This document shows positions 1 to 64,000 of a stretch of DNA of 64,000 bases, piece after piece (within the stretch, counting starts at the first letter, position 1; each line of letters starts with the position of its first letter). The notes under the pieces were generated by a model. That model was not told the origin of the DNA. It was given only the letters and a program-made list of their open reading frames with translations, and made no database searches. Origin of the DNA: Kofleriaceae bacterium. Lineage in GTDB: Bacteria > Myxococcota_A > Polyangia > Haliangiales > Haliangiaceae. The stretch covers positions 117,097-181,096 of the forward strand of contig DATBAS010000193.1 in assembly GCA_036271395.1 (NCBI GenBank), in the 5' to 3' direction. A program made the translations under genes and the position numbers.

Positions 1-557
1 AAGGCACGAACCTGCAGGCGCTGCTCGACGCCGAAGCGCGCGGCGAGCTCGCACCTGCGACGATCACCGTCGTCGTGTCGAACGTGACGACCGCGCGCGC
101 GCTCGATCGCGCGAAGGCCGCCGGCAAGCCCGCGGTCGCGATCGATCACCGCGGCCACACGCGCGAGGCGTTCGAAGACCTCGTGCTGGCCGCGCTCGTC
201 GGCGTCGACCTCGTCGTGCTCGCCGGGTTCATGCGCGTGCTCACGCCGCACTTTCTCGCGCGGTTTCCCGCGCGCGTGATCAACACGCACCCGTCGCTGT
301 TGCCGCTGTTTCCGGGCAAGGATGCAACCGCGCAAGCCATCGCCGCGGGCGCGGCGACGAGCGGCGTGACCGTGCACTTCGTCGACGCGATCGTCGATGC
401 CGGGCCGGTCATCGCGCAGGCGAGTGTGGCCGTGGAGCCGCGCGACACGCCGGCGACGCTGCACGACCGGATCAAGCACCAAGAGCACGTCCTGTTGCCT
501 CGCATCGTCCAGCAGATCGCCGCGGGCGCCATTCGCAAGCCAGACGTGGCACAGTAG
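1..557 (+). CDS. purN: Phosphoribosylglycinamide formyltransferase, 5'-truncated by window edge
   Basis: Frame open from position 3 (GTNLQALLDA...). Contains NTHPSLLPLFPG and GVTVHFVD..VDAGPVIAQ, typical of PurN. TAG stop at 555-557. Confidence 0.85.
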   Translation, partial: GTNLQALLDAEARGELAPATITVVVSNVTTARALDRAKAAGKPAVAIDHRGHTREAFEDLVLAALVGVDLVVLAGFMRVLTPHFLARFPARVINTHPSLLPLFPGKDATAQAIAAGAATSGVTVHFVDAIVDAGPVIAQASVAVEPRDTPATLHDRIKHQEHVLLPRIVQQIAAGAIRKPDVAQ

Positions 558-563
558 GCGCCG

Positions 564-2054
564 GTGCCGAGCAACTCGTACGACTTGGTCGTCCTCGGCG
601 ATGATCTGGCGGCACTCGTGTGCGCGACGTTGTGCGCCCGGCGCGGCATGCGCACGTTGGTGCTCGGCGACGATCGACCGGCGCGCTACACGCTCGGCCC
701 GCACAAGCTGCCGATCGAGCCCGTGTTCTGGCCCGGCGGAGGCTCGTCCGAGCGCGTGCTCAAGGAGCTCCACGCCGAGCTCGCACTCCGCCGCAAGCTG
801 CGCGAGCCGCGGATCGCGGCGCAGGTCGTCGCGCCGGAGTTGCGGCTCGATCTCGGCGCCGATCGCGTCGCCGCCGAGCTGACGCGAGAGCTGGGCCCGG
901 CCGGCGATGCACTGCTCGAGCGCTGGCAGCGCGGCCGCGACATCGCGCGGATGTTCGATCCGCTGCTCGCGAGCGAGCACGCGTTCCCCGGCGTCGGCTT
1001 CTTCGAGCGCCGCGAGGTCGCGAAGATCGTCGAGACCGCCGGCGCCGCGGCGGCAACGTGGTGGAGCGAGACCAACGGTGATCCGCAGGTCGCGTTGTGG
1101 CGCCACCTCGCGGCGATCCTGCAGCGCCATCCCGAGCCGCCTGCCGCGGCGGCCGCCCGCGCGCTCGACGCGTGGTTCGCCGGGCCGCCCGCGCTGCGCG
1201 GCGATGGCGACGCGATCCGCGAGCTCCTCGTCGAGAAGTTGCAGACCGCCGGCGGCGAGCTGCGCTCGGCGGCGATCAGCGACGCCAACGTGTCGTGGGG
1301 CAAGCTCGCGAGCCTCACGCTCGGCAGCGGCGACGACATCGGCTGCGGTCAGGTCGTGTCGAGCCGCACGCCCGAGCAACTGATCGAGCTGCTCGGCAAG
1401 AAGGCGCCGAAGAAGCTCGCCGAGCTCGCCGAGGCGCAGCAAGTCGCCGGCTATCGCTACACGCTCAACGTCGTGATCGACGAGGCCGGCATCCCCGAGC
1501 ACATGGCGCCGACCGTCGCGGTGATCGCCGCGCCCGACAAGCCGCCGGTCGGCGACGCGGCGTTCTCGATCCACTTGGGCGAAGCCGACGACACCGGCCG
1601 CGTGGTCGCGACGATCGCCGCGATCTTGCCGACCGACGGCGCACTCGAGCCCGATCGACTGACCTCGAAGTGCATGGCGCTGCGCGCGGGGCTGTGGCGG
1701 CGGCTCGGCGAGGTGATGCCGTTCTTCGAGAAGCACCTCGTGCTCGCGCATTCGCCGTTCGAAGCGACGCCGCCTCAGGTGCCGGGCGGACGCGGCAGCT
1801 ACGACGTGCCGCGCAATCTGCCGCTCGCGATGCCGCCGGTGTGGAAGGGCACGCTCGCGCAGACCGCCGACCTCGGCGTCGTACCGTACGTGACCGGGCT
1901 CAAGAACGTCACGCTGACCGGCGACCAGATCTTGCCGAGCTTGGGCACCGAAGGCGCGCTCGTCGCCGGCTGGAGCGCGGCGAAAGTCGCGTGCGCGCTC
2001 GCCGGCAAGAAGAAAGACTACCTGCGCGACGAAGTCGTCGGCGCGACGGGCTAG
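564..2054 (+). CDS. FAD/NAD(P)-binding oxidoreductase-like protein (phytoene-desaturase-like fold, degenerate dinucleotide motif)
   Basis: GTG start 7 nt after the purN stop. N-terminus YDLVVLGDDLAALVCATLCARRGMRTLVLGDD resembles a Rossmann beta-alpha-beta unit. GC3-rich throughout. Confidence 0.5.
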   Translation: MPSNSYDLVVLGDDLAALVCATLCARRGMRTLVLGDDRPARYTLGPHKLPIEPVFWPGGGSSERVLKELHAELALRRKLREPRIAAQVVAPELRLDLGADRVAAELTRELGPAGDALLERWQRGRDIARMFDPLLASEHAFPGVGFFERREVAKIVETAGAAAATWWSETNGDPQVALWRHLAAILQRHPEPPAAAAARALDAWFAGPPALRGDGDAIRELLVEKLQTAGGELRSAAISDANVSWGKLASLTLGSGDDIGCGQVVSSRTPEQLIELLGKKAPKKLAELAEAQQVAGYRYTLNVVIDEAGIPEHMAPTVAVIAAPDKPPVGDAAFSIHLGEADDTGRVVATIAAILPTDGALEPDRLTSKCMALRAGLWRRLGEVMPFFEKHLVLAHSPFEATPPQVPGGRGSYDVPRNLPLAMPPVWKGTLAQTADLGVVPYVTGLKNVTLTGDQILPSLGTEGALVAGWSAAKVACALAGKKKDYLRDEVVGATG

Positions 2055-3877
2055 GCCAGCCGCGGCAAGCCGCTCGCGTCGGCGGCGGCTTCATCCTCGA
2101 CCACGACGATCATCGGCACGTCGGCCATCGATCGCAGCATCGCGACGGCGCCGTACGCGCGCGCCTCGAAGATCACGGCGTCGGCGCGCGAGCGATCGTC
2201 GGCCGCGAGGATCGCGCCGCCGGCGAGCGGCAAGCACGCGCTCGCGATCGTGCCGAGCGGGCCCGAGCCGACGACGACGCACGGGCCGAGCAAGCTGATC
2301 GCGCCCGCGGTGCCGACGAGCGCGCCGGTCTGCGGCGGCAGCTCGTCGAGCACGCGCAGCACGGCGGGCACGAGCCGCACCCGCGACTCGCGATAGCTCG
2401 CGATGCCGCTCGCCGCGAGCCGACCGCGGCCGAGCGCTTCATCCCAGCGCCGGCCGAGCACCCGCGCGACGTCGACGGGCGCCGCGCCCGGATCGCCGGC
2501 GAGGTGCGCGCCGTAGAGCAACGCGAGCGCGGGCAACAGTTGCGGTGGCAGCTCGAACCGCGCGAGCACCTGCTCGCCGAGCGGCATCGCCGGCGGCTCG
2601 GGTAGCGCGATGCCGGCGGCGATCGCGCGGGTCCACGCGTGAAGCTCGTCGCGCCACGACGGTCGCGCGTCGAGCCAATCGAGCGCAGCGGCGGAGCGCG
2701 TGACCGGCAGCGCACGTACGCGCTCGCGCCACGCCGCGACCTTGTCGGACAGCGAGGCGGAGATCGGCGGCTGCACCGGCGGCGGCGCGGTCGCCGGGGT
2801 CGCGAGCTGCGGCCCCGGCAGCTTCGCCACGCGATGCAGCGACGGCTTGCGTCGCGGATCGGGGCCGAGCACGGGCGCCGATTTCGGCGGCTCCGGCGCC
2901 GCGGCCGGCTCGGCTTCCGCGAGCGTCGACGGTTTGGCAGGCTCGTCGACCACGGCCGGGGCCGGCGCCGGCATCGCCACGGCGTCGCCCTGCCCTTCGA
3001 GCACGACGATCGCGACCGGTCGCTTGGCCTGCGCGGCGAGCACGGCGAGCATACGGCCGACGACGAGCCCGGAGCCGTCGGCGCGATCGATGCTGTGGGC
3101 GGCGATCGTGCGCATCGGTTGGCGACCGTCGAGATCGATCGCGTAGAGCTTGCGTGAATCGGCGCCGAGGCACACGACGATGTCGCTCTTGGGGTGCGCG
3201 GCGACGTGCGCGATCGGCTCGGGCAGCTCGTGCGACTTCGGTTGGCCGCGGTTGACGAACGTGACGACATCGAGCCGGGTCGGATCGGCTTGCGTCGTCA
3301 TCCAGACGACGCGCTCGCTGCCGCCGACGGCGGTGATCGTCGAGGCGCGGCCGAGCTTGATCCGGCGTTTCGGCATGCGCGCGTGCGGATCCCACTCCTC
3401 GATCGCACCGCCGCCGGGCAACGCGACGACGAACTGCGCACCCGCCGCGCCGGCCGCGACCGGCACCGCACGCGCCGGAAATTGATACGGCGTCAGATGG
3501 CTCTCGCCGGCGGCGATCACCGCCGACGCGGTCGCGCCGATCGCGAGCCCGTACGAGCCGACGCTCGCGACGAGCTTCATCGGCGCTTCGAGCCGGATCT
3601 CGGCGAGCGTGCGCGGGCCGGCCGGATCGACGAGGTGCACGGTCGAGTGCGCCGCATAGCGCGACAGCACCGCGAGCCGCGCGCCGAGCCACACGACATC
3701 GTGCGCGCCGGCTTCGGCATCGATGCCGAGCTCGGCGCGCTCGCTGCACGCCGGCAAATCGATCACGACGACGCGGCTCGGCTCGATGATCGCGGCCATC
3801 GCGCCATCGTGCGCGACGGCGATACGCGAGCGCTCGCCGGGCACGAATGCAGACGACGCCGCCGAGCGCGCTACCAC
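2051..3877 (-). CDS. Hypothetical protein: beta-propeller-like N-terminal half, Pro/Ala-rich linker, helical C-terminal half
   Basis: 608-aa ORF with a GTG start, 12 nt downstream of the preceding minus-strand gene. CTAG overlap with the convergent gene at 2051-2054. No catalytic motif recognised. Confidence 0.6.
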   Translation of the reverse strand: MVARSAASSAFVPGERSRIAVAHDGAMAAIIEPSRVVVIDLPACSERAELGIDAEAGAHDVVWLGARLAVLSRYAAHSTVHLVDPAGPRTLAEIRLEAPMKLVASVGSYGLAIGATASAVIAAGESHLTPYQFPARAVPVAAGAAGAQFVVALPGGGAIEEWDPHARMPKRRIKLGRASTITAVGGSERVVWMTTQADPTRLDVVTFVNRGQPKSHELPEPIAHVAAHPKSDIVVCLGADSRKLYAIDLDGRQPMRTIAAHSIDRADGSGLVVGRMLAVLAAQAKRPVAIVVLEGQGDAVAMPAPAPAVVDEPAKPSTLAEAEPAAAPEPPKSAPVLGPDPRRKPSLHRVAKLPGPQLATPATAPPPVQPPISASLSDKVAAWRERVRALPVTRSAAALDWLDARPSWRDELHAWTRAIAAGIALPEPPAMPLGEQVLARFELPPQLLPALALLYGAHLAGDPGAAPVDVARVLGRRWDEALGRGRLAASGIASYRESRVRLVPAVLRVLDELPPQTGALVGTAGAISLLGPCVVVGSGPLGTIASACLPLAGGAILAADDRSRADAVIFEARAYGAVAMLRSMADVPMIVVVEDEAAADASGLPRLA

Positions 3878-3889
3878 GGCAAAATTCTA

Positions 3890-4222
3890 TCACCGCGCGA
3901 GCAGGCACGCGCGATCGGGCTTGCCGAGGGGCGGTAGGTCATCCTTGGCCTCGTCGCCGAGCACCGCGCAGACCGCGCCCGAGCCACAATCGCCATCGGT
4001 GTCGCACGACTGCGTGCACCGGCCGTGCGGCGTGCGGATTTGCGCGCTGCCCTCGGCCGCGTGGTGGATGCAGTAGAACGATCGACAGCCGAGCGAGTGC
4101 TCGCACTCGCCGCCGTAGCGCGACTGCCCCCACACGTTCCACGCGACGAGCGCGCCGCCGCCGAGCATGCCGATCGCGATCAGCGCGGTGCCGAGCTTGC
4201 TGAAGAATCCACGTACCGACAT
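3890..4222 (-). CDS. Small membrane-anchored cysteine-rich protein (110 aa)
   Basis: ATG at 4220-4222 overlaps the TGA of the upstream lipoprotein gene (ATGA). One N-terminal TM helix (LGTALIAIGMLGGGALVAW) is followed by 8 Cys in about 70 aa (CEHSLGCRSFYC...CTQSCDTDGDCGSGAVC...C). Confidence 0.6.
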   Translation of the reverse strand: MSVRGFFSKLGTALIAIGMLGGGALVAWNVWGQSRYGGECEHSLGCRSFYCIHHAAEGSAQIRTPHGRCTQSCDTDGDCGSGAVCAVLGDEAKDDLPPLGKPDRACLLAR

Positions 4223-5073
4223 CAGCAACCTCCGGCTTTCCGCGGCGGGCCCTGGATCTGCGCGTGGCGGCCCTCGGCGTCGTAGCGCCACGTCTCGATG
4301 ATCGGCTCGTCACACTCGGCGCCGACGACTTGCGACAGCGTGTCGCCGCCGCTGCCGTCGCGCACGATCACCGCGTGGCCGAGCAAGCTCTGCGTCCACG
4401 GGATGTACGCGAGCGCGCTGCCGCAACGCACCGGCGCGAAGCTGTACCAATCGACATCGCCGTCGTCGACGAGAAACACGTCGCCGGGCAATACCGAGCA
4501 AGCGGCCGGCCGCTGCGCGATCTGCCGAGCGAGCTCGTCGCGGCCACCGCCGTGCGCGTGCACCGCATCGACGTCGGCCCGGCTCCACGCCGCGACCGCG
4601 CCGCCGCGATCGACCACGGTGACGTGACGCGGCGCGACCGGCGGCTGCGCGTTCGGAGCGATCTCGACCGCGCTCGCGCGCAAATCCGCGATCACCGGGC
4701 TTGCCGCGGCGACCTGCTCGGCGGCCGGCTTGGTGCCGAACGCGCCGATCACGACGGCGATGCCGTGCGTCGCGGTCAGCCCGAGCTCGTCGGTGTGCAC
4801 GACGAACGGTAGGCCGAGGCCGAGCTTGCCGTCGAGCGCGGCGCGGATCGCTCGCGCCGATCGCTCGTCGGGCGCGAGGTACGCGGCGATCGCGCGCGGC
4901 GGCGTGCAGTCAGCGCACGTCACGTACGGCATCCAATAAATGCCGGCGGTGCGTTCGGGCGGCGTGCCCGACGGCGACGGTTCCTGCGCCGGTGGCGGCT
5001 GTAGCGTCGGCGCGACCGGCGCGGCTGCGCCGCCGCACGCGGCGAGCATCCACACGAGCGCGGCTTTCGGCAC
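4222..5073 (-). CDS. Lipoprotein, unknown function
   Basis: GTG start. Signal peptide plus lipobox (KAALVWMLAAC|GG), then a Pro-rich linker. Located 18 nt downstream of the 77-aa gene. Confidence 0.7.
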   Translation of the reverse strand: MPKAALVWMLAACGGAAAPVAPTLQPPPAQEPSPSGTPPERTAGIYWMPYVTCADCTPPRAIAAYLAPDERSARAIRAALDGKLGLGLPFVVHTDELGLTATHGIAVVIGAFGTKPAAEQVAAASPVIADLRASAVEIAPNAQPPVAPRHVTVVDRGGAVAAWSRADVDAVHAHGGGRDELARQIAQRPAACSVLPGDVFLVDDGDVDWYSFAPVRCGSALAYIPWTQSLLGHAVIVRDGSGGDTLSQVVGAECDEPIIETWRYDAEGRHAQIQGPPRKAGGC

Positions 5074-5091
5074 GCCGCGAGGATGACACGC

Positions 5092-5325
5092 CTACTTCGT
5101 GTTCGACCAGCCGCAGAGGTTGCCGATCGCCTGGACGACGCGGTGCTTGACGCCCGGCGTTTCGCTCGCGTCGGGAATCTCGTGCGCCTTCATCCAGTCG
5201 AACTGCGTGCGCGCCGTTTTCGGATCCGGCGTCTGGCACATCTCTTTGTATTGCGCGCCGCGCGAGCCGGGGCCGCCCGAGGTGACGCCGCCGAGGACGG
5301 TCGAGAGCTGAGTGATGGTCGTCAT
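5092..5325 (-). CDS. Small exported peptide/protein with double-glycine-type leader (77 aa)
   Basis: MTTITQLSTVLGG|V... The leader is paralogous to that of the upstream gene. Two Cys in the mature part. 9-nt gap to the upstream gene. Confidence 0.6.
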   Translation of the reverse strand: MTTITQLSTVLGGVTSGGPGSRGAQYKEMCQTPDPKTARTQFDWMKAHEIPDASETPGVKHRVVQAIGNLCGWSNTK

Positions 5326-5334
5326 GACGAGCTC

Positions 5335-5652
5335 CTAGTACGCGAGGTGGACGTGGTCGAAGTGGCCGGGGACCGAGTGCGCCTGCTTGCCGCGCAGCGA
5401 GTGATAGTTCTGATAGATCAGCTCGGTGGGCTGCGTGCCCTTCGCCCACTGAAAGTACTTCTCGCGCATCGCCGGCGAGCCATGGACATCGATCGCACGA
5501 CCGAGCCAGTGGAACGACGTCGGATAGTGCGGGCCTTCGATCGAGTGCGAGATGTTGCCTCCCATGTCGACGGCCTTTTGCCAGGCTCCGAACATTTTTT
5601 CGTTCATGCCGCCGGTGATCGTCGCGAGTTGATCGAGATCGATGGTCTGCAT
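5335..5652 (-). CDS. Double-glycine-leader protein with minimal LAS/M15-type zinc peptidase (peptidoglycan peptidase-like) domain (105 aa)
   Basis: MQTIDLDQLATITGG|M... leader. SFHWLGRAID matches the SxHxxGxAxD motif of VanY/M15 D-Ala-D-Ala peptidases. C-terminal HFDHVH supplies an HxH motif. Third codon positions are visibly more A/T-rich than in the neighbours. Confidence 0.7.
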   Translation of the reverse strand: MQTIDLDQLATITGGMNEKMFGAWQKAVDMGGNISHSIEGPHYPTSFHWLGRAIDVHGSPAMREKYFQWAKGTQPTELIYQNYHSLRGKQAHSVPGHFDHVHLAY

Positions 5653-5688
5653 GTTCGACGAACGCTGCAGTCGCGATGCCGAGGATAT

Positions 5689-6807
5689 ATGTCGACCACG
5701 GGAGACGAAGCGCGCGCGTTCGATCGAGCGTTCGCGGAGCTACGGCCTCGGGACCCGGCTGCACGAGTAGCCGGCGCTGGACAGCGGACGCGTCACGCAG
5801 CGCGCTACGATGCACGCGTGATCGATCGCTCCGAGCGTTACCGCGCCATCTCGGCGCTGCGCCCGCCGCTCGACGATGTCGCGCTCGCCGAGCTCGCCGA
5901 TGCGCTCGAAGATCACGAGCTGATCATGGTCGGCACCCCGGGCTGGGAAGAGGATCGCGACAGCATCGGCTGGGCCGCGCGGCGCGTGCTCGAGACCGCC
6001 GGACCGCGCGTCGAGCGCTTCGTCGCACCGAAGCTCGCGAGCGCCGACCGCGCGGTGATCGAGCACGCGCTCGCGATCCTCGCAAAGCGCCCGGTGCTCG
6101 AGCCGGCGACGATCGACGCGATGCTGCATCACGCGGCCGATCCGAAGCTCGCGTATCACGTCGGCACCGCGCTGCGCGGCAAGCTCGACGCGCGCGCGTT
6201 GCTCGACTATCCGGAGACGCGGCTCGCCGGTTTTCTCGCGACGCCCGATCTCGAGCCGGCGTGGCTGCTCCAGTTGCTCGGCGATGCCGCGCTGCGCTCG
6301 CGCGTGCTCGGGCGCATCGCCGAGCTCGCGCCGCCGCCGCACGAGCTGGCACCCGCGCTCGTGCCGTTGCTCGCCGACGCTGCCGTGCGTTATCACGCGA
6401 TCGGCGCGCTGGCGCGGCTGCGCCCGGACGACGCGTCGATCACCGCGGCGCTGGTCGATGCCAGTGCGGTCGAGCATCACGACACGTCGTTCGCGCTCGC
6501 GCAGCGGCCGGTCGCGCACCTACGGTCGCACGTCCCCGCGCTACTCGCGCAGCTGCACAGTGGCCGCACCGGCATCGCGCGTGTGCTCGGCACGCTCGGC
6601 GACACCGCGCCGCCCGAGGTCGCGCTCGCGCTCGGCCACGAGCTCGCCGCCGGCCGCCCGTACGTCGTGCTCGTCGACGCGCTCGACGCGCTCGGCGCCG
6701 CGGCCCTACCCGCGTTACCCGCGGTGCTCGCGGCGGCGCACGATCTCGACGATGAATCCGCGCGCGAAGCCGCTGCGCAGCTCGCGGTGAAGCTGCGCCG
6801 TCACTGA
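5689..6807 (+). CDS. HEAT/armadillo-like helical repeat protein
   Basis: ATG at 5689 inside the longer track ORF 5083-6807; the upstream part is a shadow of the minus-strand genes. Repetitive LxxLLxD.AVRxxAxxAL-type helices. Overlaps the convergent gene by 7 nt. Confidence 0.6.
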   Translation: MSTTGDEARAFDRAFAELRPRDPAARVAGAGQRTRHAARYDARVIDRSERYRAISALRPPLDDVALAELADALEDHELIMVGTPGWEEDRDSIGWAARRVLETAGPRVERFVAPKLASADRAVIEHALAILAKRPVLEPATIDAMLHHAADPKLAYHVGTALRGKLDARALLDYPETRLAGFLATPDLEPAWLLQLLGDAALRSRVLGRIAELAPPPHELAPALVPLLADAAVRYHAIGALARLRPDDASITAALVDASAVEHHDTSFALAQRPVAHLRSHVPALLAQLHSGRTGIARVLGTLGDTAPPEVALALGHELAAGRPYVVLVDALDALGAAALPALPAVLAAAHDLDDESAREAAAQLAVKLRRH

Positions 6808-7757
6808 AACAGGTAGCGCGCCTCCGCGCGTGGCTCGAGCGACTCGCGCGGCAGCAGCCCCTTGCCGTAGCGCTGCGGAGCGTCTGCGCGCGAGCCCGGC
6901 ACCGACACCGGCAGCACCTTGGTGTCGTGCCAGTAGTGCGCGTCGGCGGGGTTCGAGCCGCGATTCTCGAGATGAAGCCACGGGATGTAGCCGTGCTCGC
7001 GCTCGAGCGCGTGGCCCTCCGTGCTCATCTCGTACGCGCCGTAGCGACCTTGGTCGTCACGTGCGGTGAGCTCGCCGATCGGTCCGCCGTCGCTCGGCAC
7101 GTCGGCCGCGAGCTCCGGCGTGACGATCGTCAAGCACCGCCGCGTCAGTGGATTCGCGGCCAGCGCCTGATACGCGGCGAGCTTGCGGGGATTGCCGCGC
7201 GCGTCGATCGTCATCACGCGCTTGAGGTGCGGGCTCGTCGCGAGCACGGCGAGATCGCCCGGTGCGAGCGTCGATTCGGCAAAGCGGATCTCGTCGAGCC
7301 GCGATAGCCACGGACACGCGGCGAGCTCGGCGGCAGGGAACGCGTCGCCGTCGGGATCTGGGAAGAACTCGATGCCGCGGAGCGGTGCGAGCTTGGTCAA
7401 CACGTAGTCGCCGCGCTCGAGGAACAGGTGCGGGTTCATGCTGCACAGCCACGGCAGCCCGCGATGAAACTCGACGGTGCGATAGGTCTCGATCTCTCCC
7501 ATGTACATGCCGAGGTCGCGCGACCACCGGCGCGCGTGCTGGCGGAGCAACGCGTCTTCTTCGCCGCTCTTGCCGCCGATGAGCGAAACGCCCGGGTTGT
7601 AGAACGTCTCGCGCATCCGCTTCGACATCGCGAGCTGACGCTCGATGAAATCGGCGCGCGGCGGATCGCTCGCGGCGATCGCGGTCGCGAGCTTGTGTCT
7701 CGGCGCGTCGTCCTCGGGATTCGCGAGGATCGCGTCCATGCACTCGTCGGCTGTCAT
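6801..7757 (-). CDS. TIGR02996 (repeat-companion) domain protein with leucine-rich-repeat-like C-terminal part
   Basis: N-terminus [36 protein letters not shown] matches the TIGR02996 signature (NPDDD..R...AD.L...GDPRAEFI). Its ATG overlaps the TGA of the giant gene (ATGA at 7754-7757). Confidence 0.75.
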
Positions 7758-10700
7758 TCCGTCGAGCTTACACCGGTGTATTTTTCGGGGTGCGCGCGGC
7801 GATCCGCGCCGTAGCGTGCGGCTTGCGTCGTCGATGCCGCGTAGGCACCGTCGAAGAAGCCGCTCTCGTTCGGCGCGTCGTGCAGGCTGGACGCCTGGAC
7901 CCTCGCCTGGTCATCCGCCGGCAGCTTGCTCAAGTCGACCGCGCGGCTTGCGGCACCGGTGATGTCGATCGCCACGGACTTCGCGCCTGCGTGCGGGGTC
8001 ACCTCGACGCGGTACGCGATGTAGTGGCGATCGTCGTCGAACAGCGCCTTGAGCTCGACCTTGCCGCCGTTGCGCTCGGCGGCGTCGCACATCGCCGCGA
8101 TCGGCGCCGGCACGTCGTTGTAACGGCCGAGCGCCGAGATGTACGTATCGCCGACGAACGCTTTGTTGGCGCGCGCGTCCGGATCGTTCAGGTTCGCCGG
8201 GTCGATCGGCTTGACCGGCGTCGCATTGACATCGTAGCCGCCGGCCGCGTCCTTCTTCGGCCGGCCGAGCATGTAGCCATCCTCGAAGTGGAAGCGATTG
8301 TCCGCGGTCGCTTCGGGGGTCAAGCCGAAGCGCGCGCACAGATCCTTGCCGTGCTTTTGCACGACCCGGCGGAACTGATCGTTTTCGAGCAGGCCGGCCG
8401 GGGAGTCCTTGCCGACCATCGTGACATCGGCGCGCGGGTTCTTGTCGAGGATGATCTCGGCCGCGCTGATGCCGGTGCCGCCGGTGCCGCCGATCACGAC
8501 CTTGTTCATCTTCTGGATCTTCGCGTCTTCGAGCTGGTTGGCCTCGTCGCCCGTCAACAGGTGCTCGCGATCGTGCGCACGCAGGTTCGACCAGTTCTCG
8601 CCGGCTCCGAGCACGTCGAGCGCCGACTTCGCTCCTTTGGCGAGGTCCTCGTTCGCCAGGTTCGTCATCTGATCGCGCAGCGGTTGCGGAAGTGCGGCCA
8701 AGGCTCGCTGGGCATCGCCATCCGCTTGGCCGTGCATCGTCTTCAACACGCCGAGCGCGTGATCGGCTTCGCTCTTGATCGTCGCCGTCGCGGCCGGATC
8801 GGCTTTGACCGCGACGAGCGCTTTCTCGATGCCAAGCAGCGCTTGGCGCGGCGATGGTCCGCGAGCACCCGGCGCATTCTCGCGCGAGAAGCCGGTTGCC
8901 ATCGGCGGCACGCCGTCGACTTCGATCACGACCGGCGCGCTGCCGTCGTTCGGGGTGATCGTCGCGATCAGCGTGCCGTCGTCGCGCGCACCGAGCTCGG
9001 CGCGACCATCGATGAGGTCGCCCTGGATCGCGATCGAGTCCTGACAGAACTCGAGCGCCTTGACCGGCAAGCGGTTCTTGGCATCCGCGAACTCGTGCGG
9101 ATCGCCGATGCCGGCCGCCTTCATCGCCTCCATTTGCTGCGCGGTTTGCGCGACGGTCCCGCTCGCGTCTTTCGCCCAGCGCGCGTTCGCGTCGACCAGC
9201 AGCACGTTGGGATCGCGCGCCGACAGCGACGCGTTGCCACCGATCATCATCTTCCACTTCTTGTGGACGCCGTCTCGGATCATCTCGCGGATGTTCGCGA
9301 GCGTTTCCGCACTCTTCTTCACGCGCGCCGCACGTGCACCGTTGGCGAGCGTCGTGAGCTCGGCGGGCGTGACCACGTGATCGGCGCCCGTCGTCGGCAT
9401 CTTCGCGACGGTCGGGGCGTTCGCATCGCTGCGACCTTGCATGTCGAGCCGGTCCTGGTCGGCCCGGCTGCGCGTACGCTCGAGCTGCTGCTGATCGGTC
9501 GCCGACATCTCGGCTTCCGGAATGCGCGCCTTGTCGAGCGTCGCGGCCACCGACGGGTCACCAACCACCTGCTTGACGAGCTCGAAGCGTTCGTCCGCAT
9601 GCGGCGAGCCCTCGCGCAAGCCGAGCTCCTCGACCAGTGCCATCAGCTCGCTGCGAGCATGCGATGCGCCGGGCTCCTGGCCGGCCATGATGTCGTGCGC
9701 GAGCACGCCTAGCTCTGCGACGCGACCGCGGTCGTGTGGGCTGAGCTTGCCGGTGCCATCGCTGCCAGCACGCAAGACGTCGGCGCCGACCTTCTCGCCG
9801 GCGTCGAACAGCTCGCGGCGCGCCATGATTTCGGCGACCTCGTGCGCGACGGCTCGACGCACGTTCGCTTCTTCCATCTTGTCCGACAGCTGGATGACGT
9901 AACGACCCTCGATCGACTCGACGCCGCCCGCGACCGCGGTGCGTCCTTTCTTGCTCGGATTCAAGATCGATTGCGCGACCGTATCGACATTGAGCGGTAC
10001 GACGTCGACGCGAATCGTCAGCGCGGTGTCGCCCACTTTTACCAAGCGCGTGTTCTCGGCGATCGTCCGGACCTCGGGCTTCGCAGCGCGATCGACGCTT
10101 GCCTTCTCGACCGGACCGACCGACGCGAGCGCCTCGTCGAGCGCGGAGCGTCCCGTCGCGAGCACCGCGTCCGCGTGCGCCTTTTGCGCCTGCTTCGTCA
10201 TGTGCGACCAGCCCGGTTGGCTGTCGCCGAACTTCGATCCGGGCACGGCCGACGCCGTGACCTGGTAGCCACCGTCTTTTTCCTCGGCGACCTGCTTGGC
10301 GCCGGTCGCGGGCTTGGTCGAGGCTGGATCGGTCGGGCCGTGATCGGCCGGGTTGACGTGATCGCCGGGGTTGGGGTGATCGCCGCCGTTGCCGTGAGCG
10401 GCACCGGGCGTGCTCGGCGGCGTGACCTCGCCGGGTTTCGCGTTCGGCGTCGACGGATCGATCGTCGGATCGTGCGGCTCGGCCGGCGCCTTGCCCTGCG
10501 AGCGCTTGTAGGCGTCGATGATCTCCCCGCGATGTGCTTCGCCCGCGTTGTGGATCACCGAGCCGGCGACGGCCATCAACGCGTTCTGCGCGATCGCGTC
10601 CGTCATCTCCTGACCGATGCGATCGCTGACCACCTTCGCGCGCGCCATGACCTCTTGCTTCTTCGCCTCGATCTCGCTCGGCGGCTTGCCCGAGCTCTCG

Positions 10701-13700
10701 AGCGTCTGCAGCTCCTGGTACAGATCGGCGAGCGCGTCGACATCCTGCGATTGGAGCTGGCGCGCGGCCTGAACCGACTCGGCCGTCATCAGCACGGCTT
10801 GACCGCCCCAGTTCGCGGCCTCGAGTAGGAACCATCCCTTCGTGAACGCCTTGGCCTCGCCCGCCATCGGCAACACGTTGAGCGCGATCTCGCCGACCGA
10901 GCACGCCGCCTCGCCGAGCGTGAGCGTGCCGCGCTCCGAGTCCGTGCGCAGCCGATCGATCGCCGGGATCGAGTTGTATGCGATGAGCAGCGGCGCGACG
11001 ATGATCGCCGAGCCGGGCACGAACGCCATGATCGCCATCGCACCGAGGTTGGTGACGATGTTCGCGACCGGGCTCCACACCGTCTCTTTGAACCGCTTCC
11101 AGGTCGAGTCCGTGCCGAGCTGGAACCCGACCGTCTTGCCGTTGCCCTTGCCGATGGTCGGGCTGCCGTCCTGCATGCCCGTGTCGATCGACTCGGCCTC
11201 GATCGCGACGACACCTTTCGGGTACGCCTTGGCGAGGTCGACGAACGCGTCTTTCAGCGCTTCGTCGAACGTGTCGCCGTAGCCATGGGTCGTCGAGTCC
11301 TCGTTGTCGAATCGTCTCGACAGGTCGCGGAGCTGAACCGTGACCTTCTCTTGCGGCATGGCTCCGCCCTCGTCGTCACCCGATGACGGCTCGAAGTCGG
11401 TGTAGACCGAGCCGTAGAGCGTGAGCGCGCCGCTCGGAAGTCCGTCGGTGCGCGACAAATACGTGCCGCGAACCTGGAACGGCTGCCAGCCGTTCTTGCG
11501 GTCCTGCAAGAGCGCCTTGTCGGTGGCGTTCGACGCCTCGATCTGGCGATCGATCGCATCGAGCGCGTCTTGCGAGCCGCCGTTCGCCTTCAAGTACATC
11601 TTCGTCGCGAGCAGGCGCTTGCGGTAGTCGGCGCGAGTGGCCTCGCGTGGATCCGGCGTGTTGACATCGCTCGGCTTGAAGTCGGGTGGCAGCTCGCCGA
11701 CGGTCTTGAAGCCGTCGTCGTCATCGCCACTACCGACGATGCCGAACGTCTCCTTCGTCGTCTTCTCGTTCCGCGCCGCCATGTCGGTGAACGCTTCGCC
11801 GCGCAGGTCCTTCATCGCAGCAGCGGTCGACTTCACCTCGACGAGACGCGTGAAGTCCGCGGGCTCGAAGTACTGATCGAAGCTCGCGTGAACGGTGACG
11901 CGGAACGTGCCGGTGTCCTGACCTTCGGGCAGCACGAACGCGTGCTGGAGCTCGGCGATGTCGGTCTGGAGCACCGTGCCGCTCGTCGGAGCTGCACGCG
12001 TCGCTGCTCCAGGCGGAGGCGGTGGCGGCGTCGCCGGCAAGGCCGTCGGCATCGGCGCTGGAGTCGTCGGCGCTGGAGCTCGCGTCGTGCTCGGCGCGGG
12101 CGCAGCTGGCCCACCACCGCCGGTCGCCGGTGCACCACCACCTGCGGGCGCGGGCGCGCTCGATCCGCCGCTCGTCACGAGCTCGATGTGCCACTCGCAA
12201 TTGAGCAGCGTGACATCGCCTTGGTGACCCGGCGTGACGAACGGAACGCGCTCGTACTCATCGCTCGGGTAAAAGTTGGGCCACTTGACCTTGATCTCGA
12301 GCCATGCGGCGTGACCCGCCTCGACGACGTCGCGATCGATATCGAGGACGCCGGGAATCTTCTCGCCGTAGAAGTCTTTGAGCTTGAGCTTCGGCGTCGC
12401 GACCGGATCGCTCTTGTCTTTCTTGATGTCGCCACGCAACCAGCGCGAGTAGGCACTCTCGCCCGTGGTGTCCGGGTCGAAGAAGATCCGCTCGCCGAGC
12501 CGCTTGCCGATCTGCCACATCACGGCGCCGGAACCGACCTGTGCTTTCGCCTCGGCCGCGAGCTCCTGGAACCCTTGCAGCGCGCCGGGATCGGGCTTGA
12601 GCTCGGTCAGCGAGGCCATCGCTCGGATAATCTCGAGCCGCTGCGGATCGTCGAGCTCGATCACCGTTCCCGGCACGAGCGTTTGATCGGGCACGTACAG
12701 CGTGACGTCGACGGCGTCCTTGATCTGGCTTCGCGACGCGACCGGATGGGTGTCCGGCAAGCCCGTCCACTTGTAGGCACTCGCTTCGAGCTGCATCACC
12801 ACGATGTTGCCCTTGAGCTCGAAGGTCGCCTGTTGCGCCGCGACTTCGAGTCGATCCTTGTGAATCCAACCGAGCGCACCCAGCGCTTCGCGCGCACGAG
12901 ATACGGACATCCCGTGCTGGCCTTTGTCTACGAGCTTGAAATCATCGGCGGCACGGAGCCATGCCATGACCATCCAGAACTGCGCGGGCGCCTGCGCCGA
13001 GATGATCCTGTACGGCAAGTTGTTATCCGAGAACACCGGCCACTTCGAGCCCGGTGGAGTCACGGTGCCGTCGGCGGCATCGTCTTTCGCGCCGGGCGTC
13101 GTGGTCTTGCGCTGCACCGCCGCGCCGCCGCCGGTGCCGGCGTGCTCGTCGAGCAACGGCGCCGCTGACCTGCCGGCGACGACCGCATCGGCAACCGCGT
13201 CGGCGTGCTGCTCGTGTGGATCGCCCCCGCCGCCGTCGATGCCGCCCTTGAGCGATACGCCGCTGCGCTGCTGGACGACGTGCGCCGCTTCGTGCGCCGC
13301 CGTGTGTAAATCGGGCGCGCCACCGGCGAACGCGACGTCGTCGCCGGTCGCGTAGGCCTTCGCGCCGAGTTGCTGCGCCGACGCGTCGACACCGCCGCCG
13401 ACGTGCGCGCGAACGTTCGAGACATCGTGATGGCCGAACGCGGCTTGGATCTTGTCGCCGTGCGGCATCGCGCCGCCCGCGCCGAGACCAGCTTGCGCGA
13501 CCGCGGACGGATCGCCGGCGGTCGAGGCTCCATCGGCTTTGCGCTGCACCGGCGGTGCCGCCGATGCGACTTGGATCGGCGCCGCGACGTCGTTCCACGC
13601 CGTCGTCATCGTAGGCAGCGACTTGTCGATCGCCTGGTTCGTGACACCGTCGCCGACCTGGTTCGCGCCGTCGAGCATCCGGCTCTTCAGCGTGCGCTTG

Positions 13701-16700
13701 CCGTCGCGGATGCCGGCGTACGTGCGCTCGAACAGATCATCGAGCGCCTGCTCGGTATGCGAGAACGCGTCCTGGAGATGATCGGCGCTCTGGATGATCG
13801 TGTCGGCGATCTTCTGCGCGCTGCTCGGATCGATCGACATGTTCGAGAACCCGTCCATGTCGGTCTTCGTGTGCTGCGCGACCGTCTTGAACTCGTCGAC
13901 GATCTGCTTCGACGCCTTCTTCGCCGGTCCCTGTAGATCGACGCCTTGCGCGTCCTTGCCGGTGTGGTTCGTCAGCGCGAGCTTGAGCTGGTTGTGATAA
14001 TCGTCGGCGCGCGACTCGAGTTGCCCCGTCATCGAGTCGCCCTGACCGGCGACGTACTGCGATGCCGAGTGGACCGCGGCGGTGTCGCCGCTATCGTTGG
14101 TCGCGACCTCGGGCTCGGGCTGGGGCTGCGGCGCCGGCGCTTGCGGCTGCGGCGTCGTCGCCGATGCGGTCATCGCAGCCATCGCGACGGCCGCGACGCC
14201 ACCACCGCCCGCGGCGGCGGTCGTGCCGGCCGCACTCGCGCGCGCGTCGCGCTGCGTTTCGGCGGCCGCGTCGGCCTTTTGCTTCGCCTGCGCCGCCGCG
14301 ACTTCGGCGTGCAATTGCGCCAAGAAGGTCTGCGCGAACGCTTTCTCCTCGGCGAGCTGCTGCTCGAACGTCGCGATGTCGGCCATGAAGTTATCGGCGT
14401 CGGTGATGTTGCGATCGCACTCGCCGATCGCGTCGGCGGCGCCCTGCGCTTCCTTGGTCGCGTCGGCACCGAGCTTGATCGCGGTTTGATTCGCCTGGCC
14501 CGCGGTCTGCGCGCCGCCCTGCGCGACGCCGTGCGCCGCCGCTTGCTGGCGCTTGAGCGCGCCGGCGTAGTCGCGCATGTCGCCCATCGACACGCCGCAC
14601 AGCCCTTTGAGCACGACCGACGCGATCTTCTCCTGGATCCAGCCGAACACCTGGGCCGCTTTGTCTTTGGCCCAGCGCTTCACCGCGCCGAGCACTCGGC
14701 CCCAGAACCCGCGGTCCTCGGGCTCGGGCAGCTCGGTCGCCGCCTTTTGATTCGCGGCACCGCGCGCTTCACCTTGCTTGCTCTCGCCTTGGCCGGCGTG
14801 CGATTCCGACGCGCCCGCGCTCGCGACGTTTTGCTGCGTGCTCTGGATCGTCGCGCCGGTCGCTTGTTGATGCGCTTGCGCCGCCGCGGCGCGCAGCTTC
14901 GCGTACTCCTGATAGCGGCCGTACACGGCGAGCGTGTCGACGGCCTTCTGCTTGCCCTCGATCTGCGCCTTCTTGAACTCGACGCCGACCTTGCGCATCC
15001 AGCCGAAGTCGGACTGCGCGTGATCGAAGTCCGGCATCATCGCCGGCCAATACGGCAACGGCTGCGCGGCCGACTCTTCCATCGCCGCCATCGCGACGCT
15101 CGCGACGGTGGGCGCCGGCGCGTCGGGCTCCGGGCCCGCTGCGGCGACGCCGGGTGCGCCGGGTGCCACCTGCGGCGTGATCGCCATCGTCTCGCTGACC
15201 ACGGGTGGCGCGACCGCCGTCGGGCCTGGCGCCGGCGTCGGCGCCGACGTCGTCGGGGCCGGTGCGTTCTGCGGCGGCGCGCTGACCGGACGCGGCTTCG
15301 CCGTGATCGGCGACAACATGCTGCGCACGCTCGAGCCGACGCCCTGCGGCCGCTTGCTCGTTCGCACGAAGTTCGCGAAGTCGGCCATCTGCGCCTGTTG
15401 CGCCGTCGCCGCGATGTCGGAGTACGTGCCGTGACCGCCGCGGCTCGCCGCGTTGCCCGCGGCCTTGCCCTTGTCGTACTTGACCGTCTTCTTGAGGTTG
15501 CCCTTTTCGGCCGCCTGCCACGCCGTCGGGCCGTCTTTGAGCCCGGCGAGCTCGAGCGCTGGCTGCGCCGCGCTCCACACGTTCGAGCCGACATCGCCCC
15601 AGTTCTTGTAGTCGGGATGGCGCACGGCTTCGCCGCCCGCGGCGATCGCCGCGACATCCTTCTCGTGGACCGCGTTGAGCCGGCGCGCTTCGTCGAGCGG
15701 CTTGAGCTGGCTGTTGAGCGCGGCGAGCTTGGTGTCGTCTTCGGCGCTGCGCGATGCCTTCGCGAGCAGGTCGGCGCGCTCGGAGTCTTGCGCTTTGAAG
15801 TCGCCCTCGAGCTGGAACCGCTTCGCGCGCGAGCCGTGCAGCGTGTCCATCTGCATGTCACGCGCGTTCTTGCCGGTGAACGAGTTGGTCTCGTTCGAGA
15901 AGTATTCGTCGCGGTGGCGCTCGAACCGCGTCTTCTTCATCTCCTCGATGCGCGCGTCGGTCGCGGCCTTCGCCTCTTTCGCTTCGAAGTCGGTGGTGGC
16001 GTCGGCACGCACGGCCGCGCCGCGCGACGCGACGAACTTCTGCTCGGTCGCATCGCTGCGGATCTCGTCGGGGTTGGTCTTGCCGCGCTTGTCGAGGTAG
16101 TTCTGCCACCGCGTCTCTTCGAGGTGCGCGGCGTCGTTCGCCTGCACTTGCATCGCGAGCCGGCGCGTCTCGAGCTCGGATTGATCCGCCGCGGCGGTCA
16201 TCCGCTGCGCGAACTTGGTGTCGCTGCCGGCGTTGCCGACGGCCGAGCCGGCGCGCTTGCCGAGATCGCCGACTTTCTCTTCGAGATCGAACTTGCTCGC
16301 GACCGAGCCGCTCCATGCGCCGACGCGATCGAGCCCGCGCGCGAACGCGGTGTCGCCGTAGCGCGACATCAGCTTGGTCTGCATCGCTTCGAGGTGCTCG
16401 GGCGCGGCATTCCACGCCTTGCCGACGCGGCTCTCGCTGATCGCGGTCTTCGTGCGCGCGATCATGCCGGTGTCTTTCCACGCACCGCCGACGCGGTCCA
16501 TCGCGGCACCGCCGAAGCCGAGCTTGCGCACGATCTTGTTCGCGAACAGCTTCAGATCACCGCTCGCCTTGATCGAGACCCGGCCGATCGTCGCTTTCGC
16601 GCGGCGCATCAGCGCGCCGACTACGCCCTTGCTCGAGCTCATCAGCCCCGACATGAACTTCGGCCCGAAGATCATCGCCATGTTGACGAAGCCCGAGGCC

Positions 16701-17776
16701 GCATCGTTCGCCTCCGACATCATCAAGTCGGCGGTCGCGGCTTTCTCTTCCGCCGACGAGCCCGCCGCGATCTGCTGCGCGAGCACGACGCCGTTGAGCC
16801 CGGTGAGAATTCCGGATAGCGCGAACGCGACGGCCTCGCAGATGATGCCGACGACGTTCAGGATCCGCGCGATGCCCGAGACCGCCACGCCGATCGGCGG
16901 AAAGATCATGCCGAGCAGGCCGATCACGGTGAGGACGATGCCGAGCTTGCCGCAGATGTTGCCGACGACGCCGCAGACGTTCTTGACGGCCGACAAGCCC
17001 GTCATGATGCCGCCGAGGATGCCGTGGACTTTGCGATACGGGTTGTTCGCCCACACCGCACCGGCTTCTTTGCCGGCGCCGAGGAAGTTCGCGGTTGCCG
17101 CGACACCGCGCTCGACGGCGCCGCCCTGCGCGACGTAGACGTCGAGCTGGCCGTTGAAGCCCTGCGCGATGTCGCCCATCTGCTTGATGCGGCCGAGCGT
17201 CTGCGTGGTTTGCGCCGCTTTCGGCGTGTACGCGTTGAGGATCCCATCGAGCTGCGAGTCGCCGCCCGCCGTCGCGACCGCGGCTGCGATCGTCGGCGCG
17301 GGCGCGGCCGCGGGTGCCGCCGGCGCGGCCGATTTCGCCGCGGGCGTCGCCGGTAGCGGCGCGTGTTGCGCGGGCGTGCCGCCGGTCGCGGGCTGCGGCG
17401 TGGTCGGTCCGGCGTGCGCGGCGATCGTCGGCTGCGCGACCTGCGGATGTGCGACCGGACCCGGCGTCGGTGCTGCGCCTTCTTCTTTGGGCGCCTTCGA
17501 CTGGTTTTGCGCGACGAGGTTCTTCTGCTCCTCGACCTTGCCTTGAACCTGGCTTTTTTCGTCGGCCGCGCGCGAATCGACCTCGCCGAGCATGCTCTGT
17601 AGCCAGCCCATCGGGCTGTTCTTGATCGCGTCTTCAACCCGCGAGATGGTCGCGGCGTCGCCGCCACCGTCGGCTTGCGTGACCGCGGCGTGCTTCGCGA
17701 TCGCGGCCTGCGCGTTCGCGGCCCCATGCGCAGCTCCGGCGCCTGCTCCAGCTCCACCAGCGGGTGCTTCAGCCAT
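7754..17776 (-). CDS. Giant mosaic protein (3,340 aa) with internal DUF4157-type module, two hydrophobic glycine-zipper modules, coiled-coil/PT-rich linkers and Rossmann-like C-terminal domain; putative polymorphic toxin/effector
   Basis: Single uninterrupted GC3-rich ORF. DUF4157-like segment [35 protein letters not shown]...[11 protein letters not shown] at about nt 13108-13550. Hydrophobic modules at about 16760-17030 and 10780-11080. [19 protein letters not shown] at about 8470-8510. Confidence 0.9.
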
Positions 17777-17842
17777 ACGCCCATCATACGGAAATCGCAG
17801 GGACTAGCTCCCCGGCCACCGCGTGCTTTAAAGCGGAGCTAG

Positions 17843-19012
17843 CTAGCTGGGATTCCTGGTCTTTTCGTGTGCGATCTGATCGGCCAGGCGGTTCGCGTGC
17901 TCGACGTCGCGCGCGATCGCGGAAAGGCGGTCCGGGCCGATGCGATCGCGAAGGCGCGAGAGCAGCGGCCGGAATCGTTCGCCGACATCGCCGCCCGTCG
18001 CATCGGCGAGCGCGCGATGCGCCTCGACGATCGTGCGAAACGCCGACACGTGATCGCCGGAGCGCGCGTAGAGCTCGGCCATGATCCCGACGGATGCCAC
18101 GTACTGCGCGACGTCGTGACGCTCCGCGGCCTGTCGCGCGAGCTCGAGCACGCGATCGATCGCGTGGGCGGTCTTGCCGCCGCTCGCGAGCACGCCGGCT
18201 TCCGCGATCAGCGCGGCCGCGTGGAGCTCGGCGAGCTCGTGCTGCTTCGCGAGCTCGAGCGCGCGTGTCACGGTGGCCGCGGCCTCGTCGCGTGCGATCG
18301 CATCGGCCGTCGCCACGAGCGCGCCGGCGAGCGCGAGCCGCGCTTCGATCTCGTCGGCGGGCGAGCCGGCGTCTCGCGCGATCGGCACCGCGGCTCGCAG
18401 CGAGCGCGCGGCGCGCACCGGCTCGCCGATCGACAGCGCGAACGCGGCGAGCAACTGGTGGCCGGCGAACGCGACGTCGGGCTCGACGACGCCGGTCACG
18501 ACCTGCGCGACCGCGTCGAACGCGACGGCGTCGGGCGGATCGTCGTGCAGCGCGAGCTCGGCGATCGCGAGCGCGACCTCGACGGTGACGACGTCCCAAC
18601 CGTCGCCGGTCCCGAACGCCGGCAACCGCGCCGCCGCTTGCACGAGCGTCGCGCTCGCCAGCGCACGCGGCTCGGGGCCGCGCCGGATCGCGATGCGGCA
18701 CGCGCGCACGCCGGCCAAGAATCGCAGCACGGTGTCGTCCGGGGCGTGACGGCCGACCGCTTCGAGCGCCTGATCGGCGCCTTCGTAGTCGCCTTCGGTC
18801 ATCTTCACGCTCGCGAGCCGCAGCAGCAGGCGCGCGCGCAGGATCGCGTGCTCGGCGGTTTCGAGCAGCGGCGCGGCGGCGTCGATCGCTGCGCGCACGG
18901 CGTCGGCGCGATGACCGAGCAGCGGCTCGCGCTCGGCGCGCTCGACGGCGATGCGAGCATCGTCCATGGCCGACAACGTATCATCGTATGCTAGGGGCGT
19001 GAGCGAGGCCAC
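17843..19012 (-). CDS. All-alpha (TPR-like) Ala/Leu/Arg-rich protein; start ambiguous (GTG 19012 or ATG 18967)
   Basis: 389-aa ORF 66 nt upstream of the giant gene on the same strand. TPR-like G-Y/A patterns (MTEGDYEGADQALEAV). The ATG at 18965-18967 (MDDARIAV...) would remove the overlap with the divergent gene. Confidence 0.6.
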   Translation of the reverse strand: MASLTPLAYDDTLSAMDDARIAVERAEREPLLGHRADAVRAAIDAAAPLLETAEHAILRARLLLRLASVKMTEGDYEGADQALEAVGRHAPDDTVLRFLAGVRACRIAIRRGPEPRALASATLVQAAARLPAFGTGDGWDVVTVEVALAIAELALHDDPPDAVAFDAVAQVVTGVVEPDVAFAGHQLLAAFALSIGEPVRAARSLRAAVPIARDAGSPADEIEARLALAGALVATADAIARDEAAATVTRALELAKQHELAELHAAALIAEAGVLASGGKTAHAIDRVLELARQAAERHDVAQYVASVGIMAELYARSGDHVSAFRTIVEAHRALADATGGDVGERFRPLLSRLRDRIGPDRLSAIARDVEHANRLADQIAHEKTRNPS

Positions 19013-20084
19013 GCCGGTCGTACAGCTCGCGCAGCTGCGCGCGCGGATCGCGGCGTTCGCGCGCGGCGGTCGCTACGATCTCGCGATCGGTTTGCTCGGC
19101 GAGCTCGCACGCGTCGATCTCGCGCTCGGCCTGGCCGCGGACGGCGTCCAGCGCGCGCGCCAGGCGGTCCAGCTCGCCGACGAGCGCGGCGAACCGAGCG
19201 CCGGCCCGTTGATCGTGCTCGCCGCGACGCTACTCGCCGCCGATTCTCCCGACGCTGCGATCGATGCTTGCGCGCTTGCGATCGAGCGGACGCGGTCAAC
19301 CGAACGACCGCGCGTCGAGCTGCTCGCCCGGCTCGTCGGCGGCGCGGCCCAGCGCCGCGCGAATCGACTCGCCGCCGCGCGCACCCTGCTCGACTCCGCG
19401 CGCGGCGCCGCGGCGCGAATCGGCGAGACGCGGCTCGCCGCGCTCGCGCTCGCCGAGCTGGCGTGGATCGACCTCGCCGAAGATCGACCGGATGCCGCGG
19501 CGACGTGCTTCGAGTTCGCGGCGCGGTTCTTCGCGCATGGCCACGGCGACGGCGACGCCGACGCCGAGCTCGACGCCGGCGCGCTAGCGACGGCGTGCTG
19601 GATCGTCGCCGGCGACGACACCGGCGTCGATGAATTCTGCAAGCGCGCGCGTGCAGCGAAGCGACCCGAGCTTGCCGCGTACGTCGACGGCGTCGTCGCC
19701 GAGCTCGCGCTGCGCCGCAATTCGCCGCAGATGCGCGACGCGATCGCACGCGCCGCCGCGAGCGCCGAAGCGGCCCGCGACGCCAACGCGCTCGCGCATG
19801 CGCTGTCCGCGCGCGCGAGGCTGCGCCAAGCGCGGACGTCGCTCGATCCGGCCGATCGCGCGCGGCACCTCGAAGCCGGCATCGAGCTCGCGCTCGCGCT
19901 CGATCGCCGCCGCGCCGGCGCGGAGCTCGGCACGCTGATGATCGCGCTGGTCGAAGACGCCGCGCGCACGCGAACGCCGCCGGCGCTCGATGCGATCGCG
20001 CGGCTGGCCGCGGCGATCGAGCACGTCGGCGACGCGAGCCTCGCGGATCTCGCCGGCGCCGTGCTCGCCGAGGTCGCGCGATAA
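18999..20084 (+). CDS. All-alpha (TPR-like) Ala/Leu/Arg-rich protein
   Basis: GTG at 18999 within track ORF 18951-20084. Helical repeat composition. TAA stop at 20082-20084, followed by a palindromic element. Confidence 0.55.
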   Translation: MSEATPVVQLAQLRARIAAFARGGRYDLAIGLLGELARVDLALGLAADGVQRARQAVQLADERGEPSAGPLIVLAATLLAADSPDAAIDACALAIERTRSTERPRVELLARLVGGAAQRRANRLAAARTLLDSARGAAARIGETRLAALALAELAWIDLAEDRPDAAATCFEFAARFFAHGHGDGDADAELDAGALATACWIVAGDDTGVDEFCKRARAAKRPELAAYVDGVVAELALRRNSPQMRDAIARAAASAEAARDANALAHALSARARLRQARTSLDPADRARHLEAGIELALALDRRRAGAELGTLMIALVEDAARTRTPPALDAIARLAAAIEHVGDASLADLAGAVLAEVAR

Positions 20085-20099
20085 CGCGTCGCCGCACGA

Positions 20100-20121
20100 A
20101 CCGACCAACCAGTTGGTCGGT
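20100..20121. repeat. Palindromic element copy A: ACCGACCAAC-CA-GTTGGTCGGT
   Basis: 10-bp perfect arms with a 2-nt spacer. Nested in an outer CGAACCG...CGGTTCG pair (20097-20130). Intergenic between 20084 and 20164. Confidence 0.8.
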
Positions 20122-20163
20122 CGCGGTTCGCGCCTGCGCGCGAGGTCGGAGTAGAATGAGACG

Positions 20164-22259
<2,096 letters not shown>

Positions 22260-22263
<4 letters not shown>

Positions 22264-24158
22264 CCAGCCGCGCCGATATTCGCCGCGCGTTAGCGCTCAA
22301 CCCCGACAAGCGCGCGATCGCCGCGCAGCTCGCCGAGCTCGCCGTCGCCGGGCCGCTATCGCCGGGCGAAGTCGGCGAAGCGCTCGTCGGCTACTTGTTC
22401 GATCCGCACGGCAATGCGTTGCTCGCGACTACGGACGCGCGCGCGACATGGCTCGCCGGGCCGTTGTTTCGCGCGGTCGGTCCAGGAAACTTCGCGCCGA
22501 TCGACGACGTCGTCGCGGCCGTGATCGCCGGGCCGCTGCTCGCAGCTGCGAACAGCGAGGCGCTGCTCGCCCGGCGGTTCGCGCCCCGCGCCGACGACGC
22601 CATCGCGTTCGCGATCGCCGCGTTGCCGGAGCCACGGCAAGCCGACGTGCTCGCGCTGCTCGCCTCGGATGGCGGCCCCGAGCCGCAGCTGCTCGCGCAA
22701 TCGACGCTGCAATGCGGAGCCGTGCTCGCGGCCGCGCCGCACCTGCTCGACGCGCCGATCGCGAGCAAGCTCGTCGCCGAGCTGATCGCGCTGCTCGCCC
22801 CGTCGCGGCCCAAGCCGCTGCTCGATCAAGCGGCACGGATCTGTGCCGCGATCGCGGCGCGCGATCACGTGCTCGCCGAGCGGATTCGCTCGGCCGCGTT
22901 CGCGGCGATCGACGCGAGTCATCGCCCGCCGCCGCGCACGTTCGCCGCCGAGATCGCCGCGATCGGGCGCGCCCGCCGCTTGCCCGACGAAGATCGCTTG
23001 CTCGCGTTGCCGCAAACCGAGGTGGCGCAAGCCGCCGCGTACATCTTGGGGGCGTGCGCGCCGCTCGAACGCGTGCCGTTCGCCGCGCATCGCGCGCTGG
23101 TCTTGGAACGGCCCGACGGTGCCGATCTCGCCGACGCGTTCACCGATGGACTCGTCGCCGCCGCGCACGTGCCGGCGCTCGCCGAGCTTGCCGCGAGCTT
23201 GCTCGACGCCGATGCCGATGCGCCGCTCACCGGGCTCGGCCTCGCGAACGCGTTGCCGCTCGATCCGATCGCCGAGCGGCTGATCGCGGAGCTCGAGAAC
23301 GAGCGGCCGTCGCATCGCGCGCTCGCGTGCGGCGCCGTCATGTTGCTCGATCATCCGGCAGTCGAGCCGGCACTCGCCGCGCGACTCGGCGATCCGTCGT
23401 CGGAGATCGCCGCGGCCGCCGCCCGCGCGCTGGTCGAACGCGGCCGTGGCGATCTGATCGCCGACCACGCGAGCCGTGAAGCGCATCCGCTGCGCGGCGC
23501 GATCGCGCGTGCCGCCACCGGCGAGCTCTCGGTCGCGGTGATCGGCGAGCTCGTGACCGGCGCGTCGCGCGAGCTCGGCGACGAGCCCGGCGACGTCACG
23601 CCGATCGTGCGCTTGCTCGGCGATTGCTTGTTCGGCTCGATCGATGGGCTCGACACGTGCGCGAGCTTGATCGGCGGCGTCCCCGACGCGATCGGCCTGG
23701 TCGCGCTGGCCGCGAGCGCCGATCTCGGAGACAACGCCGACATCGGGGTGATCGCGCCGCCCGACGCGCGCGCGCGCCTCGCGAGCATCGTGATGGATCA
23801 GCACGACGCCGAGCTCGTCGCGCTCGGTACGTTCGTGCTCGCGCGGGTCTCCGCCGGCGACGCAGGCGTCGCCGATCTGGCCGCCGATGGGCTCGCCGCG
23901 ACGGCCGGCCACGCCGACAGCTACCTCGCCGCACTCGCTGCGGTGCGAACCGCGACGCCGAAAACCGCCGCCGCGCTCGCCGCGATGATCGGCGGCGATC
24001 AGCCGATCGGCGCGCGTGTGCTCGCCGCCGCCGCGTGCGGTCGAGCGCTGCCGGTCGATCATCCTGCGTGGGCCGACGTCCGCGCCCTGCTCGAGCTCGG
24101 CACGATCGCCCGCGCAGCGGCGTGGACCGCGCTTCGCGACCGCGCCAGAAAGCTTTGA
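22260..24158 (+). CDS. HEAT-like helical repeat protein, translationally coupled to the AAA+ ATPase
   Basis: ATG at 22260 overlaps the ATPase TGA (ATGA). 632 aa, Ala/Leu-rich repeats with LGDPSSEIAAAAARALV-type HEAT units. Confidence 0.65.
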
Positions 24159-24224
24159 CGCGAACTCGCCACGGCGTCGCGACCGTCTTGACACAGTCGC
24201 CATCGGGCGCATAGTCGGCATGCA

Positions 24225-24911
24225 TTGCACGTCGATCTGGATTTCGAGCTCGTCTTACGAATTGTCGTCGGCACGATGCTCGGTGCGGTGATCGGCTACG
24301 AGCGCGACATCCACGGCCGGCCCGCGGGGTTGCGCACGCACGCGCTCGTCGCGCTCGCGTCGTCGACGTTCATGGTCGTGTCGACGCACATGGTCTACTT
24401 CCAGCACTACCAGCAGGGCGATCTCGTCGAGGTCGACAGCTCGCGCATCGCCGCGAGCGTGGTCTCGGGCATCGGCTTTCTCGCCGGCGGCGCGATCTTG
24501 CGCACCGGCATCGGCGTGCAAGGCCTCACCACCGCTGCGGGCTTGTGGCTCGTCGCCGCGATCGGCTTGTGCGCGGGCGGCGGCATGTTTGTCGAGAGCG
24601 TCGCGACGACGGCCGTCGGGATCGGCGTGCTGACGCTGCTGCGCCGCTTCGAGGACAAAGATGATCGCGTGCGGCGCCGGCTGCACCTGACGCTCACCGA
24701 CGGCGCGACCGCGACCGAGGCGTTGATCGAAGTGCTCGCCGCGCGCGACGTGCTCGCGACCGTCGAGGGCTGGGATCAAGAAGGCACTCGGCGCCAGCTC
24801 GTCCTCGCGCTGCGGCTACCGCGCACCGGCGGCGAGCGCCTGCTCATCGCAGCGCTCGAGACCGAGCCCGGCATCGCGCGCATGCAGCTCGATCCGCCGG
24901 GCTCGGTCTGA
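24225..24911 (+). CDS. MgtC/SapB family membrane protein
   Basis: VVGTMLGAVIGYERDIHGRPAGLRTHALVALASS is the MgtC family signature. Multiple TM helices plus a soluble C-terminal domain. TTG start. Confidence 0.8.
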   Translation: MHVDLDFELVLRIVVGTMLGAVIGYERDIHGRPAGLRTHALVALASSTFMVVSTHMVYFQHYQQGDLVEVDSSRIAASVVSGIGFLAGGAILRTGIGVQGLTTAAGLWLVAAIGLCAGGGMFVESVATTAVGIGVLTLLRRFEDKDDRVRRRLHLTLTDGATATEALIEVLAARDVLATVEGWDQEGTRRQLVLALRLPRTGGERLLIAALETEPGIARMQLDPPGSV

Positions 24912-24926
24912 CAGAAAGCTCTGGGG

Positions 24927-25892
24927 CTAGTCGTTCGAGTCGTCGTCTTCGTCGTCGGGCGGAGGCGTCACTGGCTTCGCGGCCGGCTTGCGATCCGGAT
25001 CGTGCTGGTACACCAAGTCGACGGTCACGCGAAGATCCGGCGCGCCGACCTGTTCGTTCAAGTGCGTGCCGACGCGCACCGCGATCGCATAGCTCGGGCG
25101 CACGCGGCCGATCAGGCCGACCTTCACTTCGGCCGGCGATGGGCCGTGCGATGCGGTCACGCGATCGCCGACCACGCCGTCGAATTCGAGCGACGCGCGC
25201 AGCTGCTCGGGCTTGCACCACCACGAGCACAGCGGCGGAATCCCGGCCGTCGCACCGATGCCCCAGACCAGCTCGTCGCCGACGAGCTCGTTCTCGACTT
25301 GAATCTCTTTGCTGCGCAGGTGAAAGCCCGCGGTGCCGGCGATCACGATCGCGTGCGGCAGCGCCAGCCGCGCGATGCCGAGCCAGGTCGCGCTCCAACC
25401 GGCGTCGCCGGCGAAGTCGTAATCGTCGCCGGTCGGGATCGTGACGTCGCCGCGTACGAACACGGATGCCGGAGCGACGTCCGCGATCCGGATGCGCACG
25501 CCGACGTTCAGGTCGCCGAGCGCGAACTTCTGCAGCCCTTTATTGTCGCCGAAACCCTGCAGGCGCGTGCCGATCTGATGATCGAACGGCAGCTTCGCGT
25601 CGACGATCACGCGATCGCCGAGCGACAGCGCGCCGCCGAGCGTCGCGGTCTCGCGATGACCGACCGGATATGCATTTGACTCGAGCGTGTGAAATTGAAT
25701 CGGGCGCGACAACAAGCCGAGCGTGAGTCCGAGTGCCCACGCGCCGATCGGAGCGCCGTCGTCGAACGCGAGCTCGGCCTGGCCGGGCGGCGTCATATCG
25801 CGATCGACCTCGATCGCTTCGGGTCGCACGACCGGCGTGTCGGCGTGCACCGAGCGAGCGGCGACGATCGCGATCGCCGCGACGAGCTTCAT
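24927..25892 (-). CDS. Putative outer-membrane beta-barrel protein (transporter-like), acidic C-terminal tail
   Basis: ATG at 25892 overlaps the upstream TGA (ATGA). Signal peptide MKLVAAIAIVAARSVHA. Alternating beta-strand patterns. The track ORF extends further upstream as a shadow. Confidence 0.6.
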   Translation of the reverse strand: MKLVAAIAIVAARSVHADTPVVRPEAIEVDRDMTPPGQAELAFDDGAPIGAWALGLTLGLLSRPIQFHTLESNAYPVGHRETATLGGALSLGDRVIVDAKLPFDHQIGTRLQGFGDNKGLQKFALGDLNVGVRIRIADVAPASVFVRGDVTIPTGDDYDFAGDAGWSATWLGIARLALPHAIVIAGTAGFHLRSKEIQVENELVGDELVWGIGATAGIPPLCSWWCKPEQLRASLEFDGVVGDRVTASHGPSPAEVKVGLIGRVRPSYAIAVRVGTHLNEQVGAPDLRVTVDLVYQHDPDRKPAAKPVTPPPDDEDDDSND

Positions 25893-26542
25893 CCCATGAT
25901 CCGCGAGCCGAGCTCGTAGACCCGCGCCGGCGGCATGTGGCGATAGCGCGTGACCTGGACGCGCAGCTGCGCGATCTGATCGATGACGTCGCGCCGGCTC
26001 ATCCCCTTCGCGAGCATCGCGCGCGTGCGATCGACGATCGCGGCACGCGCACTTTTCGGGTGGTAGATGAACGTACGGCCGAAGTGAACCTCGCCCGCGA
26101 TGCCGACCAGGCGTAGCTCGGCGACATCGCCGACCTCGACGCCATGCAGCGCGCGTTGCTCGGCGACCTCGAGCTCGGCGCCGCCGAGCAAGTCGCACAG
26201 CTCGATGCGGCCGGGCTGCATCGAGCGAATCTCGAACAGGCTGCGGTGCGACGCGATCAGCGCGCGGACGATCGCCGCACGCTCGGCCTCGCCGGCGAGG
26301 GCGAGCTCGCGATACGTCTGCACGGCCGGCGGCAAGTGCGTTTCACCGACCGCGCGCTCGACGACGAACCACTCGACGAACGCCGCGCTCCACGGCTCCC
26401 ACAGCTCGTCGTCTTGATGGACTTTGCCGCGCCGCGATTCGTAGTCGTGGCGCGCCGCGGCCGCGGCTTCGATGTCGGCGGTGTGACGCGCGTAGAGCTC
26501 TTCGGTCGCCGCGTCGAGCGCCGCCGCGGCGTTGATCACCAC
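25889..26542 (-). CDS. Hypothetical protein
   Basis: GC3-rich frame. First plausible start downstream of the carA stop is GTG at 26542 or 26539. The track ORF start (26839) lies inside carA. Confidence 0.5.
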   Translation of the reverse strand: MVINAAAALDAATEELYARHTADIEAAAAARHDYESRRGKVHQDDELWEPWSAAFVEWFVVERAVGETHLPPAVQTYRELALAGEAERAAIVRALIASHRSLFEIRSMQPGRIELCDLLGGAELEVAEQRALHGVEVGDVAELRLVGIAGEVHFGRTFIYHPKSARAAIVDRTRAMLAKGMSRRDVIDQIAQLRVQVTRYRHMPPARVYELGSRIMG

Positions 26543-26573
26543 GATCGGCCTCGCTTTCGGGTCCGGATCGGCC

Positions 26574-27707
26574 TCACAGGCGTCCTCGAATTTGCTCGCG
26601 GAAGCGCGCGAACAAGTAGCTTGCATCGTGCGGGCCCGGGCTCGCTTCGGGATGGTACTGGATGCCCATGATCGGCTTGCCGTCGACGGCGAGCCCTTCG
26701 CACGAGTGATCGAACAGGTTTTCGTGCGTGACGTGCACGCCCGACGGCAGCGACGCCGGATCGACGACGAAGCCGTGGTTCTGCGATGTGATCTCGACCT
26801 TGCCGGTCGTCTTGTCGAGCACCGGATGGTTGCCGCCATGATGGCCGAACGGCAGCTTGCGCGTGGCGCCGCCGAGCGCGAGGCCGAGAATTTGGTGACC
26901 GAGGCAGATGCCGAACACCGGCTTGCCGCTCGCGCACAATTCCTTCGCCGTGGCGACGCCGTAGCTCACCGCCGCCGGATCGCCCGGGCCGTTCGACAAG
27001 AAGATGCCGTCGGGCGCGAGCGCGAGCGCGGCAACCGCGGGCGTGGTCGCCGGCACGACGGTGACGCGCGCGCCGATATCGCGGAGCTGGCGCAAGATGT
27101 TCTGCTTGATCCCGAAGTCGTACGCGACGACGTGAAAGCTCACCGGCGGCGTGGCGTGCGCGCGGCCGTCGTCGAACGCGCGCCACGTCGGCTCGGTCCA
27201 GCCGTACGCTTCGCGGCAGGTCACGCCGGGCACGAGATCTTGACCGTCCATGATCGGCGCCGCGCGCACGCGGGCGAGCACGCCGTCGATCTCCGAGACG
27301 TGCGATGTAATGGCGCCGCGCATCGCGCCTTCATCGCGGAGCACGCGGGTGAGCGCGCGCGTGTCGATGCCGTCGATGCCGGGCACGCTCGAGGCATCTA
27401 GCCAGCCCGACAGCGTTTGCTCGGCCCGCCAGCTGGCCGGCAGCGGCGACAGCTCGCGAATCGCGAGGCCGGCGCACGCGACGCGGCGCGCTTCGACGTC
27501 GTCGTCGTTGGTGCCGACGTTGCCGATCTGCGTCGCCGTCATCACGACGATCTGCCCGGCGTACGATGGGTCGCTGACGATCTCCTGGTAGCCGGTGATC
27601 GACGTGTTGAACACGACCTCGCCGATCGACTCGCGCTTGGCGCCGAACCCTTCGCCGCGGAACACACGGCCGTTCTCGAGCACGAGCGCGGCGGGCCACT
27701 TGCTCAC
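26574..27707 (-). CDS. carA: Carbamoyl-phosphate synthase small (glutaminase) subunit
   Basis: [17 protein letters not shown]...[20 protein letters not shown] and GICLGHQ...HGGNHPV...[18 protein letters not shown]. The GTG start overlaps the pyrC TGA (GTGA at 27704-27707). Confidence 0.9.
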
Positions 27708-28987
27708 GCAAATCTCCCGTCGAGGTCGTACGCGACCTTGCCATCGACGAACGTCAGCACCGCGCGGCCCGCGAGCTTCTGGTTCAAGAACGGCGAGTTC
27801 TTCGACTTGCTCGACAGCGCGTCGGGCGTGAGCGTCATCGGTCGCTCGGGATCGATCACCGTCACGTCGGCGACGACGCCGACCGCGAGCGAGCCACCCG
27901 ACAGGCCGAACGCGCGCGCCGGACCTCGGGTGAGCGCCGCGAGCACGCGTTTGTCGTCGATCGAGCCCATGCGCACGAAGTCGAGCACGATCGGCAGCGC
28001 GGTCTCGAGCCCGAGCATGCCGGGTGCCGCGCACTCGAACTCGACGTCCTTCTCGACCGGCGAGTGCGGCGCGTGGTCCGTGGCGATCGCGTCGATCGTG
28101 CCATCGGCCAACGCTTCGATCAGCGCTTCTTGATCGGCCGCGGTCCGCAGCGGCGGCATGACTTTCGTGCGCGTGTCGTAGTGCGAGCACGCCTCGTCGG
28201 TCAGCGCGAGATGGTGCGGCGTGACCTCGCACGTCACCGGCAAGCCGCGGCGCTTGGCATCGCGCACGAGCGCGACCGTGCGCGCCGTCGACACGTGCGC
28301 GACGTGGTAACGCGCGCCGGTCCACTCGACGATCTCGAGATCGCGCGCGACCATCGCGGATTCGGCGCACGCCGGCTGGCCGCGCACGCCGATCCGCGTC
28401 GCGACGGCGCCTTCGTTCATCGCGCCGCCCTCAGCGAGGTCGAGATCCTCGGCGTGCTGGACGAGCGGCAGATCGAACGTCTTGGCGTACTCGAACGCGC
28501 GGCGCATCAGCCCGGCGTTCATCACCGGGCGGCCGTCGTCGGAGATCGCGACGATGCCGGCATCTTTCATCTCGGCGATGTCGGCGAGCGCCTTGCCCTC
28601 GAGCCCGTGCGTGATCGCGCCGATCGGCCGCACGCGAACGCGGCCGACCTCGCGCGCGCGGCGCACGATCAATTCCGTCACCGCGCGCTGATCGTTGACG
28701 GGCTTGGTGTTCGGCATGCAGCAGATCGTCGTGAACCCGCCGGCCGCGGCGGCGCGCGTGCCGGTCTCGATGTCTTCCTTGTATTCCTGACCGGGCTCGC
28801 GCAGGTGCACGTGCAGATCGATCAGCCCGGGCACGACCCATAGATCGCGCACGTCGACGATCCGCGACGCGACCAGCCCGCGACCGATCTCGACCACGCG
28901 GCCGTGAGCGATGCGAACATCCGCCGCATGGTCGGTCCCGGCATCGAGGACGCGGCCACCGCGCAGCACGAGATCGCCAGGATCCAT
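27704..28987 (-). CDS. pyrC: Dihydroorotase (multifunctional-complex type)
   Basis: [50 protein letters not shown] at 28987 (alternative 29005). Confidence 0.9.
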
Positions 28988-29024
28988 CGCAGCGGGTCTT
29001 ACCATACGCGGGTATGCTCGCGAG

Positions 29025-29774
29025 GTGCCAACCGCGGGGATCGTCATCATCGGGGACGAGATCCTGAGCGGCAAGTTCGTCGAGGAAAACGGCGCATTTC
29101 TGATCGGCGAGTTGCGCGCGCTCGGCGTCGAGTTGCGCAGGATCACGATCGTCCCGGATGTCGATGCAGACATCGGTGAGACGGTGGTCGCCGCCGCCTC
29201 GCGCTACGATCACGTGTTCACATCGGGCGGCGTCGGCCCGACCCACGACGACATCACGATCGCATCGATCGCGCGCGCGTTCGGCGTCGGCATCGAGCGC
29301 CATCCAGAGCTCGAGGCCAAGGTCCGCGCGTACTGGAAGGATCAGCTCGCCGCGGCGAACCTGCGCCTCGCCGACGTTCCCGCGGGTAGCGTGCTCGTCT
29401 ACGGGCGCGACGACGTCTGGCCCGTCGTGAGCTTTCAGAACGTCTACATCTTGCCCGGCGTGCCGGCGCTGTTTCGCCGCAAGTTCGTCGACATTCGCGA
29501 TCGGTTTCGCGCCGAGCCGGTGACCGCAGCGCGGCTCTACGTCGACATCGACGAGGGCGAGCTCGCGCCGCACCTGGACGCGGTCGTCGCGGCGCAGCCG
29601 ACCGTCAAGCTCGGCAGCTATCCGCGATTCTCCGAGCGCGACTTTCGCGTGCTGGTGACGCTCGAGGGCCCGGTGTTCGGCGACGTCGCGGCCGCGTTCG
29701 ACGCGCTCGCCGCACGACTGGGCGCGCACGTCGTGAGACGCGAAGCTCCCGAGCGCGTAGGCTCGCGCGTATGA
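29025..29774 (+). CDS. Molybdopterin-binding (MoCF/CinA N-terminal-like) domain protein
   Basis: GIVIIGDEILSGKFVEENGAFL...DHVFTSGGVGPTHDDIT, typical of the MoaB/MogA/CinA family. GTG start at 29025. Confidence 0.7.
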   Translation: MPTAGIVIIGDEILSGKFVEENGAFLIGELRALGVELRRITIVPDVDADIGETVVAAASRYDHVFTSGGVGPTHDDITIASIARAFGVGIERHPELEAKVRAYWKDQLAAANLRLADVPAGSVLVYGRDDVWPVVSFQNVYILPGVPALFRRKFVDIRDRFRAEPVTAARLYVDIDEGELAPHLDAVVAAQPTVKLGSYPRFSERDFRVLVTLEGPVFGDVAAAFDALAARLGAHVVRREAPERVGSRV

Positions 29775-30136
29775 GCGAACTGCAGACTTCGTACAAAGGT
29801 TCGTGTCACTGCGGCGCGGTCACGTACACCGTGCAGAGCGCGCCGATCGCGAGCGCGCTCGCGTGCAATTGCTCGATGTGCCGTCGCGCGGGCACGCTGC
29901 TCGCGTTCGTGCCGCAAGAGGCGTTCACGCTCGAGACCGGCGCCGATTCGCTGTCGAGCTACAAGTTCAACAAGCACATCATCGATCACGTGTTCTGCAA
30001 AGCCTGCGGGATCAAGTCGTTCGCGCACGGCAAGAAGCGCGACGGCTCGGCGATGGTGGCGCTCAACGTGCGCTGTCTCGACGGCATCGATCTCGACAAG
30101 CTCGAGCTCAAGCACGTCGACGGCGCCAGCGCGTAA
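29771..30136 (+). CDS. GFA (glutathione-dependent formaldehyde-activating/CENP-V) family zinc protein
   Basis: GSCHCGAV...CNCSMC...HVFCKACG cysteine pattern. ATGA overlap with the upstream gene. Confidence 0.8.
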   Translation: MSELQTSYKGSCHCGAVTYTVQSAPIASALACNCSMCRRAGTLLAFVPQEAFTLETGADSLSSYKFNKHIIDHVFCKACGIKSFAHGKKRDGSAMVALNVRCLDGIDLDKLELKHVDGASA

Positions 30137-30156
30137 CCACGAACCAACGGCGGCGG

Positions 30157-30381
30157 ATGCTCGATTCGATCGAGAACGTTTACGAAGGCGGCTACCACTT
30201 CATCACGATGTCGGAGTCGTGGCGCGCGATGTGTCTCGGGATGCCGTGTTCGCCCCTGCGGTTCGCCGCGAGGCGTCGCCACCAGCCGACGTCGCCGCGC
30301 GACTTCGACATGGAGTGTTCCGTCGGGGCGCGCCGATGTTCGTGGCGCGCGCACGACGAATCGATCCGCGTTACCGACTGA
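30157..30381 (+). CDS. Possible small Cys-containing protein (74 aa), unannotated-type ORF
   Basis: ATG at 30157 in frame with track ORF 29803-30381. Third positions are predominantly G/C, as in real genes here. Overlaps the hisS 3' end by 11 nt. No homology recognised. Confidence 0.3.
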   Translation: MLDSIENVYEGGYHFITMSESWRAMCLGMPCSPLRFAARRRHQPTSPRDFDMECSVGARRCSWRAHDESIRVTD

Positions 30382-31696
30382 GCAGGGCGCGGACGCTAGC
30401 GACGAGCTCGCCGCGCGCCACGTCGCGCTCGTTGTTCTCGACGAGGCGCAGATCTTTGATCTTCACGATGCCGGCTTGGTGCTCGCGCGCGCCGACGACG
30501 AGCGCGAGTGGGATGCCGGCACGATCGGCGTACTTGAACTGCTTGCCGGGCTTGTCGGCGGCGCCGTAGACATCGACGTTGCAGCCGGCGTCGCGCAGCT
30601 CGCGCGCCATCGCGGCATAGTCGGCGGCGAACGCGGCGTCGAAGTTGAGGATCGCGACGTCGGCGATCGCGCGCTTCGCCGGCGAAGACTTTTCGGCGTC
30701 GAGCATCTGGCTGAGCAAGCGCGTGACGCCGATCGAGATGCCGACGCCGGGCAGCTTGGACTTGGTGTAATGGCCGGCGAGGTTGTCGTAGCGGCCGCCC
30801 GAGCAGATCGAGCCGTAATCGGGGTGGTCGTCGAGGAACGTCTCGTAGACCGTGCCGGTGTAATAGTCGAGGCCACGCACGATCGACAGATCGATCTTGA
30901 TCTGCGACTCGGGCACACCGAGCGCGCGCGTGCCGGTGTAGACGCGATCGAGCTCGTCGAGCCCTTCACGCAGCGTCGGATTGTCGCGCGTGCGCAGATT
31001 CTCCATCGGCGAGGTCAACGCGTCGAGCAGCTCGCGGCCGATCTCGACGCCGACCAGCGGCGCGATCCGCAGCTCGACCTCGGCGCGGCCGAGCTTGCGC
31101 AGTCGATCGACCTCGTGGAGCACGTCGGCGTGGTTGGCTCCGGCGATGCCGAACGACTCGAGCAGGCCGCGCAGCAGCTTGCGGTTGTTGACGAAGATCG
31201 TGAACTTGCCGAACGCGAGCTCGGTGAAGATGCCTGCGATCAACGCCGGCAGCTCGCTGTCGTACGCGATCGACAGCGAGCCCTTGCCGACCACGTCGAC
31301 GTCGCACTGATAGAACTCGCGATAGCGGCCTTTGCCGGCGCGCTCGCCGCGATAGACGCGCTGGATCTGATAGCGCCGGAACGGGAAGTTGAGCTCGTTC
31401 TCGTGCTCGGCGACGTAGCGCGCGAGCGGGACCGTGAGATCGAATCGCAGCGCGAGCTCGGGCTTCTTGTTGGCTTCGAGCGCGCCGGTCGACTGCACGA
31501 AGTAGACTTGCTTCTCGGTCTCGCCGCCGGACTTGCTGAGCAGCACGTCGGCGAGCTCGAACACCGGCGTCTCGACCGGCAGAAACCCGAAGCGCTCGAA
31601 GCCGCGGCGGATCGTGTCGAGCATGCGCTGGAATGCGATCTGCTGAGCGGGCAAGAGCTCGAGCACTCCCTGCGGTGTGCGAGGCTGGACGGGCAT
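30371..31696 (-). CDS. hisS: Histidine--tRNA ligase
   Basis: Class II aaRS motifs: RGFERFGFLPVETPVFE, FRRYQIQRVYRGERAGKGRYREFYQCD, GGRYDNL, GISIGVTR. 441 aa. Confidence 0.92.
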   Translation of the reverse strand: MPVQPRTPQGVLELLPAQQIAFQRMLDTIRRGFERFGFLPVETPVFELADVLLSKSGGETEKQVYFVQSTGALEANKKPELALRFDLTVPLARYVAEHENELNFPFRRYQIQRVYRGERAGKGRYREFYQCDVDVVGKGSLSIAYDSELPALIAGIFTELAFGKFTIFVNNRKLLRGLLESFGIAGANHADVLHEVDRLRKLGRAEVELRIAPLVGVEIGRELLDALTSPMENLRTRDNPTLREGLDELDRVYTGTRALGVPESQIKIDLSIVRGLDYYTGTVYETFLDDHPDYGSICSGGRYDNLAGHYTKSKLPGVGISIGVTRLLSQMLDAEKSSPAKRAIADVAILNFDAAFAADYAAMARELRDAGCNVDVYGAADKPGKQFKYADRAGIPLALVVGAREHQAGIVKIKDLRLVENNERDVARGELVASVRALLSR

Positions 31697-31720
31697 GGCG
31701 AACGCTTATACCGTGACGGC

Positions 31721-32314
31721 GTGGCGTTCGCCTGCGCACATCAGCCGTTCGAGCTAGCGCCGGCGTTGGTGAGCGACCTCGCCGCGGCGTACGCCGAGCC
31801 GCAGCGCGCGTACCACGACGCTTCGCACATCGCCGAAGTGCTCGGCTGGTTCGATCGCGTGTCCGAAGACCTCGGCTGGCGCGATCCGTCGACGATCTAC
31901 GCCGCGATCGTGTTTCACGATGCGATCTACGTGCCCGGCGCCCATGACAACGAGGCGCGCTCGGCGGCGTGGCTCCGCGCTTCGGCCCTGCCCTGCGATC
32001 TCGCGCGCGGCGCCGAGCTCGTCGAGCTGACCGCGCGCCACGGCTCGCCGATCGAGACCGATCGCGACGCCGCGCTGTTTCTCGACAGCGACATGGCGAT
32101 CCTGGGCGCCGAGCCCGCCGCGTTCGACGCTTACAACACCGCGATCGCGCGCGAGTACAGCGCGGTTCCCGCCGAGATGTTTCGCGCCGGCCGCGCGAAA
32201 TTTCTTGCGAGCGTGCTCGCGCTGCCGCGCATCTTCATCAGCGACTACTTTCACGAGCGACTCGACGCGCGGGCGCGCGCGAACCTCACTCGCGCAATTG
32301 CCGAGTCACGATAA
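31721..32314 (+). CDS. HD-superfamily-like metal-dependent phosphohydrolase (predicted)
   Basis: YHDASHIAEVL...IVFHDAIY...FLDSDMAILG pattern. Start uncertain (GTG 31721 or TTG 31763). The track ORF upstream part is a hisS shadow. Confidence 0.55.
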   Translation: MAFACAHQPFELAPALVSDLAAAYAEPQRAYHDASHIAEVLGWFDRVSEDLGWRDPSTIYAAIVFHDAIYVPGAHDNEARSAAWLRASALPCDLARGAELVELTARHGSPIETDRDAALFLDSDMAILGAEPAAFDAYNTAIAREYSAVPAEMFRAGRAKFLASVLALPRIFISDYFHERLDARARANLTRAIAESR

Positions 32315-33563
32315 CGCCGCCCGCGATCACGCCCGCGCCGACGAGCCACAGCCACCACCGCGATGCCGCCGGCTCGTCGGGATCGGTCGTCGCGAGCGGG
32401 GCACCGATGCTCGGCATCGCGACCGGCGCCGGCTTGACGAGCGTCGCGAGCGGCATCGCCGGGCCGTCGGCCCACGACTCGGTCTCGATCGCGGTGCCGT
32501 CGGCACGCACGCCGGTGACCTCGACGCGATCGGCCGTCACGTTGACGCGCAGGTAGTGCAACACGCGCTCGAACTTGACGACCGCGTCGGCGTCGACGGG
32601 ATTGGGCAGCGGCCGGCGCGGATACAGCGGCGCGCCGCCGCCGCCCGACACGAAGTAATGGATGCCGTTGTGGAGGGCGCGCTCGTAGACGTGATCGTGG
32701 CCCGAGAACACGGCCGAGACCTGGTACTTCTCGAACAGCGGGGTCCAGCGTTCGCGCAGATCGACGGCGCCGCCGTGCAGCGAGACGGAGAACGGCGGGT
32801 GGTGCATCACGATGAAGATGTGGCGGATCGCCGGATCCTGGCGCGCCGCGATCAGCTCGCGCTCGAGCCACGCGGTTTGGTCGGTCAACGCGAACGAGTA
32901 CGAGTTCGAATCGAGCACCACGAACCGCGCGCTCGCGAACGTGAACGCGTAGTAACGCTCGGTGTCGGCGCCGTTCTCGGGCACGGCGAAGTACGTGCGG
33001 TACGTATCGGCGGTGCGGCCGCGGCCTTGGCGGTCGTGGTTACCGAGCGCCGGGAACAACACCGTGGTTTTCATCAACGGCAGCTCGACGTCGAAGAACG
33101 CCTGCCACTGCTCCTCGCTGTAACCCTCGTCGACCATGTCGCCGGTCGCGAGCACGAAGCTCGGTGCCTCGGCGATGACTTTCTCGAGCACGCGGCGATG
33201 CTGCTCGACGCCGTTGCGCGTATCGCCGAACACGACGAACGAGAACGGCGCGGTGCTCCCGGGCGACGGCGCGGTCGCGAAGTCGCCGCTCCACCGCTGA
33301 TCGCCGATCATCACCTCGTAGTGATATTTCGTCGCCGGGCCGAGCTTGTCGACGCGAATTTCGGCGACGCGATCAGCGCCCGCGTCGATCGCACGTGCGC
33401 CCGTCGGCCCGGTGATCACCAACGACGCCGGCACCGGCTCGTCGAGCTGCCACATGATCGTGATCGAATCGGCCGCGACGTTCTGCAGGTACGGGCCCTT
33501 GAGCATGCGCGGCGCCGCCGTGGCACTGGCCACGAGCAAGCACAACCATGCGACCACTCGCAT
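32286..33563 (-). CDS. Purple-acid-phosphatase-like metallophosphoesterase with C-terminal membrane anchor
   Basis: Signal peptide. GPYLQNV...ITIMW (PAP N-terminal domain). GDTRN, GDMVDEG, GNHD, VMHHP, GHDHVYER metallophosphoesterase motifs. C-terminal WWLWLVGAGVIAGGVIV helix. Confidence 0.8.
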   Translation of the reverse strand: MRVVAWLCLLVASATAAPRMLKGPYLQNVAADSITIMWQLDEPVPASLVITGPTGARAIDAGADRVAEIRVDKLGPATKYHYEVMIGDQRWSGDFATAPSPGSTAPFSFVVFGDTRNGVEQHRRVLEKVIAEAPSFVLATGDMVDEGYSEEQWQAFFDVELPLMKTTVLFPALGNHDRQGRGRTADTYRTYFAVPENGADTERYYAFTFASARFVVLDSNSYSFALTDQTAWLERELIAARQDPAIRHIFIVMHHPPFSVSLHGGAVDLRERWTPLFEKYQVSAVFSGHDHVYERALHNGIHYFVSGGGGAPLYPRRPLPNPVDADAVVKFERVLHYLRVNVTADRVEVTGVRADGTAIETESWADGPAMPLATLVKPAPVAMPSIGAPLATTDPDEPAASRWWLWLVGAGVIAGGVIVTRQLRE

Positions 33564-33583
33564 GCACTAACGATAACGCGAAC

Positions 33584-35815
33584 TCAGCCGCGGTAGCGCA
33601 GCGATGCGAGCGCGCCGACCAGATCGCGCGCCGACTCGCGCGTGTAGCCGAATCGCGAAACCAGCGTCGCGAGCCCGGTCTCGGTTCGGGTCTTGGTGTC
33701 GGCCGACAAGTGCCCTTCGTTGCCCGACAGATACGCGACCAGATCGGTGATGCCCTTCGCGATCACCTTCTTGTGCCGGTCGTAATAGGCGTCGCGCAGC
33801 CGGCGTAACAGGTCCGGGAAGATTTCGCCGAGCACCGGCTTCTGACCGCGGTGATCGAGCGACCACGCGCCGATCTTCGCGATCAGCGACTGGCGGAACT
33901 CGTCGGCCTTGCTGTTGATCTCGAGCGTGCGCTCGACCTCGCGCATCATGTTGTCGTCGGGGTCCATCATCCGGCCCGACGGATCGCGAACTTTCTCTTT
34001 CTTGATCACGTGCATCGCGTGCGAGACGTAGCGGTCGAACACGCGTGCATATTCGGATTCTTCGACGAGGCCGACCGCGACGCGCACTTCATCGTCGATC
34101 TTGTCGAACAGCCGGCCGCGCGCCACGTCGGCGAGCTTCTTGTGATCGTGATAACCGCCGGGCTGGACGTCCTGGCGCAAGAACTCGTAGAGGCTGACCT
34201 GCTTGGTCAGCTCGACGATCTCGTCGAGCACGACCAGCGGCGAGACGTACTCGTAGCGCGTCGAGCCGGCGGCCGCGAGCAGCACGGTCTGCATCTCGCG
34301 CGGCGACGCGCCGACGCGGCCTTCGTAGATCGGGTACGTGTCGGACTCGTGAAACAGGTCCTTCGAGTGCGAGGCGAGCTCGCGCGCGCGATCCGGCGAC
34401 AGATCGTCCGGCACCTGCCCGGTCGAGTACAGCTCGACCTTCTCGATCGGCGTGAGCTTGCCGATCACCTCGGCGAGCGTCGACGGGAATCGCTCGATCT
34501 GCGGCTTGCGCATGCGCGACAGCACTGCCCACAGCGCCGCGACATACGCCGTGTGCGGTGCGACGTGACGGCCGCCGGCCGCTTCGCGCAGGCGCGCCGC
34601 GTACAGCGCCTCTTCGTGGCGAACGTCGAGCAAGAGCGGCACGCGCACGAGCTCGATGCGGCCCTTGAAGCTCTGGAAGTCCGGAATCTCGCGAAACGCG
34701 GACAGGTGGATGTCGTTGCAGCTGCCGACGAACACGAGGTCCAAGAACAAGGTCGCACTCTGCATCGATAGCGCACCGCGCTCGACGGTCGTGAGCAAGT
34801 ACTTGTAATGCTCGAGCGGACGCTTGAGCAGATCGTCGTATTCGATGATGCCGCGGTTCGCGCCGACGACCTCGCCGCCGTACTCGTGCAGCGAGACCGA
34901 CTGCAGCGATGGCGGTAGCGCCGACAACGAGCGGTCGGCCGTGATCTGGCGCTCGGTCGCATCGACCGAGAGCTGCGGCTCGACGGTGACCCAGCCCTGG
35001 CGATAGCGATGCGAGATCTCGAAGCGCTCGACGCGCACGTGGCGCAGCACCTGGACGATGTCGCCCTGGTAGCTCGCGAGCAGCGCCTCGTAGATCGACT
35101 GATTGCGCGGCGACAGCGAGCCGAGCCGCAGATAATCCGACACGCCCTCGGCTTTCGATCCGAGCAGCTGTTCGAACAGCTTCTGCCGCTCGTCGAGCGG
35201 CAACAGCAACAGCGGATGATCGCGGAGCTCGTCGCCGAGCCGCGCGTCGAGCTCGTCGTCGGGCAAGTACGCGAACGAATCGATCGAGTCGAGCGCCGGG
35301 TTCGCGCCGCCGAAGCCGATGCCGCCGCGCGCGCTCTTCTGCGCCGGAAAGATCCACGAGAACCGATACAGCGCGCCTTCTTCGAGCGTCGAGTAGTGCT
35401 CGAGCGCGCGGCCCAAGCAACGAATGAAGGTCGATTTGGCCGATCCGTTCGGGCCGTGGAGCAACACGAGCTTGTTCGGGCGGCCGTCGCGCACGAAGCT
35501 CTTGAGCACATCGTAGGTCTCGTTCTGGACCATCTCCTGGCCGAACAAGCGATCCTCACCACCGGCCCACGGCGCGTCGAACAGCTTCCAACGCGTGACC
35601 TCACCCCACGGATACGCGACCTTCGCCGTGCCGTAGTGGTCGAAGCAGTCGACCAGGTATTGCGTCGACGATCGTAGCTGTGCCGCGGGCTGCGCGAACA
35701 CGAGCGCGAGATACTCGGCGAATGCCATCACGCGGCGATTGCGCGTGAAGTCTTCGCGCACGGCGGCGTGGAGCCCGAGCAGCGCCGCCTTGACGTCCTC
35801 CGGAATGTCCGTCAT
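33584..35815 (-). CDS. prkA: PrkA family serine protein kinase (AAA-type N-domain)
   Basis: ATG at 35815. LVLLHGPNGSAKSTF P-loop and long PrkA-like conserved stretches (YRFSWIFP, GIIEYDDLLKRP, SATLFLDLVFVGSCN). Confidence 0.85.
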   Translation of the reverse strand: MTDIPEDVKAALLGLHAAVREDFTRNRRVMAFAEYLALVFAQPAAQLRSSTQYLVDCFDHYGTAKVAYPWGEVTRWKLFDAPWAGGEDRLFGQEMVQNETYDVLKSFVRDGRPNKLVLLHGPNGSAKSTFIRCLGRALEHYSTLEEGALYRFSWIFPAQKSARGGIGFGGANPALDSIDSFAYLPDDELDARLGDELRDHPLLLLPLDERQKLFEQLLGSKAEGVSDYLRLGSLSPRNQSIYEALLASYQGDIVQVLRHVRVERFEISHRYRQGWVTVEPQLSVDATERQITADRSLSALPPSLQSVSLHEYGGEVVGANRGIIEYDDLLKRPLEHYKYLLTTVERGALSMQSATLFLDLVFVGSCNDIHLSAFREIPDFQSFKGRIELVRVPLLLDVRHEEALYAARLREAAGGRHVAPHTAYVAALWAVLSRMRKPQIERFPSTLAEVIGKLTPIEKVELYSTGQVPDDLSPDRARELASHSKDLFHESDTYPIYEGRVGASPREMQTVLLAAAGSTRYEYVSPLVVLDEIVELTKQVSLYEFLRQDVQPGGYHDHKKLADVARGRLFDKIDDEVRVAVGLVEESEYARVFDRYVSHAMHVIKKEKVRDPSGRMMDPDDNMMREVERTLEINSKADEFRQSLIAKIGAWSLDHRGQKPVLGEIFPDLLRRLRDAYYDRHKKVIAKGITDLVAYLSGNEGHLSADTKTRTETGLATLVSRFGYTRESARDLVGALASLRYRG

Positions 35816-35831
35816 CGACCGACGAACGATA

Positions 35832-36398
35832 TCAGTTTGCAGCCACGGCGATCGTGATCGGCTGCTTCTTCGGATGGCAGCTGTCTTTGTCGCAGATGCC
35901 GAACTTGAGCATGCCCTTGACCTCGTACGCGCCGGGCTTGTCGGAGCTCGCGTGCACCGCGAACGCGAGTAGTTGCTCGCTGAGCGTCGCCGCATCGCCT
36001 TGCGACTTTTCGCTGCCGCCCGCGGTGAGCTCGGTCTTCGCCAGCTTGACGCCGTCGGTTGGCTCGAGCGTGATCTTGATCGGGAACTCGGTCGAGACAT
36101 GGCGGCCCGATGCCGGCGTGATCTTGATGTTCGCGATCAGATCGGCGCCGGCCTTGCCCTCGGCCTTGTCGATCGTCAGCGTGCCTTCGTCGGCTTGCAG
36201 CTGGAACCGCGACTCGTCGGTCGGAGCGCTCGCGCCGCCGACGACCGGCGACTTCGCTCCCGGCACCGCGATCTTGTCGCCACCGCCGGGCGGCGCGGCC
36301 GGATCTTGATTGGCTGCAGGTTTTGACGAGCACGCGGCGACGAACAAAGCGGCCGCGATCCAGATCGGACGAACCATGGGCGGTAGCATAGCAGTCAT
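35832..36398 (-). CDS. Lipoprotein, unknown function
   Basis: Lipobox AALFVAAC|SS (start ATG 36398 or 36377). 16-nt gap to prkA. Confidence 0.65.
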   Translation of the reverse strand: MTAMLPPMVRPIWIAAALFVAACSSKPAANQDPAAPPGGGDKIAVPGAKSPVVGGASAPTDESRFQLQADEGTLTIDKAEGKAGADLIANIKITPASGRHVSTEFPIKITLEPTDGVKLAKTELTAGGSEKSQGDAATLSEQLLAFAVHASSDKPGAYEVKGMLKFGICDKDSCHPKKQPITIAVAAN

Positions 36399-36405
36399 CT
36401 AAACC

Positions 36406-37842
36406 GTGAGCGTGCACCGCCGCATTCCTCCCGATGTCGCGATCGGCGAGACCATCCGTTCGGATGTCCCGCCGCGGCTCGATGCACTGGGCTGGAGCGC
36501 CTGGCACCGCCGGATGGTCATCGCGCTCGGCATCACGTGGGTGCTCGATGGGCTCGAGGCGAGCCTGGCCACCAACCTCGCGCCGACGCTGCAGCTGCCG
36601 CAGACGCTCGGGCTCACCGGCTTTCAGGTCGGGTTCGCGAGCTCGCTGTACTTGGCGGGTCAAGTCGTCGGCGCGATCGGGTTCGGCCATCTCACCGACC
36701 GGCTCGGCCGCAAGAAGCTGTTCTTCGCGACCCTGTTGCTCTATCTGATCGCGACCGGGTTATCCGGCCTCGCGCCGACGTACTGGGTGTTCGTGATCTT
36801 CCGAACGCTCGCGGGCATGGGCATCGGCGGCGAGTACTCGGCCATCAATTCGGCGATCGACGAGCTCGTGCCCGCGCGCGTGCGCGGCCGCGTCGATCTC
36901 GCGATCAACGGCACCTACTGGCTCGGTGTTGCCGGCGGCGCCGCGTTCACGCTCGTGCTCGTCGATCCGAATCTGATCCCGATCGCGCTCGGCTGGCGGC
37001 TCGCGTTCGGCTCCGGCGCGATCTTGGGCGTCATCATCGTGGTGATGCGGCGCGACGTTCCCGAGAGCCCGCGCTGGCTGTTGATGCACGGCTACACGCG
37101 TGAAGCCGAAGCGATCACCGCCGAGATCGAGCGCAAAGTCGGCACGCCGCCGGCGCCGGTCGAGCCGGTCGCGATCAAAGTCCACGGCCCGACCAACCTC
37201 GCGCATCTCGCGCACACGCTGCTGGTCCGATTTCGCAAGCGGACGATCTTGGGCCTCAGCCTGATGCTCGCCCAGGCGTTTCTCTACAACGCGATCTTCT
37301 TCTCCGACACGATGATCTTGGAGCGCTTCCATGGGGTCGCGCCCGATCGCGTCGGGCTCTACATCTTGCCGTTCGCCGCCGGCAATTTTCTCGGCCCGCT
37401 CGTGCTCGGACGCTGGTTCGATCAGTGGGGCCGCCGCGTGATGATCCCGATCACCTACGCGGTCTCGGGCGTGTTGCTCGTCATCACCGGCGCGCTGTTC
37501 TGGGCGGGCTATCTCGACGCGCTGACCCAGACGATCGCGTGGGCCGTGGTGTTCTTCGTCGCGTCGGCCGCGGCGAGCTCGGCATATCTCACCGTCAGCG
37601 AGCTGTTCCCGGTCGAGCTCCGCGGCATGGCGATCGCGTTGTTTTACGCGTTTGGCACGCTGGTCGGTGCGATCGCACCCTCGCTGTTCGGCGCGATCGT
37701 CGATACCGGCAGCAAGGCCAACTTGTTCTATGGCTACGTGTTGGCGGCGGTCCTGATGATCGGTGCCGGTGTCGTCGCACGTGTGTACGGCGTCAATGCC
37801 GAAGGCCGATCGCTCGAGTCGCTCACCGAGAGCGATTCGTAG
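36406..37842 (+). CDS. MFS transporter (sugar-porter/metabolite:H+ symporter-like)
   Basis: GTG start. 12-TM pattern. GHLTDRLGRKK (motif A) and RTLAGMGIGGEYSAINSAIDELVPARVRGR. Confidence 0.85.
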   Translation: MSVHRRIPPDVAIGETIRSDVPPRLDALGWSAWHRRMVIALGITWVLDGLEASLATNLAPTLQLPQTLGLTGFQVGFASSLYLAGQVVGAIGFGHLTDRLGRKKLFFATLLLYLIATGLSGLAPTYWVFVIFRTLAGMGIGGEYSAINSAIDELVPARVRGRVDLAINGTYWLGVAGGAAFTLVLVDPNLIPIALGWRLAFGSGAILGVIIVVMRRDVPESPRWLLMHGYTREAEAITAEIERKVGTPPAPVEPVAIKVHGPTNLAHLAHTLLVRFRKRTILGLSLMLAQAFLYNAIFFSDTMILERFHGVAPDRVGLYILPFAAGNFLGPLVLGRWFDQWGRRVMIPITYAVSGVLLVITGALFWAGYLDALTQTIAWAVVFFVASAAASSAYLTVSELFPVELRGMAIALFYAFGTLVGAIAPSLFGAIVDTGSKANLFYGYVLAAVLMIGAGVVARVYGVNAEGRSLESLTESDS

Positions 37843-37885
37843 TCGGCCTTACCCTCGGGCGTGCTACCTTAGAGCTGCCGGTTTA

Positions 37886-39280
37886 ATGAGAAGGGCCCAG
37901 CAGCTCGGCCGTTACCATTTGCTCGATCGAATCGCGTTCGGCGGTATGGCCGAGATCTATCGCGCGAAGACGTTCGACGCGAACGGGCAGCCGCATCTCG
38001 TCGCGGTCAAGCGCGTGCTCGCGCACCTCGCCGAAGATGACGACTTCATCCAGATGCTCGTCGACGAGGCCAAGATCGCGAGCGTCTTGCGCCACGGCAA
38101 CATCGCGCGCGTCTACGAGTTCGCGCGCGCGCACGGCGAGTACTTCATCGCGATGGAGCACGTCGACGGCAAGGACATGCGCACCGTCCTCGAGCGTTGC
38201 CGCGCGAAGAAGCGGCCGATCCCGCCCGAGCATGCGGCGCATATTTGCGCCGAGGTCGGCGCGGCGTTGCACGCGGCGCACTCGGCCGTCGACTCGCGCG
38301 GCCGGCCGCTGCGCATCATCCATCGCGACGTGTCGCCGTCGAACATCATCTGCAGCTACGCCGGCGAGGTGAAGCTGTGCGACTTCGGCATCGCGAAAGC
38401 GACGCTGTCGCGCGTGACCACGAAGACCGGCGTGATCAAGGGCAAGGTCAAGTACATGAGCCCCGAGCAGGCGCTCGGCCGCAAGCTCGATCACCGCAGC
38501 GACGTGTTCTCGCTCGGCAGCTGCCTCTACGAAATGCTCACGCGCATCCCGCCGTTCACCGCGACGAACGAGATGGACCTGCTGATCAAAGTTCGCGACG
38601 CGAAGTATCGGCCGATCAGCGAGCTGCAGCCCGGCGTGCCGCCCGAGCTCGAAGCGATCTGCGACAAGTGCCTGACGCGCAGCCGCGCGAACCGCTATCA
38701 GACCGCCGCCGAGGCCGAAGGCGATCTGCGCGCGTTCTTGCGGCGGTTCATGCCGAACTACTCGCGCAGCCATCTCGGCCGCTTCATCCGCAAGATGTTC
38801 GCGACCGAGATCGAGCGCGAGCTCCGCATGCTCGAAGAGTTCGTGATGACCGACGAGGTCTCCGACGACGTCGGCGAGTCGATGATCCAGCGCGACGAGG
38901 ACTTCGAGCCGCCCGAGGTGCCGTTCCAGCCCAAGCCGACGAGCGTGTCGGTCGCGGCGCTCGAGAACGACTTCTCGAGCGAATCGAACTTCACGACGAT
39001 GCCGAAGGTCGGCACCGGCGACCCGGCGCTGGAGCTGCACGAAGCGCACACCGTGATCCTGGCCGACAAGGGCCGTGCGGTCGCACGACCGCGGCAGAGC
39101 CCGCCACCGCCGCGAGCGACGGCACAGCGCCCGAAAACGCAGCCGCCGCCGATGCCGCCGCGTCGCGCGACGGCGTCGGTGCCCGCGCGCGGCACCGGTG
39201 GGTTCGAAGACGACGTGCACGCGGCGCCGACCCTGATCATCGAGCTCGGACGGCAGCGCGCGCAGCGCCGACGTGGATGA
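37886..39280 (+). CDS. Ser/Thr protein kinase (Hanks-type) with Pro-rich C-terminal region
   Basis: ATG at 37886. GGMAEIYRA...VAVKR, HRDVSPSNI, DFGIAK, YMSPEQ. Confidence 0.9.
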   Translation: MRRAQQLGRYHLLDRIAFGGMAEIYRAKTFDANGQPHLVAVKRVLAHLAEDDDFIQMLVDEAKIASVLRHGNIARVYEFARAHGEYFIAMEHVDGKDMRTVLERCRAKKRPIPPEHAAHICAEVGAALHAAHSAVDSRGRPLRIIHRDVSPSNIICSYAGEVKLCDFGIAKATLSRVTTKTGVIKGKVKYMSPEQALGRKLDHRSDVFSLGSCLYEMLTRIPPFTATNEMDLLIKVRDAKYRPISELQPGVPPELEAICDKCLTRSRANRYQTAAEAEGDLRAFLRRFMPNYSRSHLGRFIRKMFATEIERELRMLEEFVMTDEVSDDVGESMIQRDEDFEPPEVPFQPKPTSVSVAALENDFSSESNFTTMPKVGTGDPALELHEAHTVILADKGRAVARPRQSPPPPRATAQRPKTQPPPMPPRRATASVPARGTGGFEDDVHAAPTLIIELGRQRAQRRRG

Positions 39281-39290
39281 TGCGGTTCGC

Positions 39291-39437
39291 ATGGACGTTG
39301 GCCGTGTACTCGATGCCGGCATCGTCGACGCGTTGGCCGCGCAGGCGCGCCCGCGCTTGTTCGACGCCGAGTACGCGTTCCTCGGCGCGCAGTGGCCCGA
39401 GCTGGCGACGTTCCTGACAACGCACGGCCTCGCATGA
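39291..39437 (+). CDS. Possible 48-aa ORF translationally coupled to the downstream methyltransferase
   Basis: ATG 39291...TGA 39435-39437, overlapping the ATG of the next gene (ATGA). GC3-rich (MDVGRVLDAGIVDALAAQARPRLFDAEYAFLGAQWPELATFLTTHGLA). Below the track length cutoff. Confidence 0.3.
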   Translation: MDVGRVLDAGIVDALAAQARPRLFDAEYAFLGAQWPELATFLTTHGLA

Positions 39438-39994
39438 GCGGCTACGCGATCGGCGCGTGCTGGGCGGTGTTCGCGTCGTACTGGCTCGTCAGTGCGCTGC
39501 GCGTGAAAGCGGTGAGCCAGCGCGAGAGCTTCGCCCGCACGCTGACGCACCGCTCGCTGTTGGCTCTCGGCTATGCGTTGCTCGTCGAGCGCTGGCTGCC
39601 GGCGCCGTTCGATCTGCGCTGGTTGCCGGACCTCACCGCGGTTCGCATCGCCGGCGATGTCGTCTGCGCGGTCGGTCTGGTGATCGCGATCGCCGCGCGG
39701 CGCGCACTCGCCGGCAACTGGAGCAGCGCGGTCACGCTCAAACAGGACCACGAGCTGATCCGCGCCGGCGCGTATCGCTTCGTGCGCCACCCGATCTACA
39801 CCGGCATGTTGACGATGTTCCTCGGCAGCGCGATCGAAGATGGCCAGCTCCGCGGCGCGCTCGCGTTCGCGCTGACGCTCGTCGCGTTCCTGATCAAGTC
39901 GCGGCGCGAGGAGCTGCTGCTCGCGCAGCACTTCCCCGACGAGTATCCGGCGTACAAGCGCGACGTCAAGGCGCTGATCCCGTTCGTGCTCTAG
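39434..39994 (+). CDS. Isoprenylcysteine carboxyl methyltransferase (ICMT/PEMT-like) family membrane protein
   Basis: ATG at 39434. TM helices. LIRAGAYRFVRHPIYTG...EE..L...F...Y..Y signature. Confidence 0.8.
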   Translation: MSGYAIGACWAVFASYWLVSALRVKAVSQRESFARTLTHRSLLALGYALLVERWLPAPFDLRWLPDLTAVRIAGDVVCAVGLVIAIAARRALAGNWSSAVTLKQDHELIRAGAYRFVRHPIYTGMLTMFLGSAIEDGQLRGALAFALTLVAFLIKSRREELLLAQHFPDEYPAYKRDVKALIPFVL

Positions 39995-42477
39995 CGGATC
40001 TCGAGCGCGAGGCCGAGCACCTCGTCGCCGGGCGTGATCGTCGCGCGCGTCGTGCCGGCCGCGTCGCCCTTGGTGGCGATCACGTCGACGTCACCGGTCG
40101 GCGCGTCGTGGATGCGGAACTCGCCTTGCGCGTCGGCATCGCCGGCGACCTCGCCGGCGGTCGAGCGGATCACGACGTGTGCGCCGGCGACGCGCTGGCC
40201 GCGGCCGTCGCGCACGGTGCCGCCGATCAGCGCACCGCGCGTCAGCTCGATGCGGACATCGCGGATCGACGTGCCGCCCGGCGATGTCGCGGCCGGCACG
40301 TCGAAGTCGCGCGCCAGCGCCATGTAGCCCGGCTGCGCGATCGTCAGCCGCCAGTGCCCGACGAGGACCGGGCCGAGCTTCCAGCGGCCGGTGCTCGCCG
40401 TCGACGTCTCGGTCGTCGCACCGCCGGGCCCCGATGCCGATAGCGACGTGCTCGCGAGCGGATCGCCGGTGCGCGCGTCGAGCAACACGCCTTCGATCGC
40501 GCCGCCGAGCGCGACCACGAGCCGCGCGCGCTCGCCGGTGGTCGACGCGGCCGCATCGAGCTCTTGCGTCGGATACGCGGGATGGTCGACGCGCACGCGG
40601 ACGTGACCGCGCGGCAGCATCTCGATCGCGAACACGCCATCGCTCGAGCTGGTCGCGCCGCGGCCTTCGCTCGGGCCCGCGACGATCTCGAGGTGCGCGC
40701 CGCCGACCGGGATGCCGGTCGAATCGACGAGCGTGCCGAGCAGCGTCGCATCGGCGACCTCGAGCACGACGTCCTCGCGATGCTCGGCCGCGGTCGTGCC
40801 GTCGGCGAGCGCGAGCTCGAGCGCGAGGCGCGCTTCGCCGTGACCGTACGCGGAGACGCGCAGCACCAGCTTGCCGCTGAGTGGACCGATCCGATACTGG
40901 CCGTCGGAGTCGGTGAAGTTTTCGACCGGCGCGCCGACCTCCGGTTGCGCCGAGACTTCGGCGCCGGCGACCGGCGCGCCGCTTTGATCGGTGACGCGGC
41001 CCGCGACGTAGGTGCCCGCGCCGAGCACGACGTCGACGTCGGAGATGACGTCGTTGGCGGCGAGCGTGACCTCGCGCGAACGACCTTCGGCGAACTCCGC
41101 GGCGATCGCGAGCGCGGTGACCTTGCCCTTCGCGATGCCCGTGATCCGATACCGGCCGTCGCTGCCGGTCGTCCAGATCGAAGCGCGCACGCCGTTGCCG
41201 CTGGATGCGAGCGGCGCCGGCTCGCCGACGAGCCCGATCGCTTTCGGATCGACGACCGCGGCCGGCCGCGCGACCTGCTCGCCGGGCAACGGCAACGGTG
41301 GGATCGGGCCGACCATGACGCCGAGCTCGCCGCGCGCGATCAGCTGCGGATCGGCCGACATCGGAGTCGACGTCGTGCTCGGCGCCGGCGCGCCGCTGCG
41401 CCCGGAGAATCGCCGCAGCCGATCCTGATCGACGTCGGCCGAGTATTCGGTCGGGCTCGCGCCCGCGGTCAGCGCACGCACCGATGCGCCCGCGATCGGC
41501 TTGCCGCTCGGGTCGACGACGCGGCCTTCGATCGCGGCGCCGCGTTCGAGCGCGAGCTCGGGTACGCCCTTGCCGGCCTCGAGCTCGACGCCGCCGGGCG
41601 AGATGTACCCCGGCGCGAACGCGTCGGCGATCCACGTGCCGTTCGGCACGCCTTCGATGCGAAACACGCCGTCGTCCCCGCTGCGCGCGTAGCGCGGCGC
41701 CTGATCGTCGCCTTGCGGGCGCAGCTCGATCGCGGCGACGAGCGCGGTGCCTTCGCTGCGATCGATCACGCGGCCGACCACGATCGCGCCGGCTTCGAGT
41801 CGCAGCTCGACCGGCGCGAACGGCCCGGCGCCGAGCCGGCTCACCCGCACGGCGCGCGCGGCGAGCGCTTGTTGCCACGCGTAGACTTGATAGCGGCCCT
41901 CGGGCAAATCGGGCACGTGAAACGCGCCGCGCGGATCGGCGACGACCTCGAGCCCGCCGCCGATCGCGTCGCCGCGAATCCCGACCGTCGCGCCGGCGAC
42001 CGGCTTGCCGCCGTCGGTGACCGTGCCGTCGATCGAGATCTGGCGCGCGACGACGATGCGCGCCTCGTCGGAGGGCACGGGTACGAAGCGCACCTCGGCG
42101 GCGAGCAATCCGGCGCCGGTGACATGCACGCGGTACCGGCCCGGTGCGAGGCCATCGATGATGAAGTGACCGTCGTTGCCGGTCGGTGGGATCGCGCTCG
42201 TCGCGACCGCACTTCCGCTGCCGCTGCCCATCGCTTCGAGCTCGGCCGAGACGCTCGCGCCCGCGACCGGCAGGCCGGCACCATCGACGACAAAGCCGGT
42301 CAGCCGCGGCCCACTCGCCGTGCCCGGCAAGTGCGGCGGCGCCGGTGTCGTCGTGAAGCCGTGCCCGCTGCCGCGCGACGCGTCCGTCGCCGGCGTGGGC
42401 GCGTGCCTGCCGACGACGAGCCCGATCGTCGCCGCGAGGACGACGATCACGCCGAGCGCGACGAGCGGGTTGCGCAT
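39991..42477 (-). CDS. Membrane-anchored protein with multiple carboxypeptidase-regulatory-like (CarboxypepD_reg) domains
   Basis: N-terminal TM anchor. At least 8 repeats of the G.V.D..G.P.AGA.V pattern (GRVVDPSGKPIAGASVRA, GRVTDQSGAPVAGAEVSA, GTVRDGRGQRVAGAHVVI ...). Confidence 0.8.
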   Translation of the reverse strand: MRNPLVALGVIVVLAATIGLVVGRHAPTPATDASRGSGHGFTTTPAPPHLPGTASGPRLTGFVVDGAGLPVAGASVSAELEAMGSGSGSAVATSAIPPTGNDGHFIIDGLAPGRYRVHVTGAGLLAAEVRFVPVPSDEARIVVARQISIDGTVTDGGKPVAGATVGIRGDAIGGGLEVVADPRGAFHVPDLPEGRYQVYAWQQALAARAVRVSRLGAGPFAPVELRLEAGAIVVGRVIDRSEGTALVAAIELRPQGDDQAPRYARSGDDGVFRIEGVPNGTWIADAFAPGYISPGGVELEAGKGVPELALERGAAIEGRVVDPSGKPIAGASVRALTAGASPTEYSADVDQDRLRRFSGRSGAPAPSTTSTPMSADPQLIARGELGVMVGPIPPLPLPGEQVARPAAVVDPKAIGLVGEPAPLASSGNGVRASIWTTGSDGRYRITGIAKGKVTALAIAAEFAEGRSREVTLAANDVISDVDVVLGAGTYVAGRVTDQSGAPVAGAEVSAQPEVGAPVENFTDSDGQYRIGPLSGKLVLRVSAYGHGEARLALELALADGTTAAEHREDVVLEVADATLLGTLVDSTGIPVGGAHLEIVAGPSEGRGATSSSDGVFAIEMLPRGHVRVRVDHPAYPTQELDAAASTTGERARLVVALGGAIEGVLLDARTGDPLASTSLSASGPGGATTETSTASTGRWKLGPVLVGHWRLTIAQPGYMALARDFDVPAATSPGGTSIRDVRIELTRGALIGGTVRDGRGQRVAGAHVVIRSTAGEVAGDADAQGEFRIHDAPTGDVDVIATKGDAAGTTRATITPGDEVLGLALEIR

Positions 42478-42596
42478 CGGCGGTGACTGTAGCGCGTGGG
42501 CGATACCATCTGACTATCGGAGGCGACGGCGCTCGCATGCAAACAGCCGAATGCGCGGCGCGCTCGGCTGGCACGCAGGCTGCTCGTGTGGCCGGC

Positions 42597-42803
42597 ATGG
42601 CGAACGACGCGCTCCCCAAGATCAGCGACACCGGCCTCGGCCGAACCTGCGGCGGCGCCACGAGCTGCTTGGCGATCGCGGTGCCGCCGGCGCCGAGCGC
42701 GACCGCCAGCTTGAACGAGCAGCTCGCGGGCTGGCAGGCGCGCAGTGACGCGCACACCAAAGTCGCGGAGTGCTACAAGGCGCAGAGCGCGAGCGCGAAG
42801 TAG
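42597..42803 (+). CDS. Possible small protein (68 aa; alternative start 42537)
   Basis: GC3-rich frame in an otherwise unassigned 357-bp gap. No recognisable motif. Confidence 0.3.
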   Translation: MANDALPKISDTGLGRTCGGATSCLAIAVPPAPSATASLNEQLAGWQARSDAHTKVAECYKAQSASAK

Positions 42804-42834
42804 CCAGCGACGCAGCCGTGTTACGCTCTCGGCG

Positions 42835-43290
42835 ATGGCGCAGGCTCTGTTCTCGAACCAGCGCGAAGCGAACGCGCAATCGACGATCGCGCTCGTCGAA
42901 GCCGTGATCGCCGAGCTCGGCTACCCGAGCACGCCGATCGCCGAGCCCGGTGCGCTGATCGGCTGGCAGCTCGCGAAGGGCTCCGCGACCGCGACGGTCA
43001 CGCTCGTCGACCGCGCCGAGTTCACCCACCTCCGCGTCTGCGCGGTCGTGATGACGCTCGACGCGAAGGTCGATCGCGCGGCGCTGCACGCGCACTTACT
43101 CGAGCTCAACGCCGGCCTTTGCGGCAGCGCGTTCGCGACGTCGGGCGATCAGATCTTGCTGCTCGCCGAGCGCTCGACGCTCGATCTCGATCGCAGCGAG
43201 GTTCGCGACGCGATCACGCGCGTGACCGAGTCCGCCGACGATCACGACGACGTGCTGGTCGCGCGCTTCGGCGGCCGCATCGGCGGCTAG
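42835..43290 (+). CDS. YbjN-like (type III secretion chaperone-like fold) protein
   Basis: ATG at 42835. 151 aa, acidic, with a pattern similar to YbjN/sensory-transduction-regulator family proteins. This is a weak, by-eye call. Confidence 0.5.
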   Translation: MAQALFSNQREANAQSTIALVEAVIAELGYPSTPIAEPGALIGWQLAKGSATATVTLVDRAEFTHLRVCAVVMTLDAKVDRAALHAHLLELNAGLCGSAFATSGDQILLLAERSTLDLDRSEVRDAITRVTESADDHDDVLVARFGGRIGG

Positions 43291-43312
43291 CGCGCGCGCG
43301 AGCGAGTAACTG

Positions 43313-43579
43313 TTACGTCGCGGCGGTGATATCGCGGCCGCGCGGGCCTTCATCGAGCGCGATCGATACGAGCACGTTCGGGCACAGCGTCAGCTCGGTG
43401 AGCTCGCGCAGCACGCGGCCGCGCGAATCGGTCATCTTCGCGTCTTGCAGCACGACGAACTCGACCGGTCCCGAGCTCGGCTGGCACGACGCCAGATAGC
43501 CGGTGACGCGCGCCCCGGTGTCGTACTCGATCGTCACGCGATGGCTGATCAGATCGTGCAGCTTCGAGTAGTTCGGCAT
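43313..43579 (-). CDS. Hypothetical small protein (88 aa)
   Basis: ATG at 43579 (MPNYSKLHDLISHRVTIEYDTGARVTGYL...). GC3-rich. The track ORF upstream extension was rejected. Confidence 0.5.
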   Translation of the reverse strand: MPNYSKLHDLISHRVTIEYDTGARVTGYLASCQPSSGPVEFVVLQDAKMTDSRGRVLRELTELTLCPNVLVSIALDEGPRGRDITAAT

Positions 43580-43601
43580 CGCCTGCCCTATATCACGGTT
43601 G

Positions 43602-43904
43602 CTAGCGCCACGGGTCGGCGGCCGGCGCGGCTTCGCCGACCTCGCGGATCGCGCCGTTGCGATCGAGCTCGAGCTGGAGATGCTTGCGCTCGCCGCTCGC
43701 GAGCTCGGCATCGCACGAGAATCGCGCACCGGCCACCGTGATCGGGATCTCCGGATCGCAGGCGAGCGCGCGAATGGTCGCCTTGTTCTTCGCGAGTAGA
43801 TCGGCGGCGATCACATCGCCGCGCGCGATCGTCGGACGGCGCGCTAGATACGCCGCGCCGGCCGCGACGGCCGCGATAAACGCGATCACCAACACCGAAC
43901 GCAT
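43602..43904 (-). CDS. Hypothetical small membrane-anchored protein (100 aa)
   Basis: ATG at 43904. N-terminal helix MRSVLVIAFIAAVAAGAAYL. Confidence 0.5.
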   Translation of the reverse strand: MRSVLVIAFIAAVAAGAAYLARRPTIARGDVIAADLLAKNKATIRALACDPEIPITVAGARFSCDAELASGERKHLQLELDRNGAIREVGEAAPAADPWR

Positions 43905-43929
43905 CGCAGCTCGATTCTGCCTCCAACTG

Positions 43930-43953
43930 GACCGACCAACTAGTCGGTCGGTC
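43930..43953. repeat. Palindromic element copy B: GACCGACCAAC-TA-GTCGGTCGGTC
   Basis: 11-bp arms with one mismatch. Lies in the 153-bp spacer 43905-44057. Confidence 0.8.
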
Positions 43954-44015
43954 GACGATACGACTCGGACCCCGGCGATCTGCATCTCCCCTCGCCGGCA
44001 TCTCGCCCGCACGCC

Positions 44016-44039
44016 GACCGACCAACCAGTTGGTCGGTC
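44016..44039. repeat. Palindromic element copy C: GACCGACCAAC-CA-GTTGGTCGGTC
   Basis: 11-bp perfect arms with a 2-nt spacer. 86 nt from copy B in the same spacer. Confidence 0.8.
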
Positions 44040-44057
44040 CGTCTCTACGTCGCCGAA

Positions 44058-44936
44058 TCACTCGTTCGCGTCGGGCTCGGTGACGTCATCCGAGCCATCG
44101 GTCGTCGGCGCGTCCGAACCCGCCTGGATCTCCGGCATGTCCTCGCCGTGGTCGAACGACTTCGCTTCGGGCTGCTTGGGCTCGGGCTGCGGATCGGCCT
44201 TCGCGACCGAGTCGACACCTTCGAGGCGCTTGCGGCTCGAGGCCGCCTCGCGCGAGCCGAGCTTGCCACCCGAGTCGAACGCGAGCCGCGCTTCGTCGAA
44301 GCGGCCGAGCTGCTCGAGCGCGGTGCCGAGGTTGTTGTACATGAACCCGGTCGCGCCTTTGCGCGAGGTCGCCTCGGTGAAGTGCTCCGCGGCCTCGTCG
44401 TACTTCTTGAGCTGGAGCTCGGCGTAGCCGAGGTTGTTCCAGGCCCAGATGTTGTTCTGATCGAGCTCGCACGCGCGCGAGAACGCTTCGATCGCGTCGT
44501 CGTAGTTGAACGCGGTGAGCTCGGCGCGGCCCTGCGTGTTCCACGCGAGGCTCGATAGCGGCGCGAGCTTCGTGCCCTTCTTCGCGGCGGCGACCGCGAG
44601 CCCGCGCTTACCATCGGCGATGTAAACGCGCGCGAGCTCGATGTGAGGCTCGGCGCGCTTCTTGTCGAGCTTGATCGCGGCTTCGAGCATCTGCACCGCG
44701 CCATCGCGATCGCCCTTCGCGGCGAGCGCGCGACCTTGCGCGAGCGCGTCGTCGAACTGCGTCGGCGCGACCGGCGCTTGCACCGGCGTGCTCGCGGGCT
44801 GGACGTGATCGACGGGCGAAACCTCGGCGACGCGCGTCTGCGTCGGAAGCTTCGGCATGAACGACATCGGATCGACCGCAACCGCGTCGTCGCCACAACC
44901 CGACGCCAACAGCAATGCAAACAGGATCTTCTTCAT
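44058..44936 (-). CDS. TPR-repeat lipoprotein
   Basis: Lipobox LLLASGC|G. At least 5 TPR units (AWNNLGYAELQLKKYDEAAEHFTEA etc.). Confidence 0.8.
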   Translation of the reverse strand: MKKILFALLLASGCGDDAVAVDPMSFMPKLPTQTRVAEVSPVDHVQPASTPVQAPVAPTQFDDALAQGRALAAKGDRDGAVQMLEAAIKLDKKRAEPHIELARVYIADGKRGLAVAAAKKGTKLAPLSSLAWNTQGRAELTAFNYDDAIEAFSRACELDQNNIWAWNNLGYAELQLKKYDEAAEHFTEATSRKGATGFMYNNLGTALEQLGRFDEARLAFDSGGKLGSREAASSRKRLEGVDSVAKADPQPEPKQPEAKSFDHGEDMPEIQAGSDAPTTDGSDDVTEPDANE

Positions 44937-45071
44937 GGTGACCTGACCTCTCTTTGTCGATCACGATGAACAGCATCGGCCGTGCCACGCGAAGCAGCCA
45001 ACCGCGACGAGCAGTTGTGCTCCGATGTGGGTGTGCGGACGCGGTCGGCTGTGGCCGCGGCCCGCGGGATT

Positions 45072-45773
45072 TTACGGCGTCGCGTGCGCGTTGATCTGGA
45101 CCGTCGCGTCGAGCTTGCCGGTCGGCAAGGGGTCGCCGGCGCCGAGCGTGATCGTGGCGCCGACGATCACGTTGAACGGATCTTTGTAGTCGTTCATCGC
45201 GGAGTCGAGCGCCGCTTGGCCGTCATCGACGAACGCGAGGTCGGCCGTGGCGACGAGCGTCTTCGGCGCGACCGGCTGGATCGTCGCGATCGCGGTGACG
45301 CCCGGATCGGTCGGTTGCGTCGACGACATCGGCGCGACGTACACGGTGATCGGCGGCGTCGCGATGTTCAGCGAGTTGTCGTTGACCATGTACTCGACGC
45401 TGTCGACGGTGATCGTCACGCCGCTGTGGTTCGCGATCGTCTCGAGCTGCGGTGAATCGCTGAGCAGATCGACCATCTGATGCGCGGCGATCTGCAGCGA
45501 CAGATCGCAGGTGTGCGCGCTCGCATCGCAGCTACCGCTGCAGTTCGCCGGGCAGGCGGCGGTCGCCGCCGCATTGCAGACATCGGCGGCGCTCGTCGTC
45601 GCGGGCATGCACGACGTCGTCAGGTACGCATCGGCGGTTTGCTGCGTGACCTGCCAGCCCGACGTGTCGATCGCGAACGGCTTCGGCGGCAGATCGAGCG
45701 AGACATCGGCGGCATTGGACGAAAGTAGCCCGCAGCCGCCTAGCAGCAGGGCACCCAAAGCTAATCGGTACAT
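45072..45773 (-). CDS. Lipoprotein, Cys-rich N-terminal region
   Basis: Lipobox LLLGGC|G. 233 aa. Confidence 0.7.
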   Translation of the reverse strand: MYRLALGALLLGGCGLLSSNAADVSLDLPPKPFAIDTSGWQVTQQTADAYLTTSCMPATTSAADVCNAAATAACPANCSGSCDASAHTCDLSLQIAAHQMVDLLSDSPQLETIANHSGVTITVDSVEYMVNDNSLNIATPPITVYVAPMSSTQPTDPGVTAIATIQPVAPKTLVATADLAFVDDGQAALDSAMNDYKDPFNVIVGATITLGAGDPLPTGKLDATVQINAHATP

Positions 45774-45811
45774 CTAGACGACCAGCATAGCGCAGCTGTG
45801 GCGAGGCACTC

Positions 45812-45842
45812 AAAAAACGACGTGACGCACGCTACAGCGTCG
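45812..45842 (-). terminator. Putative intrinsic terminator after meaB
   Basis: On the minus strand, CGACG...CGTCG stem (45818-45842, includes the stop codon) followed by T6 (A6 on the plus strand at 45812-45817). Such T-runs are rare in this sequence. Confidence 0.45.
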
Positions 45843-46737
45843 CGACGAGCTCCTCGGCGAGGCTCCACGGGTCGCGCCCCGACGCGACGAGCTCGGCAGC
45901 GCGTGTTTCTAGCGCCGCGGCCACGCGATCGGCGAGCAGCGCACGCACGAGGTCGTACAGCTGTGCGCGCGCACGCTGGGCCGCCCGCGGTGCGGCCGCC
46001 GGCCCCGTCCACGCGCGTGCACGATGGCCTTCGATCGCGGCCGCGAGCTCCGCGATCCCCGCACCGCGCGTCGCGATCGTCCGCACGATCGGCACGTCGT
46101 TACGATCGGCACGCAGCGCGAGCATCTGCGAGAGCTCGCGCTCCACGCGATCGGCGCCGTCGCGATCGGCCTTGTTGACCGCGAGCACGTCGGCGACCTC
46201 GAGCAGGCCCGCTTTGATCGCCTGGATGTCGTCACCGAGGCCGGGCACGCTGACGACGACCGTGGTGTGCGCCGCGCGCATCACGTCGATCTCGTCCTGG
46301 CCGACGCCGACCGTTTCGATCAAGATCCGCGCGAAGCCCATCGCATCGAGCACGCTCGCGATGTCGAACGTCGATCGCGACAAGCCGCCGAGATGGCCGC
46401 GCGTCGCCAAGCTGCGGATGAACACGCCGGGATCGAGCGCGTGACGATGCATGCGGATGCGATCGCCGAGCAGCGCGCCGCCGGTGAACGGCGACGTCGG
46501 ATCGACCGCGATCACGCCGACGCGTTCGCCCGCCGCGCGGTAGTGCGAGATCAACCCGTCGACAACCGTCGACTTGCCGGCGCCCGGATTGCCGGTCACG
46601 CCGACGACGTACGCGTTGCCGGTGTGCGGAAATAGCTGCTTGAGCTGTGCGATCGCCTCGGGCCGGCGATCGTCGAGGTCGCGCATCATGGTCGCCGCGG
46701 CCGCGACGTCGCCGCGCAGGATCGCCTCGACGGTCAA
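45832..46737 (-). CDS. meaB: Methylmalonyl-CoA mutase-associated GTPase MeaB/ArgK family
   Basis: GVTGNPGAGKST P-loop, IAVDPTSPFTGGALLGDRIRM, NKADR. The TTG start overlaps the upstream TGA (alternative ATG about 46689). Confidence 0.85.
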   Translation of the reverse strand: MTVEAILRGDVAAAATMMRDLDDRRPEAIAQLKQLFPHTGNAYVVGVTGNPGAGKSTVVDGLISHYRAAGERVGVIAVDPTSPFTGGALLGDRIRMHRHALDPGVFIRSLATRGHLGGLSRSTFDIASVLDAMGFARILIETVGVGQDEIDVMRAAHTTVVVSVPGLGDDIQAIKAGLLEVADVLAVNKADRDGADRVERELSQMLALRADRNDVPIVRTIATRGAGIAELAAAIEGHRARAWTGPAAAPRAAQRARAQLYDLVRALLADRVAAALETRAAELVASGRDPWSLAEELVATL

Positions 46738-47858
46738 TGTTTGAACCTCTGCTCGGGACCGGCGGGCGTATAGATCTGCAGCGCGTTCAACGTGCCGGTG
46801 AACGCGTGCTGCGTGCCGGGCGGAATCTGGATGACCGATGACTCGGTGACCGCGAGGCTGGTACCGGCGACCACGAGCGTGCCGCCTCCGGACTCCATGT
46901 AGAGCATCTCGGTCTCGTTGGCGTGGACGTGCGGCGGCACGTCGCCGGCGTGGAGATGTGACGCCGCGAGCGAGCTCGCGCGGATCGTCGTCGGCTCGGC
47001 GACGATCGTGACGCCCGCGCAATCGCTCGCGCGCGAGTGGTCGAAGCAGAACGACTTCGCGTCGCGAGCGCGCAGCACGATCGCGCCGCCGGCCTTCTGT
47101 CCCGCGGCGTCGCGGTTCGGTAGCGCGCCGGCGCGCGCGACGCCTTCTTTGCCGCCTGGCACGAGCACGACGACCGCGTGGAGCTCGCCCGCCTTCGCCG
47201 CGACCTCGAACGTGCCGCCCTTGGGCACGAACATCATGTCGCCCGGCGACACGACCGTCCCGTTGACCGTCGCGTCGTTCGCCGTGACGTACCACAGCTG
47301 ATCGCGATCGGCCGCGCGCATGCCGGTCGTCGCACCGGCGGCGAGCGTCACGCCGAGCATCGATGCGGCGGCGTTGCCGGTGTTCGCGGCGTCGAGCAAC
47401 ACCGCGATCGACGTCTTGCCCTGCGCGTGTTCGGGCACGAGCCGGCGATCGACCACGCTCTGGCCGTCGACCTTGCGAAACGCGAACGGCAGCTGGATCG
47501 TCTGGCCCGCCAGCGGCGGCGCCCAGCGATACGCCTCGAGCAAATTCTTCAGGCACGCCGACAGCGTCGGGCTGGCCGCCGAATCTTTGATCAAGGTGGC
47601 GTGCGGCGGCGTCGCGATCTCGATGTTGGCCGAGATCTCGCCGGCGATGTCGAACCGCTCGCTCGCCGCGGCCGCGGCCCAGCACTGCTGCGCGGCCGGC
47701 GCGAGATCGTTCATCGCCTTCTGGATCGCCGCGAGCTTCTCGTCGTCGGTCACCGCCGCCGCATCGGCGATCGCAACCGCGGCGTCGGAGTGCACGACGG
47801 GCGCCGGCGCTGCCTGCGGCGCGCCACACGCGGCGAGCAACGCGACCAACCGCTTCAG
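46734..47858 (-). CDS. Lipoprotein with AgmX/TonB_C-like N-domain and C-terminal cupin domain
   Basis: (L/M)KRLVALLAAC|G lipobox. Cupin motif HVHANETEMLYMESGGG..V.....PPGTQHAF. The only in-frame start giving the signal peptide is a CTG overlapping the ACAD TGA (alternative TTG at 47849). Confidence 0.6.
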   Translation of the reverse strand: MKRLVALLAACGAPQAAPAPVVHSDAAVAIADAAAVTDDEKLAAIQKAMNDLAPAAQQCWAAAAASERFDIAGEISANIEIATPPHATLIKDSAASPTLSACLKNLLEAYRWAPPLAGQTIQLPFAFRKVDGQSVVDRRLVPEHAQGKTSIAVLLDAANTGNAAASMLGVTLAAGATTGMRAADRDQLWYVTANDATVNGTVVSPGDMMFVPKGGTFEVAAKAGELHAVVVLVPGGKEGVARAGALPNRDAAGQKAGGAIVLRARDAKSFCFDHSRASDCAGVTIVAEPTTIRASSLAASHLHAGDVPPHVHANETEMLYMESGGGTLVVAGTSLAVTESSVIQIPPGTQHAFTGTLNALQIYTPAGPEQRFKH

Positions 47859-49003
47859 GCGTGATCCTTCAAGATGCCGCGCGCGATCACGATGCGCTGG
47901 ATCTCGCTGGTGCCTTCGTAGATCCGCGTCACGCGCACGTCGCGCAGCGCGCGCTCGACGGGAAAGTCTTTGACGTAGCCGTAGCCGCCGTGAACTTGCA
48001 GCGCGATGTCGCAGATCTTCCACGCGTGCTCGGTCGAGAACAGCTTCGCCATCGACGCCTGCAGCGCGAACGGCTGGCCGGTCTCCTTGAGCCAGGCGGC
48101 GCGCATCGCCATCAGCGTCGATGCGTCGAGCCAGGTCGCGGCATCGGCGAGCATGTTGCTGACCGCCTGGTGCTTGATGATCGGTTGGCCGAACGTCTTG
48201 CGCTCGCCGGCATAGCGAATCGCCGCTTCGAGCGCGCCGCGCGCGATGCCGATCGCCTGCGACGAGATGCCGATGCGGCCGCCATCGAGCGCCATCATCG
48301 CGAGCGCGAAGCCGCGACCCGGCGCGCCGAGCATCGCGTCGTCGGGGACTTCGACGCCCTCGAACACCAGCTGCGCGGTGCTCGACGCGCGCAACCCGAG
48401 CTTGTCCTCGAGTCGCGCGACGTGGAGGCCCGGCGTCTTGCCGCCGACGATGAACGCCGAGATGCCGTGGTGGCCCGCGTTCGGATCGGTCACCGCCCAT
48501 ACGATCATCACGCCGGCGTGATCGCCCGTCGTGATCCACTGCTTGGTGCCGTCGATGCGCCAGCCGCGCGCGGTCTTCGTCGCGGTCGTGCGGATCGCCG
48601 CCGGATCGCTGCCGGCATCCGGCTCGCTGAGCGCGAACGCGCCGGAGGTCATCGCGCCCGACGCGAGCGACGGATTCCACTGGTGCTGTTGCGCCGGCGT
48701 GCCGTTCTTCACGATCAACTCGCCGACCATGTTCGTGACCGAGACGGCGACCGCGACCGATGCGTCGCCGCGCGCGAGCTCTTGCATCGCGATCGAGTAC
48801 GCGATCGGCCCGAAGCCGGCGCCGCCGACCTCCTCGGGCACGGCGATGCCGAGCAGGCCGAGCTTGCCGAGCTCGCGCATCTCTTTCGCCGGGAACTCGC
48901 ACGTTTGATCGCGCGAGGCCGCCACCGGCATCAGCACGCGCTCGGCGTAGTCGCGCGCGGTCTGGCGCACGAGTTGCTGCTCTTCAGAAAGCTCGAAGTC
49001 CAT
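47855..49003 (-). CDS. Acyl-CoA dehydrogenase (short/branched-chain type)
   Basis: 382 aa. GAFALSEPDAGSD, QWITTG, GGYGYVKDFPVERALRDVRVTRIYEGTSEIQR. Confidence 0.9.
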   Translation of the reverse strand: MDFELSEEQQLVRQTARDYAERVLMPVAASRDQTCEFPAKEMRELGKLGLLGIAVPEEVGGAGFGPIAYSIAMQELARGDASVAVAVSVTNMVGELIVKNGTPAQQHQWNPSLASGAMTSGAFALSEPDAGSDPAAIRTTATKTARGWRIDGTKQWITTGDHAGVMIVWAVTDPNAGHHGISAFIVGGKTPGLHVARLEDKLGLRASSTAQLVFEGVEVPDDAMLGAPGRGFALAMMALDGGRIGISSQAIGIARGALEAAIRYAGERKTFGQPIIKHQAVSNMLADAATWLDASTLMAMRAAWLKETGQPFALQASMAKLFSTEHAWKICDIALQVHGGYGYVKDFPVERALRDVRVTRIYEGTSEIQRIVIARGILKDHA

Positions 49004-49006
49004 GGC

Positions 49007-49741
49007 TCACCGATATTTGACGGCCAGCTTGGCCACGATCCCGTGCGGGTCGGGCAGCCGCCACTTCAGCACCGCAGCGACGGCGCAATCGGCCCACTTG
49101 TCGTGAATCTCCGATCGGTCCGACGAGAACCCGGCCGACTGCGCCTTGCCGTGCGGCCCGACGTAGAGCGTGATCGTGACATCGCTCGGCGGCACGTCTT
49201 TCTTGCCGCAGGCGTCGAGCTTCACGAGCTGACCGCCGACGGCCTTCGTCGCCTGATCCTCGCTCCACGGCAGCGTGTTGCCCTTCGCCGTGAAATCGAG
49301 CGGCAACGAGAAGTCGGCGTCGCCGCCGACCGGCTTGTCGAAGGTCGCCCCGCGCGCGACGTCGAGCAAGCACTTCTCGATCGGCCATGCGCCGAGGTCG
49401 GTCTCCTGCATCAGCTTGACGGCGGTGACCGTCCCGTCCTTGCGAATATCCCAGTGGATCAGCACGTGGCCGCCGAGCCAACGCCGCTGGTGGTAGAGCT
49501 GGGTGTAGCAGTCGCTCATCTCGCTCTGATGCGGCGCGAGCCCGGCCTCGACGGCGTCCTTGTCCATGTGGCCGCGCGCGTGGACCACCGTGATGTGCTC
49601 GTCGGTATCGTTGTCGCTGTCCTCGATCGGCACGCGCTTCGCCATCGGCTCGGGCGCCGGTGCGGGTGCCGGTGGCGGCGGTGGCGGTGGTGGTTTGCCA
49701 CCGCACGCGGCGAGCGCCGCGAGGACAACGACGCGCTTCAT
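49007..49741 (-). CDS. Lipoprotein with poly-Pro linker and AgmX/PglI-TonB_C-like domains
   Basis: Lipobox LAALAAC|GG, P8 run. Domain pattern ...CY.......G.V.I.W.I..DG.V........ Confidence 0.7.
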   Translation of the reverse strand: MKRVVVLAALAACGGKPPPPPPPPAPAPAPEPMAKRVPIEDSDNDTDEHITVVHARGHMDKDAVEAGLAPHQSEMSDCYTQLYHQRRWLGGHVLIHWDIRKDGTVTAVKLMQETDLGAWPIEKCLLDVARGATFDKPVGGDADFSLPLDFTAKGNTLPWSEDQATKAVGGQLVKLDACGKKDVPPSDVTITLYVGPHGKAQSAGFSSDRSEIHDKWADCAVAAVLKWRLPDPHGIVAKLAVKYR

Positions 49742-49745
49742 GCGA

Positions 49746-50189
49746 TCAGTTCGCTTCCATCGCGTACATGTACGAGGTCTCGTAGGTGTGCGGCAGCGTC
49801 GGGAACGCGATGTCGAGGATGTGCTTCTTCGCGCACTCGATCACGCTCTTGGCCTGGATGTCGGTCTTGTCGACGGAGACATCGGTCGCGTGGCCGTCGG
49901 TGCCGATCTTGATCTCGAAGCGCACGTGACCGTGCGTGCCGCGGGGCACCTCGCCGAGCTCCATCGACGACGCCAGGCAGTGCGAGATGATCATCTCCTT
50001 GCGTTTGAGCTCCTGCTGGACCTCGTCCATCTTCTCGGGCGGGACCATGTTGGCGCTCTCGTCTTGCGCGGGCGGCGAATTCTCGTCTTGCGCCGGCGGC
50101 GACGACGTCATGTCGGGCGACGTTTGTTGTTTACCGCCGCACGCGCACGCCAGCGCGATCGACCCGATCAATCCCAAGTGCTTCATCAT
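49746..50189 (-). CDS. Lipoprotein with AgmX/PglI-TonB_C-like domain
   Basis: Lipobox IALACAC|GG. Duplicated SPPAQDE(N/S) motif. HCL....G.V.F.I.IG.DG....V pattern. Confidence 0.7.
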   Translation of the reverse strand: MMKHLGLIGSIALACACGGKQQTSPDMTSSPPAQDENSPPAQDESANMVPPEKMDEVQQELKRKEMIISHCLASSMELGEVPRGTHGHVRFEIKIGTDGHATDVSVDKTDIQAKSVIECAKKHILDIAFPTLPHTYETSYMYAMEAN

Positions 50190-50190
50190 G

Positions 50191-51335
<1,145 letters not shown>

Positions 51336-51336
<1 letters not shown>

Positions 51337-52130
51337 TATTTGCCCTCGAACGCGGCGGCCCGCCGCGGCTTGGCGAGAAACGCCGCCATGCCTTCGCGTT
51401 GGTCGCGCGTCGCGAACATCGCGGCGAACGTCTGGCGCTCGAACGCGAGCCCGACGTCGAGCGGCGCCGACTGGCCGAGCTGCACGAGCCGCTTGACTTC
51501 GGCCACGGCGATCGGCCCATTCGCGGCGATGCGACCCGCGACGGCTTTGACGGTCGCCATCAGCTCGGCCGCGGGCACGACCAGGTCGCACAGGCCGATC
51601 CGCAGCGCTTCGGCGGCGGTAATCGCGTCGCCCGTCATGCACAGCTCCTTGGTCTTGGCGACGCCGACGCGGCGGAGCAGCCGCTGCGTCCCGCCGAGGC
51701 CCGGGATCACGCCGAGCTTCACTTCGGGCTGGCCGAACTTCGCGCTCTCGGCCGCGTAGATGAAGTCGCACGCGAGCGCGAGCTCGCAACCGCCGCCGAA
51801 CGCGACGCCGTTGACCGCCGCGATCCACGGCTTCGTCGACGTCTCGACCGCGGCGCAAAATGCCGTGCCGGTCTCGACGAAGCGTTGCGCGGCGAGCGGC
51901 GTGAGCTCGTGCATCTCGCTGATGTCGGCGCCCGCGACGAACGCCTTGTCGCCCGCGCCGGTCAACGCGACGACGCGCACGCCCTGCGCTTGCTCGAGCA
52001 CGACCGCTGCCGCGCCGAGCTCGGCCATCACCTGCGTCGACAGCGCGTTGAGCGCCGCGGCGCGATCGATCGTCAGGATCCCGAGCGGTCCGTCTTGGCT
52101 GATCGCGACGGTCTGGAACGTGGGAAACAT
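51336..52130 (-). CDS. Enoyl-CoA hydratase (crotonase family)
   Basis: ATG at 52130. ALTGAGDKAFVAGADI, AAVNGVAFGGGCELALACD, G..PG.GGTQRL. Confidence 0.9.
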
Positions 52131-52132
52131 CG

Positions 52133-53008
52133 TCACGCCTTCTTTTGGCCCTGTTGGTCGTACTCGTAGAACCCGCGCAGCACTTTCTTGCCGAGCCATC
52201 CCGCCGCGACGTACTGGCGCAAGAGCGGACACGGCCGGTACTTGTCGTCGCCGAGCTCGCGGTGGAGCACTTCGGCGATCGCGAGGCACGTGTCGAGGCC
52301 GATCAGGTCGGCGAGCTCGAGCGGGCCCATCGGATGGTTGAGGCCGAGCTTCACGCCGGTGTCGATGTCCGACGCCGTGCCGAGCCCTTCATAGAGCCCG
52401 TAACACGCCTCGTTGAGCAGCGGGATCAACATGCGGTTGACGATGAAGCCGGGAATGTCGCGCGCGCCGATCGTCGTCTTGCCGAAGCGATGGGCGAGCG
52501 CGGTCACGGTCGCGTTCGTCGCGTCGGACGTCGGCAGGCCGCGCACGATCTCGACGAGCTTCATCAGCGGCACCGGATTCATGAAGTGCATGCCGATCAC
52601 GCGATCGGGCCGGCCCGATGCGGCCGCGAGCTTGGTGATCGAGATCGACGACGTGTTCGACGCCAAGATGGCCTCGTCCTTCACGATGTCGCCGAGCGCC
52701 TTCATGATGCCGAGCTTGAGCTCTTCTTTTTCCGGAGCCGCTTCGATCACGACGTCGCACTCGACCAGATCGCGCAGCGCCGGCGCGTGGCGGAGCCGCG
52801 CCATCGCCTGATCGCGCGCACCGGCTTCGAGCTTGCTGCGCTCGACGAGCCGATCGAGCTGCTTCTTGATCTTCGCGACGCCTTGCTGCGCGAAGTCGGG
52901 CGCAGCATCGACGACGATCACGTCGACGCCGGCCTGCGCCGCCACTTGCGCGATGCCCTGGCCCATTTGACCGGCGCCGATGACGCCCAGCTTCTTGACC
53001 TCGGCCAT
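52133..53008 (-). CDS. 3-hydroxybutyryl/3-hydroxyacyl-CoA dehydrogenase
   Basis: ATG at 53008. VIGAGQMGQGIA, SNTSS, HFMNPVP.M.LVE, PGFIVNR. Confidence 0.9.
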   Translation of the reverse strand: MAEVKKLGVIGAGQMGQGIAQVAAQAGVDVIVVDAAPDFAQQGVAKIKKQLDRLVERSKLEAGARDQAMARLRHAPALRDLVECDVVIEAAPEKEELKLGIMKALGDIVKDEAILASNTSSISITKLAAASGRPDRVIGMHFMNPVPLMKLVEIVRGLPTSDATNATVTALAHRFGKTTIGARDIPGFIVNRMLIPLLNEACYGLYEGLGTASDIDTGVKLGLNHPMGPLELADLIGLDTCLAIAEVLHRELGDDKYRPCPLLRQYVAAGWLGKKVLRGFYEYDQQGQKKA

Positions 53009-54195
53009 CACGCGCGCTCCCCAGCCCGCTCGACGAGGAGCGCGATGCCTTCGCCGCCGCCGATACACAGCGACGCGCCGCCGGTCTTCACGTTCTTCGC
53101 GGCCATCGCGTAGACCAGCGTGACCAGCAAGCGCGCGCCCGACGCGCCGATCGGGTGACCGAGCGCGACCGCGCCGCCGTGGATGTTGACCTTGTGCGGA
53201 TCGATGCCGAGCAGCTGGTTGTTGGCGATCGAGACGACCGCGAACGCTTCGTTGATCTCCCACAGGTCGACCGACTTCGCGTCCCATTTGGCCTTCGCGA
53301 GCGCGTTCCGGATCGCCGGCGCCGGCGCGGTCGTGAACCACTCGGGCGCCTGCGCGTGATAGCCCCAGCTGACGAGCTTCGCGAGGGGCTTGATCCCGCG
53401 TTGCTTCGCTTCATCGGCGGACATCAGCACCACCGCCGCGGCGCCATCGTTGAGCGACGACGCGTTGCCGGCTGTCACCGTGCCGTCTTTTTGAAACGAC
53501 GCGCGCAGCGACGGCAGTTTTTCGATCGCGCCGCGACCGGGCTCTTCGTCATCGGTGACCGAGACGTTGCCCTTCTTGCCGGCGACCTCGACCGCCGCGA
53601 TCTCGGCCTTGAACGCGCCGCTTTGCTGCGCCGCGAGCGCGCGCTTGTAGCTCTCGGCGGCGAACTCGTCTTGCGCGCCGCGCGAGATCTTCATGTCCTT
53701 CGCGCACAGCTCGGCGCAGTTGCCCATGTGCTGGTTCGAGTACGGATCCCACAGGCCATCGCTGACCATCGAGTCGCTGGTATCGAGCGCGCCCATCTTC
53801 ACGCCGTTGCGCAGCCCGCGCACGACATGCGGCGCGTTCGACATCGACTCCTGGCCGCCGGCGACGCCGATCTCGATCTCGCCGGCCGCGATCGCGCGCG
53901 CGACGCCGAGCACGGCCTCGAGACCCGAGCCACAGACTTTGTTCACCGTCACGCACGGCACGCTGTTCGGCAGCCCGGCGAACAGTGCGGCCTGGCGCGC
54001 GGGCGCTTGGCCGACGCCGGCTTGCAGCACCTCGCCCATGTGGACGAGCTGGACGTCGCCGGGTTTGATGCCGGCCCGCTCGAGCGCGCTCTTGATCGCG
54101 ACCGCGCCCAATTTCGGCGCCGGCAACGAAGCGAGCGCTCCCAAGAAACTTCCGATGGCGGTGCGCGCAGCACCGACGATGACGACGTCGCGCAT
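53008..54195 (-). CDS. Acetyl-CoA C-acetyltransferase (thiolase II)
   Basis: VNKVCGSGL (active-site Cys), NEAFA, NIHGGAVALGHPIGASG, CIGGGEG. Confidence 0.92.
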   Translation of the reverse strand: MRDVVIVGAARTAIGSFLGALASLPAPKLGAVAIKSALERAGIKPGDVQLVHMGEVLQAGVGQAPARQAALFAGLPNSVPCVTVNKVCGSGLEAVLGVARAIAAGEIEIGVAGGQESMSNAPHVVRGLRNGVKMGALDTSDSMVSDGLWDPYSNQHMGNCAELCAKDMKISRGAQDEFAAESYKRALAAQQSGAFKAEIAAVEVAGKKGNVSVTDDEEPGRGAIEKLPSLRASFQKDGTVTAGNASSLNDGAAAVVLMSADEAKQRGIKPLAKLVSWGYHAQAPEWFTTAPAPAIRNALAKAKWDAKSVDLWEINEAFAVVSIANNQLLGIDPHKVNIHGGAVALGHPIGASGARLLVTLVYAMAAKNVKTGGASLCIGGGEGIALLVERAGERA

Positions 54196-54241
54196 GCGAA
54201 GGGCTTACCTCGCGCCATGGAGAATCGTCAACCCGTATGAT

Positions 54242-55366
54242 TCAGCGATGTTGCCGTGCGCGATCGACGAGTGTTGGCAACAGCGCGAGGACGGTATCGA
54301 TCTCGGCGATCGTCGTGCCCGGACCGAGTGAAAACCGGATCGCCTCGCGCGCCTGATCGGGCGGCCAGCCGAGCGCGAGCAACACCGGCGACGGCTCGAT
54401 GCTGCCGCTCGTGCACGCGGCGCCCGTCGATGCCGCGACGCCTGCGAGATCGAGCGCGATCACGATCGCGTCACCGAGCGCGCCCGGAAACGCCGCGTTG
54501 ATCGTGGCGCCGGTGCGCGGTGAGCTCTGGCCGTGAATCCGCGCGCCGAGCGCGACCAACCCGGCCTCGAGCCGCGCGCCGAGCTCGGCCACGGCTGGCC
54601 ATGCAGTCAGGTCGACCGCAGCCGCCGCGGCACCGAACCCGACGATGCCGAGCGCGTTTTCGGTGCCCGCGCGCCGGCCGCGCTCTTGATGGCCGCCCGC
54701 GATCACGGGCAGCCCGGCATCGTGCGTGATCGCGAGCGCGCCGACGCCTTGCGGGCCGCCGAGCTTGTGGGCGGACAATGCGAGCGCGTCCGCGTCGATT
54801 CGGTTCAGGTCGAGCTTGCCGGCGGCCTGCACGGCATCGACGTGCACGCGCGCGCCACGGGCACGCGCCCACGCGAGCACTCCCGGGTCCAAGATCGTGC
54901 CGAGCTCGTGGTTGACCGCGCTGACCGCGACGAGCCCGACGTCGGCGGCGGCCGGTCCCGGGCCGATCCGGCCGTCATGGTCGACCGGCAGGATCAGTAA
55001 TTTCCAGCCTCTGTGGCGCACCAGCTCGCCGACCGCGCCCGCGAGCGATGGATGGTCGATCGGGCTGGTCGCCACGACGTTCGGCCCGCCGTCGACGGTC
55101 GCCGCGAGCGCCAACACACCGAGCGCGTTGGCCTCGGTGCCGCCGCTCGTGAAGATGATGTGGTCTTTCGGGCGGCCGGCCAGCGCGGCGACGGCGCGGC
55201 GGGCAGTCTCGACGCGATCGCGCGCGGCGCGGCCTTCGGCGTGGACGGAGGACGGGTTGCCGGCGCCGATGGACGATTCCAGCGCCGCGGAGATCGCCCG
55301 CCGCGCCGGCTCGCCGAGCGGCGCCGTTGCGTTGTAGTCGAGGTAGATCCGTGCCCGCGTTGACAT
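54242..55366 (-). CDS. Cysteine desulfurase / class V aminotransferase (NifS/IscS-like)
   Basis: ATG at 55366. IYLDYNATAP, FTSGGTEAN, SAHKLGGPQGVGAL (PLP Lys), ASTGAACTSG. Confidence 0.85.
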   Translation of the reverse strand: MSTRARIYLDYNATAPLGEPARRAISAALESSIGAGNPSSVHAEGRAARDRVETARRAVAALAGRPKDHIIFTSGGTEANALGVLALAATVDGGPNVVATSPIDHPSLAGAVGELVRHRGWKLLILPVDHDGRIGPGPAAADVGLVAVSAVNHELGTILDPGVLAWARARGARVHVDAVQAAGKLDLNRIDADALALSAHKLGGPQGVGALAITHDAGLPVIAGGHQERGRRAGTENALGIVGFGAAAAAVDLTAWPAVAELGARLEAGLVALGARIHGQSSPRTGATINAAFPGALGDAIVIALDLAGVAASTGAACTSGSIEPSPVLLALGWPPDQAREAIRFSLGPGTTIAEIDTVLALLPTLVDRARQHR

Positions 55367-55402
55367 GGACGGCGAGGTCCCCAAATATGATCCCATAGAT
55401 CC

Positions 55403-57874
55403 GTGGCCGACGACGCGGGCGCCCTCCTAGTTCGATCGGGGCTGGTGTCCTCCAGTGCCCTCGACGAAGCGCGTTCGAAAGTCGCCGATGACGGCGGCAC
55501 GCTCGGCGAGCAGCTCGTCCTGGCCGGCCACGTCACCGACGAAGATCTGACCGCGTTTTACAAGCAGCGGCTGCTCGTGCCGCAGGTCCATCCGAACGTC
55601 CTCGCGCGGCTGCCGGCCAAGATCGTCGCGCTGATCCCGAGCGACATGGCGATCGAGCTGCGCGCCATCCCGGTCTCGCTCGACACCGAAAACAACCTCA
55701 CGGTCGCGATGAGCGACCCGTCGGATCGCCACGCGGTCGACCAGATCGGCGTTTATACCGGCAGCTACATCGTGCGTGCCGTCGCGACGCAGATGCAGAT
55801 CGCGTGGTGCCTCGCGCATTACTACGGCCACGTCACCGACCTCGGATCGCGGCTCATGCAGGCGTCGACGGTGACGTCGCAGGCGGCCGAAGAGACCACG
55901 CCGACGCCGAACGAGCGGCCGCCGCGGGTTCGCGGGATCACCGGCGAGGTCGAGGCGATGCGGCACAAAGGGCTCGTGCCCGGCGAGCATGCGAGCGGCC
56001 AGATCGCAGTCGATCCCGCGCTCGATCCCGACGACGCCGCGCCCGAGCCGGCGGCGAACGAGACCAGCGATCGCGCGCGCAGCGTGTCGGGCGAGATCCG
56101 CATGCATCGCCGTGCGCCGTCGATCAAGCCGCCGTTCCCCGACGACTCGGGTCCGGTGATCATCATGGAGGCCGACACGCCGCCGCGTGGGATCGAGATC
56201 GGCGACGACACCGCGCCGGCTCGCGCGATCGGGCCGCGCCGCCGCATGCCCGCCGAGCCCGATCCGCCGGAGCTCGCCGCGCGCGCCGGCGAGGTCGCGC
56301 AGGTCGATCGTAGCCAGCGCGAGCACGCGGTCGCAGATGGTCCGAGCATCGTGATCGACGACTCGCTCGACCGCGAGGCGGTGCCTGCTCCGCTGCCCGA
56401 GAGCCCCGAGAGCCAGACCGCGCCGCTCCGCGACACCTCCGGCGAGATCGAGATCCGCGACATGCGCCCGCAGGACGGCGATGGCGATGGCGATGCGGAG
56501 GACGAGGCGCCCGCGCTGATCCGCGATGCGCCCAAGCCGATCGAGGACGAGCCGTCCGCGCCGATCTTGCTCGACCGCCGTCGCGCCGGCGAGCTTGCGC
56601 GCGTCGAGCAGGCCGCGGTCGTGATGAAGGCGCCGCGCACGGTCGGCGAGCGCCGGACGTCGGTCGGCGTCGGCCAGCCCGGCCCCGGCAACCACGTCGC
56701 CAAGCGCGCCGCGCCGCGCGACACCGCGGTCGAAGAGATGCCGGCGATGCTCGAAGATGATGTCACGCGCGAGCACATGGCCGCGCCCGATGCCGGCGAG
56801 CTCGACGATGCGACGCGGCTCGAGCTCCGCGCGGCGCCGCCCGGCGACGAGATCAGCTCCGACGAGCATCTCGCCGCGCCACCGAGCCCGGTGCCCGAAG
56901 ACGACGACAGCGGCCCGGTCGTCGGCCCGCCGGCGCCGCGGTTCTCACCGGCCGCGAGCGGCCAGATCCGATTGTCGGGCGTGATCCCGCGACTCGACGC
57001 CGACGACGATGACGACGACGACAGCGACGTCGACCATGTCGAAAAACGCGTCGACGTGCGCCGCCGCCGCAGCAGCCCCGACGCCAACCTGCGCGTCACT
57101 CATCCGACGATGGTAATGAGCGCGATCGAGCTCGACGAGGCGATTCCGGATCGCACCGCCGAGGTCGTGCCGGCGCACCTCGATCACGACGATGTCGACG
57201 ACGGCTGGGGACCGCCGGGCACGACGATCCCGCCGCCGCTGCTCGGCGCGATTCCCGGCAATGACGAGCCGAACATCGGGATGATTCCGCTGCCCGATCT
57301 CGAGCACCAGCCGCTGATCGTCTCGCCGCCGTCGCCGCCCGAGCACGGCCGGCCGCACACGCAAACCGAGGCCGGCGTCGCGCGGATGCTCGAGCAGGCG
57401 ACGATGCGCGTCCTGCAGCTGATCCAGTCGCTCGACCACACCAGCGATCGCGACGAGGTCGTGGTCACGATGATCACGCACCTCGCCGAGAGCCATCGCC
57501 GCGCCGGGTTCTTCGCGGTGCGCGGCGGCGAGCTGTCGCTGTTCGCGATCCTGCCGCGACTCGCGGTGATGCCGGCGGCGACGCTGCGGCTGTCGGGCGG
57601 CTCGGCGCGCGCATCGACGCTCGGCGACGTGGTCGACACGCGGCTGCCGTATCGCGGCCCGATGCACGACGCGGCGAGCCGAACGTTCCTACAGTCGGTG
57701 CTCGGCGCCTGCCCCGCCGAGATCCTGCTCGTGCCGATCGCGGTGCGCGATCGCGTCGTCGGCGTGTTGTTCGGCGAGCACCGCTTGCGCCACACGTTCG
57801 ACGATCAACTCGCGCTCGCCGGCCGCGCCGCCGGCAACGCGCTCGAGCGCATCCTCAAGGCGAAGCGCGGATGA
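55403..57874 (+). CDS. T2SSE_N (GspE/MshE N-terminal)-domain protein with long acidic disordered linker and GAF-like C-terminal domain
   Basis: GTG start. LGEQLVLAGHVTDEDLTAFYKQ...IPSDMAIELRAIPVSLD.NNLTVAMSDPSD matches the GspE N1 fold family. The C-terminal about 200 aa looks GAF-like by eye. Confidence 0.7.
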   Translation: MADDAGALLVRSGLVSSSALDEARSKVADDGGTLGEQLVLAGHVTDEDLTAFYKQRLLVPQVHPNVLARLPAKIVALIPSDMAIELRAIPVSLDTENNLTVAMSDPSDRHAVDQIGVYTGSYIVRAVATQMQIAWCLAHYYGHVTDLGSRLMQASTVTSQAAEETTPTPNERPPRVRGITGEVEAMRHKGLVPGEHASGQIAVDPALDPDDAAPEPAANETSDRARSVSGEIRMHRRAPSIKPPFPDDSGPVIIMEADTPPRGIEIGDDTAPARAIGPRRRMPAEPDPPELAARAGEVAQVDRSQREHAVADGPSIVIDDSLDREAVPAPLPESPESQTAPLRDTSGEIEIRDMRPQDGDGDGDAEDEAPALIRDAPKPIEDEPSAPILLDRRRAGELARVEQAAVVMKAPRTVGERRTSVGVGQPGPGNHVAKRAAPRDTAVEEMPAMLEDDVTREHMAAPDAGELDDATRLELRAAPPGDEISSDEHLAAPPSPVPEDDDSGPVVGPPAPRFSPAASGQIRLSGVIPRLDADDDDDDDSDVDHVEKRVDVRRRRSSPDANLRVTHPTMVMSAIELDEAIPDRTAEVVPAHLDHDDVDDGWGPPGTTIPPPLLGAIPGNDEPNIGMIPLPDLEHQPLIVSPPSPPEHGRPHTQTEAGVARMLEQATMRVLQLIQSLDHTSDRDEVVVTMITHLAESHRRAGFFAVRGGELSLFAILPRLAVMPAATLRLSGGSARASTLGDVVDTRLPYRGPMHDAASRTFLQSVLGACPAEILLVPIAVRDRVVGVLFGEHRLRHTFDDQLALAGRAAGNALERILKAKRG

Positions 57875-59102
57875 GCTGCGCGTAGAGCCGCGCGCGGCGC
57901 TCGGCCGATTCTTTCAGCGCGGCCCATAGCGACGGGTAGGCGCCGGCGAGCTCGAACACCGCGGGCGCCGCCATCGCGAGCACGACGCTGTCGATCGCCG
58001 CGACGACGGCATACAGCGCCGGCGCGCGCGCGAGCAGCGAGCCCTCGCCGGTGAAGCCGCCCGGCTCGATCTGATCGAGCACCTGCGCGCCGCGGCGCAC
58101 TTCGAGCCGGCCCGACACGACGAGCAGCAGCGGGTGCGAATGCGCGCCCATCCGGATCGCGAACTCGCCCGCGGCGATCGCGCGCTCGCTACTGCGGCGC
58201 ACCGCTTCGTCGCGCTTGGCGGCGGGCAGCGCGGCAAAGAACGCGTTCGCGATCGGCTCGTCGCCGAGCAGCTCGCGCGGCGCCGTCATGTCCTCGTCGG
58301 TATCGCGGCTCGGGTTCGGGCTCGGCGATGTCGCGTCGAGCATCGTGTCGCGCTTGGGTGGCGCTGCGATCGGTGGTGGCGTCGGCGCTTCGTCGAAGTC
58401 GGGCGGTGTGATCCGGCTCGGCAACGACGCCGCGATCAGCCCCGAGATCCGGCGCGCGGCTCCGGCGAGCCCGGTGGTATCCGAGCGCGGCTCGTCGCCG
58501 GGCCGGGTGTCGGCGCCTTCGACGATCGGCAGATCGAGCTCGATGCGCGGGATCTTGTTCGCCGACGACGTCGGATCGGCGACGTGGTACGGCAGCGGCC
58601 GAGGCAACGGCGTCGTCGAATCGCGCGTGTCGGGGATCACCGGGTCGCGCGGCTTGGGCAGCGGCTTCGGGATCGTGTCGTTCCAGATCTCGCGCGGCCC
58701 CGAGGGCGGATCGAGCTTCGGGCTCGCGAGCACGCCCGGCACCGCCGGAGGTGTCGTCGGATCGGTCAGCTCGGCGAACAGCGTGCGACACGCCGGATCG
58801 TCCGGGGCCAGCTCGAGGATGCTGCGGCACACCGCGATCGCCTGCTGGTTGCGGCTCTGCGCGCGATACGCGAGCGCGACCGAGCGATAGAGCTCGACGG
58901 CCTCGGCGCGGCGGCCGGCATCGCGCAGCGCGCCCGCGAGCGTGATGCGCAGCGGAAGGTTGCCGGGCTCCTTCTCGAGGCGTTTCTCGAGCGCGCCGAG
59001 CTCGCGAGCGGTCACGACGGAGTCAACGACACCGGCGCTCGGAACGTCATCGCCGGCGAGTTCGCGGGCAGCGTCCACTTGCTGGCGAGTGTCTTCATGC
59101 AC
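57855..59102 (-). CDS. TPR plus cyclic-nucleotide-binding domain protein (start 59102 ATG, or GTG 59015 overlapping the upstream TGA)
   Basis: C-terminal cNMP-binding pattern: GEFAIRMG....LLLVVSGRLEV.....VLDQIEPGGFTGEGSLL...PALYAVVA. TPR-like N-terminal region. Confidence 0.75.
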   Translation of the reverse strand: MHEDTRQQVDAARELAGDDVPSAGVVDSVVTARELGALEKRLEKEPGNLPLRITLAGALRDAGRRAEAVELYRSVALAYRAQSRNQQAIAVCRSILELAPDDPACRTLFAELTDPTTPPAVPGVLASPKLDPPSGPREIWNDTIPKPLPKPRDPVIPDTRDSTTPLPRPLPYHVADPTSSANKIPRIELDLPIVEGADTRPGDEPRSDTTGLAGAARRISGLIAASLPSRITPPDFDEAPTPPPIAAPPKRDTMLDATSPSPNPSRDTDEDMTAPRELLGDEPIANAFFAALPAAKRDEAVRRSSERAIAAGEFAIRMGAHSHPLLLVVSGRLEVRRGAQVLDQIEPGGFTGEGSLLARAPALYAVVAAIDSVVLAMAAPAVFELAGAYPSLWAALKESAERRARLYAQLIRASP

Positions 59103-59587
59103 GAGTCGAACACGTCGCCGAGCGACGGTGCGAACGACGAGTCATGATACGCGCCCGACTGCGCGAACGTGGCCGAGATGTTGAGCGTGATCGTCCGCGC
59201 CTGCAGGTCCGAGCGCTTCTTGAGCGCTTGCTGATAGCACTTCTGGATTCCGCCGCGCGATTTCGCGACGAGATCGAGAAACTCCTGCGACGCCGCGGCG
59301 GTCTCCTTGTCGGGAATCGGGTGCTGCGCTTCGCCGTCGGCCGCGGGTTTGACGGTGAGGATGTTGTTCTGGAACGTGACCAGGATCTCCACGCCGCTGC
59401 CGCTGCCGGCGCCGCCTCGCATCAGACTCGCGTTCTCGGCCTCTTCGGCTTTGATCAGCTTGTCCTTCTCGTCGACGTTCTTCTTGCACGCGTCGAGGTC
59501 GGCGAGCGTCTGCGGGTTGTCCTTGGTGACGGTCTCGCCCTTACAGCCCGCGACCAGTGCGATGAGGATGCAGATCGAAGTACGCAT
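59012..59587 (-). CDS. Lipoprotein with AgmX/PglI-TonB_C-like domain
   Basis: Lipobox LIALVAGC|K. C-terminal KCYQQAL....L..R.ITLNI......G......F.P.....F..CM pattern. Confidence 0.7.
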   Translation of the reverse strand: MRTSICILIALVAGCKGETVTKDNPQTLADLDACKKNVDEKDKLIKAEEAENASLMRGGAGSGSGVEILVTFQNNILTVKPAADGEAQHPIPDKETAAASQEFLDLVAKSRGGIQKCYQQALKKRSDLQARTITLNISATFAQSGAYHDSSFAPSLGDVFDSCMKTLASKWTLPANSPAMTFRAPVSLTPS

Positions 59588-59593
59588 GGCTAC

Positions 59594-59989
59594 TCAACTA
59601 TCCTTCTGCCGTGATCCTACTATGGGTTGCGAGTGAAGAATTCCAGGGCGCTCGACGAACTCGCGGACGATTTGTCCGCCGATCACGTGCTCGACGACGA
59701 CACGTTCCACTTTCGACCGCTCCATCCGATTATACAGAGCTGTCGCACCGCGAGGACTCGGCGCGGTCGCAAACCCGGTGCCGAGCGTGGGGTCGTTGGA
59801 TATCTCCCGCACGAGCACGTTTGGCCCCTGCGTGCACCGGCCGAAGCAACTCTGCCACACGAGCTCGGTATGCTCGCGCGCTTCGTTCGCGGTCAGCGCC
59901 GAGCGGAAGACCTCGTGGAGCTCACCAGAGCCGCGTCGATCGCCGCATTCTGGCCCGCGGCAGATCACGATCTTGAAGCGACGCTCCAC
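59594..59989 (-). CDS. Thioredoxin-like [2Fe-2S] ferredoxin domain protein
   Basis: CRGPEC...CFGRCTQGPNV cysteine spacing, typical of NuoE/thioredoxin-like 2Fe-2S ferredoxins. Confidence 0.65.
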   Translation of the reverse strand: MERRFKIVICRGPECGDRRGSGELHEVFRSALTANEAREHTELVWQSCFGRCTQGPNVLVREISNDPTLGTGFATAPSPRGATALYNRMERSKVERVVVEHVIGGQIVREFVERPGILHSQPIVGSRQKDS

Positions 59990-60028
59990 GTAACCCGAGC
60001 GTGACGGCCATGCGCGATCCTGTCAACG

Positions 60029-61798
60029 TTAGTCCGCGGTGAGAGCATCGCGCACGATCGCGACGAGGCCCGGCCGGGTCCGCGGATCGGTCGCGACGGC
60101 GCGCAACAGCTCGCGCTCGGCCGGGCCGCCGTGATTCTCGAGCGCGCCGACGATCGCGCGCCCCCACGCCGGGTCGCCGCCGAGCGTGTCGTCGGCGTGA
60201 TAGAGCAACAAGTGCGCGGACAGCTCGGCGCGTTCGGCGCCGCCGCCGATCGCGGCCATCGCATCGATCACCGGGACGAGATCGGGGATCTGCGTGGTCG
60301 GCGCGTCCAGGTGGCTCTCGAGCGCGGCGAGCGCCGAGGCCACCGCGGCCGGATCCAACTTCGCGCCGCCGAGACCCGCGATCGCCTTCGCGACCGGCCC
60401 GAGCGCGATCGGCTGCGTCTTGGCCAAGTAGTCGTCGTGCGTCGCGAGCTGCGCGGCGAGCACGGCGAGGCTCGCCGGATCTTTGCGCGCGACGAGCAAC
60501 TCGACCACGTCGTCCTTGAGCTTGTCGGGCGCGCGCGGATCGGCGAGCACGTCGAGCAGCTGGCGGGTGACCGCACCGCCCGGCAGCTGCGCGAGCGCCT
60601 GGACCGCGAGCTGCTTGACGCGATCGAAGCGCTCGTCGTGATCGCGCGCGATCGCCACCAGCGCCTCGACGGTCTCGACGGTCTCGCCCGCGTTCGGCGG
60701 CGTCCAGCCATCGGCATCGAACGTCGCGCCGAGCACCGGCTCCGACGTGCCGATCGCGCGATCGAGCCGCAGCGCGCCGGTCTTTGGATCGAGCGCGACG
60801 ATGTCGCCGGTCTGCGAGATCGCGACGATCGCCGCGCCGGTATCGGCGCTCGCGACCAGCTCGGTGCGCGGATGCGAGTACGCCCACACGAGCGTGCCGT
60901 GCGGATCGAAGCCGAACACGAAGCGAAAATACGCGACGGCGTAAGGCGCGTGCGCGAGCGAGCCGCTCCACAAGATCCGCGCGCGATCGTTCGCCGAGTA
61001 GCCGCTCTGCACGGCGTCGTATGCATCGGGGCCGTACTGCGTGGGCTCGAGCTGCGGCGGCACGGCGACGCTCGCGTAGCTGCCGTCCTTGCGCGTGCCG
61101 GTCGCGGCGCTCGCGTCGAGCACGAACACGCCCTGCTTCGAGCCGAAGTACGCTTCGGTGCTGGTCGCGCGCAGCATCGAGATCTGCTCGTCGATGCCGC
61201 GCACGCGCGCGAGCTGATCGCCGCTCGCACCGTCGATGATCGACAGCCACTGCGACGCATACGGCACGTAGACCACGCCGCCCTGCGCGGCGGGCGCGCC
61301 GAGCACACCGTCGGCGCGCGCGTGCCACAGCAGTTTGCCGCTCGCGCCGTCGTACGCGGCGATCGCGCCGTTGCCGTGCTCGCTCCACACGAGGTATGCG
61401 CGGTCGCGATCGGTCGCGAGCCCGACGAAGTCGCGCGAGGGATCGAGATCGACATGCCATGTTTGCGCGCCGGTCGCCTGATCGCGCGCGACCAGCTGCT
61501 TGCCTTCGAGCTCGGCGACGAACGAGCCGCCGATGCAGATCCGCGACGCGACATCGGCGGGCTGCCGCCACATCAGCGTTCCGGCCGCGAGGTCGTACGC
61601 GACGATCTGCTTGCGCGGGCCGCCGAGCACGGCGAACACGCGCGGCACGCGCGCGGCGTTGATCGGCGACGGTTGCGCGGGCAGCTGGCGGTGCGCGAGC
61701 GCGGTCGTCAGCTCGCCGCGGTTGTTGTCGACCGACGTCAGCTGGAACAGCGAGCCGCCGCAGCCGGCGACGAATGCGATTAGCGCGAGCGCTCTCAT
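60029..61798 (-). CDS. Lipoprotein with PQQ/BamB-like beta-propeller and C-terminal HEAT repeats
   Basis: Lipobox FVAGC|GG. Repeated A.D...G...W motifs (AYDLAAGTLMWR, ARDQATGAQTWH, AYDGASGKLLWH). C-terminal HEAT-like helices. Confidence 0.75.
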   Translation of the reverse strand: MRALALIAFVAGCGGSLFQLTSVDNNRGELTTALAHRQLPAQPSPINAARVPRVFAVLGGPRKQIVAYDLAAGTLMWRQPADVASRICIGGSFVAELEGKQLVARDQATGAQTWHVDLDPSRDFVGLATDRDRAYLVWSEHGNGAIAAYDGASGKLLWHARADGVLGAPAAQGGVVYVPYASQWLSIIDGASGDQLARVRGIDEQISMLRATSTEAYFGSKQGVFVLDASAATGTRKDGSYASVAVPPQLEPTQYGPDAYDAVQSGYSANDRARILWSGSLAHAPYAVAYFRFVFGFDPHGTLVWAYSHPRTELVASADTGAAIVAISQTGDIVALDPKTGALRLDRAIGTSEPVLGATFDADGWTPPNAGETVETVEALVAIARDHDERFDRVKQLAVQALAQLPGGAVTRQLLDVLADPRAPDKLKDDVVELLVARKDPASLAVLAAQLATHDDYLAKTQPIALGPVAKAIAGLGGAKLDPAAVASALAALESHLDAPTTQIPDLVPVIDAMAAIGGGAERAELSAHLLLYHADDTLGGDPAWGRAIVGALENHGGPAERELLRAVATDPRTRPGLVAIVRDALTAD

Positions 61799-62580
61799 TT
61801 GCCAGCTCCGCGCGCTTCGACGATCTTCATCGCTTCGGCCCGCGACGCCCGCGGCGGATTCGCCGGCGTCGCGTTGACGTAGTCGGTGAGCGCGGCAGTC
61901 GCCGACGCGTCACTGATCTTCGCCAGCGCGCGGACGACCTCGACGCGCTCCGTGTCGGGCCCGAAGTCGGCGCGCTGCAAGATCAACCCGAGGCAGCTCG
62001 CGAGCGCCGGATCCGGCACTTTGCCGAGCTGATCGCCGATGCGCCGCACGAGCTCGGCGTCGGCCATCGCGGCGAGCGCCTTTGCGGCCTCATCTTCGCC
62101 GAGCCCGAGTAGCGCGAACAGCGGCTCGATCGCGGCTTTGACGTGGCCCTTCACCGCCGCCTGCGCCGCGGCCGCGCGCACCGTCGCGTTGGGATCGCGA
62201 AGCGCTTGCGCGATCGCGTTGCGCGCGATCGGGTCGGGATAGAGCGCGAGTGCACCGAGGGCCGCGCTGCGAACGGCCACATCGTGATGACCGGCATAGC
62301 GGCGCAACAGCGCCAGATCGGGCGGCGCCGGATGTTTCGCGAGCGCGGCGATCGCCGCGGTGGCAACGCCCGGCTCCAGCCCCCACGCGAGCGCGTCGAG
62401 CAGAGCCTCGTGTGCGGCCGGCTCGGTGCGATCGCCGAGCGCCGTGGCCGAGCGCGCCGCCGCGTCCTCGTCGACACCGTCGAGCGCGGTGACGATCTCG
62501 CCGAGCGCGGTCGGCTTCGGCGCCGCGGCGGCCGGCGATAGCAGCGCGCACGCGAGGCAGATCGCCAGCCGGTTCCTCAT
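61795..62580 (-). CDS. Secreted HEAT-repeat protein
   Basis: ATG at 62580, signal peptide MRNRLAICLACALLSPAAA. D..VR.AA..AL HEAT units. Its stop overlaps the next gene start (ATGA). Confidence 0.7.
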   Translation of the reverse strand: MRNRLAICLACALLSPAAAAPKPTALGEIVTALDGVDEDAAARSATALGDRTEPAAHEALLDALAWGLEPGVATAAIAALAKHPAPPDLALLRRYAGHHDVAVRSAALGALALYPDPIARNAIAQALRDPNATVRAAAAQAAVKGHVKAAIEPLFALLGLGEDEAAKALAAMADAELVRRIGDQLGKVPDPALASCLGLILQRADFGPDTERVEVVRALAKISDASATAALTDYVNATPANPPRASRAEAMKIVEARGAGK

Positions 62581-62645
62581 CGATTCGTCGTACCCAATGC
62601 GCACGCCGGATTCAACTCCGGGGCCACGTACGTTACAACCGCGGC

Positions 62646-63458
62646 GTGGATCCCGCCGTCTTGCCGATCCTGCAGTGCCCGCGCTGCCGGACGCGTGCGC
62701 CGTTCCCCGACCTGCGTTTTCCGCACTGCAGCTCGTGCGGGCTCGAGCCGGCGACCGCCGTGCCCGGCGTGCTCGATCTGATCGACGCGTCGCACGTCGG
62801 CGATCCGATCGCACTGAACTCCGAGCAGCGGCTGATGGAGAGCGAGCTCGTCGCGCGCGTCTACGACCGCGTCTGGCGACCGACCTTCGTGCGGATGCTC
62901 GCCGGTCGCGGTGCCGGCGCGGCGGTCGGCGGCGTCGCCGGCGAGCTGTACATTCACAAGACCAGCCTCGGGCTCGACGAGCGGCCCGGGCCGTGGCTCG
63001 ACTTGTCGTGCGGCTCGGGCGCGTTCGTGCGCGCGCTCGCCGCCGCCGCGCCGGGCGCGCTCGTCGTCGGGCTCGACATCTCGCGCCCGATGCTCGCCGT
63101 CGCCGCCGAGCGGACCGCCGGATACACCAATGCGGTGCTCGTCCGCGGCGACGCGCATGCCCTGCCCTTCGTCGACGGCGCGTTCGGTGGCGTCAACAAC
63201 GCCGGCGCGCTCCACGCATACGATGATCCCGAGCTCGTGTTTCGCGAGATCCGGCGGGTGCTGCGGCCCGGCGGCGTCTACGTCGGATCGACGTTCGCAG
63301 AGGCGCCGTCGATCATCGGCCGGCTCGCGTCGCGTGCCGCCGGCATCCGGCGGTTCGAGCCCGGCGAGCTGCGGGCGTGGCTGCAGCGGATCGGGTTCGC
63401 CGACTACGAAGATGTGCGGCTCGGCGGCGCGTTCGTGTTCAAAGCCCGCCGCCCATAG
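62646..63458 (+). CDS. Class I SAM-dependent methyltransferase with N-terminal Trm112-like zinc ribbon
   Basis: LQCPRC...CSSCG, then LDLSCGSGAF (motif I), GLDISRPML, GDAHALPF, LRPGGVY. Confidence 0.85.
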   Translation: MDPAVLPILQCPRCRTRAPFPDLRFPHCSSCGLEPATAVPGVLDLIDASHVGDPIALNSEQRLMESELVARVYDRVWRPTFVRMLAGRGAGAAVGGVAGELYIHKTSLGLDERPGPWLDLSCGSGAFVRALAAAAPGALVVGLDISRPMLAVAAERTAGYTNAVLVRGDAHALPFVDGAFGGVNNAGALHAYDDPELVFREIRRVLRPGGVYVGSTFAEAPSIIGRLASRAAGIRRFEPGELRAWLQRIGFADYEDVRLGGAFVFKARRP

Positions 63459-63656
63459 GGGACGGTGTCCACTAAGACAACTTGTCCGCGTCAACCCCAC
63501 GGATTCATTGGAGCGCCAGATCCGGAGGTCAACTTGCGGTTTCGTGCTCCGTCCTCGCCGAGATGCAGGCGAGATCTACAAGGTGACGTCCGGATTTCGC
63601 GCGCAAGTAATTGCGGCGAGTTGCGCGGCGCAAGTTGTCTTAGTGGACACCGTCCC
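63459..63656. mobile_element. 198-bp element bounded by perfect 26-bp terminal inverted repeats (MITE-like or structured RNA)
   Basis: GGGACGGTGTCCACTAAGACAACTTG at 63459-63484. Its exact reverse complement lies at 63631-63656. The interior is less GC-rich and has CAACTTGCG/CGCAAGTTG-type sub-repeats. No credible ORF inside. Confidence 0.5.
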
Positions 63657-63659
63657 TCG

Positions 63660-64000
63660 CTAGAAGCGGGCGCCGAAGACGTTGAGCGCGGCACCGTGAT
63701 CGGTGGAGAGCTGCGGCGATAGCGGCAGGATCGCGAGCCCGCCGAGCCGAACGTGGCCGTCGGAGCTGCGGCCGACGATCGCGGGGGGCGCATCGTCGGC
63801 ATCGGGCTTCGCGGCGCGATCGGGGACGTCGAGCCCTTCGTCGACATGACGGGTGAGATAAAACCCGAGCCACAAACCACCGACGAGCCCGAGCGTCGAC
63901 AGGGCACCGGTCACGCGCTGATCGGCGCTCGAGTGCCGATCGGCGGCGAGGATCAAGAATGGCCACGCTCCGCCTGCGGCCGCGAGCCCGGCGACGCGCA
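63660..64000 (-). CDS. Hypothetical protein, C-terminal fragment (frame open to the window edge); ends ...NVFGARF
   Basis: The frame has no stop between 63663 and 64000. The C-terminal aromatic residue resembles outer-membrane beta-barrel termini. Weak call. Confidence 0.4.
   Translation of the reverse strand, partial: RVAGLAAAGGAWPFLILAADRHSSADQRVTGALSTLGLVGGLWLGFYLTRHVDEGLDVPDRAAKPDADDAPPAIVGRSSDGHVRLGGLAILPLSPQLSTDHGAALNVFGARF

Follow-up and report, generated by a model that had tools for sequence, protein, structure and literature searches.

In the 64-kb window studied here (the whole stretch of Kofleriaceae DNA that was analysed), the initial annotation had read one short gene as a double-glycine (GG) leader joined to a minimal zinc peptidase. 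Such a fusion raises a question: could a Gram-negative bacterium export a wall-cutting enzyme in the manner of a microcin? We addressed it by asking whether the gene is real, whether its leader and its catalytic motifs are conserved, what its mature domain resembles, and which mode of action its relatives and its neighbors favor.

A conserved pair of genes with double-glycine leaders

The gene at 5335..5652 (-) is genuine and conserved. Its translation, which exactly reproduces the one claimed earlier, reads MQTIDLDQLATITGG and then MNEKMF...SFHWLGRAID...GHFDHVHLAY, and the GC content at third codon positions in this frame (GC3, 0.84) is of the coding type. Close homologues fall into 18 clusters with 66–89% identity; each is 105 aa long except for one that was called at 112 aa, and the few that carry source names come from Kofleriaceae. 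Throughout the alignment of these clusters, the GG pair and all of the putative catalytic residues are unchanged.

The low GC content of the gene had been taken as a sign of acquisition. The dip itself is real (0.607, vs. 0.696 for the window), but it is seen again in all ten homologous loci, where GC3 is host-like (0.79–0.97) and the low GC is confined to codon positions 1 and 2. Because it recurs in this way, we attribute the dip to amino-acid composition and reject horizontal acquisition as its cause. The spacer upstream of the gene contained no match to a sigma-70 consensus, and a promoter and terminator scan around the gene pair detected nothing; the assignment of this spacer as a promoter region is therefore presumed. 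An ORF at 5740..6519 (-) was considered as an upstream member of the operon and rejected as the probable antisense shadow of a plus-strand gene.

A second gene starts 9 nt past the peptidase stop codon and is preceded by a GGAG motif. Homologues of this partner form 23 clusters in which two cysteines are invariant (alignment), and across loci it recurs as a gene of 68–81 aa with a GG leader, placed about 10 nt downstream of the peptidase gene. It adjoins the peptidase gene in 8/8 Kofleriaceae loci and in the distant pairs L009, L010, L011, L016 and L018; indeed, the pairing is kept, down to about 35% identity, in all of the standalone GG-form loci that were read except P0024 and P0037. With an obligate, leader-bearing partner downstream, the enzyme does not stand alone but is one half of a two-protein module. 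Searches of Pfam and NCBIfam, and of the PDB with a partner profile (nothing at E ≤ 10), detected no homologue of known function. The mature partner is probably disulfide-bonded, and its invariant cysteine pair fits an oxidizing, extracytoplasmic destination. The idea that it is a generic immunity protein for the LAS domain is unsupported, as nothing like it follows the eCIS_core-LAS fusion genes in L014 and L015.

To examine the leaders, we compared 57 sequences, which came from the LAS gene, from genes distantly related to it, and from the partner gene. Glycine occupies positions -1 and -2 in 57/57, as does Leu or Met at -7; Val or Ile is found at -4 in 51/57, and a hydrophobic Leu, Ile or Met at -12 in 52/57. 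This pattern far exceeds a chance motif, and it is common to two mature proteins, peptidase and partner, that are unrelated to each other. The earlier reading of the first 15 residues as a GG leader is thus upheld: they have what is expected of such a leader, namely a length of about 15–25 aa with hydrophobic residues at -4, -7 and -12. In the peptidase, the leader is the sole fast-evolving part, and it nonetheless retains the pattern recognized by peptidase-C39 ABC exporters (PCATs). Profile start positions place a domain boundary near the GG in the multidomain relatives. The -4, -7 and -12 positions of such leaders insert into the groove of the PCAT peptidase (PMC6959990), and the signal of MccV, MRTLTLNELDSVSGG, equals the 15-residue peptidase leader in length and pattern (PMC12219008). 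Since the peptidase N-terminus has neither a hydrophobic core nor a basic n-region, it is neither a Sec nor a Tat signal. A search with curated bacteriocin-type signal HMMs (NCBIfam, E ≤ 10), which had been proposed as a check, returned nothing for either protein; the JGI label “bacteriocin-like protein” is attached to two homologues, one of the peptidase and one of the partner.

Features of the gene pair (positions are those of the window)
Feature	Position	Strand	Basis
Peptidase gene, 105-aa pre-protein (GG leader + LAS/MT3-like zinc peptidase domain, predicted); stop codon 5335-5337	5335..5652	-	Translation, GC3, homologues
Double-glycine leader, residues 1-15 (MQTIDLDQLATITGG), predicted cleavage after G15	5608..5652	-	Leader profile over 57 sequences
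Mature 90-aa LAS-fold domain (modeled), residues 16-105	5338..5607	-	AlphaFold2 model, Foldseek
Motif S46-F-H48-W-L-G51-R-A53-I-D55 (SxHxxGxAxD); H48 and D55 predicted zinc ligands	5488..5517	-	Alignments, Shh, VldE spacing
Motif H97-F-D99-H100-V-H102 (HxDHxH); H102 predicted third zinc ligand, H97 and H100 predicted catalytic histidines	5347..5364	-	Alignments, VldE pattern
Partner gene, 77 aa: 13-aa GG leader (MTTITQLSTVLGG) + 64-aa mature protein, two invariant cysteines	5092..5325	-	Translation, homologues, adjacency
Spacer, less GC-rich; presumed promoter region of the two-gene operon	5653..5688	.	Lies between peptidase gene and probable divergent + strand gene 5689..6807

Fold, predicted active site and relatives of the mature domain

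We assign the AlphaFold2 model of the peptidase (pLDDT 91.6, pTM 0.83) to the Hedgehog/DD-peptidase fold, in which an antiparallel sheet packs on helices. When it was compared to the PDB with Foldseek, the first 29 matches were all LAS proteins (best TMq 0.70–0.71, probability 1.0). The MT3 domain of VldE led (TMq 0.70, probability 1.0), followed by Hedgehog N-domains, 1lbu and LdcB; among viral models (BFVD), phage tape-measure proteins came out on top, with TMq up to 0.75, and M15A proteins were also present. The sequence identity to characterized LAS enzymes is just 15–27%. This structural comparison, which had been suggested as a check, bears out the LAS assignment, and the modeled 90-aa domain accordingly has a LAS zinc peptidase fold.

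The predicted active site has the LAS zinc-ligand motif, H-x(3-6)-D plus H-x-H, in the form of H48-x6-D55 and H100-V-H102. In an alignment of 36 relatives with 29–50% identity, H42, S46, H48, D55, E77, H97, H100 and H102 (full-length numbering) are unchanged. The S-x-H-x2-G-x-A-x-D motif aligns with SLHYEGRAVD of Shh, and the counterparts in VldE are H301/D308 by spacing and H370-x-D372-H373-x-H375 by pattern (PMC11667670). Taken with the model, these motifs suggest that the domain binds zinc and that it may be lytic.

Domain databases were less informative. No Pfam or NCBIfam model reached threshold on the peptidase, and Pfam, NCBIfam and PHROGs gave nothing significant for either protein of the pair, with weak HH_signal and DUF6504 matches at most. 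The hmmscan for Peptidase_M15 that the initial annotation had recommended found no M15 family in Pfam even at E ≤ 10. Among the 36 relatives, Peptidase_M15_3 matched 14 weakly (best E 8e-4) and the best M15_4 match had an E of 8e-3, all below threshold; HH_signal matched 19, all under the Pfam gathering score. Of the earlier assignment to a VanY-type LAS/M15 peptidase, then, the fold and the SxHxxGxAxD and HxH motifs stand, but no Pfam M15/VanY threshold was reached, and the closest kin lie elsewhere: the MT3/VldE type by structure and the Hedgehog N-domain by sequence.

The best structural match, the MT3 catalytic domain of VldE (Spr1875) from Streptococcus pneumoniae (PDB 9flk/9flj/9flm), is biochemically a peptidoglycan endopeptidase (L,D-endopeptidase) (PMC11667670). 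It is a similarly minimal LAS domain, of about 110 aa, and shares the layout H-x6-D plus H-x-D-H-x-H. The kinship is distant in sequence: a family profile built from the 36-sequence alignment did not retrieve the VldE chains from the PDB at E ≤ 10, and the Foldseek identity is 15–17%. VldE also has R294 where the peptidase family has the invariant H42, a position at which Hedgehog, like the family, has His. The N-terminal module of VldE binds the cell wall and, to our knowledge, VldE has no GG leader. Unlike the peptidase, it is modular, with that N-terminal module separate, and it has no partner gene (PMC11667670). A second likeness is to MT3 of mycobacteriophage tape-measure proteins (TM4 tape-measure motif 3), and relatives of the peptidase do occur within phage tape-measure proteins; structure, HxDHxH loop and tape-measure occurrence all point to an MT3-type domain.

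At the sequence level, the Hedgehog N-domain (Pfam HH_signal, clan Peptidase_MD) is closest. The family profile matched Hedgehog N-domains with an E of about 1e-5, aligned across the zinc motif, such that the family pattern G-x-H-x5-S-x-H-Y-x-G-R-A-x-D falls on DGHHSEESLHYEGRAVD of Shh. The two nevertheless differ in size (90 aa, vs. about 150 aa for the Hedgehog domain) and at the C-terminus, where the peptidase has HxDHxH and Shh an E177/H183 arrangement; the TM-score is about 0.5. With the Peptidase M15 families (VanX/VanY, Peptidase_M15_3/M15_4, the Zn DD-peptidase 1lbu of Streptomyces albus, and LdcB), the peptidase shares SxHxxGxAxD, and Foldseek superposed 1lbu on the model with an rmsd of 2.0 Å over 62 columns at 27% identity. 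Its third-ligand motif is, in contrast, a LAS/M23-like HxH with Asp or Glu three residues before, whereas classical M15 enzymes have an ExxH context.

The standalone, leader-tagged family comprises about 339 sequence clusters, a few of which carry source names, and these are from Kofleriaceae or Myxococcales; neither Pfam nor NCBIfam has a model for it, which leaves a clear gap in annotation. In some relatives, the domain is fused to PG_binding_1 with eCIS_core present or absent; P0032 and P0040, which contain both eCIS_core and PG_binding_1, carry it as their C-terminal module. In P0045, P0050, P0057, P0059 and P0082, which match tape-measure PHROGs, it is embedded in phage tape-measure proteins. 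Both the PG_binding_1 fusions and the tape-measure embedding point to peptidoglycan as the substrate. The initial annotation had missed the partner gene, the standalone family, and the occurrence of the domain within eCIS_core, peptidoglycan-binding and tape-measure proteins.

Proposed export and mode of action

A search of the genome for a C39-ABC exporter had also been proposed. Neither the 64-kb window nor the sequence up to 10 kb from the pair at the other loci that we read contained one, so no cognate PCAT gene lies near its presumed cargo. The ABC signature LSGGQ/E (regular expression, six frames) was absent from the window and from loci L001–L008, and no ABC or C39 Pfam family appeared among the called genes of L016–L020 or the scanned ORFs of the window. 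What Pfam did identify in neighboring ORFs were proteases, OmpA, an AAA+ ATPase and housekeeping genes. Given that no linked exporter was found, the export route is one that we infer.

We consider it about an even proposition that the two genes constitute a microcin-like, type-I-secreted enzymatic bacteriolysin and a co-secreted accessory protein. The two-gene operon would yield two small proteins with a GG leader on each: a protein of 105 aa in which the 15-residue leader precedes a 90-residue, single-domain, MT3/VldE-like LAS zinc metallopeptidase (predicted zinc ligands H48, D55 and H102; predicted catalytic residues H97 and H100), and one of 77 aa in which a 13-residue leader precedes a 64-residue, probably disulfide-bonded domain. 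An unlinked PCAT, acting with a membrane-fusion protein and an outer-membrane channel, would recognize the leaders via the hydrophobic residues at -4, -7 and -12, cut after the GG, and export both proteins to the outside in one step. The enzyme would fold and bind zinc outside the cell only and would never meet the producer's periplasmic peptidoglycan, which would explain why there is no classical immunity gene. Once outside, it would attack the peptidoglycan of bacterial prey or competitors by cleaving bonds of the stem peptides. As the accessory, the partner may be a targeting or wall-binding subunit, an envelope-permeabilizing peptide, or an inhibitor that confers latency. A lone 10-kDa peptidase has no obvious route through the outer membrane of Gram-negative prey, an observation that counts against a bacteriolysin.

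A broader version of this proposal seems to us somewhat less than an even proposition. Soil Myxococcota may possess a large, unannotated family of “enzymatic microcins”: 10-kDa zinc peptidoglycan peptidases that leave the cell by one-step, PCAT-type type I secretion via a 15-residue GG leader, thereby sparing the producer's wall, and that are always co-secreted with a disulfide-bonded partner of 50–65 aa that directs the enzyme to the envelopes of prey or acts as a gate on its activity.

Known systems offer parallels on both the export and the enzymatic side. Like the GG cargos MccV, the bacteroidetocins and the PCAT1 cargo CtA, the peptidase has a 15-aa leader with GG at -1/-2 and hydrophobic residues at -4/-7/-12, and it resembles class II microcins in its mature size of about 10 kDa and its Gram-negative producer. 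At 90 residues, CtA is a precedent for a PCAT substrate of this size (PMC6959990). Known PCAT cargos are, however, peptides or small proteins without enzymatic activity, and their genes usually adjoin those for the PCAT and for immunity; here, the cargo is predicted to be a folded metalloenzyme domain, there is no linked PCAT or immunity gene, and a second GG protein is conserved. We know of no enzyme among established PCAT cargos. In the literature available to us, no peptidoglycan hydrolase is described as having a GG leader, although an ABC transporter may export millericin B.

Class III bacteriocins or bacteriolysins (lysostaphin, enterolysin A and zoocin A) are secreted peptidoglycan peptidases of the LAS superfamily directed against other bacteria, roles that would apply to the present enzyme by analogy. 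They are modular enzymes of 25–35 kDa from Gram-positive bacteria, with an M23 catalytic domain and a targeting domain, whereas the peptidase is a 10-kDa single domain from a diderm. Enterolysin A has a Sec-dependent signal peptide, and the producers of lysostaphin and zoocin A have FemABX-type immunity (PMC8538875). For a two-protein bacteriolysin, the two-component Bac41 provides a precedent (10.1101/2020.11.20.391417).

Alternative readings and implications

If a PCAT operated without an outer-membrane partner, it could deliver the pair to the producer's own periplasm, where the peptidase, held in check by the disulfide-bonded partner as its cognate inhibitor, would remodel the cell's own peptidoglycan for growth, sporulation or gliding. 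We regard this as unlikely. Its attractions are that the nearest structural relative, VldE, is an endogenous, stress-induced remodeling enzyme with a latent state (PMC11667670), that the partner's invariant cysteine pair is compatible with periplasmic oxidation by Dsb, and that the strict 1:1 pairing resembles that of enzyme-inhibitor or toxin-immunity pairs. But neither protein of the pair has a signal for Sec or Tat, the usual routes for periplasmic proteins, and the multidomain relatives (eCIS_core fusions and tape-measure proteins), whose targets are foreign walls, lack a gene resembling the partner. Moreover, we know of no precedent for an immunity protein that bears its toxin's export tag.

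The 64-aa partner might instead be the killer, a membrane-active or receptor-targeting microcin, with the peptidase merely opening the wall locally to grant it access to the membrane. GG leaders on both products and translational coupling, as in class IIb two-peptide systems, would suit such an arrangement, and the mature partner is inside the size range of class II microcins (PMC12219008). The arrangement strikes us as rather improbable, given that the mature partner is polar and charged, that no long hydrophobic or amphipathic stretch is apparent in it, and that no conserved immunity gene for a membrane-active peptide lies beside the pair.

A further possibility is that the LAS protein is not a secreted enzyme at all, serving as a zinc-dependent binding or signaling module, or as a cytoplasmic dipeptidase like VanX, with its GG N-terminus retained. 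The best sequence-level matches are Hedgehog N-domains, for which a role as a zinc-dependent binding or signaling module is debated; VanX-type LAS enzymes are cytoplasmic, and the pair has no linked exporter. We nonetheless hold this reading to be very unlikely: more than 36 diverged sequences preserve the whole catalytic set without exception, the putative general-base histidine included, relatives are joined to peptidoglycan-binding domains and phage tape-measure proteins, and the fast-evolving leader still keeps the PCAT pattern, which is also present on the unrelated partner.

The surroundings of the pair bring contractile injection systems to mind. A 3340-aa eCIS_core protein is encoded about 2 kb from it and an AAA+/WHD ATPase 14.5 kb away; in L005 and L006, the distance to a related ATPase is about 6.5 kb. 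P0032 and P0040, which carry the LAS domain at the C-terminal end, are built in the way reported for eCIS toxins that begin with DUF4157/eCIS_core (Geller et al. 2021, PMC8213781). The peptidase itself, however, has no eCIS_core domain, and in the closest relative, L004, the syntenic site lacks the giant gene that is a near neighbor in the window. A functional tie to that gene is unsupported, as the neighborhood is not conserved. That the peptidase is cargo loaded into, or matured for, an eCIS-like particle, its N-terminal 15 residues being a packaging or processing tag (cut, for example, by the HExxH eCIS_core) instead of a PCAT leader, is thus highly doubtful: Pfam scans of the window turned up no gene for a sheath, tube, baseplate or spike, the pair has unrelated neighbors in six other loci (L001, L002, L007, L008, L016 and L018), and the leader agrees with the PCAT consensus at each position.

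Should the secreted bacteriolysin with its co-secreted partner prove correct, the cargo range of PCAT/type I secretion, until now peptides and small proteins without enzymatic activity, would widen to include a folded metalloenzyme; the “enzymatic microcin,” if true, would be the first known enzyme cargo of a PCAT and a new class of two-component bacteriolysin. It would also explain the release of a wall-cutting enzyme by a Gram-negative producer that has no immunity protein against it. The very small (90 aa) lytic scaffold with its dedicated partner would have potential as an enzybiotic or a secretable cargo, and the Hedgehog/DD-peptidase fold would gain a standalone bacterial branch whose sequence resembles the Hedgehog zinc site more closely than it does classical M15 enzymes. 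One domain would then serve three modes of delivery: phage tape-measure proteins, eCIS_core effectors and GG-leader secretion.

A conserved gene behind a double-glycine leader

Translation of the peptidase ORF gave exactly the 105-aa sequence quoted in the initial annotation. The ORF is the longest in its own frame, and the remaining five frames over it are either full of stops or non-coding in their GC pattern; its GC3 (0.84) is usual for genes of this window, which has 69.6% GC. Homologues were found in 18 protein clusters at 66–89% identity, each of 105 aa save one called at 112 aa. Few of these clusters have source names, all of them Kofleriaceae; from the genome collection we took five Kofleriaceae MAG loci carrying homologues. 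In the alignment of close homologues, residues 1–13 are variable, and G14-G15 and most later residues are invariant, a conservation pattern that indicates a real gene under purifying selection.

The low GC of the gene had been taken to suggest acquisition. The dip is real (0.607 vs. 0.696 for the window), and in all ten loci examined the gene lies 2.5–9 points under its own locus. However, in 10/10 loci the low GC is confined to codon positions 1 (0.58–0.62) and 2 (0.38–0.46), while GC3 is host-like (0.79–0.97). The dip is thus no evidence of recent acquisition; it follows from an abundance of His, Asn, Lys, Tyr, Phe, Met, Ile and Gln in the protein.

The proposed double-glycine (GG) leader was borne out in a set of 57 leaders: 19 from close peptidases, 11 from peptidase relatives below 50% identity (drawn from a search of 1.8 billion representative proteins) and 27 from partner proteins, distant versions included. 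All 57 end in GG and have Leu at -7 (counting one Met); position -4 is Val or Ile in 51 and -12 is hydrophobic (Leu, Ile or Met) in 52, with mostly polar or acidic residues at -8 and -11. Positions -4, -7 and -12 dock into a hydrophobic groove of the peptidase domain of peptidase-C39 ABC exporters (PCATs), and the mutations L(-7)A and L(-12)A weaken cargo binding (PMC6959990). The 15-residue peptidase leader, MQTIDLDQLATITGG, equals the colicin V signal MRTLTLNELDSVSGG in length and pattern (PMC12219008); by analogy, we likened it to class II microcin leaders. Because the N-terminus has neither a basic n-region nor a hydrophobic core, Sec, Tat and lipoprotein signals were excluded. In profile coordinates, the homology of multidomain relatives begins near the position matching GG, so the 15 residues seem to be a module added to the fold, not a part of it.

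A profile of ten leader-tagged forms retrieved 339 clusters at E ≤ 1e-3. Among the 120 listed, most measure 105–130 aa, and the few organism names given are Kofleriaceae or Myxococcales; the loci examined have a GC of 66–73%. The JGI name “bacteriocin-like protein” is given to one homologue each of peptidase and partner; no curated family covers either protein.

The LAS domain and its relatives

The protein was recognized by neither Pfam nor NCBIfam, the one hint there being weak similarity to the Hedgehog N-terminal domain. With a close-homologue profile we found 128 matches in 1.84 billion representative proteins and from these matches built an alignment of 36 sequences at 29–50% identity to the window peptidase. 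Invariant in it are H42, S46, H48, D55, E77, H97, H100 and H102 (full-length numbering). Against the PDB, this broader profile matched Hedgehog N-domains at E = 7e-6 to 1e-5. Two entries align at their C-terminal end over a His-tag, and that portion is to be disregarded; entries aligned on the N-terminal stretch only (e.g., 2wg4_A) still reach E = 1.1e-5. The stretch G-x-H-x5-S-x-H-Y-x-G-R-A-x-D pairs with Shh DGHHSEESLHYEGRAVD. Sub-threshold matches within the 36 members were to HH_signal (19), Peptidase_M15_3 (14; best 8e-4) and Peptidase_M15_4 (2).

An AlphaFold2 model based on the broad alignment had a pLDDT of 91.6 and a pTM of 0.83 (a previous model, from a shallow alignment, had a pLDDT of 78). 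The structural match that the initial annotation called for was found: in a Foldseek search of the PDB, ranks 1–29 were all proteins of the LAS (lysostaphin/D-Ala-D-Ala peptidase/Sonic hedgehog) superfamily. Matches included the C-terminal MT3 domain of pneumococcal VldE (TMq 0.67–0.71, probability 0.98–1.0), Hedgehog N-domains (TMq about 0.5), the Streptomyces albus Zn DD-peptidase 1lbu (27% identity, rmsd 2.0 Å across 62 columns) and, at rank 32, LdcB. Among viral models, tape-measure proteins of Synechococcus, Gordonia and Mycobacterium phages matched best, followed by M15A peptidases.

VldE MT3 is a peptidoglycan L,D-endopeptidase, as shown by experiment, with H301, D308 and H375 as zinc ligands; in its loop H370-x-D372-H373-x-H375, H370 is the proposed general base and H373 an additional conserved active-site histidine (PMC11667670). 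H48-x6-D55 and H97-F-D99-H100-V-H102 of the window peptidase have the same spacing. The earlier zinc-ligand reading was correct as to the LAS superfamily, whose defining features testable by motif and by fold are both present, but no curated M15 threshold was reached. We assign the protein to the LAS fold with high confidence. The description that fits it best is that of a divergent MT3-like LAS domain, in sequence nearest to the Hedgehog zinc site; as a working analogy, it may be likened to VldE MT3 and phage tape-measure lysins.

In P0114, P0092, P0122, P0131, P0125 and P0141 the C-terminal half of the domain precedes the N-terminal half within one protein, profile positions ~72–104 (from 56 in P0122) being placed ahead of ~20–72; this order suggests circular permutants. 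Toxins associated with eCIS have DUF4157/eCIS_core N-terminally and the toxin C-terminally (PMC8213781). Fusions to peptidoglycan-binding modules and phage tail-tip use among relatives argue that the domain would cut peptidoglycan from outside the target cell.

Features of the window, of one distant locus (L016) and of related proteins (P numbers)
Feature	Location	Strand	Remarks
Peptidase gene	5335..5652	-	Translation 105 aa; coding-type GC3; conserved homologues
Partner gene, 77 aa	5092..5325	-	ORF 9 nt past peptidase stop codon, preceded by GGAG
283-aa protein	4222..5073	-	Lipoprotein-type N-terminus (…WMLAAC, lipobox-like); no Pfam match
Leu/Ala-rich repeat gene	5689..6807 (start about 5689)	+	No Pfam match
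Giant eCIS_core ORF, 3340 aa	7754..17776	-	Only Pfam match eCIS_core (DUF4157), mid-protein, aa 1442–1506
AAA+/WHD ATPase, eCIS-associated type	20155..22263	+	
840-aa protein	39991..42513	-	About nine CarboxypepD_reg (prealbumin-like) repeats
Nucleotidyltransferase/HEPN pair (MNT-HEPN toxin-antitoxin type)	L016 8646..9339		Just upstream of distant peptidase-partner pair
LAS domain (~90 aa), P0027	Extreme C-terminus		With PG_binding_1
LAS domain, P0032 and P0040	C-terminus		eCIS_core + PG_binding_1 proteins
LAS domain, 729–2655-aa proteins	Internal		Basis: tape-measure PHROG matches
LAS/MT3-like domain, P0111 (2676 aa)	About residues 1529–1637, 2004–2082, 2519–2593		Three tandem copies

The partner gene and its surroundings

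The initial annotation described an enzyme domain behind a leader; leader and enzyme domain held, but an adjacent GG-leader gene had been missed. The N-terminus of this partner, MTTITQLSTVLGG, is a second GG leader, and its mature part of 64 aa has two cysteines. Across 23 clusters of homologues the leaders are variable, the mature regions strongly conserved and both cysteines invariant; no relatives were found in Pfam, NCBIfam, PHROG or the PDB. Peptidase and partner are adjacent in 8/8 Kofleriaceae loci, among which the flanking genes agree only for the window and its closest relative L004, and for L005 and L006. The arrangement is also kept for peptidase relatives at 33–50% identity (L009, L010, L011, L016, L018), with partners of 68–85 aa that have a GG leader, two Cys and the common motif Q-(F/Y)-D-(W/T)-M...PD...PG(V/F).R..V. 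There were two exceptions: P0024, which is nearer to the multidomain type, is followed by a gene unrelated to the partner, and no partner-like gene follows P0037, but its contig stops ~80 nt downstream. The eCIS_core fusion loci examined lack a partner-like gene, which indicates, from gene content, that the partner is tied to the leader-tagged standalone form rather than to the catalytic domain itself. The tie speaks against a generic immunity protein.

The C39-type ABC exporter expected for the pair was not found near it. The ABC signature LSGGQ/E is absent in any frame from the window and eight related loci, and ABC_tran and Peptidase_C39 are absent from the window ORFs scanned and from called genes within 10 kb in more distant loci. 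The pair thus lacks the adjacent PCAT of bacteriocin loci, and its exporter, if it exists, is unlinked.

Around the pair lie housekeeping genes, joined in L002 and L006 by many secreted-type peptidases. There (L002 1..17000; L006 7383..13766) the pair lies amid M13, M28/M20, M1 and weak M23 genes, an S15 X-Pro dipeptidyl peptidase and two pepsin-like aspartyl proteases; these two unrelated Kofleriaceae contexts may represent a secretome neighbourhood for degradation or predation. In the window, the gene for the 283-aa protein starts 18 nt past the partner stop codon. It occupies the same position only in L004 (83% identity) and may share a transcript with the pair in that lineage. The Leu/Ala-rich repeat gene diverges from the peptidase gene with only about 36 bp between them; an Arg/Glu-rich ORF with a nonsense-like translation (5740..6519, minus strand) is probably its antisense shadow. 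L018 and L019 likewise have proteins similar to the CarboxypepD_reg repeat protein close to the pair.

The giant eCIS_core protein has no recognizable toxin domain and no tblastn match in L004 or the other fetched loci. Sheath, tube and baseplate genes are missing from the window, so its eCIS_core gene and ATPase look like an orphan module. A homologue of the ATPase (39% identity) lies ~6.5 kb upstream of the pair in L005 (1313..3547) and L006 (1318..3555), with no eCIS_core in between by tblastn with the giant protein or, in L006 ORFs, by Pfam. The association of ATPase and pair (window, L005, L006) is recurrent but loose.

A proposed function and its alternatives

The bacteriolysins known so far come from Gram-positive bacteria and are large, with a modular build. 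To our knowledge, no PCAT cargo known so far is an enzyme. In the literature searched, no peptidoglycan hydrolase was described as having a GG leader; millericin B may offer a partial precedent. The fold and the signal are each known, and their combination and the two-gene organization were not found described there. Enterolysin A depends on Sec, and the producers of lysostaphin and zoocin A have FemABX-type immunity (PMC8538875). PCATs are reportedly widespread in Gram-negative bacteria, their only reported function being the export of GG-signal proteins (PMC12219008), and a cargo of 90 residues is on record (PMC6959990).

Our proposal starts from a conserved two-gene operon with two GG-type leaders. 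Read as a periplasmic autolysin with its inhibitor, this operon makes an unlikely case; read as a two-peptide bacteriocin with the partner as killer, a slimmer one. The base further includes a confidently predicted LAS/MT3 fold with an invariant, intact set of zinc and catalytic residues, beside which a non-catalytic or cytoplasmic LAS protein seems improbable, as well as peptidoglycan-related architectures in relatives and the invariant cysteine pair of the partner. Least probable is a contractile injection system cargo, which the adjacent eCIS_core and ATPase genes suggest in the window but against which it counts that linkage of the pair to them is not conserved.

We lean towards GG/PCAT export of the pair. 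An unlinked PCAT-MFP-OMP type I system would recognize both leaders, cleave behind GG and expel peptidase and partner from the cell. With secretion in a single step, an active wall peptidase would be kept away from the producer’s periplasm, which would account for the non-Sec signal and the missing immunity gene. The partner may be an accessory: a targeting or permeabilizing factor, or a latency inhibitor. Taken whole, the proposal is in our judgment evenly balanced: a PCAT-exported wall peptidase that, with its accessory partner, would cleave stem-peptide bonds of prey peptidoglycan outside the cell.

What the first reader, a model, noticed from the sequence alone, without database searches (positions are those of the whole stretch)
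7754..17776. Giant mosaic ORF looks like a fusion: about 1,400-aa membrane/coiled-coil head joined to a DUF4157-headed toxin-like body
A single 10-kb ORF reads, in order (approximate): a Gly/Ala-rich start; a PT-rich linker; hydrophobic module 1; about 1,000 aa of charged coiled-coil-like sequence with further PT/PQ linkers; DUF4157; an unknown globular region ([13 protein letters not shown]...CEWHIELV); a poly-Pro/Ala linker; more unknown domains; hydrophobic module 2; a His/Pro/Gly-rich spacer; an unknown domain containing AHEVAEI; and a Rossmann-like tip. Long low-complexity linkers between globular blocks and a variable-looking C-terminal tip are the grammar of polymorphic toxins. However, none of the usual trafficking heads (Rhs/YD, filamentous haemagglutinin repeats, LXG, PAAR, MafB, SitA-type lipobox) is visible.
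Basis: partly seen in the sequence, partly recalled or inferred. Interest (0 to 1): 0.8.

Follow-up and report, generated by a model that had tools for sequence, protein, structure and literature searches.

The report
Carrier protein fused to swappable toxin
This 3,340-residue gene is real: a rare myxobacterial membrane and coiled-coil "carrier" protein has captured, through a DUF4157 coupling domain, a swappable toxin cassette of the kind linked to phage-tail-like injection systems, giving natural "armed" and "unarmed" versions that could show what DUF4157 does.

Summary
Window 7754-17776 (minus strand) is one 3,340-codon ORF with coding-type GC3 throughout, and the modules lie in the order described.

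The fusion idea is supported.
- Residues 1 to about 1405 form a complete "head" protein. It occurs free-standing (1,273-1,578 aa) in many Kofleriaceae-like loci and ends exactly where the DUF4157 module starts here.
- Residues about 1406-3340 form a complete DUF4157-headed effector, which also occurs headless elsewhere.
- In all nine assemblies where the head is extended, the extension begins with PF13699.

Polymorphism is strong. Two MAGs share 94.9% DNA identity up to the end of DUF4157 and nothing after it. Tips seen in relatives include adenosine deaminase, RelA/SpoT (followed by an HD hydrolase gene) and an endonuclease. Here the tip is a new cassette: an adaptor plus a flavoprotein-like two-Rossmann enzyme, followed by a co-diverging partner gene.

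DUF4157 is itself the recognised marker of PVC/eCIS polymorphic toxins. The divergent neighbour is an Afp15/Pvc15-type ATPase.

No sheath, tube or baseplate gene was found by Pfam among the window ORFs scanned, or by tblastn in the window and 37 related loci. The delivery route is therefore inferred, not shown.

Verdict: a new variant of a known kind, moderately interesting.

The parts
7754..17776 (-). Giant ORF, 3,340 aa: head + DUF4157 coupler + body + tip
   Evidence: ORF and translation. GC3 coding signal along the whole length. In-frame homologues of 3,299-3,640 aa and longer in other assemblies.
17282..17776 (-). aa 1-165: N-terminal Gly/Ala/Pro/Thr-rich, probably disordered leader, with a short conserved block at aa 32-98; no Sec-type hydrophobic signal
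   Evidence: Composition. The aa 32-98 block is conserved in all head homologues. It resembles in kind the disordered N-terminal loading sequences of CIS cargo (bioRxiv 10.64898/2026.05.27.728243). That resemblance is an inference.
16514..17263 (-). aa 172-421: most conserved head block, with a hydrophobic helical-hairpin region (NNPYRKV..., FPPIG, EEKAA..D)
   Evidence: Hydropathy peaks at aa 267-334. About 30 invariant residues across 16 sequences. 43-85% identity in all head loci.
15062..16513 (-). aa 422-905: charged, poorly conserved stretch plus a P/T-rich linker; shortened or missing in distant head proteins
   Evidence: Composition. Lower identity of 24-54%. Not matched in the L025 head paralogues, where hits skip aa ~420-906.
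13562..15061 (-). aa 906-1405: head blocks 2 and 3 (PLPYWPAMM..., helical) separated by a PQ linker; the natural C-terminus of free-standing heads maps to aa ~1375-1405
   Evidence: blastp against P0026-P0041 and a junction alignment. The unarmed head in L031 is followed by a stop codon.
13106..13561 (-). aa 1406-1557: DUF4157 / eCIS_core / PVC-metallopeptidase module. HEAAHVVQQ lies at aa 1495 and DPHEQHAD at aa 1519. PVQRK (aa 1409-1413) and AVQRK (aa 1553-1557) flank the module. It marks both the fusion joint (N side) and the cassette swap point (C side).
   Evidence: PF13699, aa 1442-1506, E 1.7e-11. 57-80% identity in 19 loci. Flanking VQRK motifs conserved. The DNA breakpoint between L003 and L004 lies right after ...SAEGLLD.
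10457..13105 (-). aa 1558-2440: 'body A'. Two unknown globular regions are separated by a Pro/Ala linker, followed by hydrophobic module 2 (aa ~2233-2275) and a helical region.
   Evidence: Homologous at 44-62% only to L001, L002, L016, P0023, P0024 and P0025. A hydrophobic module at an equivalent position occurs in all DUF4157 relatives of more than ~1,000 aa. No Pfam or PDB sequence match. The AF2 model was unusable.
10262..10456 (-). aa 2441-2505: His/Pro/Gly-rich spacer; second recombination zone
   Evidence: Similarity to body-A relatives ends at aa 2428-2522. Similarity to tip-cassette relatives starts at aa 2495-2586.
9287..10261 (-). aa 2506-2830: 'HEVAEI' adaptor domain, the N-terminal part of the tip cassette
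   Evidence: Conserved in P0001-P0006, in L004, and twice in L013 ahead of different C-termini. The His is not invariant, so a catalytic role is doubtful.
7757..9286 (-). aa 2831-3340: tip enzyme domain with two dinucleotide-binding motifs ([11 protein letters not shown] at aa 2845; [18 protein letters not shown] at aa 3093), flavoprotein-like
   Evidence: AF2 model with mean pLDDT 73.5. Foldseek top hits are all class-B flavin N-hydroxylases (PvdA, SidA, KtzI, DfoA), E ~1e-4, TM 0.3-0.48. No sequence-level match to Pfam or PDB.
6801..7757 (-). Downstream 318-aa gene, translationally coupled (ATGA overlap); candidate cognate partner or immunity protein of the tip
   Evidence: It follows the tip cassette in L001, L030, L029 and L004. 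Its identity (54, 50, 33, 31.5%) tracks that of the tip (50, 49, 30, 33%). No family hit.
17843..19012 (-). 389-aa Ala-rich helical (TPR-like) protein immediately upstream of the head, same strand
   Evidence: Precedes the head in every head locus that has upstream flank. The L025 orthologue has a weak TPR_12 hit.
18951..20084 (+). 377-aa Ala-rich helical protein, first gene of the divergent operon
   Evidence: Conserved next to the ATPase. No family hit.
20164..22263 (+). Afp15/Pvc15-type AAA+ ATPase (WHD variant + degenerate D1 + canonical AAA)
   Evidence: PF22977 + PF00004. Serratia Afp15 and the ATPase of the Nostoc CIS cluster have the same architecture. 33-35% identity to both over 77-92% of the length.
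22260..24158 (+). 632-aa HEAT-repeat protein, last gene of the ATPase operon
   Evidence: Frame analysis. HEAT_2 hit, below Pfam's gathering score (24.8 vs 27.7 bits). Orthologues in L025, L031, L035, L036, L049, L050 and others.
3890..4291 (-). Small Cys-rich protein with one hydrophobic helix. In 'unarmed' loci it directly follows the head gene, so it marks the far edge of the ~9.7-kb cassette insertion.
   Evidence: tblastn 42-61% to the gene after the head in L025, L031, L033, L039, L041, L043, L049 and L050.
2051..3877 (-). 608-aa conserved protein of unknown function, the last syntenic member of the head module
   Evidence: 36-70% identity downstream of the small protein in unarmed loci. 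No family hit.

Best explanation
The ORF is one genuine gene for a 3,340-aa polymorphic effector. It arose when a DUF4157-headed toxin cassette was captured in frame at the 3' end of a lineage-specific 'head' gene.

The conserved module (shown by comparison):
- The head (aa 1 to ~1405) consists of a disordered leader, a conserved transmembrane helical hairpin, and charged and helical regions.
- Its conserved chromosomal module runs HEAT protein - Afp15/Pvc15-type AAA+ ATPase - helical protein, then divergently helical protein - head - small Cys-rich protein - 608-aa protein.
- In many relatives the head stops at aa ~1405.
- In this window about 9.7 kb has been inserted after it. The insert carries DUF4157, body A, the tip, the partner gene and a few further ORFs.

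Proposed mechanism (inferred by analogy with CIS cargo and with the tape-measure-like effectors Tme and Sle1/Sle2):
- The ATPase recognises and unfolds the disordered N-terminus and hands the protein to a phage-tail-like injection particle encoded elsewhere in the genome.
- The head acts as the carrier and, through its hairpin, as a membrane-inserting element.
- The DUF4157 zincin module, flanked on both sides by a conserved (A/P)VQRK motif, is the coupler and probably the self-releasing peptidase between carrier and cargo.
- Body A, with the second hydrophobic hairpin, helps translocation.
- The tip cassette (adaptor plus a flavin/NAD(P)-type two-Rossmann enzyme) is the payload.
- The co-diverging downstream gene protects the producer against the payload.
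For: The gene is real and continuous.

The head occurs as an independent protein:
- Only 75 relatives were found among 1.84 billion representatives.
- Twelve full-length relatives of 1,273-1,578 aa lack DUF4157. Those whose alignment reaches the C-terminus end at positions matching window aa 1360-1404.
- L031 has the same synteny with an unarmed head.
- Unarmed loci: L033, L039, L041, L043, L044, L049, L050, L052/53.

Every extension starts with DUF4157:
- Nine of nine extended heads continue into PF13699: window, L004, L009, L003, P0033, L034, L035, L036 and L037.

Headless effectors with the same body exist:
- L001, L002, L016, P0023, P0024.

Cassette swapping:
- L003 and L004 are 94.9% identical over 1,438 nt, ending exactly at the end of the DUF4157 module, and are unrelated after it.
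- Against L004: ATPase 88%, head 77-84%, body no match, tip 32-34%, partner gene 31.5%.

Tips are diverse, and at least one sits next to a plausible antidote gene:
- A_deaminase in L003.
- RelA_SpoT followed by an HD_4 hydrolase gene in L027.
- Endonuclea_NS_2 in L012.

The tip and the partner gene co-diverge across four loci.

Link to contractile injection systems:
- PF13699 with the HExxHxxQ...E signature (PMC3482391, PMC8213781).
- The ATPase has the Afp15 architecture and 33-35% identity to ATPases inside complete CIS clusters.
- A Pvc16_N gene sits in the orthologous module of L025.
- Precedents for huge, TM-containing, largely disordered DUF4157 effectors and for ATPase-dependent loading exist (PMC11126660; bioRxiv 10.1101/2025.11.06.686954; bioRxiv 10.64898/2026.05.27.728243).

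Tip fold.
Against: Missing CIS machinery:
- No sheath, tube, spike or baseplate gene was found by Pfam in the window ORFs scanned.
- tblastn with a complete Nostoc CIS gene set found none in 453 kb covering the window and 37 head loci. The only hit was DUF4255 in L025.
- Whether these genomes have a CIS at all is unknown.

Other points against:
- DUF4157 was dispensable for loading AlgoCIS cargo (bioRxiv 10.64898/2026.05.27.728243), and its peptidase activity has never been shown.
- The head shows no detectable sequence similarity to any annotated family, so its carrier and membrane-inserting role is pure inference.
- The tip's enzyme assignment rests on a moderate model (pLDDT 73.5) and low TM-scores (0.3-0.48). 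No toxin of this fold is known to me.
- The Streptomyces plasmid copy of the tip cassette lacks the partner gene.
- Expression and the full-length product have not been tested.
Confidence: 0.68

Rival explanations
1. CIS-independent system. The seven-gene module (ATPase, HEAT, two helical proteins, head, small Cys-rich membrane protein, 608-aa protein) is an autonomous apparatus. The ATPase would insert the head into, or extract it from, the producer's own envelope. The DUF4157-coupled cassette would then be displayed or released without any contractile particle. Alternatively, the system could act inside the producer, for example in regulated cell death as in Streptomyces.
For: The module is conserved as a unit in about 30 loci, and none has a sheath, tube or baseplate gene within roughly 10 kb. 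The window's 64 kb also has none among the ORFs scanned. The module is chromosomal and flanked by housekeeping genes. Unarmed heads are common, so the head has a function of its own.
Against: Both the Afp15-type ATPase and PF13699 are highly specific markers of CIS loci (odds ratio 2614 for DUF4157 in PMC8213781). L025 carries a tail-terminator-like Pvc16_N gene inside the module. Effector and ATPase genes can lie away from structural clusters. No secretion component of any other kind was recognised in the module.
Confidence: 0.2
2. The head is a structural, tape-measure-like component of a contractile particle rather than a cargo carrier. The giant protein would then be an 'evolved' structural protein with a toxin extension, analogous to evolved VgrG, PAAR or Hcp in type VI secretion.
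For: The head is long and helical, has a hydrophobic hairpin and is accompanied by chaperone-like helical proteins, features shared with tape-measure proteins and with Tme and Sle1 (PMC11126660; bioRxiv 10.1101/2025.11.06.686954). It sits next to Afp15- and Afp16-like genes in L025, where a tape-measure gene sits in afp clusters.
Against: No PHROG match at E <= 0.1 and no Pfam match other than PF13699 at E <= 1. tblastn with Serratia Afp14 found nothing in the head loci. Two tandem head paralogues in L025, and head lengths varying from 1,039 to 1,578 aa, fit poorly with a length-determining ruler.
Confidence: 0.1
3. Artefact: the long ORF is an assembly or sequencing fusion of several genes, or a chance open frame in GC-rich DNA.
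For: High-GC DNA gives many long spurious ORFs. One example is 22356-24230 on the minus strand. One relative (L001) is split over several frames.
Against: GC3 periodicity is uniform over all 33 bins. The in-frame head-DUF4157-body architecture occurs in eight other independent assemblies. Every module is conserved at the protein level. The L001 split occurs in a relative, not in the window.
Confidence: 0.02

Closest known systems
PVC-metallopeptidase (DUF4157/eCIS_core) polymorphic toxins, i.e. eCIS-associated toxins (Zhang et al. 2012, PMC3482391; Geller et al. 2021, PMC8213781)
   Same: PF13699 with the HExxHxxQ...E signature. A constant peptidase module is followed by long linkers (>1,000 aa is documented) and highly variable C-terminal toxins exchanged by recombination. 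A CDC48-like AAA+ ATPase is a neighbour. Haliangiales examples are already noted in the 2012 paper.
   Different: Here DUF4157 is not N-terminal; it follows a complete 1,405-aa protein. No CIS structural genes are nearby. A partner (immunity-like) gene is present, whereas many PVC-type toxins lack one. The tip family has not been described.
Tme of Streptomyces davawensis (BN159_7576, 2,247 aa; PMC11126660)
   Same: A giant DUF4157 effector with predicted transmembrane helices, large disordered fractions, coiled-coil segments and a C-terminal toxin (a nuclease in Tme). It is physically associated with a CIS.
   Different: Tme has DUF4157 at the N-terminus and lies inside a CIS gene cluster. Its tape-measure and EndA homologies were not found here (Pfam and PHROGs negative; HHpred not available). 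Sequence homology to Tme could not be tested.
Sle1/Sle2 of Streptomyces lividans (bioRxiv 10.1101/2025.11.06.686954)
   Same: Sle1, a cargo with a coiled coil and a transmembrane hairpin, is encoded immediately upstream of Sle2, a DUF4157 protein. Sle2 binds Sle1 and the spike complex. The gene order Sle1 then Sle2 equals the domain order head then DUF4157, so the giant ORF looks like a fused version of such a pair with a toxin cassette added.
   Different: Two genes rather than one. Sle1 has the coiled coil first and the hairpin last, which is the reverse order within the head. The Sle genes are adjacent to the sheath gene. No sequence comparison was possible.
AlgoCIS cargo Cgo1/Cgo2 and PVC payloads loaded by Alg15/Pvc15 (bioRxiv 10.64898/2026.05.27.728243; PMC11495950)
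   Same: The NTD(disordered)-DUF4157-CTD grammar is reproduced by the headless relatives (L016, L015, L014). An ATPase of the same architecture is encoded next door.
   Different: In the window a 1,405-aa structured head with hydrophobic helices takes the place of the short disordered NTD. At 3,340 aa the cargo is about three times the size of the largest tested cargo.
Evolved (specialised) VgrG, PAAR and Hcp effectors of type VI secretion (own knowledge; analogy only)
   Same: A conserved machine or carrier protein exists both 'unarmed' and with C-terminal toxin extensions that are swapped between strains, and the toxin-bearing forms have cognate immunity genes downstream.
   Different: An unrelated protein family and machinery. 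Here the coupler is always DUF4157.

Membership tests
PVC-metallopeptidase / DUF4157 (PF13699) polymorphic toxins | Match to PF13699 above the curated threshold | tested here: met
   44.6 bits against a cut-off of 22, aa 1442-1506.
PVC-metallopeptidase / DUF4157 (PF13699) polymorphic toxins | HExxHxxQ motif plus a downstream conserved Glu (PMC3482391) | tested here: met
   HEAAHVVQQ at aa 1495 and DPHEQHAD at aa 1519, conserved in the closest homologues aligned.
PVC-metallopeptidase / DUF4157 (PF13699) polymorphic toxins | A constant peptidase module followed by variable C-termini generated by recombination | tested here: met
   DUF4157 is 57-80% identical in 19 loci, while the sequence after it is unrelated in most. 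A sharp DNA breakpoint separates L003 from L004. Tips include A_deaminase, RelA_SpoT, Endonuclea_NS_2 and unknown types.
PVC-metallopeptidase / DUF4157 (PF13699) polymorphic toxins | The peptidase domain occupies the N-terminal region of the protein | tested here: not met
   It starts at aa ~1406, after a complete head protein. The polarity relative to the toxin (peptidase N-terminal to the toxin) is kept.
PVC-metallopeptidase / DUF4157 (PF13699) polymorphic toxins | Encoded in or near a CIS locus (sheath, tube, gp25 baseplate, CDC48-like ATPase) | tested here: inconclusive
   An ATPase of the Afp15 type is adjacent. No sheath, tube, gp25 or VgrG was found in the window or in 37 related loci. 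The rest of the genome was not available.
PVC-metallopeptidase / DUF4157 (PF13699) polymorphic toxins | Autoproteolytic release of the toxin | not testable with these tools
   Only the conserved flanking (A/P)VQRK motifs can be offered as candidate sites.
Afp15/Pvc15-type CIS ATPase (neighbour gene 20164-22263) | WHD-variant N-domain (PF22977) plus a single canonical C-terminal AAA domain, about 700 aa | tested here: met
   In the window protein (699 aa), WHD is at aa 49-203 and AAA at aa 496-620. In Serratia Afp15 (696 aa), WHD is at aa 24-207 and AAA at aa 491-615. The Nostoc CIS ATPase has the same layout.
Afp15/Pvc15-type CIS ATPase (neighbour gene 20164-22263) | Sequence similarity to ATPases embedded in bona fide CIS clusters | tested here: met
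   35% identity over 92% of the length to the Nostoc pn3 ATPase and 33.5% over 77% to Serratia Afp15. Both clusters were checked for tape measure, DUF4255, sheath, tube, VgrG and gp25.
Tme-like tape-measure-related CIS effectors (PMC11126660) | Very long ORF with TM helices, disordered regions and coiled coil | tested here: met
   3,340 aa, two hydrophobic modules and several low-complexity linkers. Coiled coil was not formally predicted.
Tme-like tape-measure-related CIS effectors (PMC11126660) | DUF4157 in the N-terminal region and conserved synteny inside a CIS cluster | tested here: not met
   DUF4157 is internal, and there is no CIS cluster around it.
Tme-like tape-measure-related CIS effectors (PMC11126660) | Remote homology to phage tape-measure proteins | tested here: inconclusive
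   No PHROG match at E <= 0.1 and no Pfam match other than PF13699 at E <= 1. Afp14 tblastn was negative. HHpred-type profile comparison against tape-measure families was not available.
Two-dinucleotide-binding-domain flavoproteins / class B N-hydroxylating monooxygenases (tip, aa ~2831-3340) | Fold with two Rossmann-type domains | tested here: inconclusive
   Foldseek top 37 hits are all PvdA, SidA, KtzI or DfoA, with probability 0.9-1.0 and E ~1e-4. However, TM is only 0.3-0.48 and the model's pLDDT is 73.5.
Two-dinucleotide-binding-domain flavoproteins / class B N-hydroxylating monooxygenases (tip, aa ~2831-3340) | Sequence membership (Pfam K_oxygenase / Pyr_redox families) and cofactor binding | tested here: not met
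   No Pfam hit at E<=1. No PDB sequence or profile hit. Only two GxGxxG-like motifs are conserved. Cofactor binding cannot be tested here.

The most novel reading that the evidence does not exclude
The conserved module of ATPase, HEAT protein, helical proteins, head, small membrane protein and 608-aa protein may be a previously unrecognised delivery system that contains no phage-tail parts. It would have borrowed only the Afp15-type unfoldase and the DUF4157 coupler from contractile injection systems. It would use the head's transmembrane hairpin as its own membrane-crossing device, with DUF4157 as the universal plug that attaches and then cuts loose exchangeable toxin cassettes.
Probability: 0.2. 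Interest if true: 0.85.

Novelty: new variant of a known kind. Interest (0 to 1): 0.6.

Why it matters
The role of DUF4157 is an open question. It is the strongest sequence marker of contractile-injection-system toxins, yet recent papers describe its role as still to be studied, 'mysterious' or 'elusive' (PMC8213781, PMC11297309), and it was dispensable for loading in AlgoCIS.

This locus family offers a natural experiment:
- The same carrier gene, in the same synteny, exists unarmed (it stops at aa ~1405) and armed.
- In nine of nine armed cases the first thing added is DUF4157, flanked by a conserved (A/P)VQRK motif.
- The recombination breakpoint lies exactly at the C-terminal edge of DUF4157.

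Together these make 'coupler plus releasing peptidase between a carrier and its cargo' a directly testable hypothesis. They also link the split Sle1/Sle2 pair of Streptomyces to a fused form.

The locus raises a second question: can an Afp15-type ATPase module work at a distance from, or without, a contractile particle?

It also yields cassette boundaries that could be useful for engineering, and a new candidate effector enzyme (flavoprotein-like) with a cognate partner.

Tried and rejected
Searches that failed or found nothing:
- A whole-protein homology search timed out, so the protein was searched in three pieces.
- Family and sequence searches of the whole protein returned only PF13699. 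This covers Pfam, PHROGs and PDB sequences. A PDB search with a profile of the tip also found nothing.
- The neighbours 389 aa, 377 aa, 318 aa and 608 aa gave no Pfam or NCBIfam hit.
- The exact protein is not in the contig index.

Structure prediction:
- The AF2 model of body A (aa 1555-2330, 4-sequence alignment) had mean pLDDT 38.9. It was discarded and not fold-searched.

Ideas tested and dropped:
- The 'AHEVAEI' motif as a second metallopeptidase site. The His is replaced by Ser or Ala in P0005 and P0006.
- The heads of L013, L010 and L006 as homologues of this head. An HMM of the head gave no significant match except just before DUF4157. Those proteins instead start with an extra N-terminal DUF4157, although weak profile hits to their hairpin region exist.
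- ORF 22356-24230 (minus strand) next to the ATPase. It is a spurious Arg-rich frame; the real gene is the plus-strand HEAT protein.
- A CIS cluster in the window or in related loci. None was found.
- Assembly artefact. Rejected on the grounds given under the rival explanations.

Full report
**1. The observation**

Window 7754-17776 holds a single minus-strand ORF of 3,340 codons with an ATG start. The window is about 70% GC, a setting in which long spurious ORFs are common, so I checked codon-position composition. In all 33 consecutive 100-codon bins GC3 is 0.74-0.96 while GC2 stays at 0.40-0.70. That is a coding signal with no frame change.

The N-terminus MAEAP... is shared by homologues. 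The stop codon overlaps the ATG of the next gene (ATGA).

Pfam recognises only PF13699, now named 'eCIS core domain' and formerly DUF4157, at aa 1442-1506. PHROGs and PDB sequence searches find nothing.

**2. Neighbourhood**

- Upstream on the same strand lies a 389-aa Ala-rich helical protein.
- A divergent operon encodes a 377-aa helical protein, a 699-aa AAA+ ATPase (PF22977 WHD variant plus PF00004) and a 632-aa HEAT-repeat protein.
- The ATPase is of the Afp15/Pvc15 type. It is 33.5% identical over 77% of its length to Serratia entomophila Afp15, which lies between the CIS tape-measure gene and the DUF4255 gene.
- It is 35% identical over 92% of its length to the ATPase of a complete CIS cluster on Nostoc plasmid pn3. 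That cluster has sheath, tube, VgrG, gp25, baseplate and DUF4255 genes. There the ATPase sits two genes downstream of a 2,074-aa DUF4157 polytoxin.
- Afp15 and the window protein have the same domain layout.
- None of the window ORFs that were scanned matches a sheath, tube, spike, baseplate or terminator family. The flanks are housekeeping genes such as HisRS, dihydroorotase-like and PurN-like.
- Closest relatives come from Kofleriaceae/Haliangiales MAGs in the Myxococcota.

**3. Is it a fusion?**

Yes, and the joint can be located.

The head (a profile of aa 165-840) has only 75 relatives among 1.84 billion representative proteins. Twelve full-length relatives are 1,273-1,578 aa long. They are collinear with window aa ~32-1404 and have no DUF4157. 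Those whose alignment reaches the C-terminus end at positions equivalent to window aa 1360-1404, just before the motif PVQRK.

Locus L031 shows the full synteny of the window: HEAT, ATPase (76% identical), helical protein, then divergently helical protein and head. There, however, the head stops at 1,372 aa. It is followed directly by a small Cys-rich protein and a 608-aa protein. The window's orthologues of these two genes lie at 3890-4291 and 2051-3877. The window therefore carries a ~9.7-kb insertion between the head and the small gene.

A metagenome scan gave 31 more loci.
- Unarmed heads followed by the small gene: L033, L039, L041, L043, L044, L049, L050, L052/53.
- Heads that continue in frame into PF13699: L034 (3,394 aa), L035, L036, L037 (at least 4,175 aa).

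Adding the window, L004 (3,640 aa), L009 (3,299 aa), L003 and P0033, nine of nine extended heads begin their extension with DUF4157.

Conversely, DUF4157 proteins with the same 'body A' (aa ~1558-2440) exist without any head. Instead they have a ~70-200-aa leader before the PF13699 module. These are L002, L016, P0023, P0024 and the frame-split L001.

An assembly artefact is excluded because the junction recurs in independent assemblies.

**4. Polymorphism**

The DUF4157 module is 57-80% identical across 19 loci, whereas the following sequence is unrelated in most.

The clearest case is L003 against L004. They are 94.9% identical over 1,438 nt, and similarity ends abruptly right after the module's last conserved motif (...SAEGLLD). 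After that point the proteins differ completely.

Window against L004:

| Region | Identity |
|---|---|
| ATPase | 88% |
| Upstream helical protein | 77% |
| Head | 77-84% |
| Body | no match |
| Tip | 32-34% |
| Downstream 318-aa gene | 31.5% |
| Gene beyond the cassette | 63% |

A second swap zone lies in the His/Pro/Gly spacer. Body-A similarity stops at aa 2428-2522, and tip-cassette similarity starts at aa 2495-2586.

Tips seen in relatives:
- A second DUF4157 plus adenosine deaminase (L003).
- RelA_SpoT followed two genes later by an HD_4 hydrolase gene, a plausible antidote to an alarmone-synthetase toxin (L027).
- Endonuclea_NS_2 (L012).
- Annexin repeats and two further adaptor-plus-unknown-domain units (L013).
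- Several unknown types.

**5. The tip here**

Residues ~2506-3340 form a cassette that also stands alone: P0002 in L030, P0006 in L029 directly after an Afp15-like ATPase, and P0005 on a Streptomyces plasmid. It has two parts.

- The first is an adaptor domain containing 'HEVAEI'. The His is not invariant, so a catalytic role is doubtful.
- The second is a ~500-aa domain with two conserved GxGxxG-like motifs.

An AF2 model of the cassette has mean pLDDT 73.5. Its top Foldseek hits are all flavin-dependent N-hydroxylating monooxygenases (PvdA, SidA, KtzI, DfoA), with E ~1e-4 and TM 0.3-0.48. Thioredoxin-reductase-like oxidoreductases come lower in the list. There is no sequence-level support. 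I therefore call it flavoprotein-like at the level of fold only.

The 318-aa downstream gene follows the cassette in four of five contexts. Its divergence tracks that of the tip: 54, 50, 33 and 31.5% for the partner against 50, 49, 30 and 33% for the tip. This is the behaviour of a cognate partner such as an immunity protein. Binding and protection have not been tested.

**6. Mechanism**

What is shown:
- The gene fusion.
- DUF4157 as the obligatory joint and as the recombination boundary.
- The constant association of the head with an Afp15-type ATPase.
- A conserved hydrophobic hairpin in the head, and a second one ~650-1,300 aa after DUF4157 in all the long relatives examined, headless ones included.
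- The (A/P)VQRK motif on both sides of the DUF4157 module.

What is inferred, from published work:
- CIS cargo is built as disordered NTD - DUF4157 - CTD and is loaded by the AAA+ ATPase (bioRxiv 10.64898/2026.05.27.728243).
- Tme is a giant DUF4157 effector with TM helices (PMC11126660).
- Sle1, a cargo with a coiled coil and a TM hairpin, is bound by the adjacent DUF4157 protein Sle2, which also binds the spike (bioRxiv 10.1101/2025.11.06.686954).
- DUF4157 has been proposed to be a releasing peptidase (PMC3482391).

On this basis I propose the following. The ATPase engages the disordered N-terminus. The head acts as carrier and membrane-inserting element. DUF4157 couples the cargo to the head and later cuts it loose. 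Body A helps translocation. The tip is the payload.

The weak point is that no contractile machinery is in sight. tblastn with the Nostoc CIS gene set against 453 kb (the window plus 37 head loci) found only a DUF4255/Pvc16_N gene in L025. The route could therefore be a CIS encoded elsewhere, which is my preferred reading, or something that needs no particle.

**7. Comparison and novelty**

Giant DUF4157 polymorphic toxins with long linkers are known, including in Haliangiales (PMC3482391, PMC8213781).

What I did not find described in the papers read:
- A rare, conserved head family that exists armed and unarmed and is always armed through DUF4157.
- DUF4157 in an internal position as an inter-protein joint.
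- The Afp15-type ATPase module lying apart from any CIS structural genes.
- The flavoprotein-like tip with its co-diverging partner.

I rate this a new variant of a known kind, with interest 0.6.

Noticed in passing
window 5092-5739 (minus strand): Two small ORFs (80 and 134 aa) lie inside the inserted cassette region. Both have N-termini resembling double-glycine bacteriocin leaders (LSTVLGG, LATITGG). The larger one has LAS/M15-peptidase-like motifs (HWLGRAID, HFDHVH) and a weak PHROG hit to a base-spike protein (E 0.005). They sit in a lower-GC patch (0.58 against ~0.70).
   Followed up: partly
window 22356-24230 (minus) versus 22260-24158 (plus): The long minus-strand ORF is an Arg-rich spurious frame. 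The real gene is a plus-strand 632-aa HEAT-repeat protein whose start overlaps the ATPase stop. tblastn 'conservation' of the spurious frame merely reflects conserved DNA.
   Followed up: yes
window about 5750-6807 (plus strand): Another HEAT-like, Ala/Leu-rich ORF, convergent with the 318-aa partner gene and inside the inserted region. It was not recognised by my GC3 filter and was not searched further.
   Followed up: no
L025 (GCA_007133195.1, SLNH01000403.1) 1-18000: A more distant version of the module has two tandem free-standing head paralogues (1,039 and 1,192 aa), each preceded by a helical-protein gene. It also has two WHD-AAA ATPases (704 and 1,119 aa) and a Pvc16_N (tail-terminator-like) gene. 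This is the only phage-tail-related structural gene seen in any head locus.
   Followed up: partly
L013 6317-20317 and L010 (Haliangiales MAGs): ORFs of at least 4,667 and at least 4,375 aa have a different head that itself starts with a degenerate DUF4157. They carry a second DUF4157 at aa ~1,290, annexin repeats, two 'HEVxEI' adaptor units and a P-loop region. In effect they are multi-cassette polytoxins.
   Followed up: partly
L026 10001-23700 (ENA contig_479_np1212): A headless body-A effector is interrupted by an IS21-type element (rve + IstB) and resumes as a 919-aa ORF. It is followed by four tandem genes of 269-278 aa, possibly an immunity-gene array.
   Followed up: no
L028 (Streptomyces plasmid OZ186886.1) 8001-10841: The tip cassette (adaptor plus flavoprotein-like domain, 31% identical) occurs as a 946-aa stand-alone protein on an actinobacterial plasmid. 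It lies beside conjugation genes (TraG/TrwB-like, TrbL-like) and has no 318-aa partner homologue, which implies inter-phylum transfer of the cassette.
   Followed up: partly
giant ORF aa 1409-1413 and 1553-1557 (window about 13538-13552 and 13106-13120): The motif (A/P)VQRK occurs exactly twice in the 3,340 aa, once on each side of the DUF4157 module. It is conserved at both positions in most homologues. The two copies are candidate processing sites.
   Followed up: partly
window 42715-43290 (plus) and 39991-42513 (minus): A YbjN/T3SS-chaperone-like protein (PF22551/PF10722) and an 840-aa protein with nine CarboxypepD_reg repeats. No evident link to the finding.
   Followed up: no

Follow-up and report, generated by a model that had tools for sequence, protein, structure and literature searches.

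An internal DUF4157 module bracketed by VQRK motifs in a giant Kofleriaceae protein: a probable portable joint

In several polymorphic toxins, short conserved peptides mark the border between constant and variable regions (e.g., VENN in CdiA and DPxGL in Rhs), and the Rhs demarcation motif is an autoproteolytic site as well. In MARTX toxins, several effector domains are released from one giant precursor. These systems differ from the locus described here in that they involve unrelated domains and chemistry, whereas here a motif pair surrounds a metallopeptidase-like module and may recur within one protein. The locus is a variant of the PVC-metallopeptidase polymorphic-toxin architecture of Zhang, Aravind et al. 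2012 (PMC3482391), whose domain is equivalent to PF13699 (DUF4157) and was proposed in that study to be the constant, releasing and autoproteolytic peptidase of PVC-type polymorphic toxins; the new point is the coincidence of VQRK motifs with recombination junctions. Shared features include the domain itself with its HExxHxxQ-E signature, a peptidase module that stays constant while the C-terminal regions behind it vary strongly and diversify through recombination, the linkage with a CDC48-related AAA+ ATPase, and the frequent absence of a recognisable immunity gene. However, the domain forms the N-terminal constant part of those toxins, whereas here the conserved part is a 1,400-aa trunk and the domain lies behind it, present or absent at the same junction. 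A fixed xQRK bracket and proteins with 2-6 copies of the module are not described in PMC3482391, and no PVC/eCIS structural genes were detected nearby in the 64-kb window (the whole stretch of Kofleriaceae DNA analysed here).

DUF4157 is the most widespread marker of CIS effectors and is used as the eCIS effector marker (PMC8213781), with a function still termed elusive in papers of 2021-2026. What defines eCIS-associated toxins (EATs) is that they are encoded close to an eCIS operon (88% no more than 10 genes away), and their DUF4157 is N-terminal (Geller 2021, PMC8213781; Danov 2024, PMC11297309). The window protein resembles EATs in its marker domain, in linkers of more than 1,000 aa to C-terminal domains and, like many of them, in having no other annotated domain, but no eCIS operon is found in the window and its DUF4157 core begins only at aa 1437. 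Similarly, Tme of Streptomyces davawensis (BN159_7576, 2,247 aa) combines DUF4157, transmembrane helices and a coiled coil in one protein (PMC11126660). Both are very long proteins with DUF4157, predicted transmembrane helices and coiled-coil or disordered stretches, and Tme has a C-terminal enzymatic domain; however, the DUF4157 of Tme is N-terminal and its gene lies inside a CIS cluster, whereas in the window protein the trunk precedes DUF4157. No PHROG match at E<=0.1 likens the giant protein to tape measures.

In Streptomyces lividans, spike proteins and the coiled-coil effector Sle1 are both bound by Sle2, a small DUF4157 protein (bioRxiv 10.1101/2025.11.06.686954), which can thus serve in trans as an adaptor linking the spike complex with a coiled-coil, membrane-hairpin effector; the window protein resembles such a pair fused in the opposite order. 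Cgo1 and Cgo2, which are cargo of AlgoCIS, share a three-part layout of disordered N-terminal region, DUF4157 and variable C-terminal domain (PMC8894135; bioRxiv 10.64898/2026.05.27.728243), but their N-terminal region is a short loading signal instead of a conserved multi-domain trunk of 1,400 aa. For loading of the AlgoCIS cargo, DUF4157 is dispensable (bioRxiv 10.64898/2026.05.27.728243).

The giant protein and its DUF4157 module

The module is encoded within a single uninterrupted reading frame of 3,340 aa (7754-17776, minus strand), in the order trunk, VQRK, DUF4157 module, VQRK and variable C-terminal array. The G+C content at the third codon position (GC3) is 0.77-0.92 in every 150-codon window, and hence the frame is coding throughout. 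The encoded protein contains hydrophobic blocks at aa 267-334 and aa 2240-2273, charged helical stretches and Pro/Ala-rich linkers, and its composition suggests the presence of coiled coils. A Pfam hmmscan of the entire protein matched one family, PF13699; beyond it, no match was found in Pfam, NCBIfam, PHROGs or PADLOC, a PDB sequence search with the whole protein was empty, and an exact-sequence look-up returned no entry. M1391 was weighed as an internal translation start and discarded, as no Shine-Dalgarno-like sequence or plausible restart precedes it and the residues there belong to the trunk in a related giant (L007). No tRNA or Rfam elements were found in the 64-kb window, and a tblastn search of the window for a second, degenerate DUF4157 copy gave none.

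The DUF4157 / eCIS_core / PVC-metallopeptidase core, supported by Pfam, homologues and our own module HMM, comprises ~107 aa (aa 1437-1543; 13148-13468, minus strand). It extends past the Pfam match to PF13699 (eCIS_core, formerly DUF4157; E=1.7e-11, 44.6 bits where the cut-off is 22), which covers aa 1442-1506 (window 13259-13453) and positions 9-78 of the 79 in the model. Identity to hundreds of Myxococcota DUF4157 proteins likewise reaches beyond the Pfam match, at 55-69% over ~150 aa, and our HMM scores the window protein at 151.9 bits. The zinc-binding motif HEAAH (aa 1495-1499; 13280-13294, minus strand) is followed by VVQQ, and H96, E97, H100, Q103 and Q104 are invariant in the alignment of homologues (A1). 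A candidate third metal ligand, Glu1522 (13211-13213, minus strand), lies outside the Pfam model in a GDPHEQHAD helix, where D120 and E123 are invariant in A1. Together, HEAAHVVQQ (aa 1495-1503) and E1522 fit the HExxHxxQ-E signature (PMC3482391), which is complete in 302 of the 312 homologous modules and, among the 65 internal ones, in 63. In the AF2 model of the module (mean pLDDT 83.7), three strands together with helices make up a confidently modelled core, and HExxH lies on a helix. A Foldseek comparison of this confident model with the PDB yielded no match below E=3.6, and the module profile found no zincin match among PDB sequences; a peptidase fold is thus predicted from the motif and from published HHpred results.

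VQRK occurs twice in the 3,340 residues, on either side of the module. The upstream copy (aa 1410-1413; 13538-13549, minus strand) lies 27 residues before the core, at the modal position of the family motif, and the downstream copy (aa 1554-1557; 13106-13117, minus strand) lies 11 residues after it, at the breakpoint between conserved and variable DNA. Composition alone predicts 0.03 occurrences, and two or more were seen in only 0.04% of 20,000 shuffles. Occurrences of [VIL]Q[RK]x were surveyed around the ~107-aa core in 262 close homologues. The pattern was present within 60 aa upstream in 141 of 292 homologue modules (chance ~3%) and within 40 aa downstream in 151 of 273 (chance ~2%), an enrichment over background of ~20-fold on both sides of the core, with sharply modal positions at -30 to -26 and +10 to +14 that include those of the window motifs (-27 and +11). 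Judged from this survey, the xQRK bracket is a family feature. The homology blocks of proteins P0121-P0125 begin at the xQRK motifs preceding their modules. Both VQRK motifs of the window protein fall in AF2 blocks of pLDDT ~48-63, and the flanks of the predicted module fold are probably flexible.

A preliminary description of this DNA had pointed to a DUF4157-type peptide (aa 1447-1506; 13259-13438) about 1,400 residues into the protein and bracketed by two VQRK motifs. The domain call is borne out by the PF13699 match above the curated cut-off, the position by the start of the core at aa 1437 of 3,340, and the bracket by the motifs at aa 1410 and aa 1554, the only two present; the coordinates proposed at the time, 13108-13550, are correct within 2 nt. 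The statement that QRK-type motifs accompany DUF4157 at the N-terminus of shorter proteins holds for this subfamily in the homologue survey. The implied uniqueness of an internal DUF4157 is not supported, however: among the 142 close homologues with a length of 300 aa or more, 38 have a module that begins after residue 300, and an internal position is thus not unique. Proteins whose first module starts beyond residue 300 are rarer (8/142). Related giant proteins of Myxococcota carry 2-6 DUF4157 modules strung between cassettes, some of them 4-6.

Trunk, variable array and the junctions between them

The trunk (aa 1 to ~1403; 13568-17776, minus strand) has homologues with 79% identity in P0145/L001, 58% in L007, 58% in L004, 44% in L003 and 37% in L005. 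It consists of an Ala/Pro-rich N-terminus, a hydrophobic helical region at aa 267-334, long charged helical stretches and Pro-rich linkers, and no match was found in Pfam, PHROG or PDB, even with a profile. The hydrophobic region (16775-16978, minus strand) is transmembrane-like, with Kyte-Doolittle peaks up to 2.28, and bears a weak similarity (26%) to the hydrophobic blocks behind the DUF4157 modules of P0122 and P0123. In L003, L005 and L006 the trunk is a stand-alone protein. The trunk of L003, a distant relative, stops at the equivalent of ~aa 1390, just ahead of the first VQRK, and those of L005 and L006 end without any DUF4157.

The variable segment (6648-13105, minus strand) encodes the last 1,783 aa of the giant protein and a downstream ORF of 318 aa, and is replaced in L001. 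One of its cassettes (aa 1934-2504; 10265-11977, minus strand), which holds the second hydrophobic block (aa 2240-2273), is common to other DUF4157 proteins, being 51% identical to aa 631-1096 of P0212 and also matching P0172 and P0168. The next (aa 2505-3322; 7811-10264, minus strand) contains an AHEVAE segment and a C-terminal GxGxxG-like domain and is 38% identical to the C-terminus of P0235, a protein of 2,283 aa with an N-terminal DUF4157; the AHEVAE segment itself (aa 2624-2736) is 43% identical to P0198. Among 5.8 billion proteins, only 2 are homologous to the last 351 aa of the giant protein, the AF2 model of the GxGxxG-like domain is poor (pLDDT 52), and no toxin domain was matched in the C-terminal region in Pfam, NCBIfam, PHROG, PADLOC or PDB. 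The variable segment shows no compositional anomaly. The start of the 318-aa ORF (6801-7757, minus strand; GC3 0.87) overlaps the stop of the giant gene (ATGA). This ORF matched nothing in Pfam, NCBIfam, PHROG or PADLOC and no known immunity family, and a single relative of it turned up, an inverted ORF of 25% identity within the variable segment of L001; the 318-aa product is a candidate cognate partner or immunity protein.

The borders of these parts were located by comparison with related loci. It should be noted that the allelic series is limited to seven loci, because a scan of the genome collection with the trunk returned only two, and that these are mostly metagenome assemblies, one of them a nanopore assembly with frameshifts. 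The DNA of the orthologous locus L001 is ~80% identical to the window up to position 13109, at the second VQRK. Beyond this point, 8.8 kb of L001 (13946-22732) have no similarity to 6.5 kb of the window (6648-13108), with synteny on both sides, and the L001 protein P0145 is 79% identical over aa 267-1561 and unrelated beyond aa 1561. The DNA similarity between the window and the modules of L002, which belong to unrelated genes, likewise ends at 13088 and 13109, and the module DNA is 72-74% identical even between these unrelated genes. A third allele, beside those of the window and L001, is found in L007, a Kofleriaceae genome. The window protein is homologous to the L007 giant as far as aa 1403; the latter has a single IARK at the equivalent spot without the 158-aa module, and IARK is followed by the same cassette that follows the module in P0145. 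The module is thus a clean indel of 158 aa, with P0145 1-1155 corresponding to L007 261-1410 and P0145 1314-2134 to L007 1432-2261.

By these sequence comparisons, both VQRK motifs coincide with recombination junctions. The preliminary description had suggested recombination of an upstream part onto a canonical DUF4157 toxin, and this is supported more precisely than proposed by the free-standing trunks of L003, L005 and L006, by C-terminal mosaic segments that otherwise lie behind a canonical N-terminal DUF4157 (P0212, P0235), and by the loss of similarity to L001 exactly after the second VQRK. As in polymorphic toxins, a conserved N-terminal part is joined to a sharply demarcated C-terminal part that varies between relatives (window, L001 and L007). 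The loci thereby form a natural allelic series at one chromosomal site: the trunk occurs by itself, with a cassette but no module, with the module and that same cassette, and with the module and a different cassette. This series shows that what is gained, lost and exchanged, as one unit, is the ~150-aa module with its xQRK borders.

A putative portable joint and its alternatives

We consider it likely that the complete DUF4157 module is a portable joint in a giant modular effector with a conserved trunk and an exchangeable, toxin-like array. This self-contained module of ~150 residues consists of VQRK, a probably flexible linker of ~26 aa, a predicted zincin-like core of ~107 aa, a linker of ~10 aa and VQRK. 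Upstream of it lies the conserved trunk of ~1,400 aa, putatively membrane-active, largely helical and genetically tied to the divergent operon of a Pvc15-like AAA+ ATPase, and downstream the exchangeable cassette array of ~1,800 aa with its own downstream gene. The protein is probably a polymorphic-toxin-type effector that diversifies through recombination at DUF4157 modules. The module itself may link cargo, as an adaptor, to a spike or loading machinery of the contractile-injection type, and/or act as a peptidase that cuts the VQRK linkers and releases the cargo.

Self-cleavage at VQRK is plausible in view of the sequence and the predicted structure. In a possible, if tentative, alternative, the HExxH module would be a self-excising protease joint that cuts at or near both VQRK linkers and frees the trunk, the ~150-aa module and the C-terminal array, and in giants with 4-6 modules every cassette would be released. 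This is consistent with the retention of HExxHxxQ in 308 of 312 homologous modules and of the catalytic signature in 63 of 65 internal ones, with the fixed distances of the motifs in low-pLDDT linkers on both sides, with the conservative choice of V, I or L at the first motif position, which fits selection on the peptide and not on the DNA, with free-standing small modules that terminate soon after the downstream motif, and with the autoproteolytic releasing role proposed for the domain (PMC3482391). On the other hand, the effector papers cited here (EATs, AlgoCIS, Tme and Sle1/Sle2) contain no experimental evidence of cleavage for any DUF4157 protein, the toxicity of Cgo1 is independent of its HExxH motifs (PMC8894135), the motif is present, by a loose definition, at only about half of the module flanks, and Foldseek against the PDB gave no structural match to confirm a substrate cleft. 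A wider version of self-excision seems rather unlikely, namely that the protein is a toxin polyprotein whose modules, up to six in relatives, cut their own VQRK linkers, release the cassettes and double as genetic joints, with a Pvc15-like unfoldase and no adjacent tail; if true, it would represent a new bacterial route to make and diversify multi-effector toxins.

The coincidence of breakpoints with module edges, and the 72-74% identity of module DNA between unrelated genes with similarity ending at the downstream VQRK, would also be expected of a pure recombination scar, in which the module DNA offers homology for cassette exchange and VQRK is a functionless peptide at the homology edge. We regard this as improbable, given that the two VQRK-coding stretches share only ~13 nt and that paralogues of 50-65% identity keep both the motif and the catalytic residues in their protein sequences, which implies purifying selection on the peptide and not just DNA homology. 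More doubtful by far is an assembly or annotation artefact, with two genes mis-joined at a repeated DUF4157 module or read as one. The module is multi-copy and conserved in such genomes, the type of repeat that breaks metagenome assemblies, and several short database 'DUF4157 proteins' have apparently out-of-frame tails. Nevertheless, the synteny with L001 continues on both sides of the variable segment, the in-frame GC3 stays at 0.77-0.92 along the whole giant ORF, and nothing resembling a Shine-Dalgarno sequence or restart precedes M1391. Moreover, independent assemblies contain the L007 giant of 3,389 aa at the equivalent locus, on a 6.26-Mb contig, and P0198 (3,776 aa), also at this locus, with the same internal VQRK-module-IQRK order.

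For the module as a portable joint, the boundaries identified here are concrete and testable for the protein engineering of CIS cargo. VQRK gives the old hypothesis of a "releasing peptidase" a specific candidate motif for cleavage, and the xQRK/module rule may be used to parse unannotated giant myxobacterial proteins into cassettes.

Neighbouring genes and the Pvc15-like ATPase

Directly upstream of the giant gene is a conserved gene of 273 aa (17846-18664, minus strand) that occupies the same position in L001 (75% identity) and in L004-L007. It is followed by a conserved gene of ~365-470 aa upstream of the ATPase (18707-20084, plus strand), which is split over two frames relative to L001. 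Neither gene has a family match, and neighbours of 283, 109 and 608 aa have no significant one. Sheath, tube, baseplate and spike genes were not detected in the 64-kb window or in the 10-kb flanks of related loci, with no match to Phage_sheath, T4_gp19, GPW_gp25, Baseplate_J, DUF4255 or PAAR among the ORFs scanned across the 64-kb window; delivery by a CIS is therefore putative.

The divergently transcribed AAA+ ATPase (699 aa; 20164-22263, plus strand) contains a PF22977 WHD (aa 49-203) and a PF00004 AAA domain (aa 496-620). By its motifs, the layout is Pvc15-like, with a winged-helix N domain, a degenerate D1 (GAPGVGRK at 250-257) and an active D2 (Walker A 499-506, Walker B 553-558). The corresponding positions in Pvc15 are G499-K502 and D554/E555 (PMC11495950), and motif numbering agrees within 3 residues in this comparison of layout and published numbering. 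The best solved relatives of the ATPase are CDC48/p97. Its stop overlaps the start of a gene for a HEAT-like helical repeat protein of 632 aa in the same operon (22260-24158, plus strand), which has a weak, sub-threshold match to PF13646 HEAT_2. The genomic context of a distant ATPase relative (P0354/L008) was uninformative. The synteny of the ATPase is maintained in L001 and L004-L007, where the 632-aa protein is also kept after it, and the Pvc15-like ATPase, HEAT protein and trunk are thus flagged as a conserved Myxococcota gene cluster. ATPase homologues also accompany trunk-only proteins, and this retention of the trunk and ATPase cluster even without DUF4157 suggests that the trunk, and not the module, may be what the ATPase serves.

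The internal DUF4157 module and its motif bracket

The giant gene (window 7754-17776, minus strand) is one open reading frame of 3,340 aa, and since GC3 (third-codon-position G+C) is 0.77-0.92 in all of its 150-codon windows, the frame is coding along its full length. PF13699 is the sole Pfam family in the protein (E=1.7e-11, aa 1442-1506), its present Pfam name, eCIS_core, standing for DUF4157; this bears out the DUF4157 call of the preliminary description, which was based on a peptide at aa 1447-1506 with HEAAH at aa 1495-1499. The VQRK bracket noticed there holds as well. The protein contains exactly two copies, one upstream at aa 1410 (window 13538-13549, minus strand) and one downstream at aa 1554 (window 13106-13117, minus strand), and two or more copies occur by chance in 0.04% of shuffles of the protein.

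Across the 167 aa that surround the PF13699 match, hundreds of DUF4157 proteins share 55-69% identity with the window protein; they come from metagenome-assembled genomes of Kofleriaceae, Polyangia and further Myxococcota. In the module alignment, which also includes small free-standing modules, the conserved unit starts with LPHxDxIQxxFGxHDVSGVxAHVGG, ends with AVQRK and runs ~45 residues beyond the Pfam model, with an invariant D/E-x-x-E helix. This extension fits the "HExxHxxQ-E" signature given by Zhang et al. for the "PVC-metallopeptidase" (PMC3482391), and by HMM score and signature the window module belongs to PF13699/PVC-metallopeptidase. An AlphaFold model built from the alignment (mean pLDDT 83.7) has a confident core of three strands plus helices, with both VQRK motifs in low-confidence flanks; coiled coil and disorder in the giant protein are read from composition and pLDDT only. 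Because neither Foldseek nor PDB sequence searches returned a solved relative of the module, its assignment as a zincin leans on the motifs and on a published HHpred result.

The bracket recurs at fixed distances in related proteins, as found by scanning 262 fetched homologues with a module-core HMM of our own. The loose form of the motif, [VIL]Q[RK]x, precedes 141/292 modules by no more than 60 aa (peak at -30 to -26) and follows 151/273 by no more than 40 aa (peak at +10 to +14), an enrichment of roughly 20-fold given a background density of 0.0006 per residue. The strict form, [VIL]QRK, is found at 75/292 upstream and 66/273 downstream flanks, where ~1% is expected. It should be noted that flank figures of ~50% refer to the loose definition and those of ~25% to the strict one. 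The window pair, at -27 and +11, occupies the modal positions.

Allelic variation at the VQRK motifs

Seven related loci were recovered and together constitute an allelic series; the comparison loci are mostly metagenome assemblies, and that of L001, made from nanopore reads, contains frameshifts. Our main result is that, as judged from these alignments, both VQRK motifs are recombination junctions. Four alleles occupy the site behind the trunk, the conserved N-terminal part of the giant protein. In the simplest, the trunk is followed by a stop, as in the more distant Myxococcota loci L003, L005 and L006, where the trunk is a stand-alone protein; the stop codon of L003 falls at the equivalent of ~aa 1390, and the gene after the trunk in L003 and L005 is a homologue of window 2051-3877. 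The second allele consists of trunk, IARK and a C-terminal segment that we call cassette B, the third of trunk, VQRK, module, VQRD and cassette B, and the fourth, carried by the window, of trunk, VQRK, module, VQRK and a different segment, cassette C.

The second allele comes from L007, the Kofleriaceae genome GCA_047600425.1, in which the locus lies on a 6.26-Mb contig in the same carA/pyrC/hisS neighbourhood. Its giant protein (3,389 aa) is homologous to window protein aa 23-1403, ending just before the upstream VQRK, past which it reads APTMIARKEVDATP and then continues directly into the post-module cassette of P0145, the protein representing the third allele. P0145 aa 1-1155 align with L007 aa 261-1410, and P0145 aa 1314-2134 with L007 aa 1432-2261. 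Since the two proteins align on both sides, the 158 aa comprising VQRK, module and VQRD are a clean indel, a single IARK standing at the L007 junction in place of the whole unit.

The downstream motif is addressed by L001, the metagenome contig encoding P0145, which is syntenic with the window at ~80% nucleotide identity from 25783 down to 13109. No similarity links the 8.8 kb of L001 13946-22732 to the 6.5 kb of window 13108-6648, and synteny returns beyond the replaced segment for at least 5.6 kb. Likewise, P0145 is 79% identical to giant protein aa 267-1561 and unrelated beyond, and the breakpoint between L001 and the window is the downstream VQRK itself. At its far end the exchanged segment is bordered by a conserved stretch of ~770 bp at window 5881-6647, which directly adjoins the variable segment and is 72% identical to L001 in nucleotides. 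Window 5083-6807 yields no confident gene, with competing ORFs of atypical codon-position GC on both strands and no gene call in L001.

The same pattern is seen in giants with several modules, in which paralogue homology blocks also start at xQRK motifs ahead of modules (for example, positions 681, 2454 and 3604 of P0122 against 1575, 2324 and 1574 of P0125). The DNA coding the two VQRK stretches of the window has only ~13 nt in common. At the level of aligned sequences, the comparison shows the module as an autonomous unit that can be gained or lost and that marks the exchange point for C-terminal cargo.

Module position and C-terminal cassettes

When 1.84 billion representative proteins were searched exhaustively, 13,528 relatives came up. 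Single-copy matches carry the module mostly at residues 30-100, and the top matches are giants with two to six modules, namely P0121 (3,825 aa, five modules), P0122 (4,082 aa, five), P0123 (4,594 aa, six), P0125 (3,943 aa, four), P0141 (6,000 aa, four) and P0198 (3,776 aa, two). Published DUF4157 domains are N-terminal or near-N-terminal (PMC3482391, PMC8213781, PMC11126660). The internal position, considered unusual in the preliminary description, is atypical against this literature and is recurrent within the clade: in the HMM scan a module starts beyond residue 300 in 38/142 homologues of at least 300 aa, and the first module does so in only 8/142, both fractions being upper estimates because summed-score ranking favours multi-copy proteins. 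P0198 aa 1129-1277 reproduce the local arrangement of the window, with a motif segment, the module and PTIQRKAATP.

Past the module, the variable half of the window protein forms a mosaic of segments found elsewhere behind canonical N-terminal modules. Residues 1934-2504 are 51% identical to P0212, and residues 2505-3322 match the C-terminal end of P0235 at 38% identity. A segment at aa 2624-2736 (window 9569-9907, minus strand) is 43% identical to the unrelated giant P0198 and is a recurring cassette; its AHEVAE motif resembles an HExxH site without matching it. The C-terminal domain (aa 2990-3340; window 7757-8809, minus strand) has a dinucleotide-binding-like motif and conserved GRxNDxP, DxTGAASR and DAPxESGxF motifs. 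Its homologues among 5.8 billion proteins are P0356 and P0357 only, and it has no family or structure match (AF2 model, pLDDT 52).

The metagenome proteins P0121-P0125 (P0122 lies on locus L009, 2676-14924) open with a DUF4157 of another, divergent type, GDFLLAHELTHVVQAG, beyond which Myxococcota-type modules alternate with repeated cassettes that contain both a hydrophobic block, 'LFPPLAPVGA', and a region with 'SWWGRLKAWFKEKVF'. These regions are weakly similar to window trunk aa 223-340 and 996-1150, which suggests that the trunk is itself one cargo cassette of the family. The short 'DUF4157 proteins' P0008, P0027 and P0048 have Arg/Pro-rich tails past the downstream VQRK that resemble out-of-frame translation, so that some short entries may be truncated or frameshifted pieces of longer modular genes.

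Gene neighbourhood and proposed role

A conserved 273-aa gene lies directly upstream of the giant gene, followed by a divergent operon encoding a ~365-470-aa protein, a 699-aa AAA+ ATPase and a 632-aa HEAT-like protein, and then by MgtC, an arrangement kept in L001 and L004-L007. Window 17846-24911 represents a conserved Myxococcota cluster of a ~365-470-aa protein, a Pvc15-like ATPase and a ~630-aa HEAT-like protein, with a ~270-420-aa protein and a hydrophobic, helical trunk protein of ~1,400 aa in the opposite direction. In the ATPase, a winged-helix N domain (PF22977) is combined with two nucleotide-binding domains, the first degenerate (GAPGVGRK, aa 250-257) and the second active (Walker A 499-506, Walker B 553-558). 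Its best solved relatives are CDC48/p97, and its layout is also that of the "CDC48-related" ATPase clade named for PVC-type systems (PMC3482391). In these sequence features it matches, almost residue for residue, what has been described for Pvc15, the ATPase that loads cargo in the Photorhabdus virulence cassette (PMC11495950). Because the cluster also accompanies trunk-only proteins without DUF4157, the partner of the ATPase may be the trunk and not the module. Scans of the 64-kb window and of the DNA flanking related loci turned up no genes for sheath, tube, baseplate or spike.

Among known systems, Tme combines DUF4157 with transmembrane helices, a coiled coil and a C-terminal enzyme (PMC11126660), and Sle2, a small DUF4157 protein, bridges the coiled-coil, membrane-hairpin effector Sle1 to the spike (bioRxiv 10.1101/2025.11.06.686954), a pair that the window protein resembles. 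It differs from eCIS-associated toxins and Tme-like effectors in module position and in gene neighbourhood across the 64-kb window. The locus has the sharp constant/variable border of polymorphic toxins but no recognisable toxin domain or immunity family. We infer that the giant protein would be a polymorphic-toxin-type effector organised like long CIS effectors such as Tme. The module could act as an adaptor, as a releasing peptidase, or as both. The peptidase remains a candidate role, as HExxHxxQ...E is retained almost universally, including in 63/65 internal copies, and the xQRK motifs sit in predicted flexible linkers on both sides; however, the DUF4157 papers cited here demonstrate no cleavage by this domain, AlgoCIS loading does not need DUF4157 (bioRxiv 10.64898/2026.05.27.728243) and Cgo1 toxicity is independent of HExxH (PMC8894135).

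Relative to the DUF4157 papers cited here, several features appear to be new: the positional xQRK bracket defining a ~150-aa module, proteins with as many as six modules, an allelic series in which the module is an indel and the downstream motif the exchange point, and a module that follows the conserved trunk instead of preceding it.

A 318-aa ORF (window 6801-7757, minus strand) overlaps the giant-gene stop codon inside the variable segment, and a relative with 25% identity is inverted within the L001 variable segment. Its start resembles the N-terminal 'TIGR02996' repeat-companion domain, which is common in Myxococcota and Planctomycetes; NCBIfam gave no match at E<=0.01. At window 18707-20084 (plus strand), the gene that precedes the ATPase aligns with its counterpart at L001 6889-8310 in two reading frames (18707-18976 and 18975-20078), and this change of frame suggests either a frameshift in one assembly or a split gene in the window. 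The remaining window genes are housekeeping. An 828-aa protein at window 39991-42477 (minus strand), unrelated to the module, has at least nine CarboxypepD_reg (transthyretin-like) repeats.
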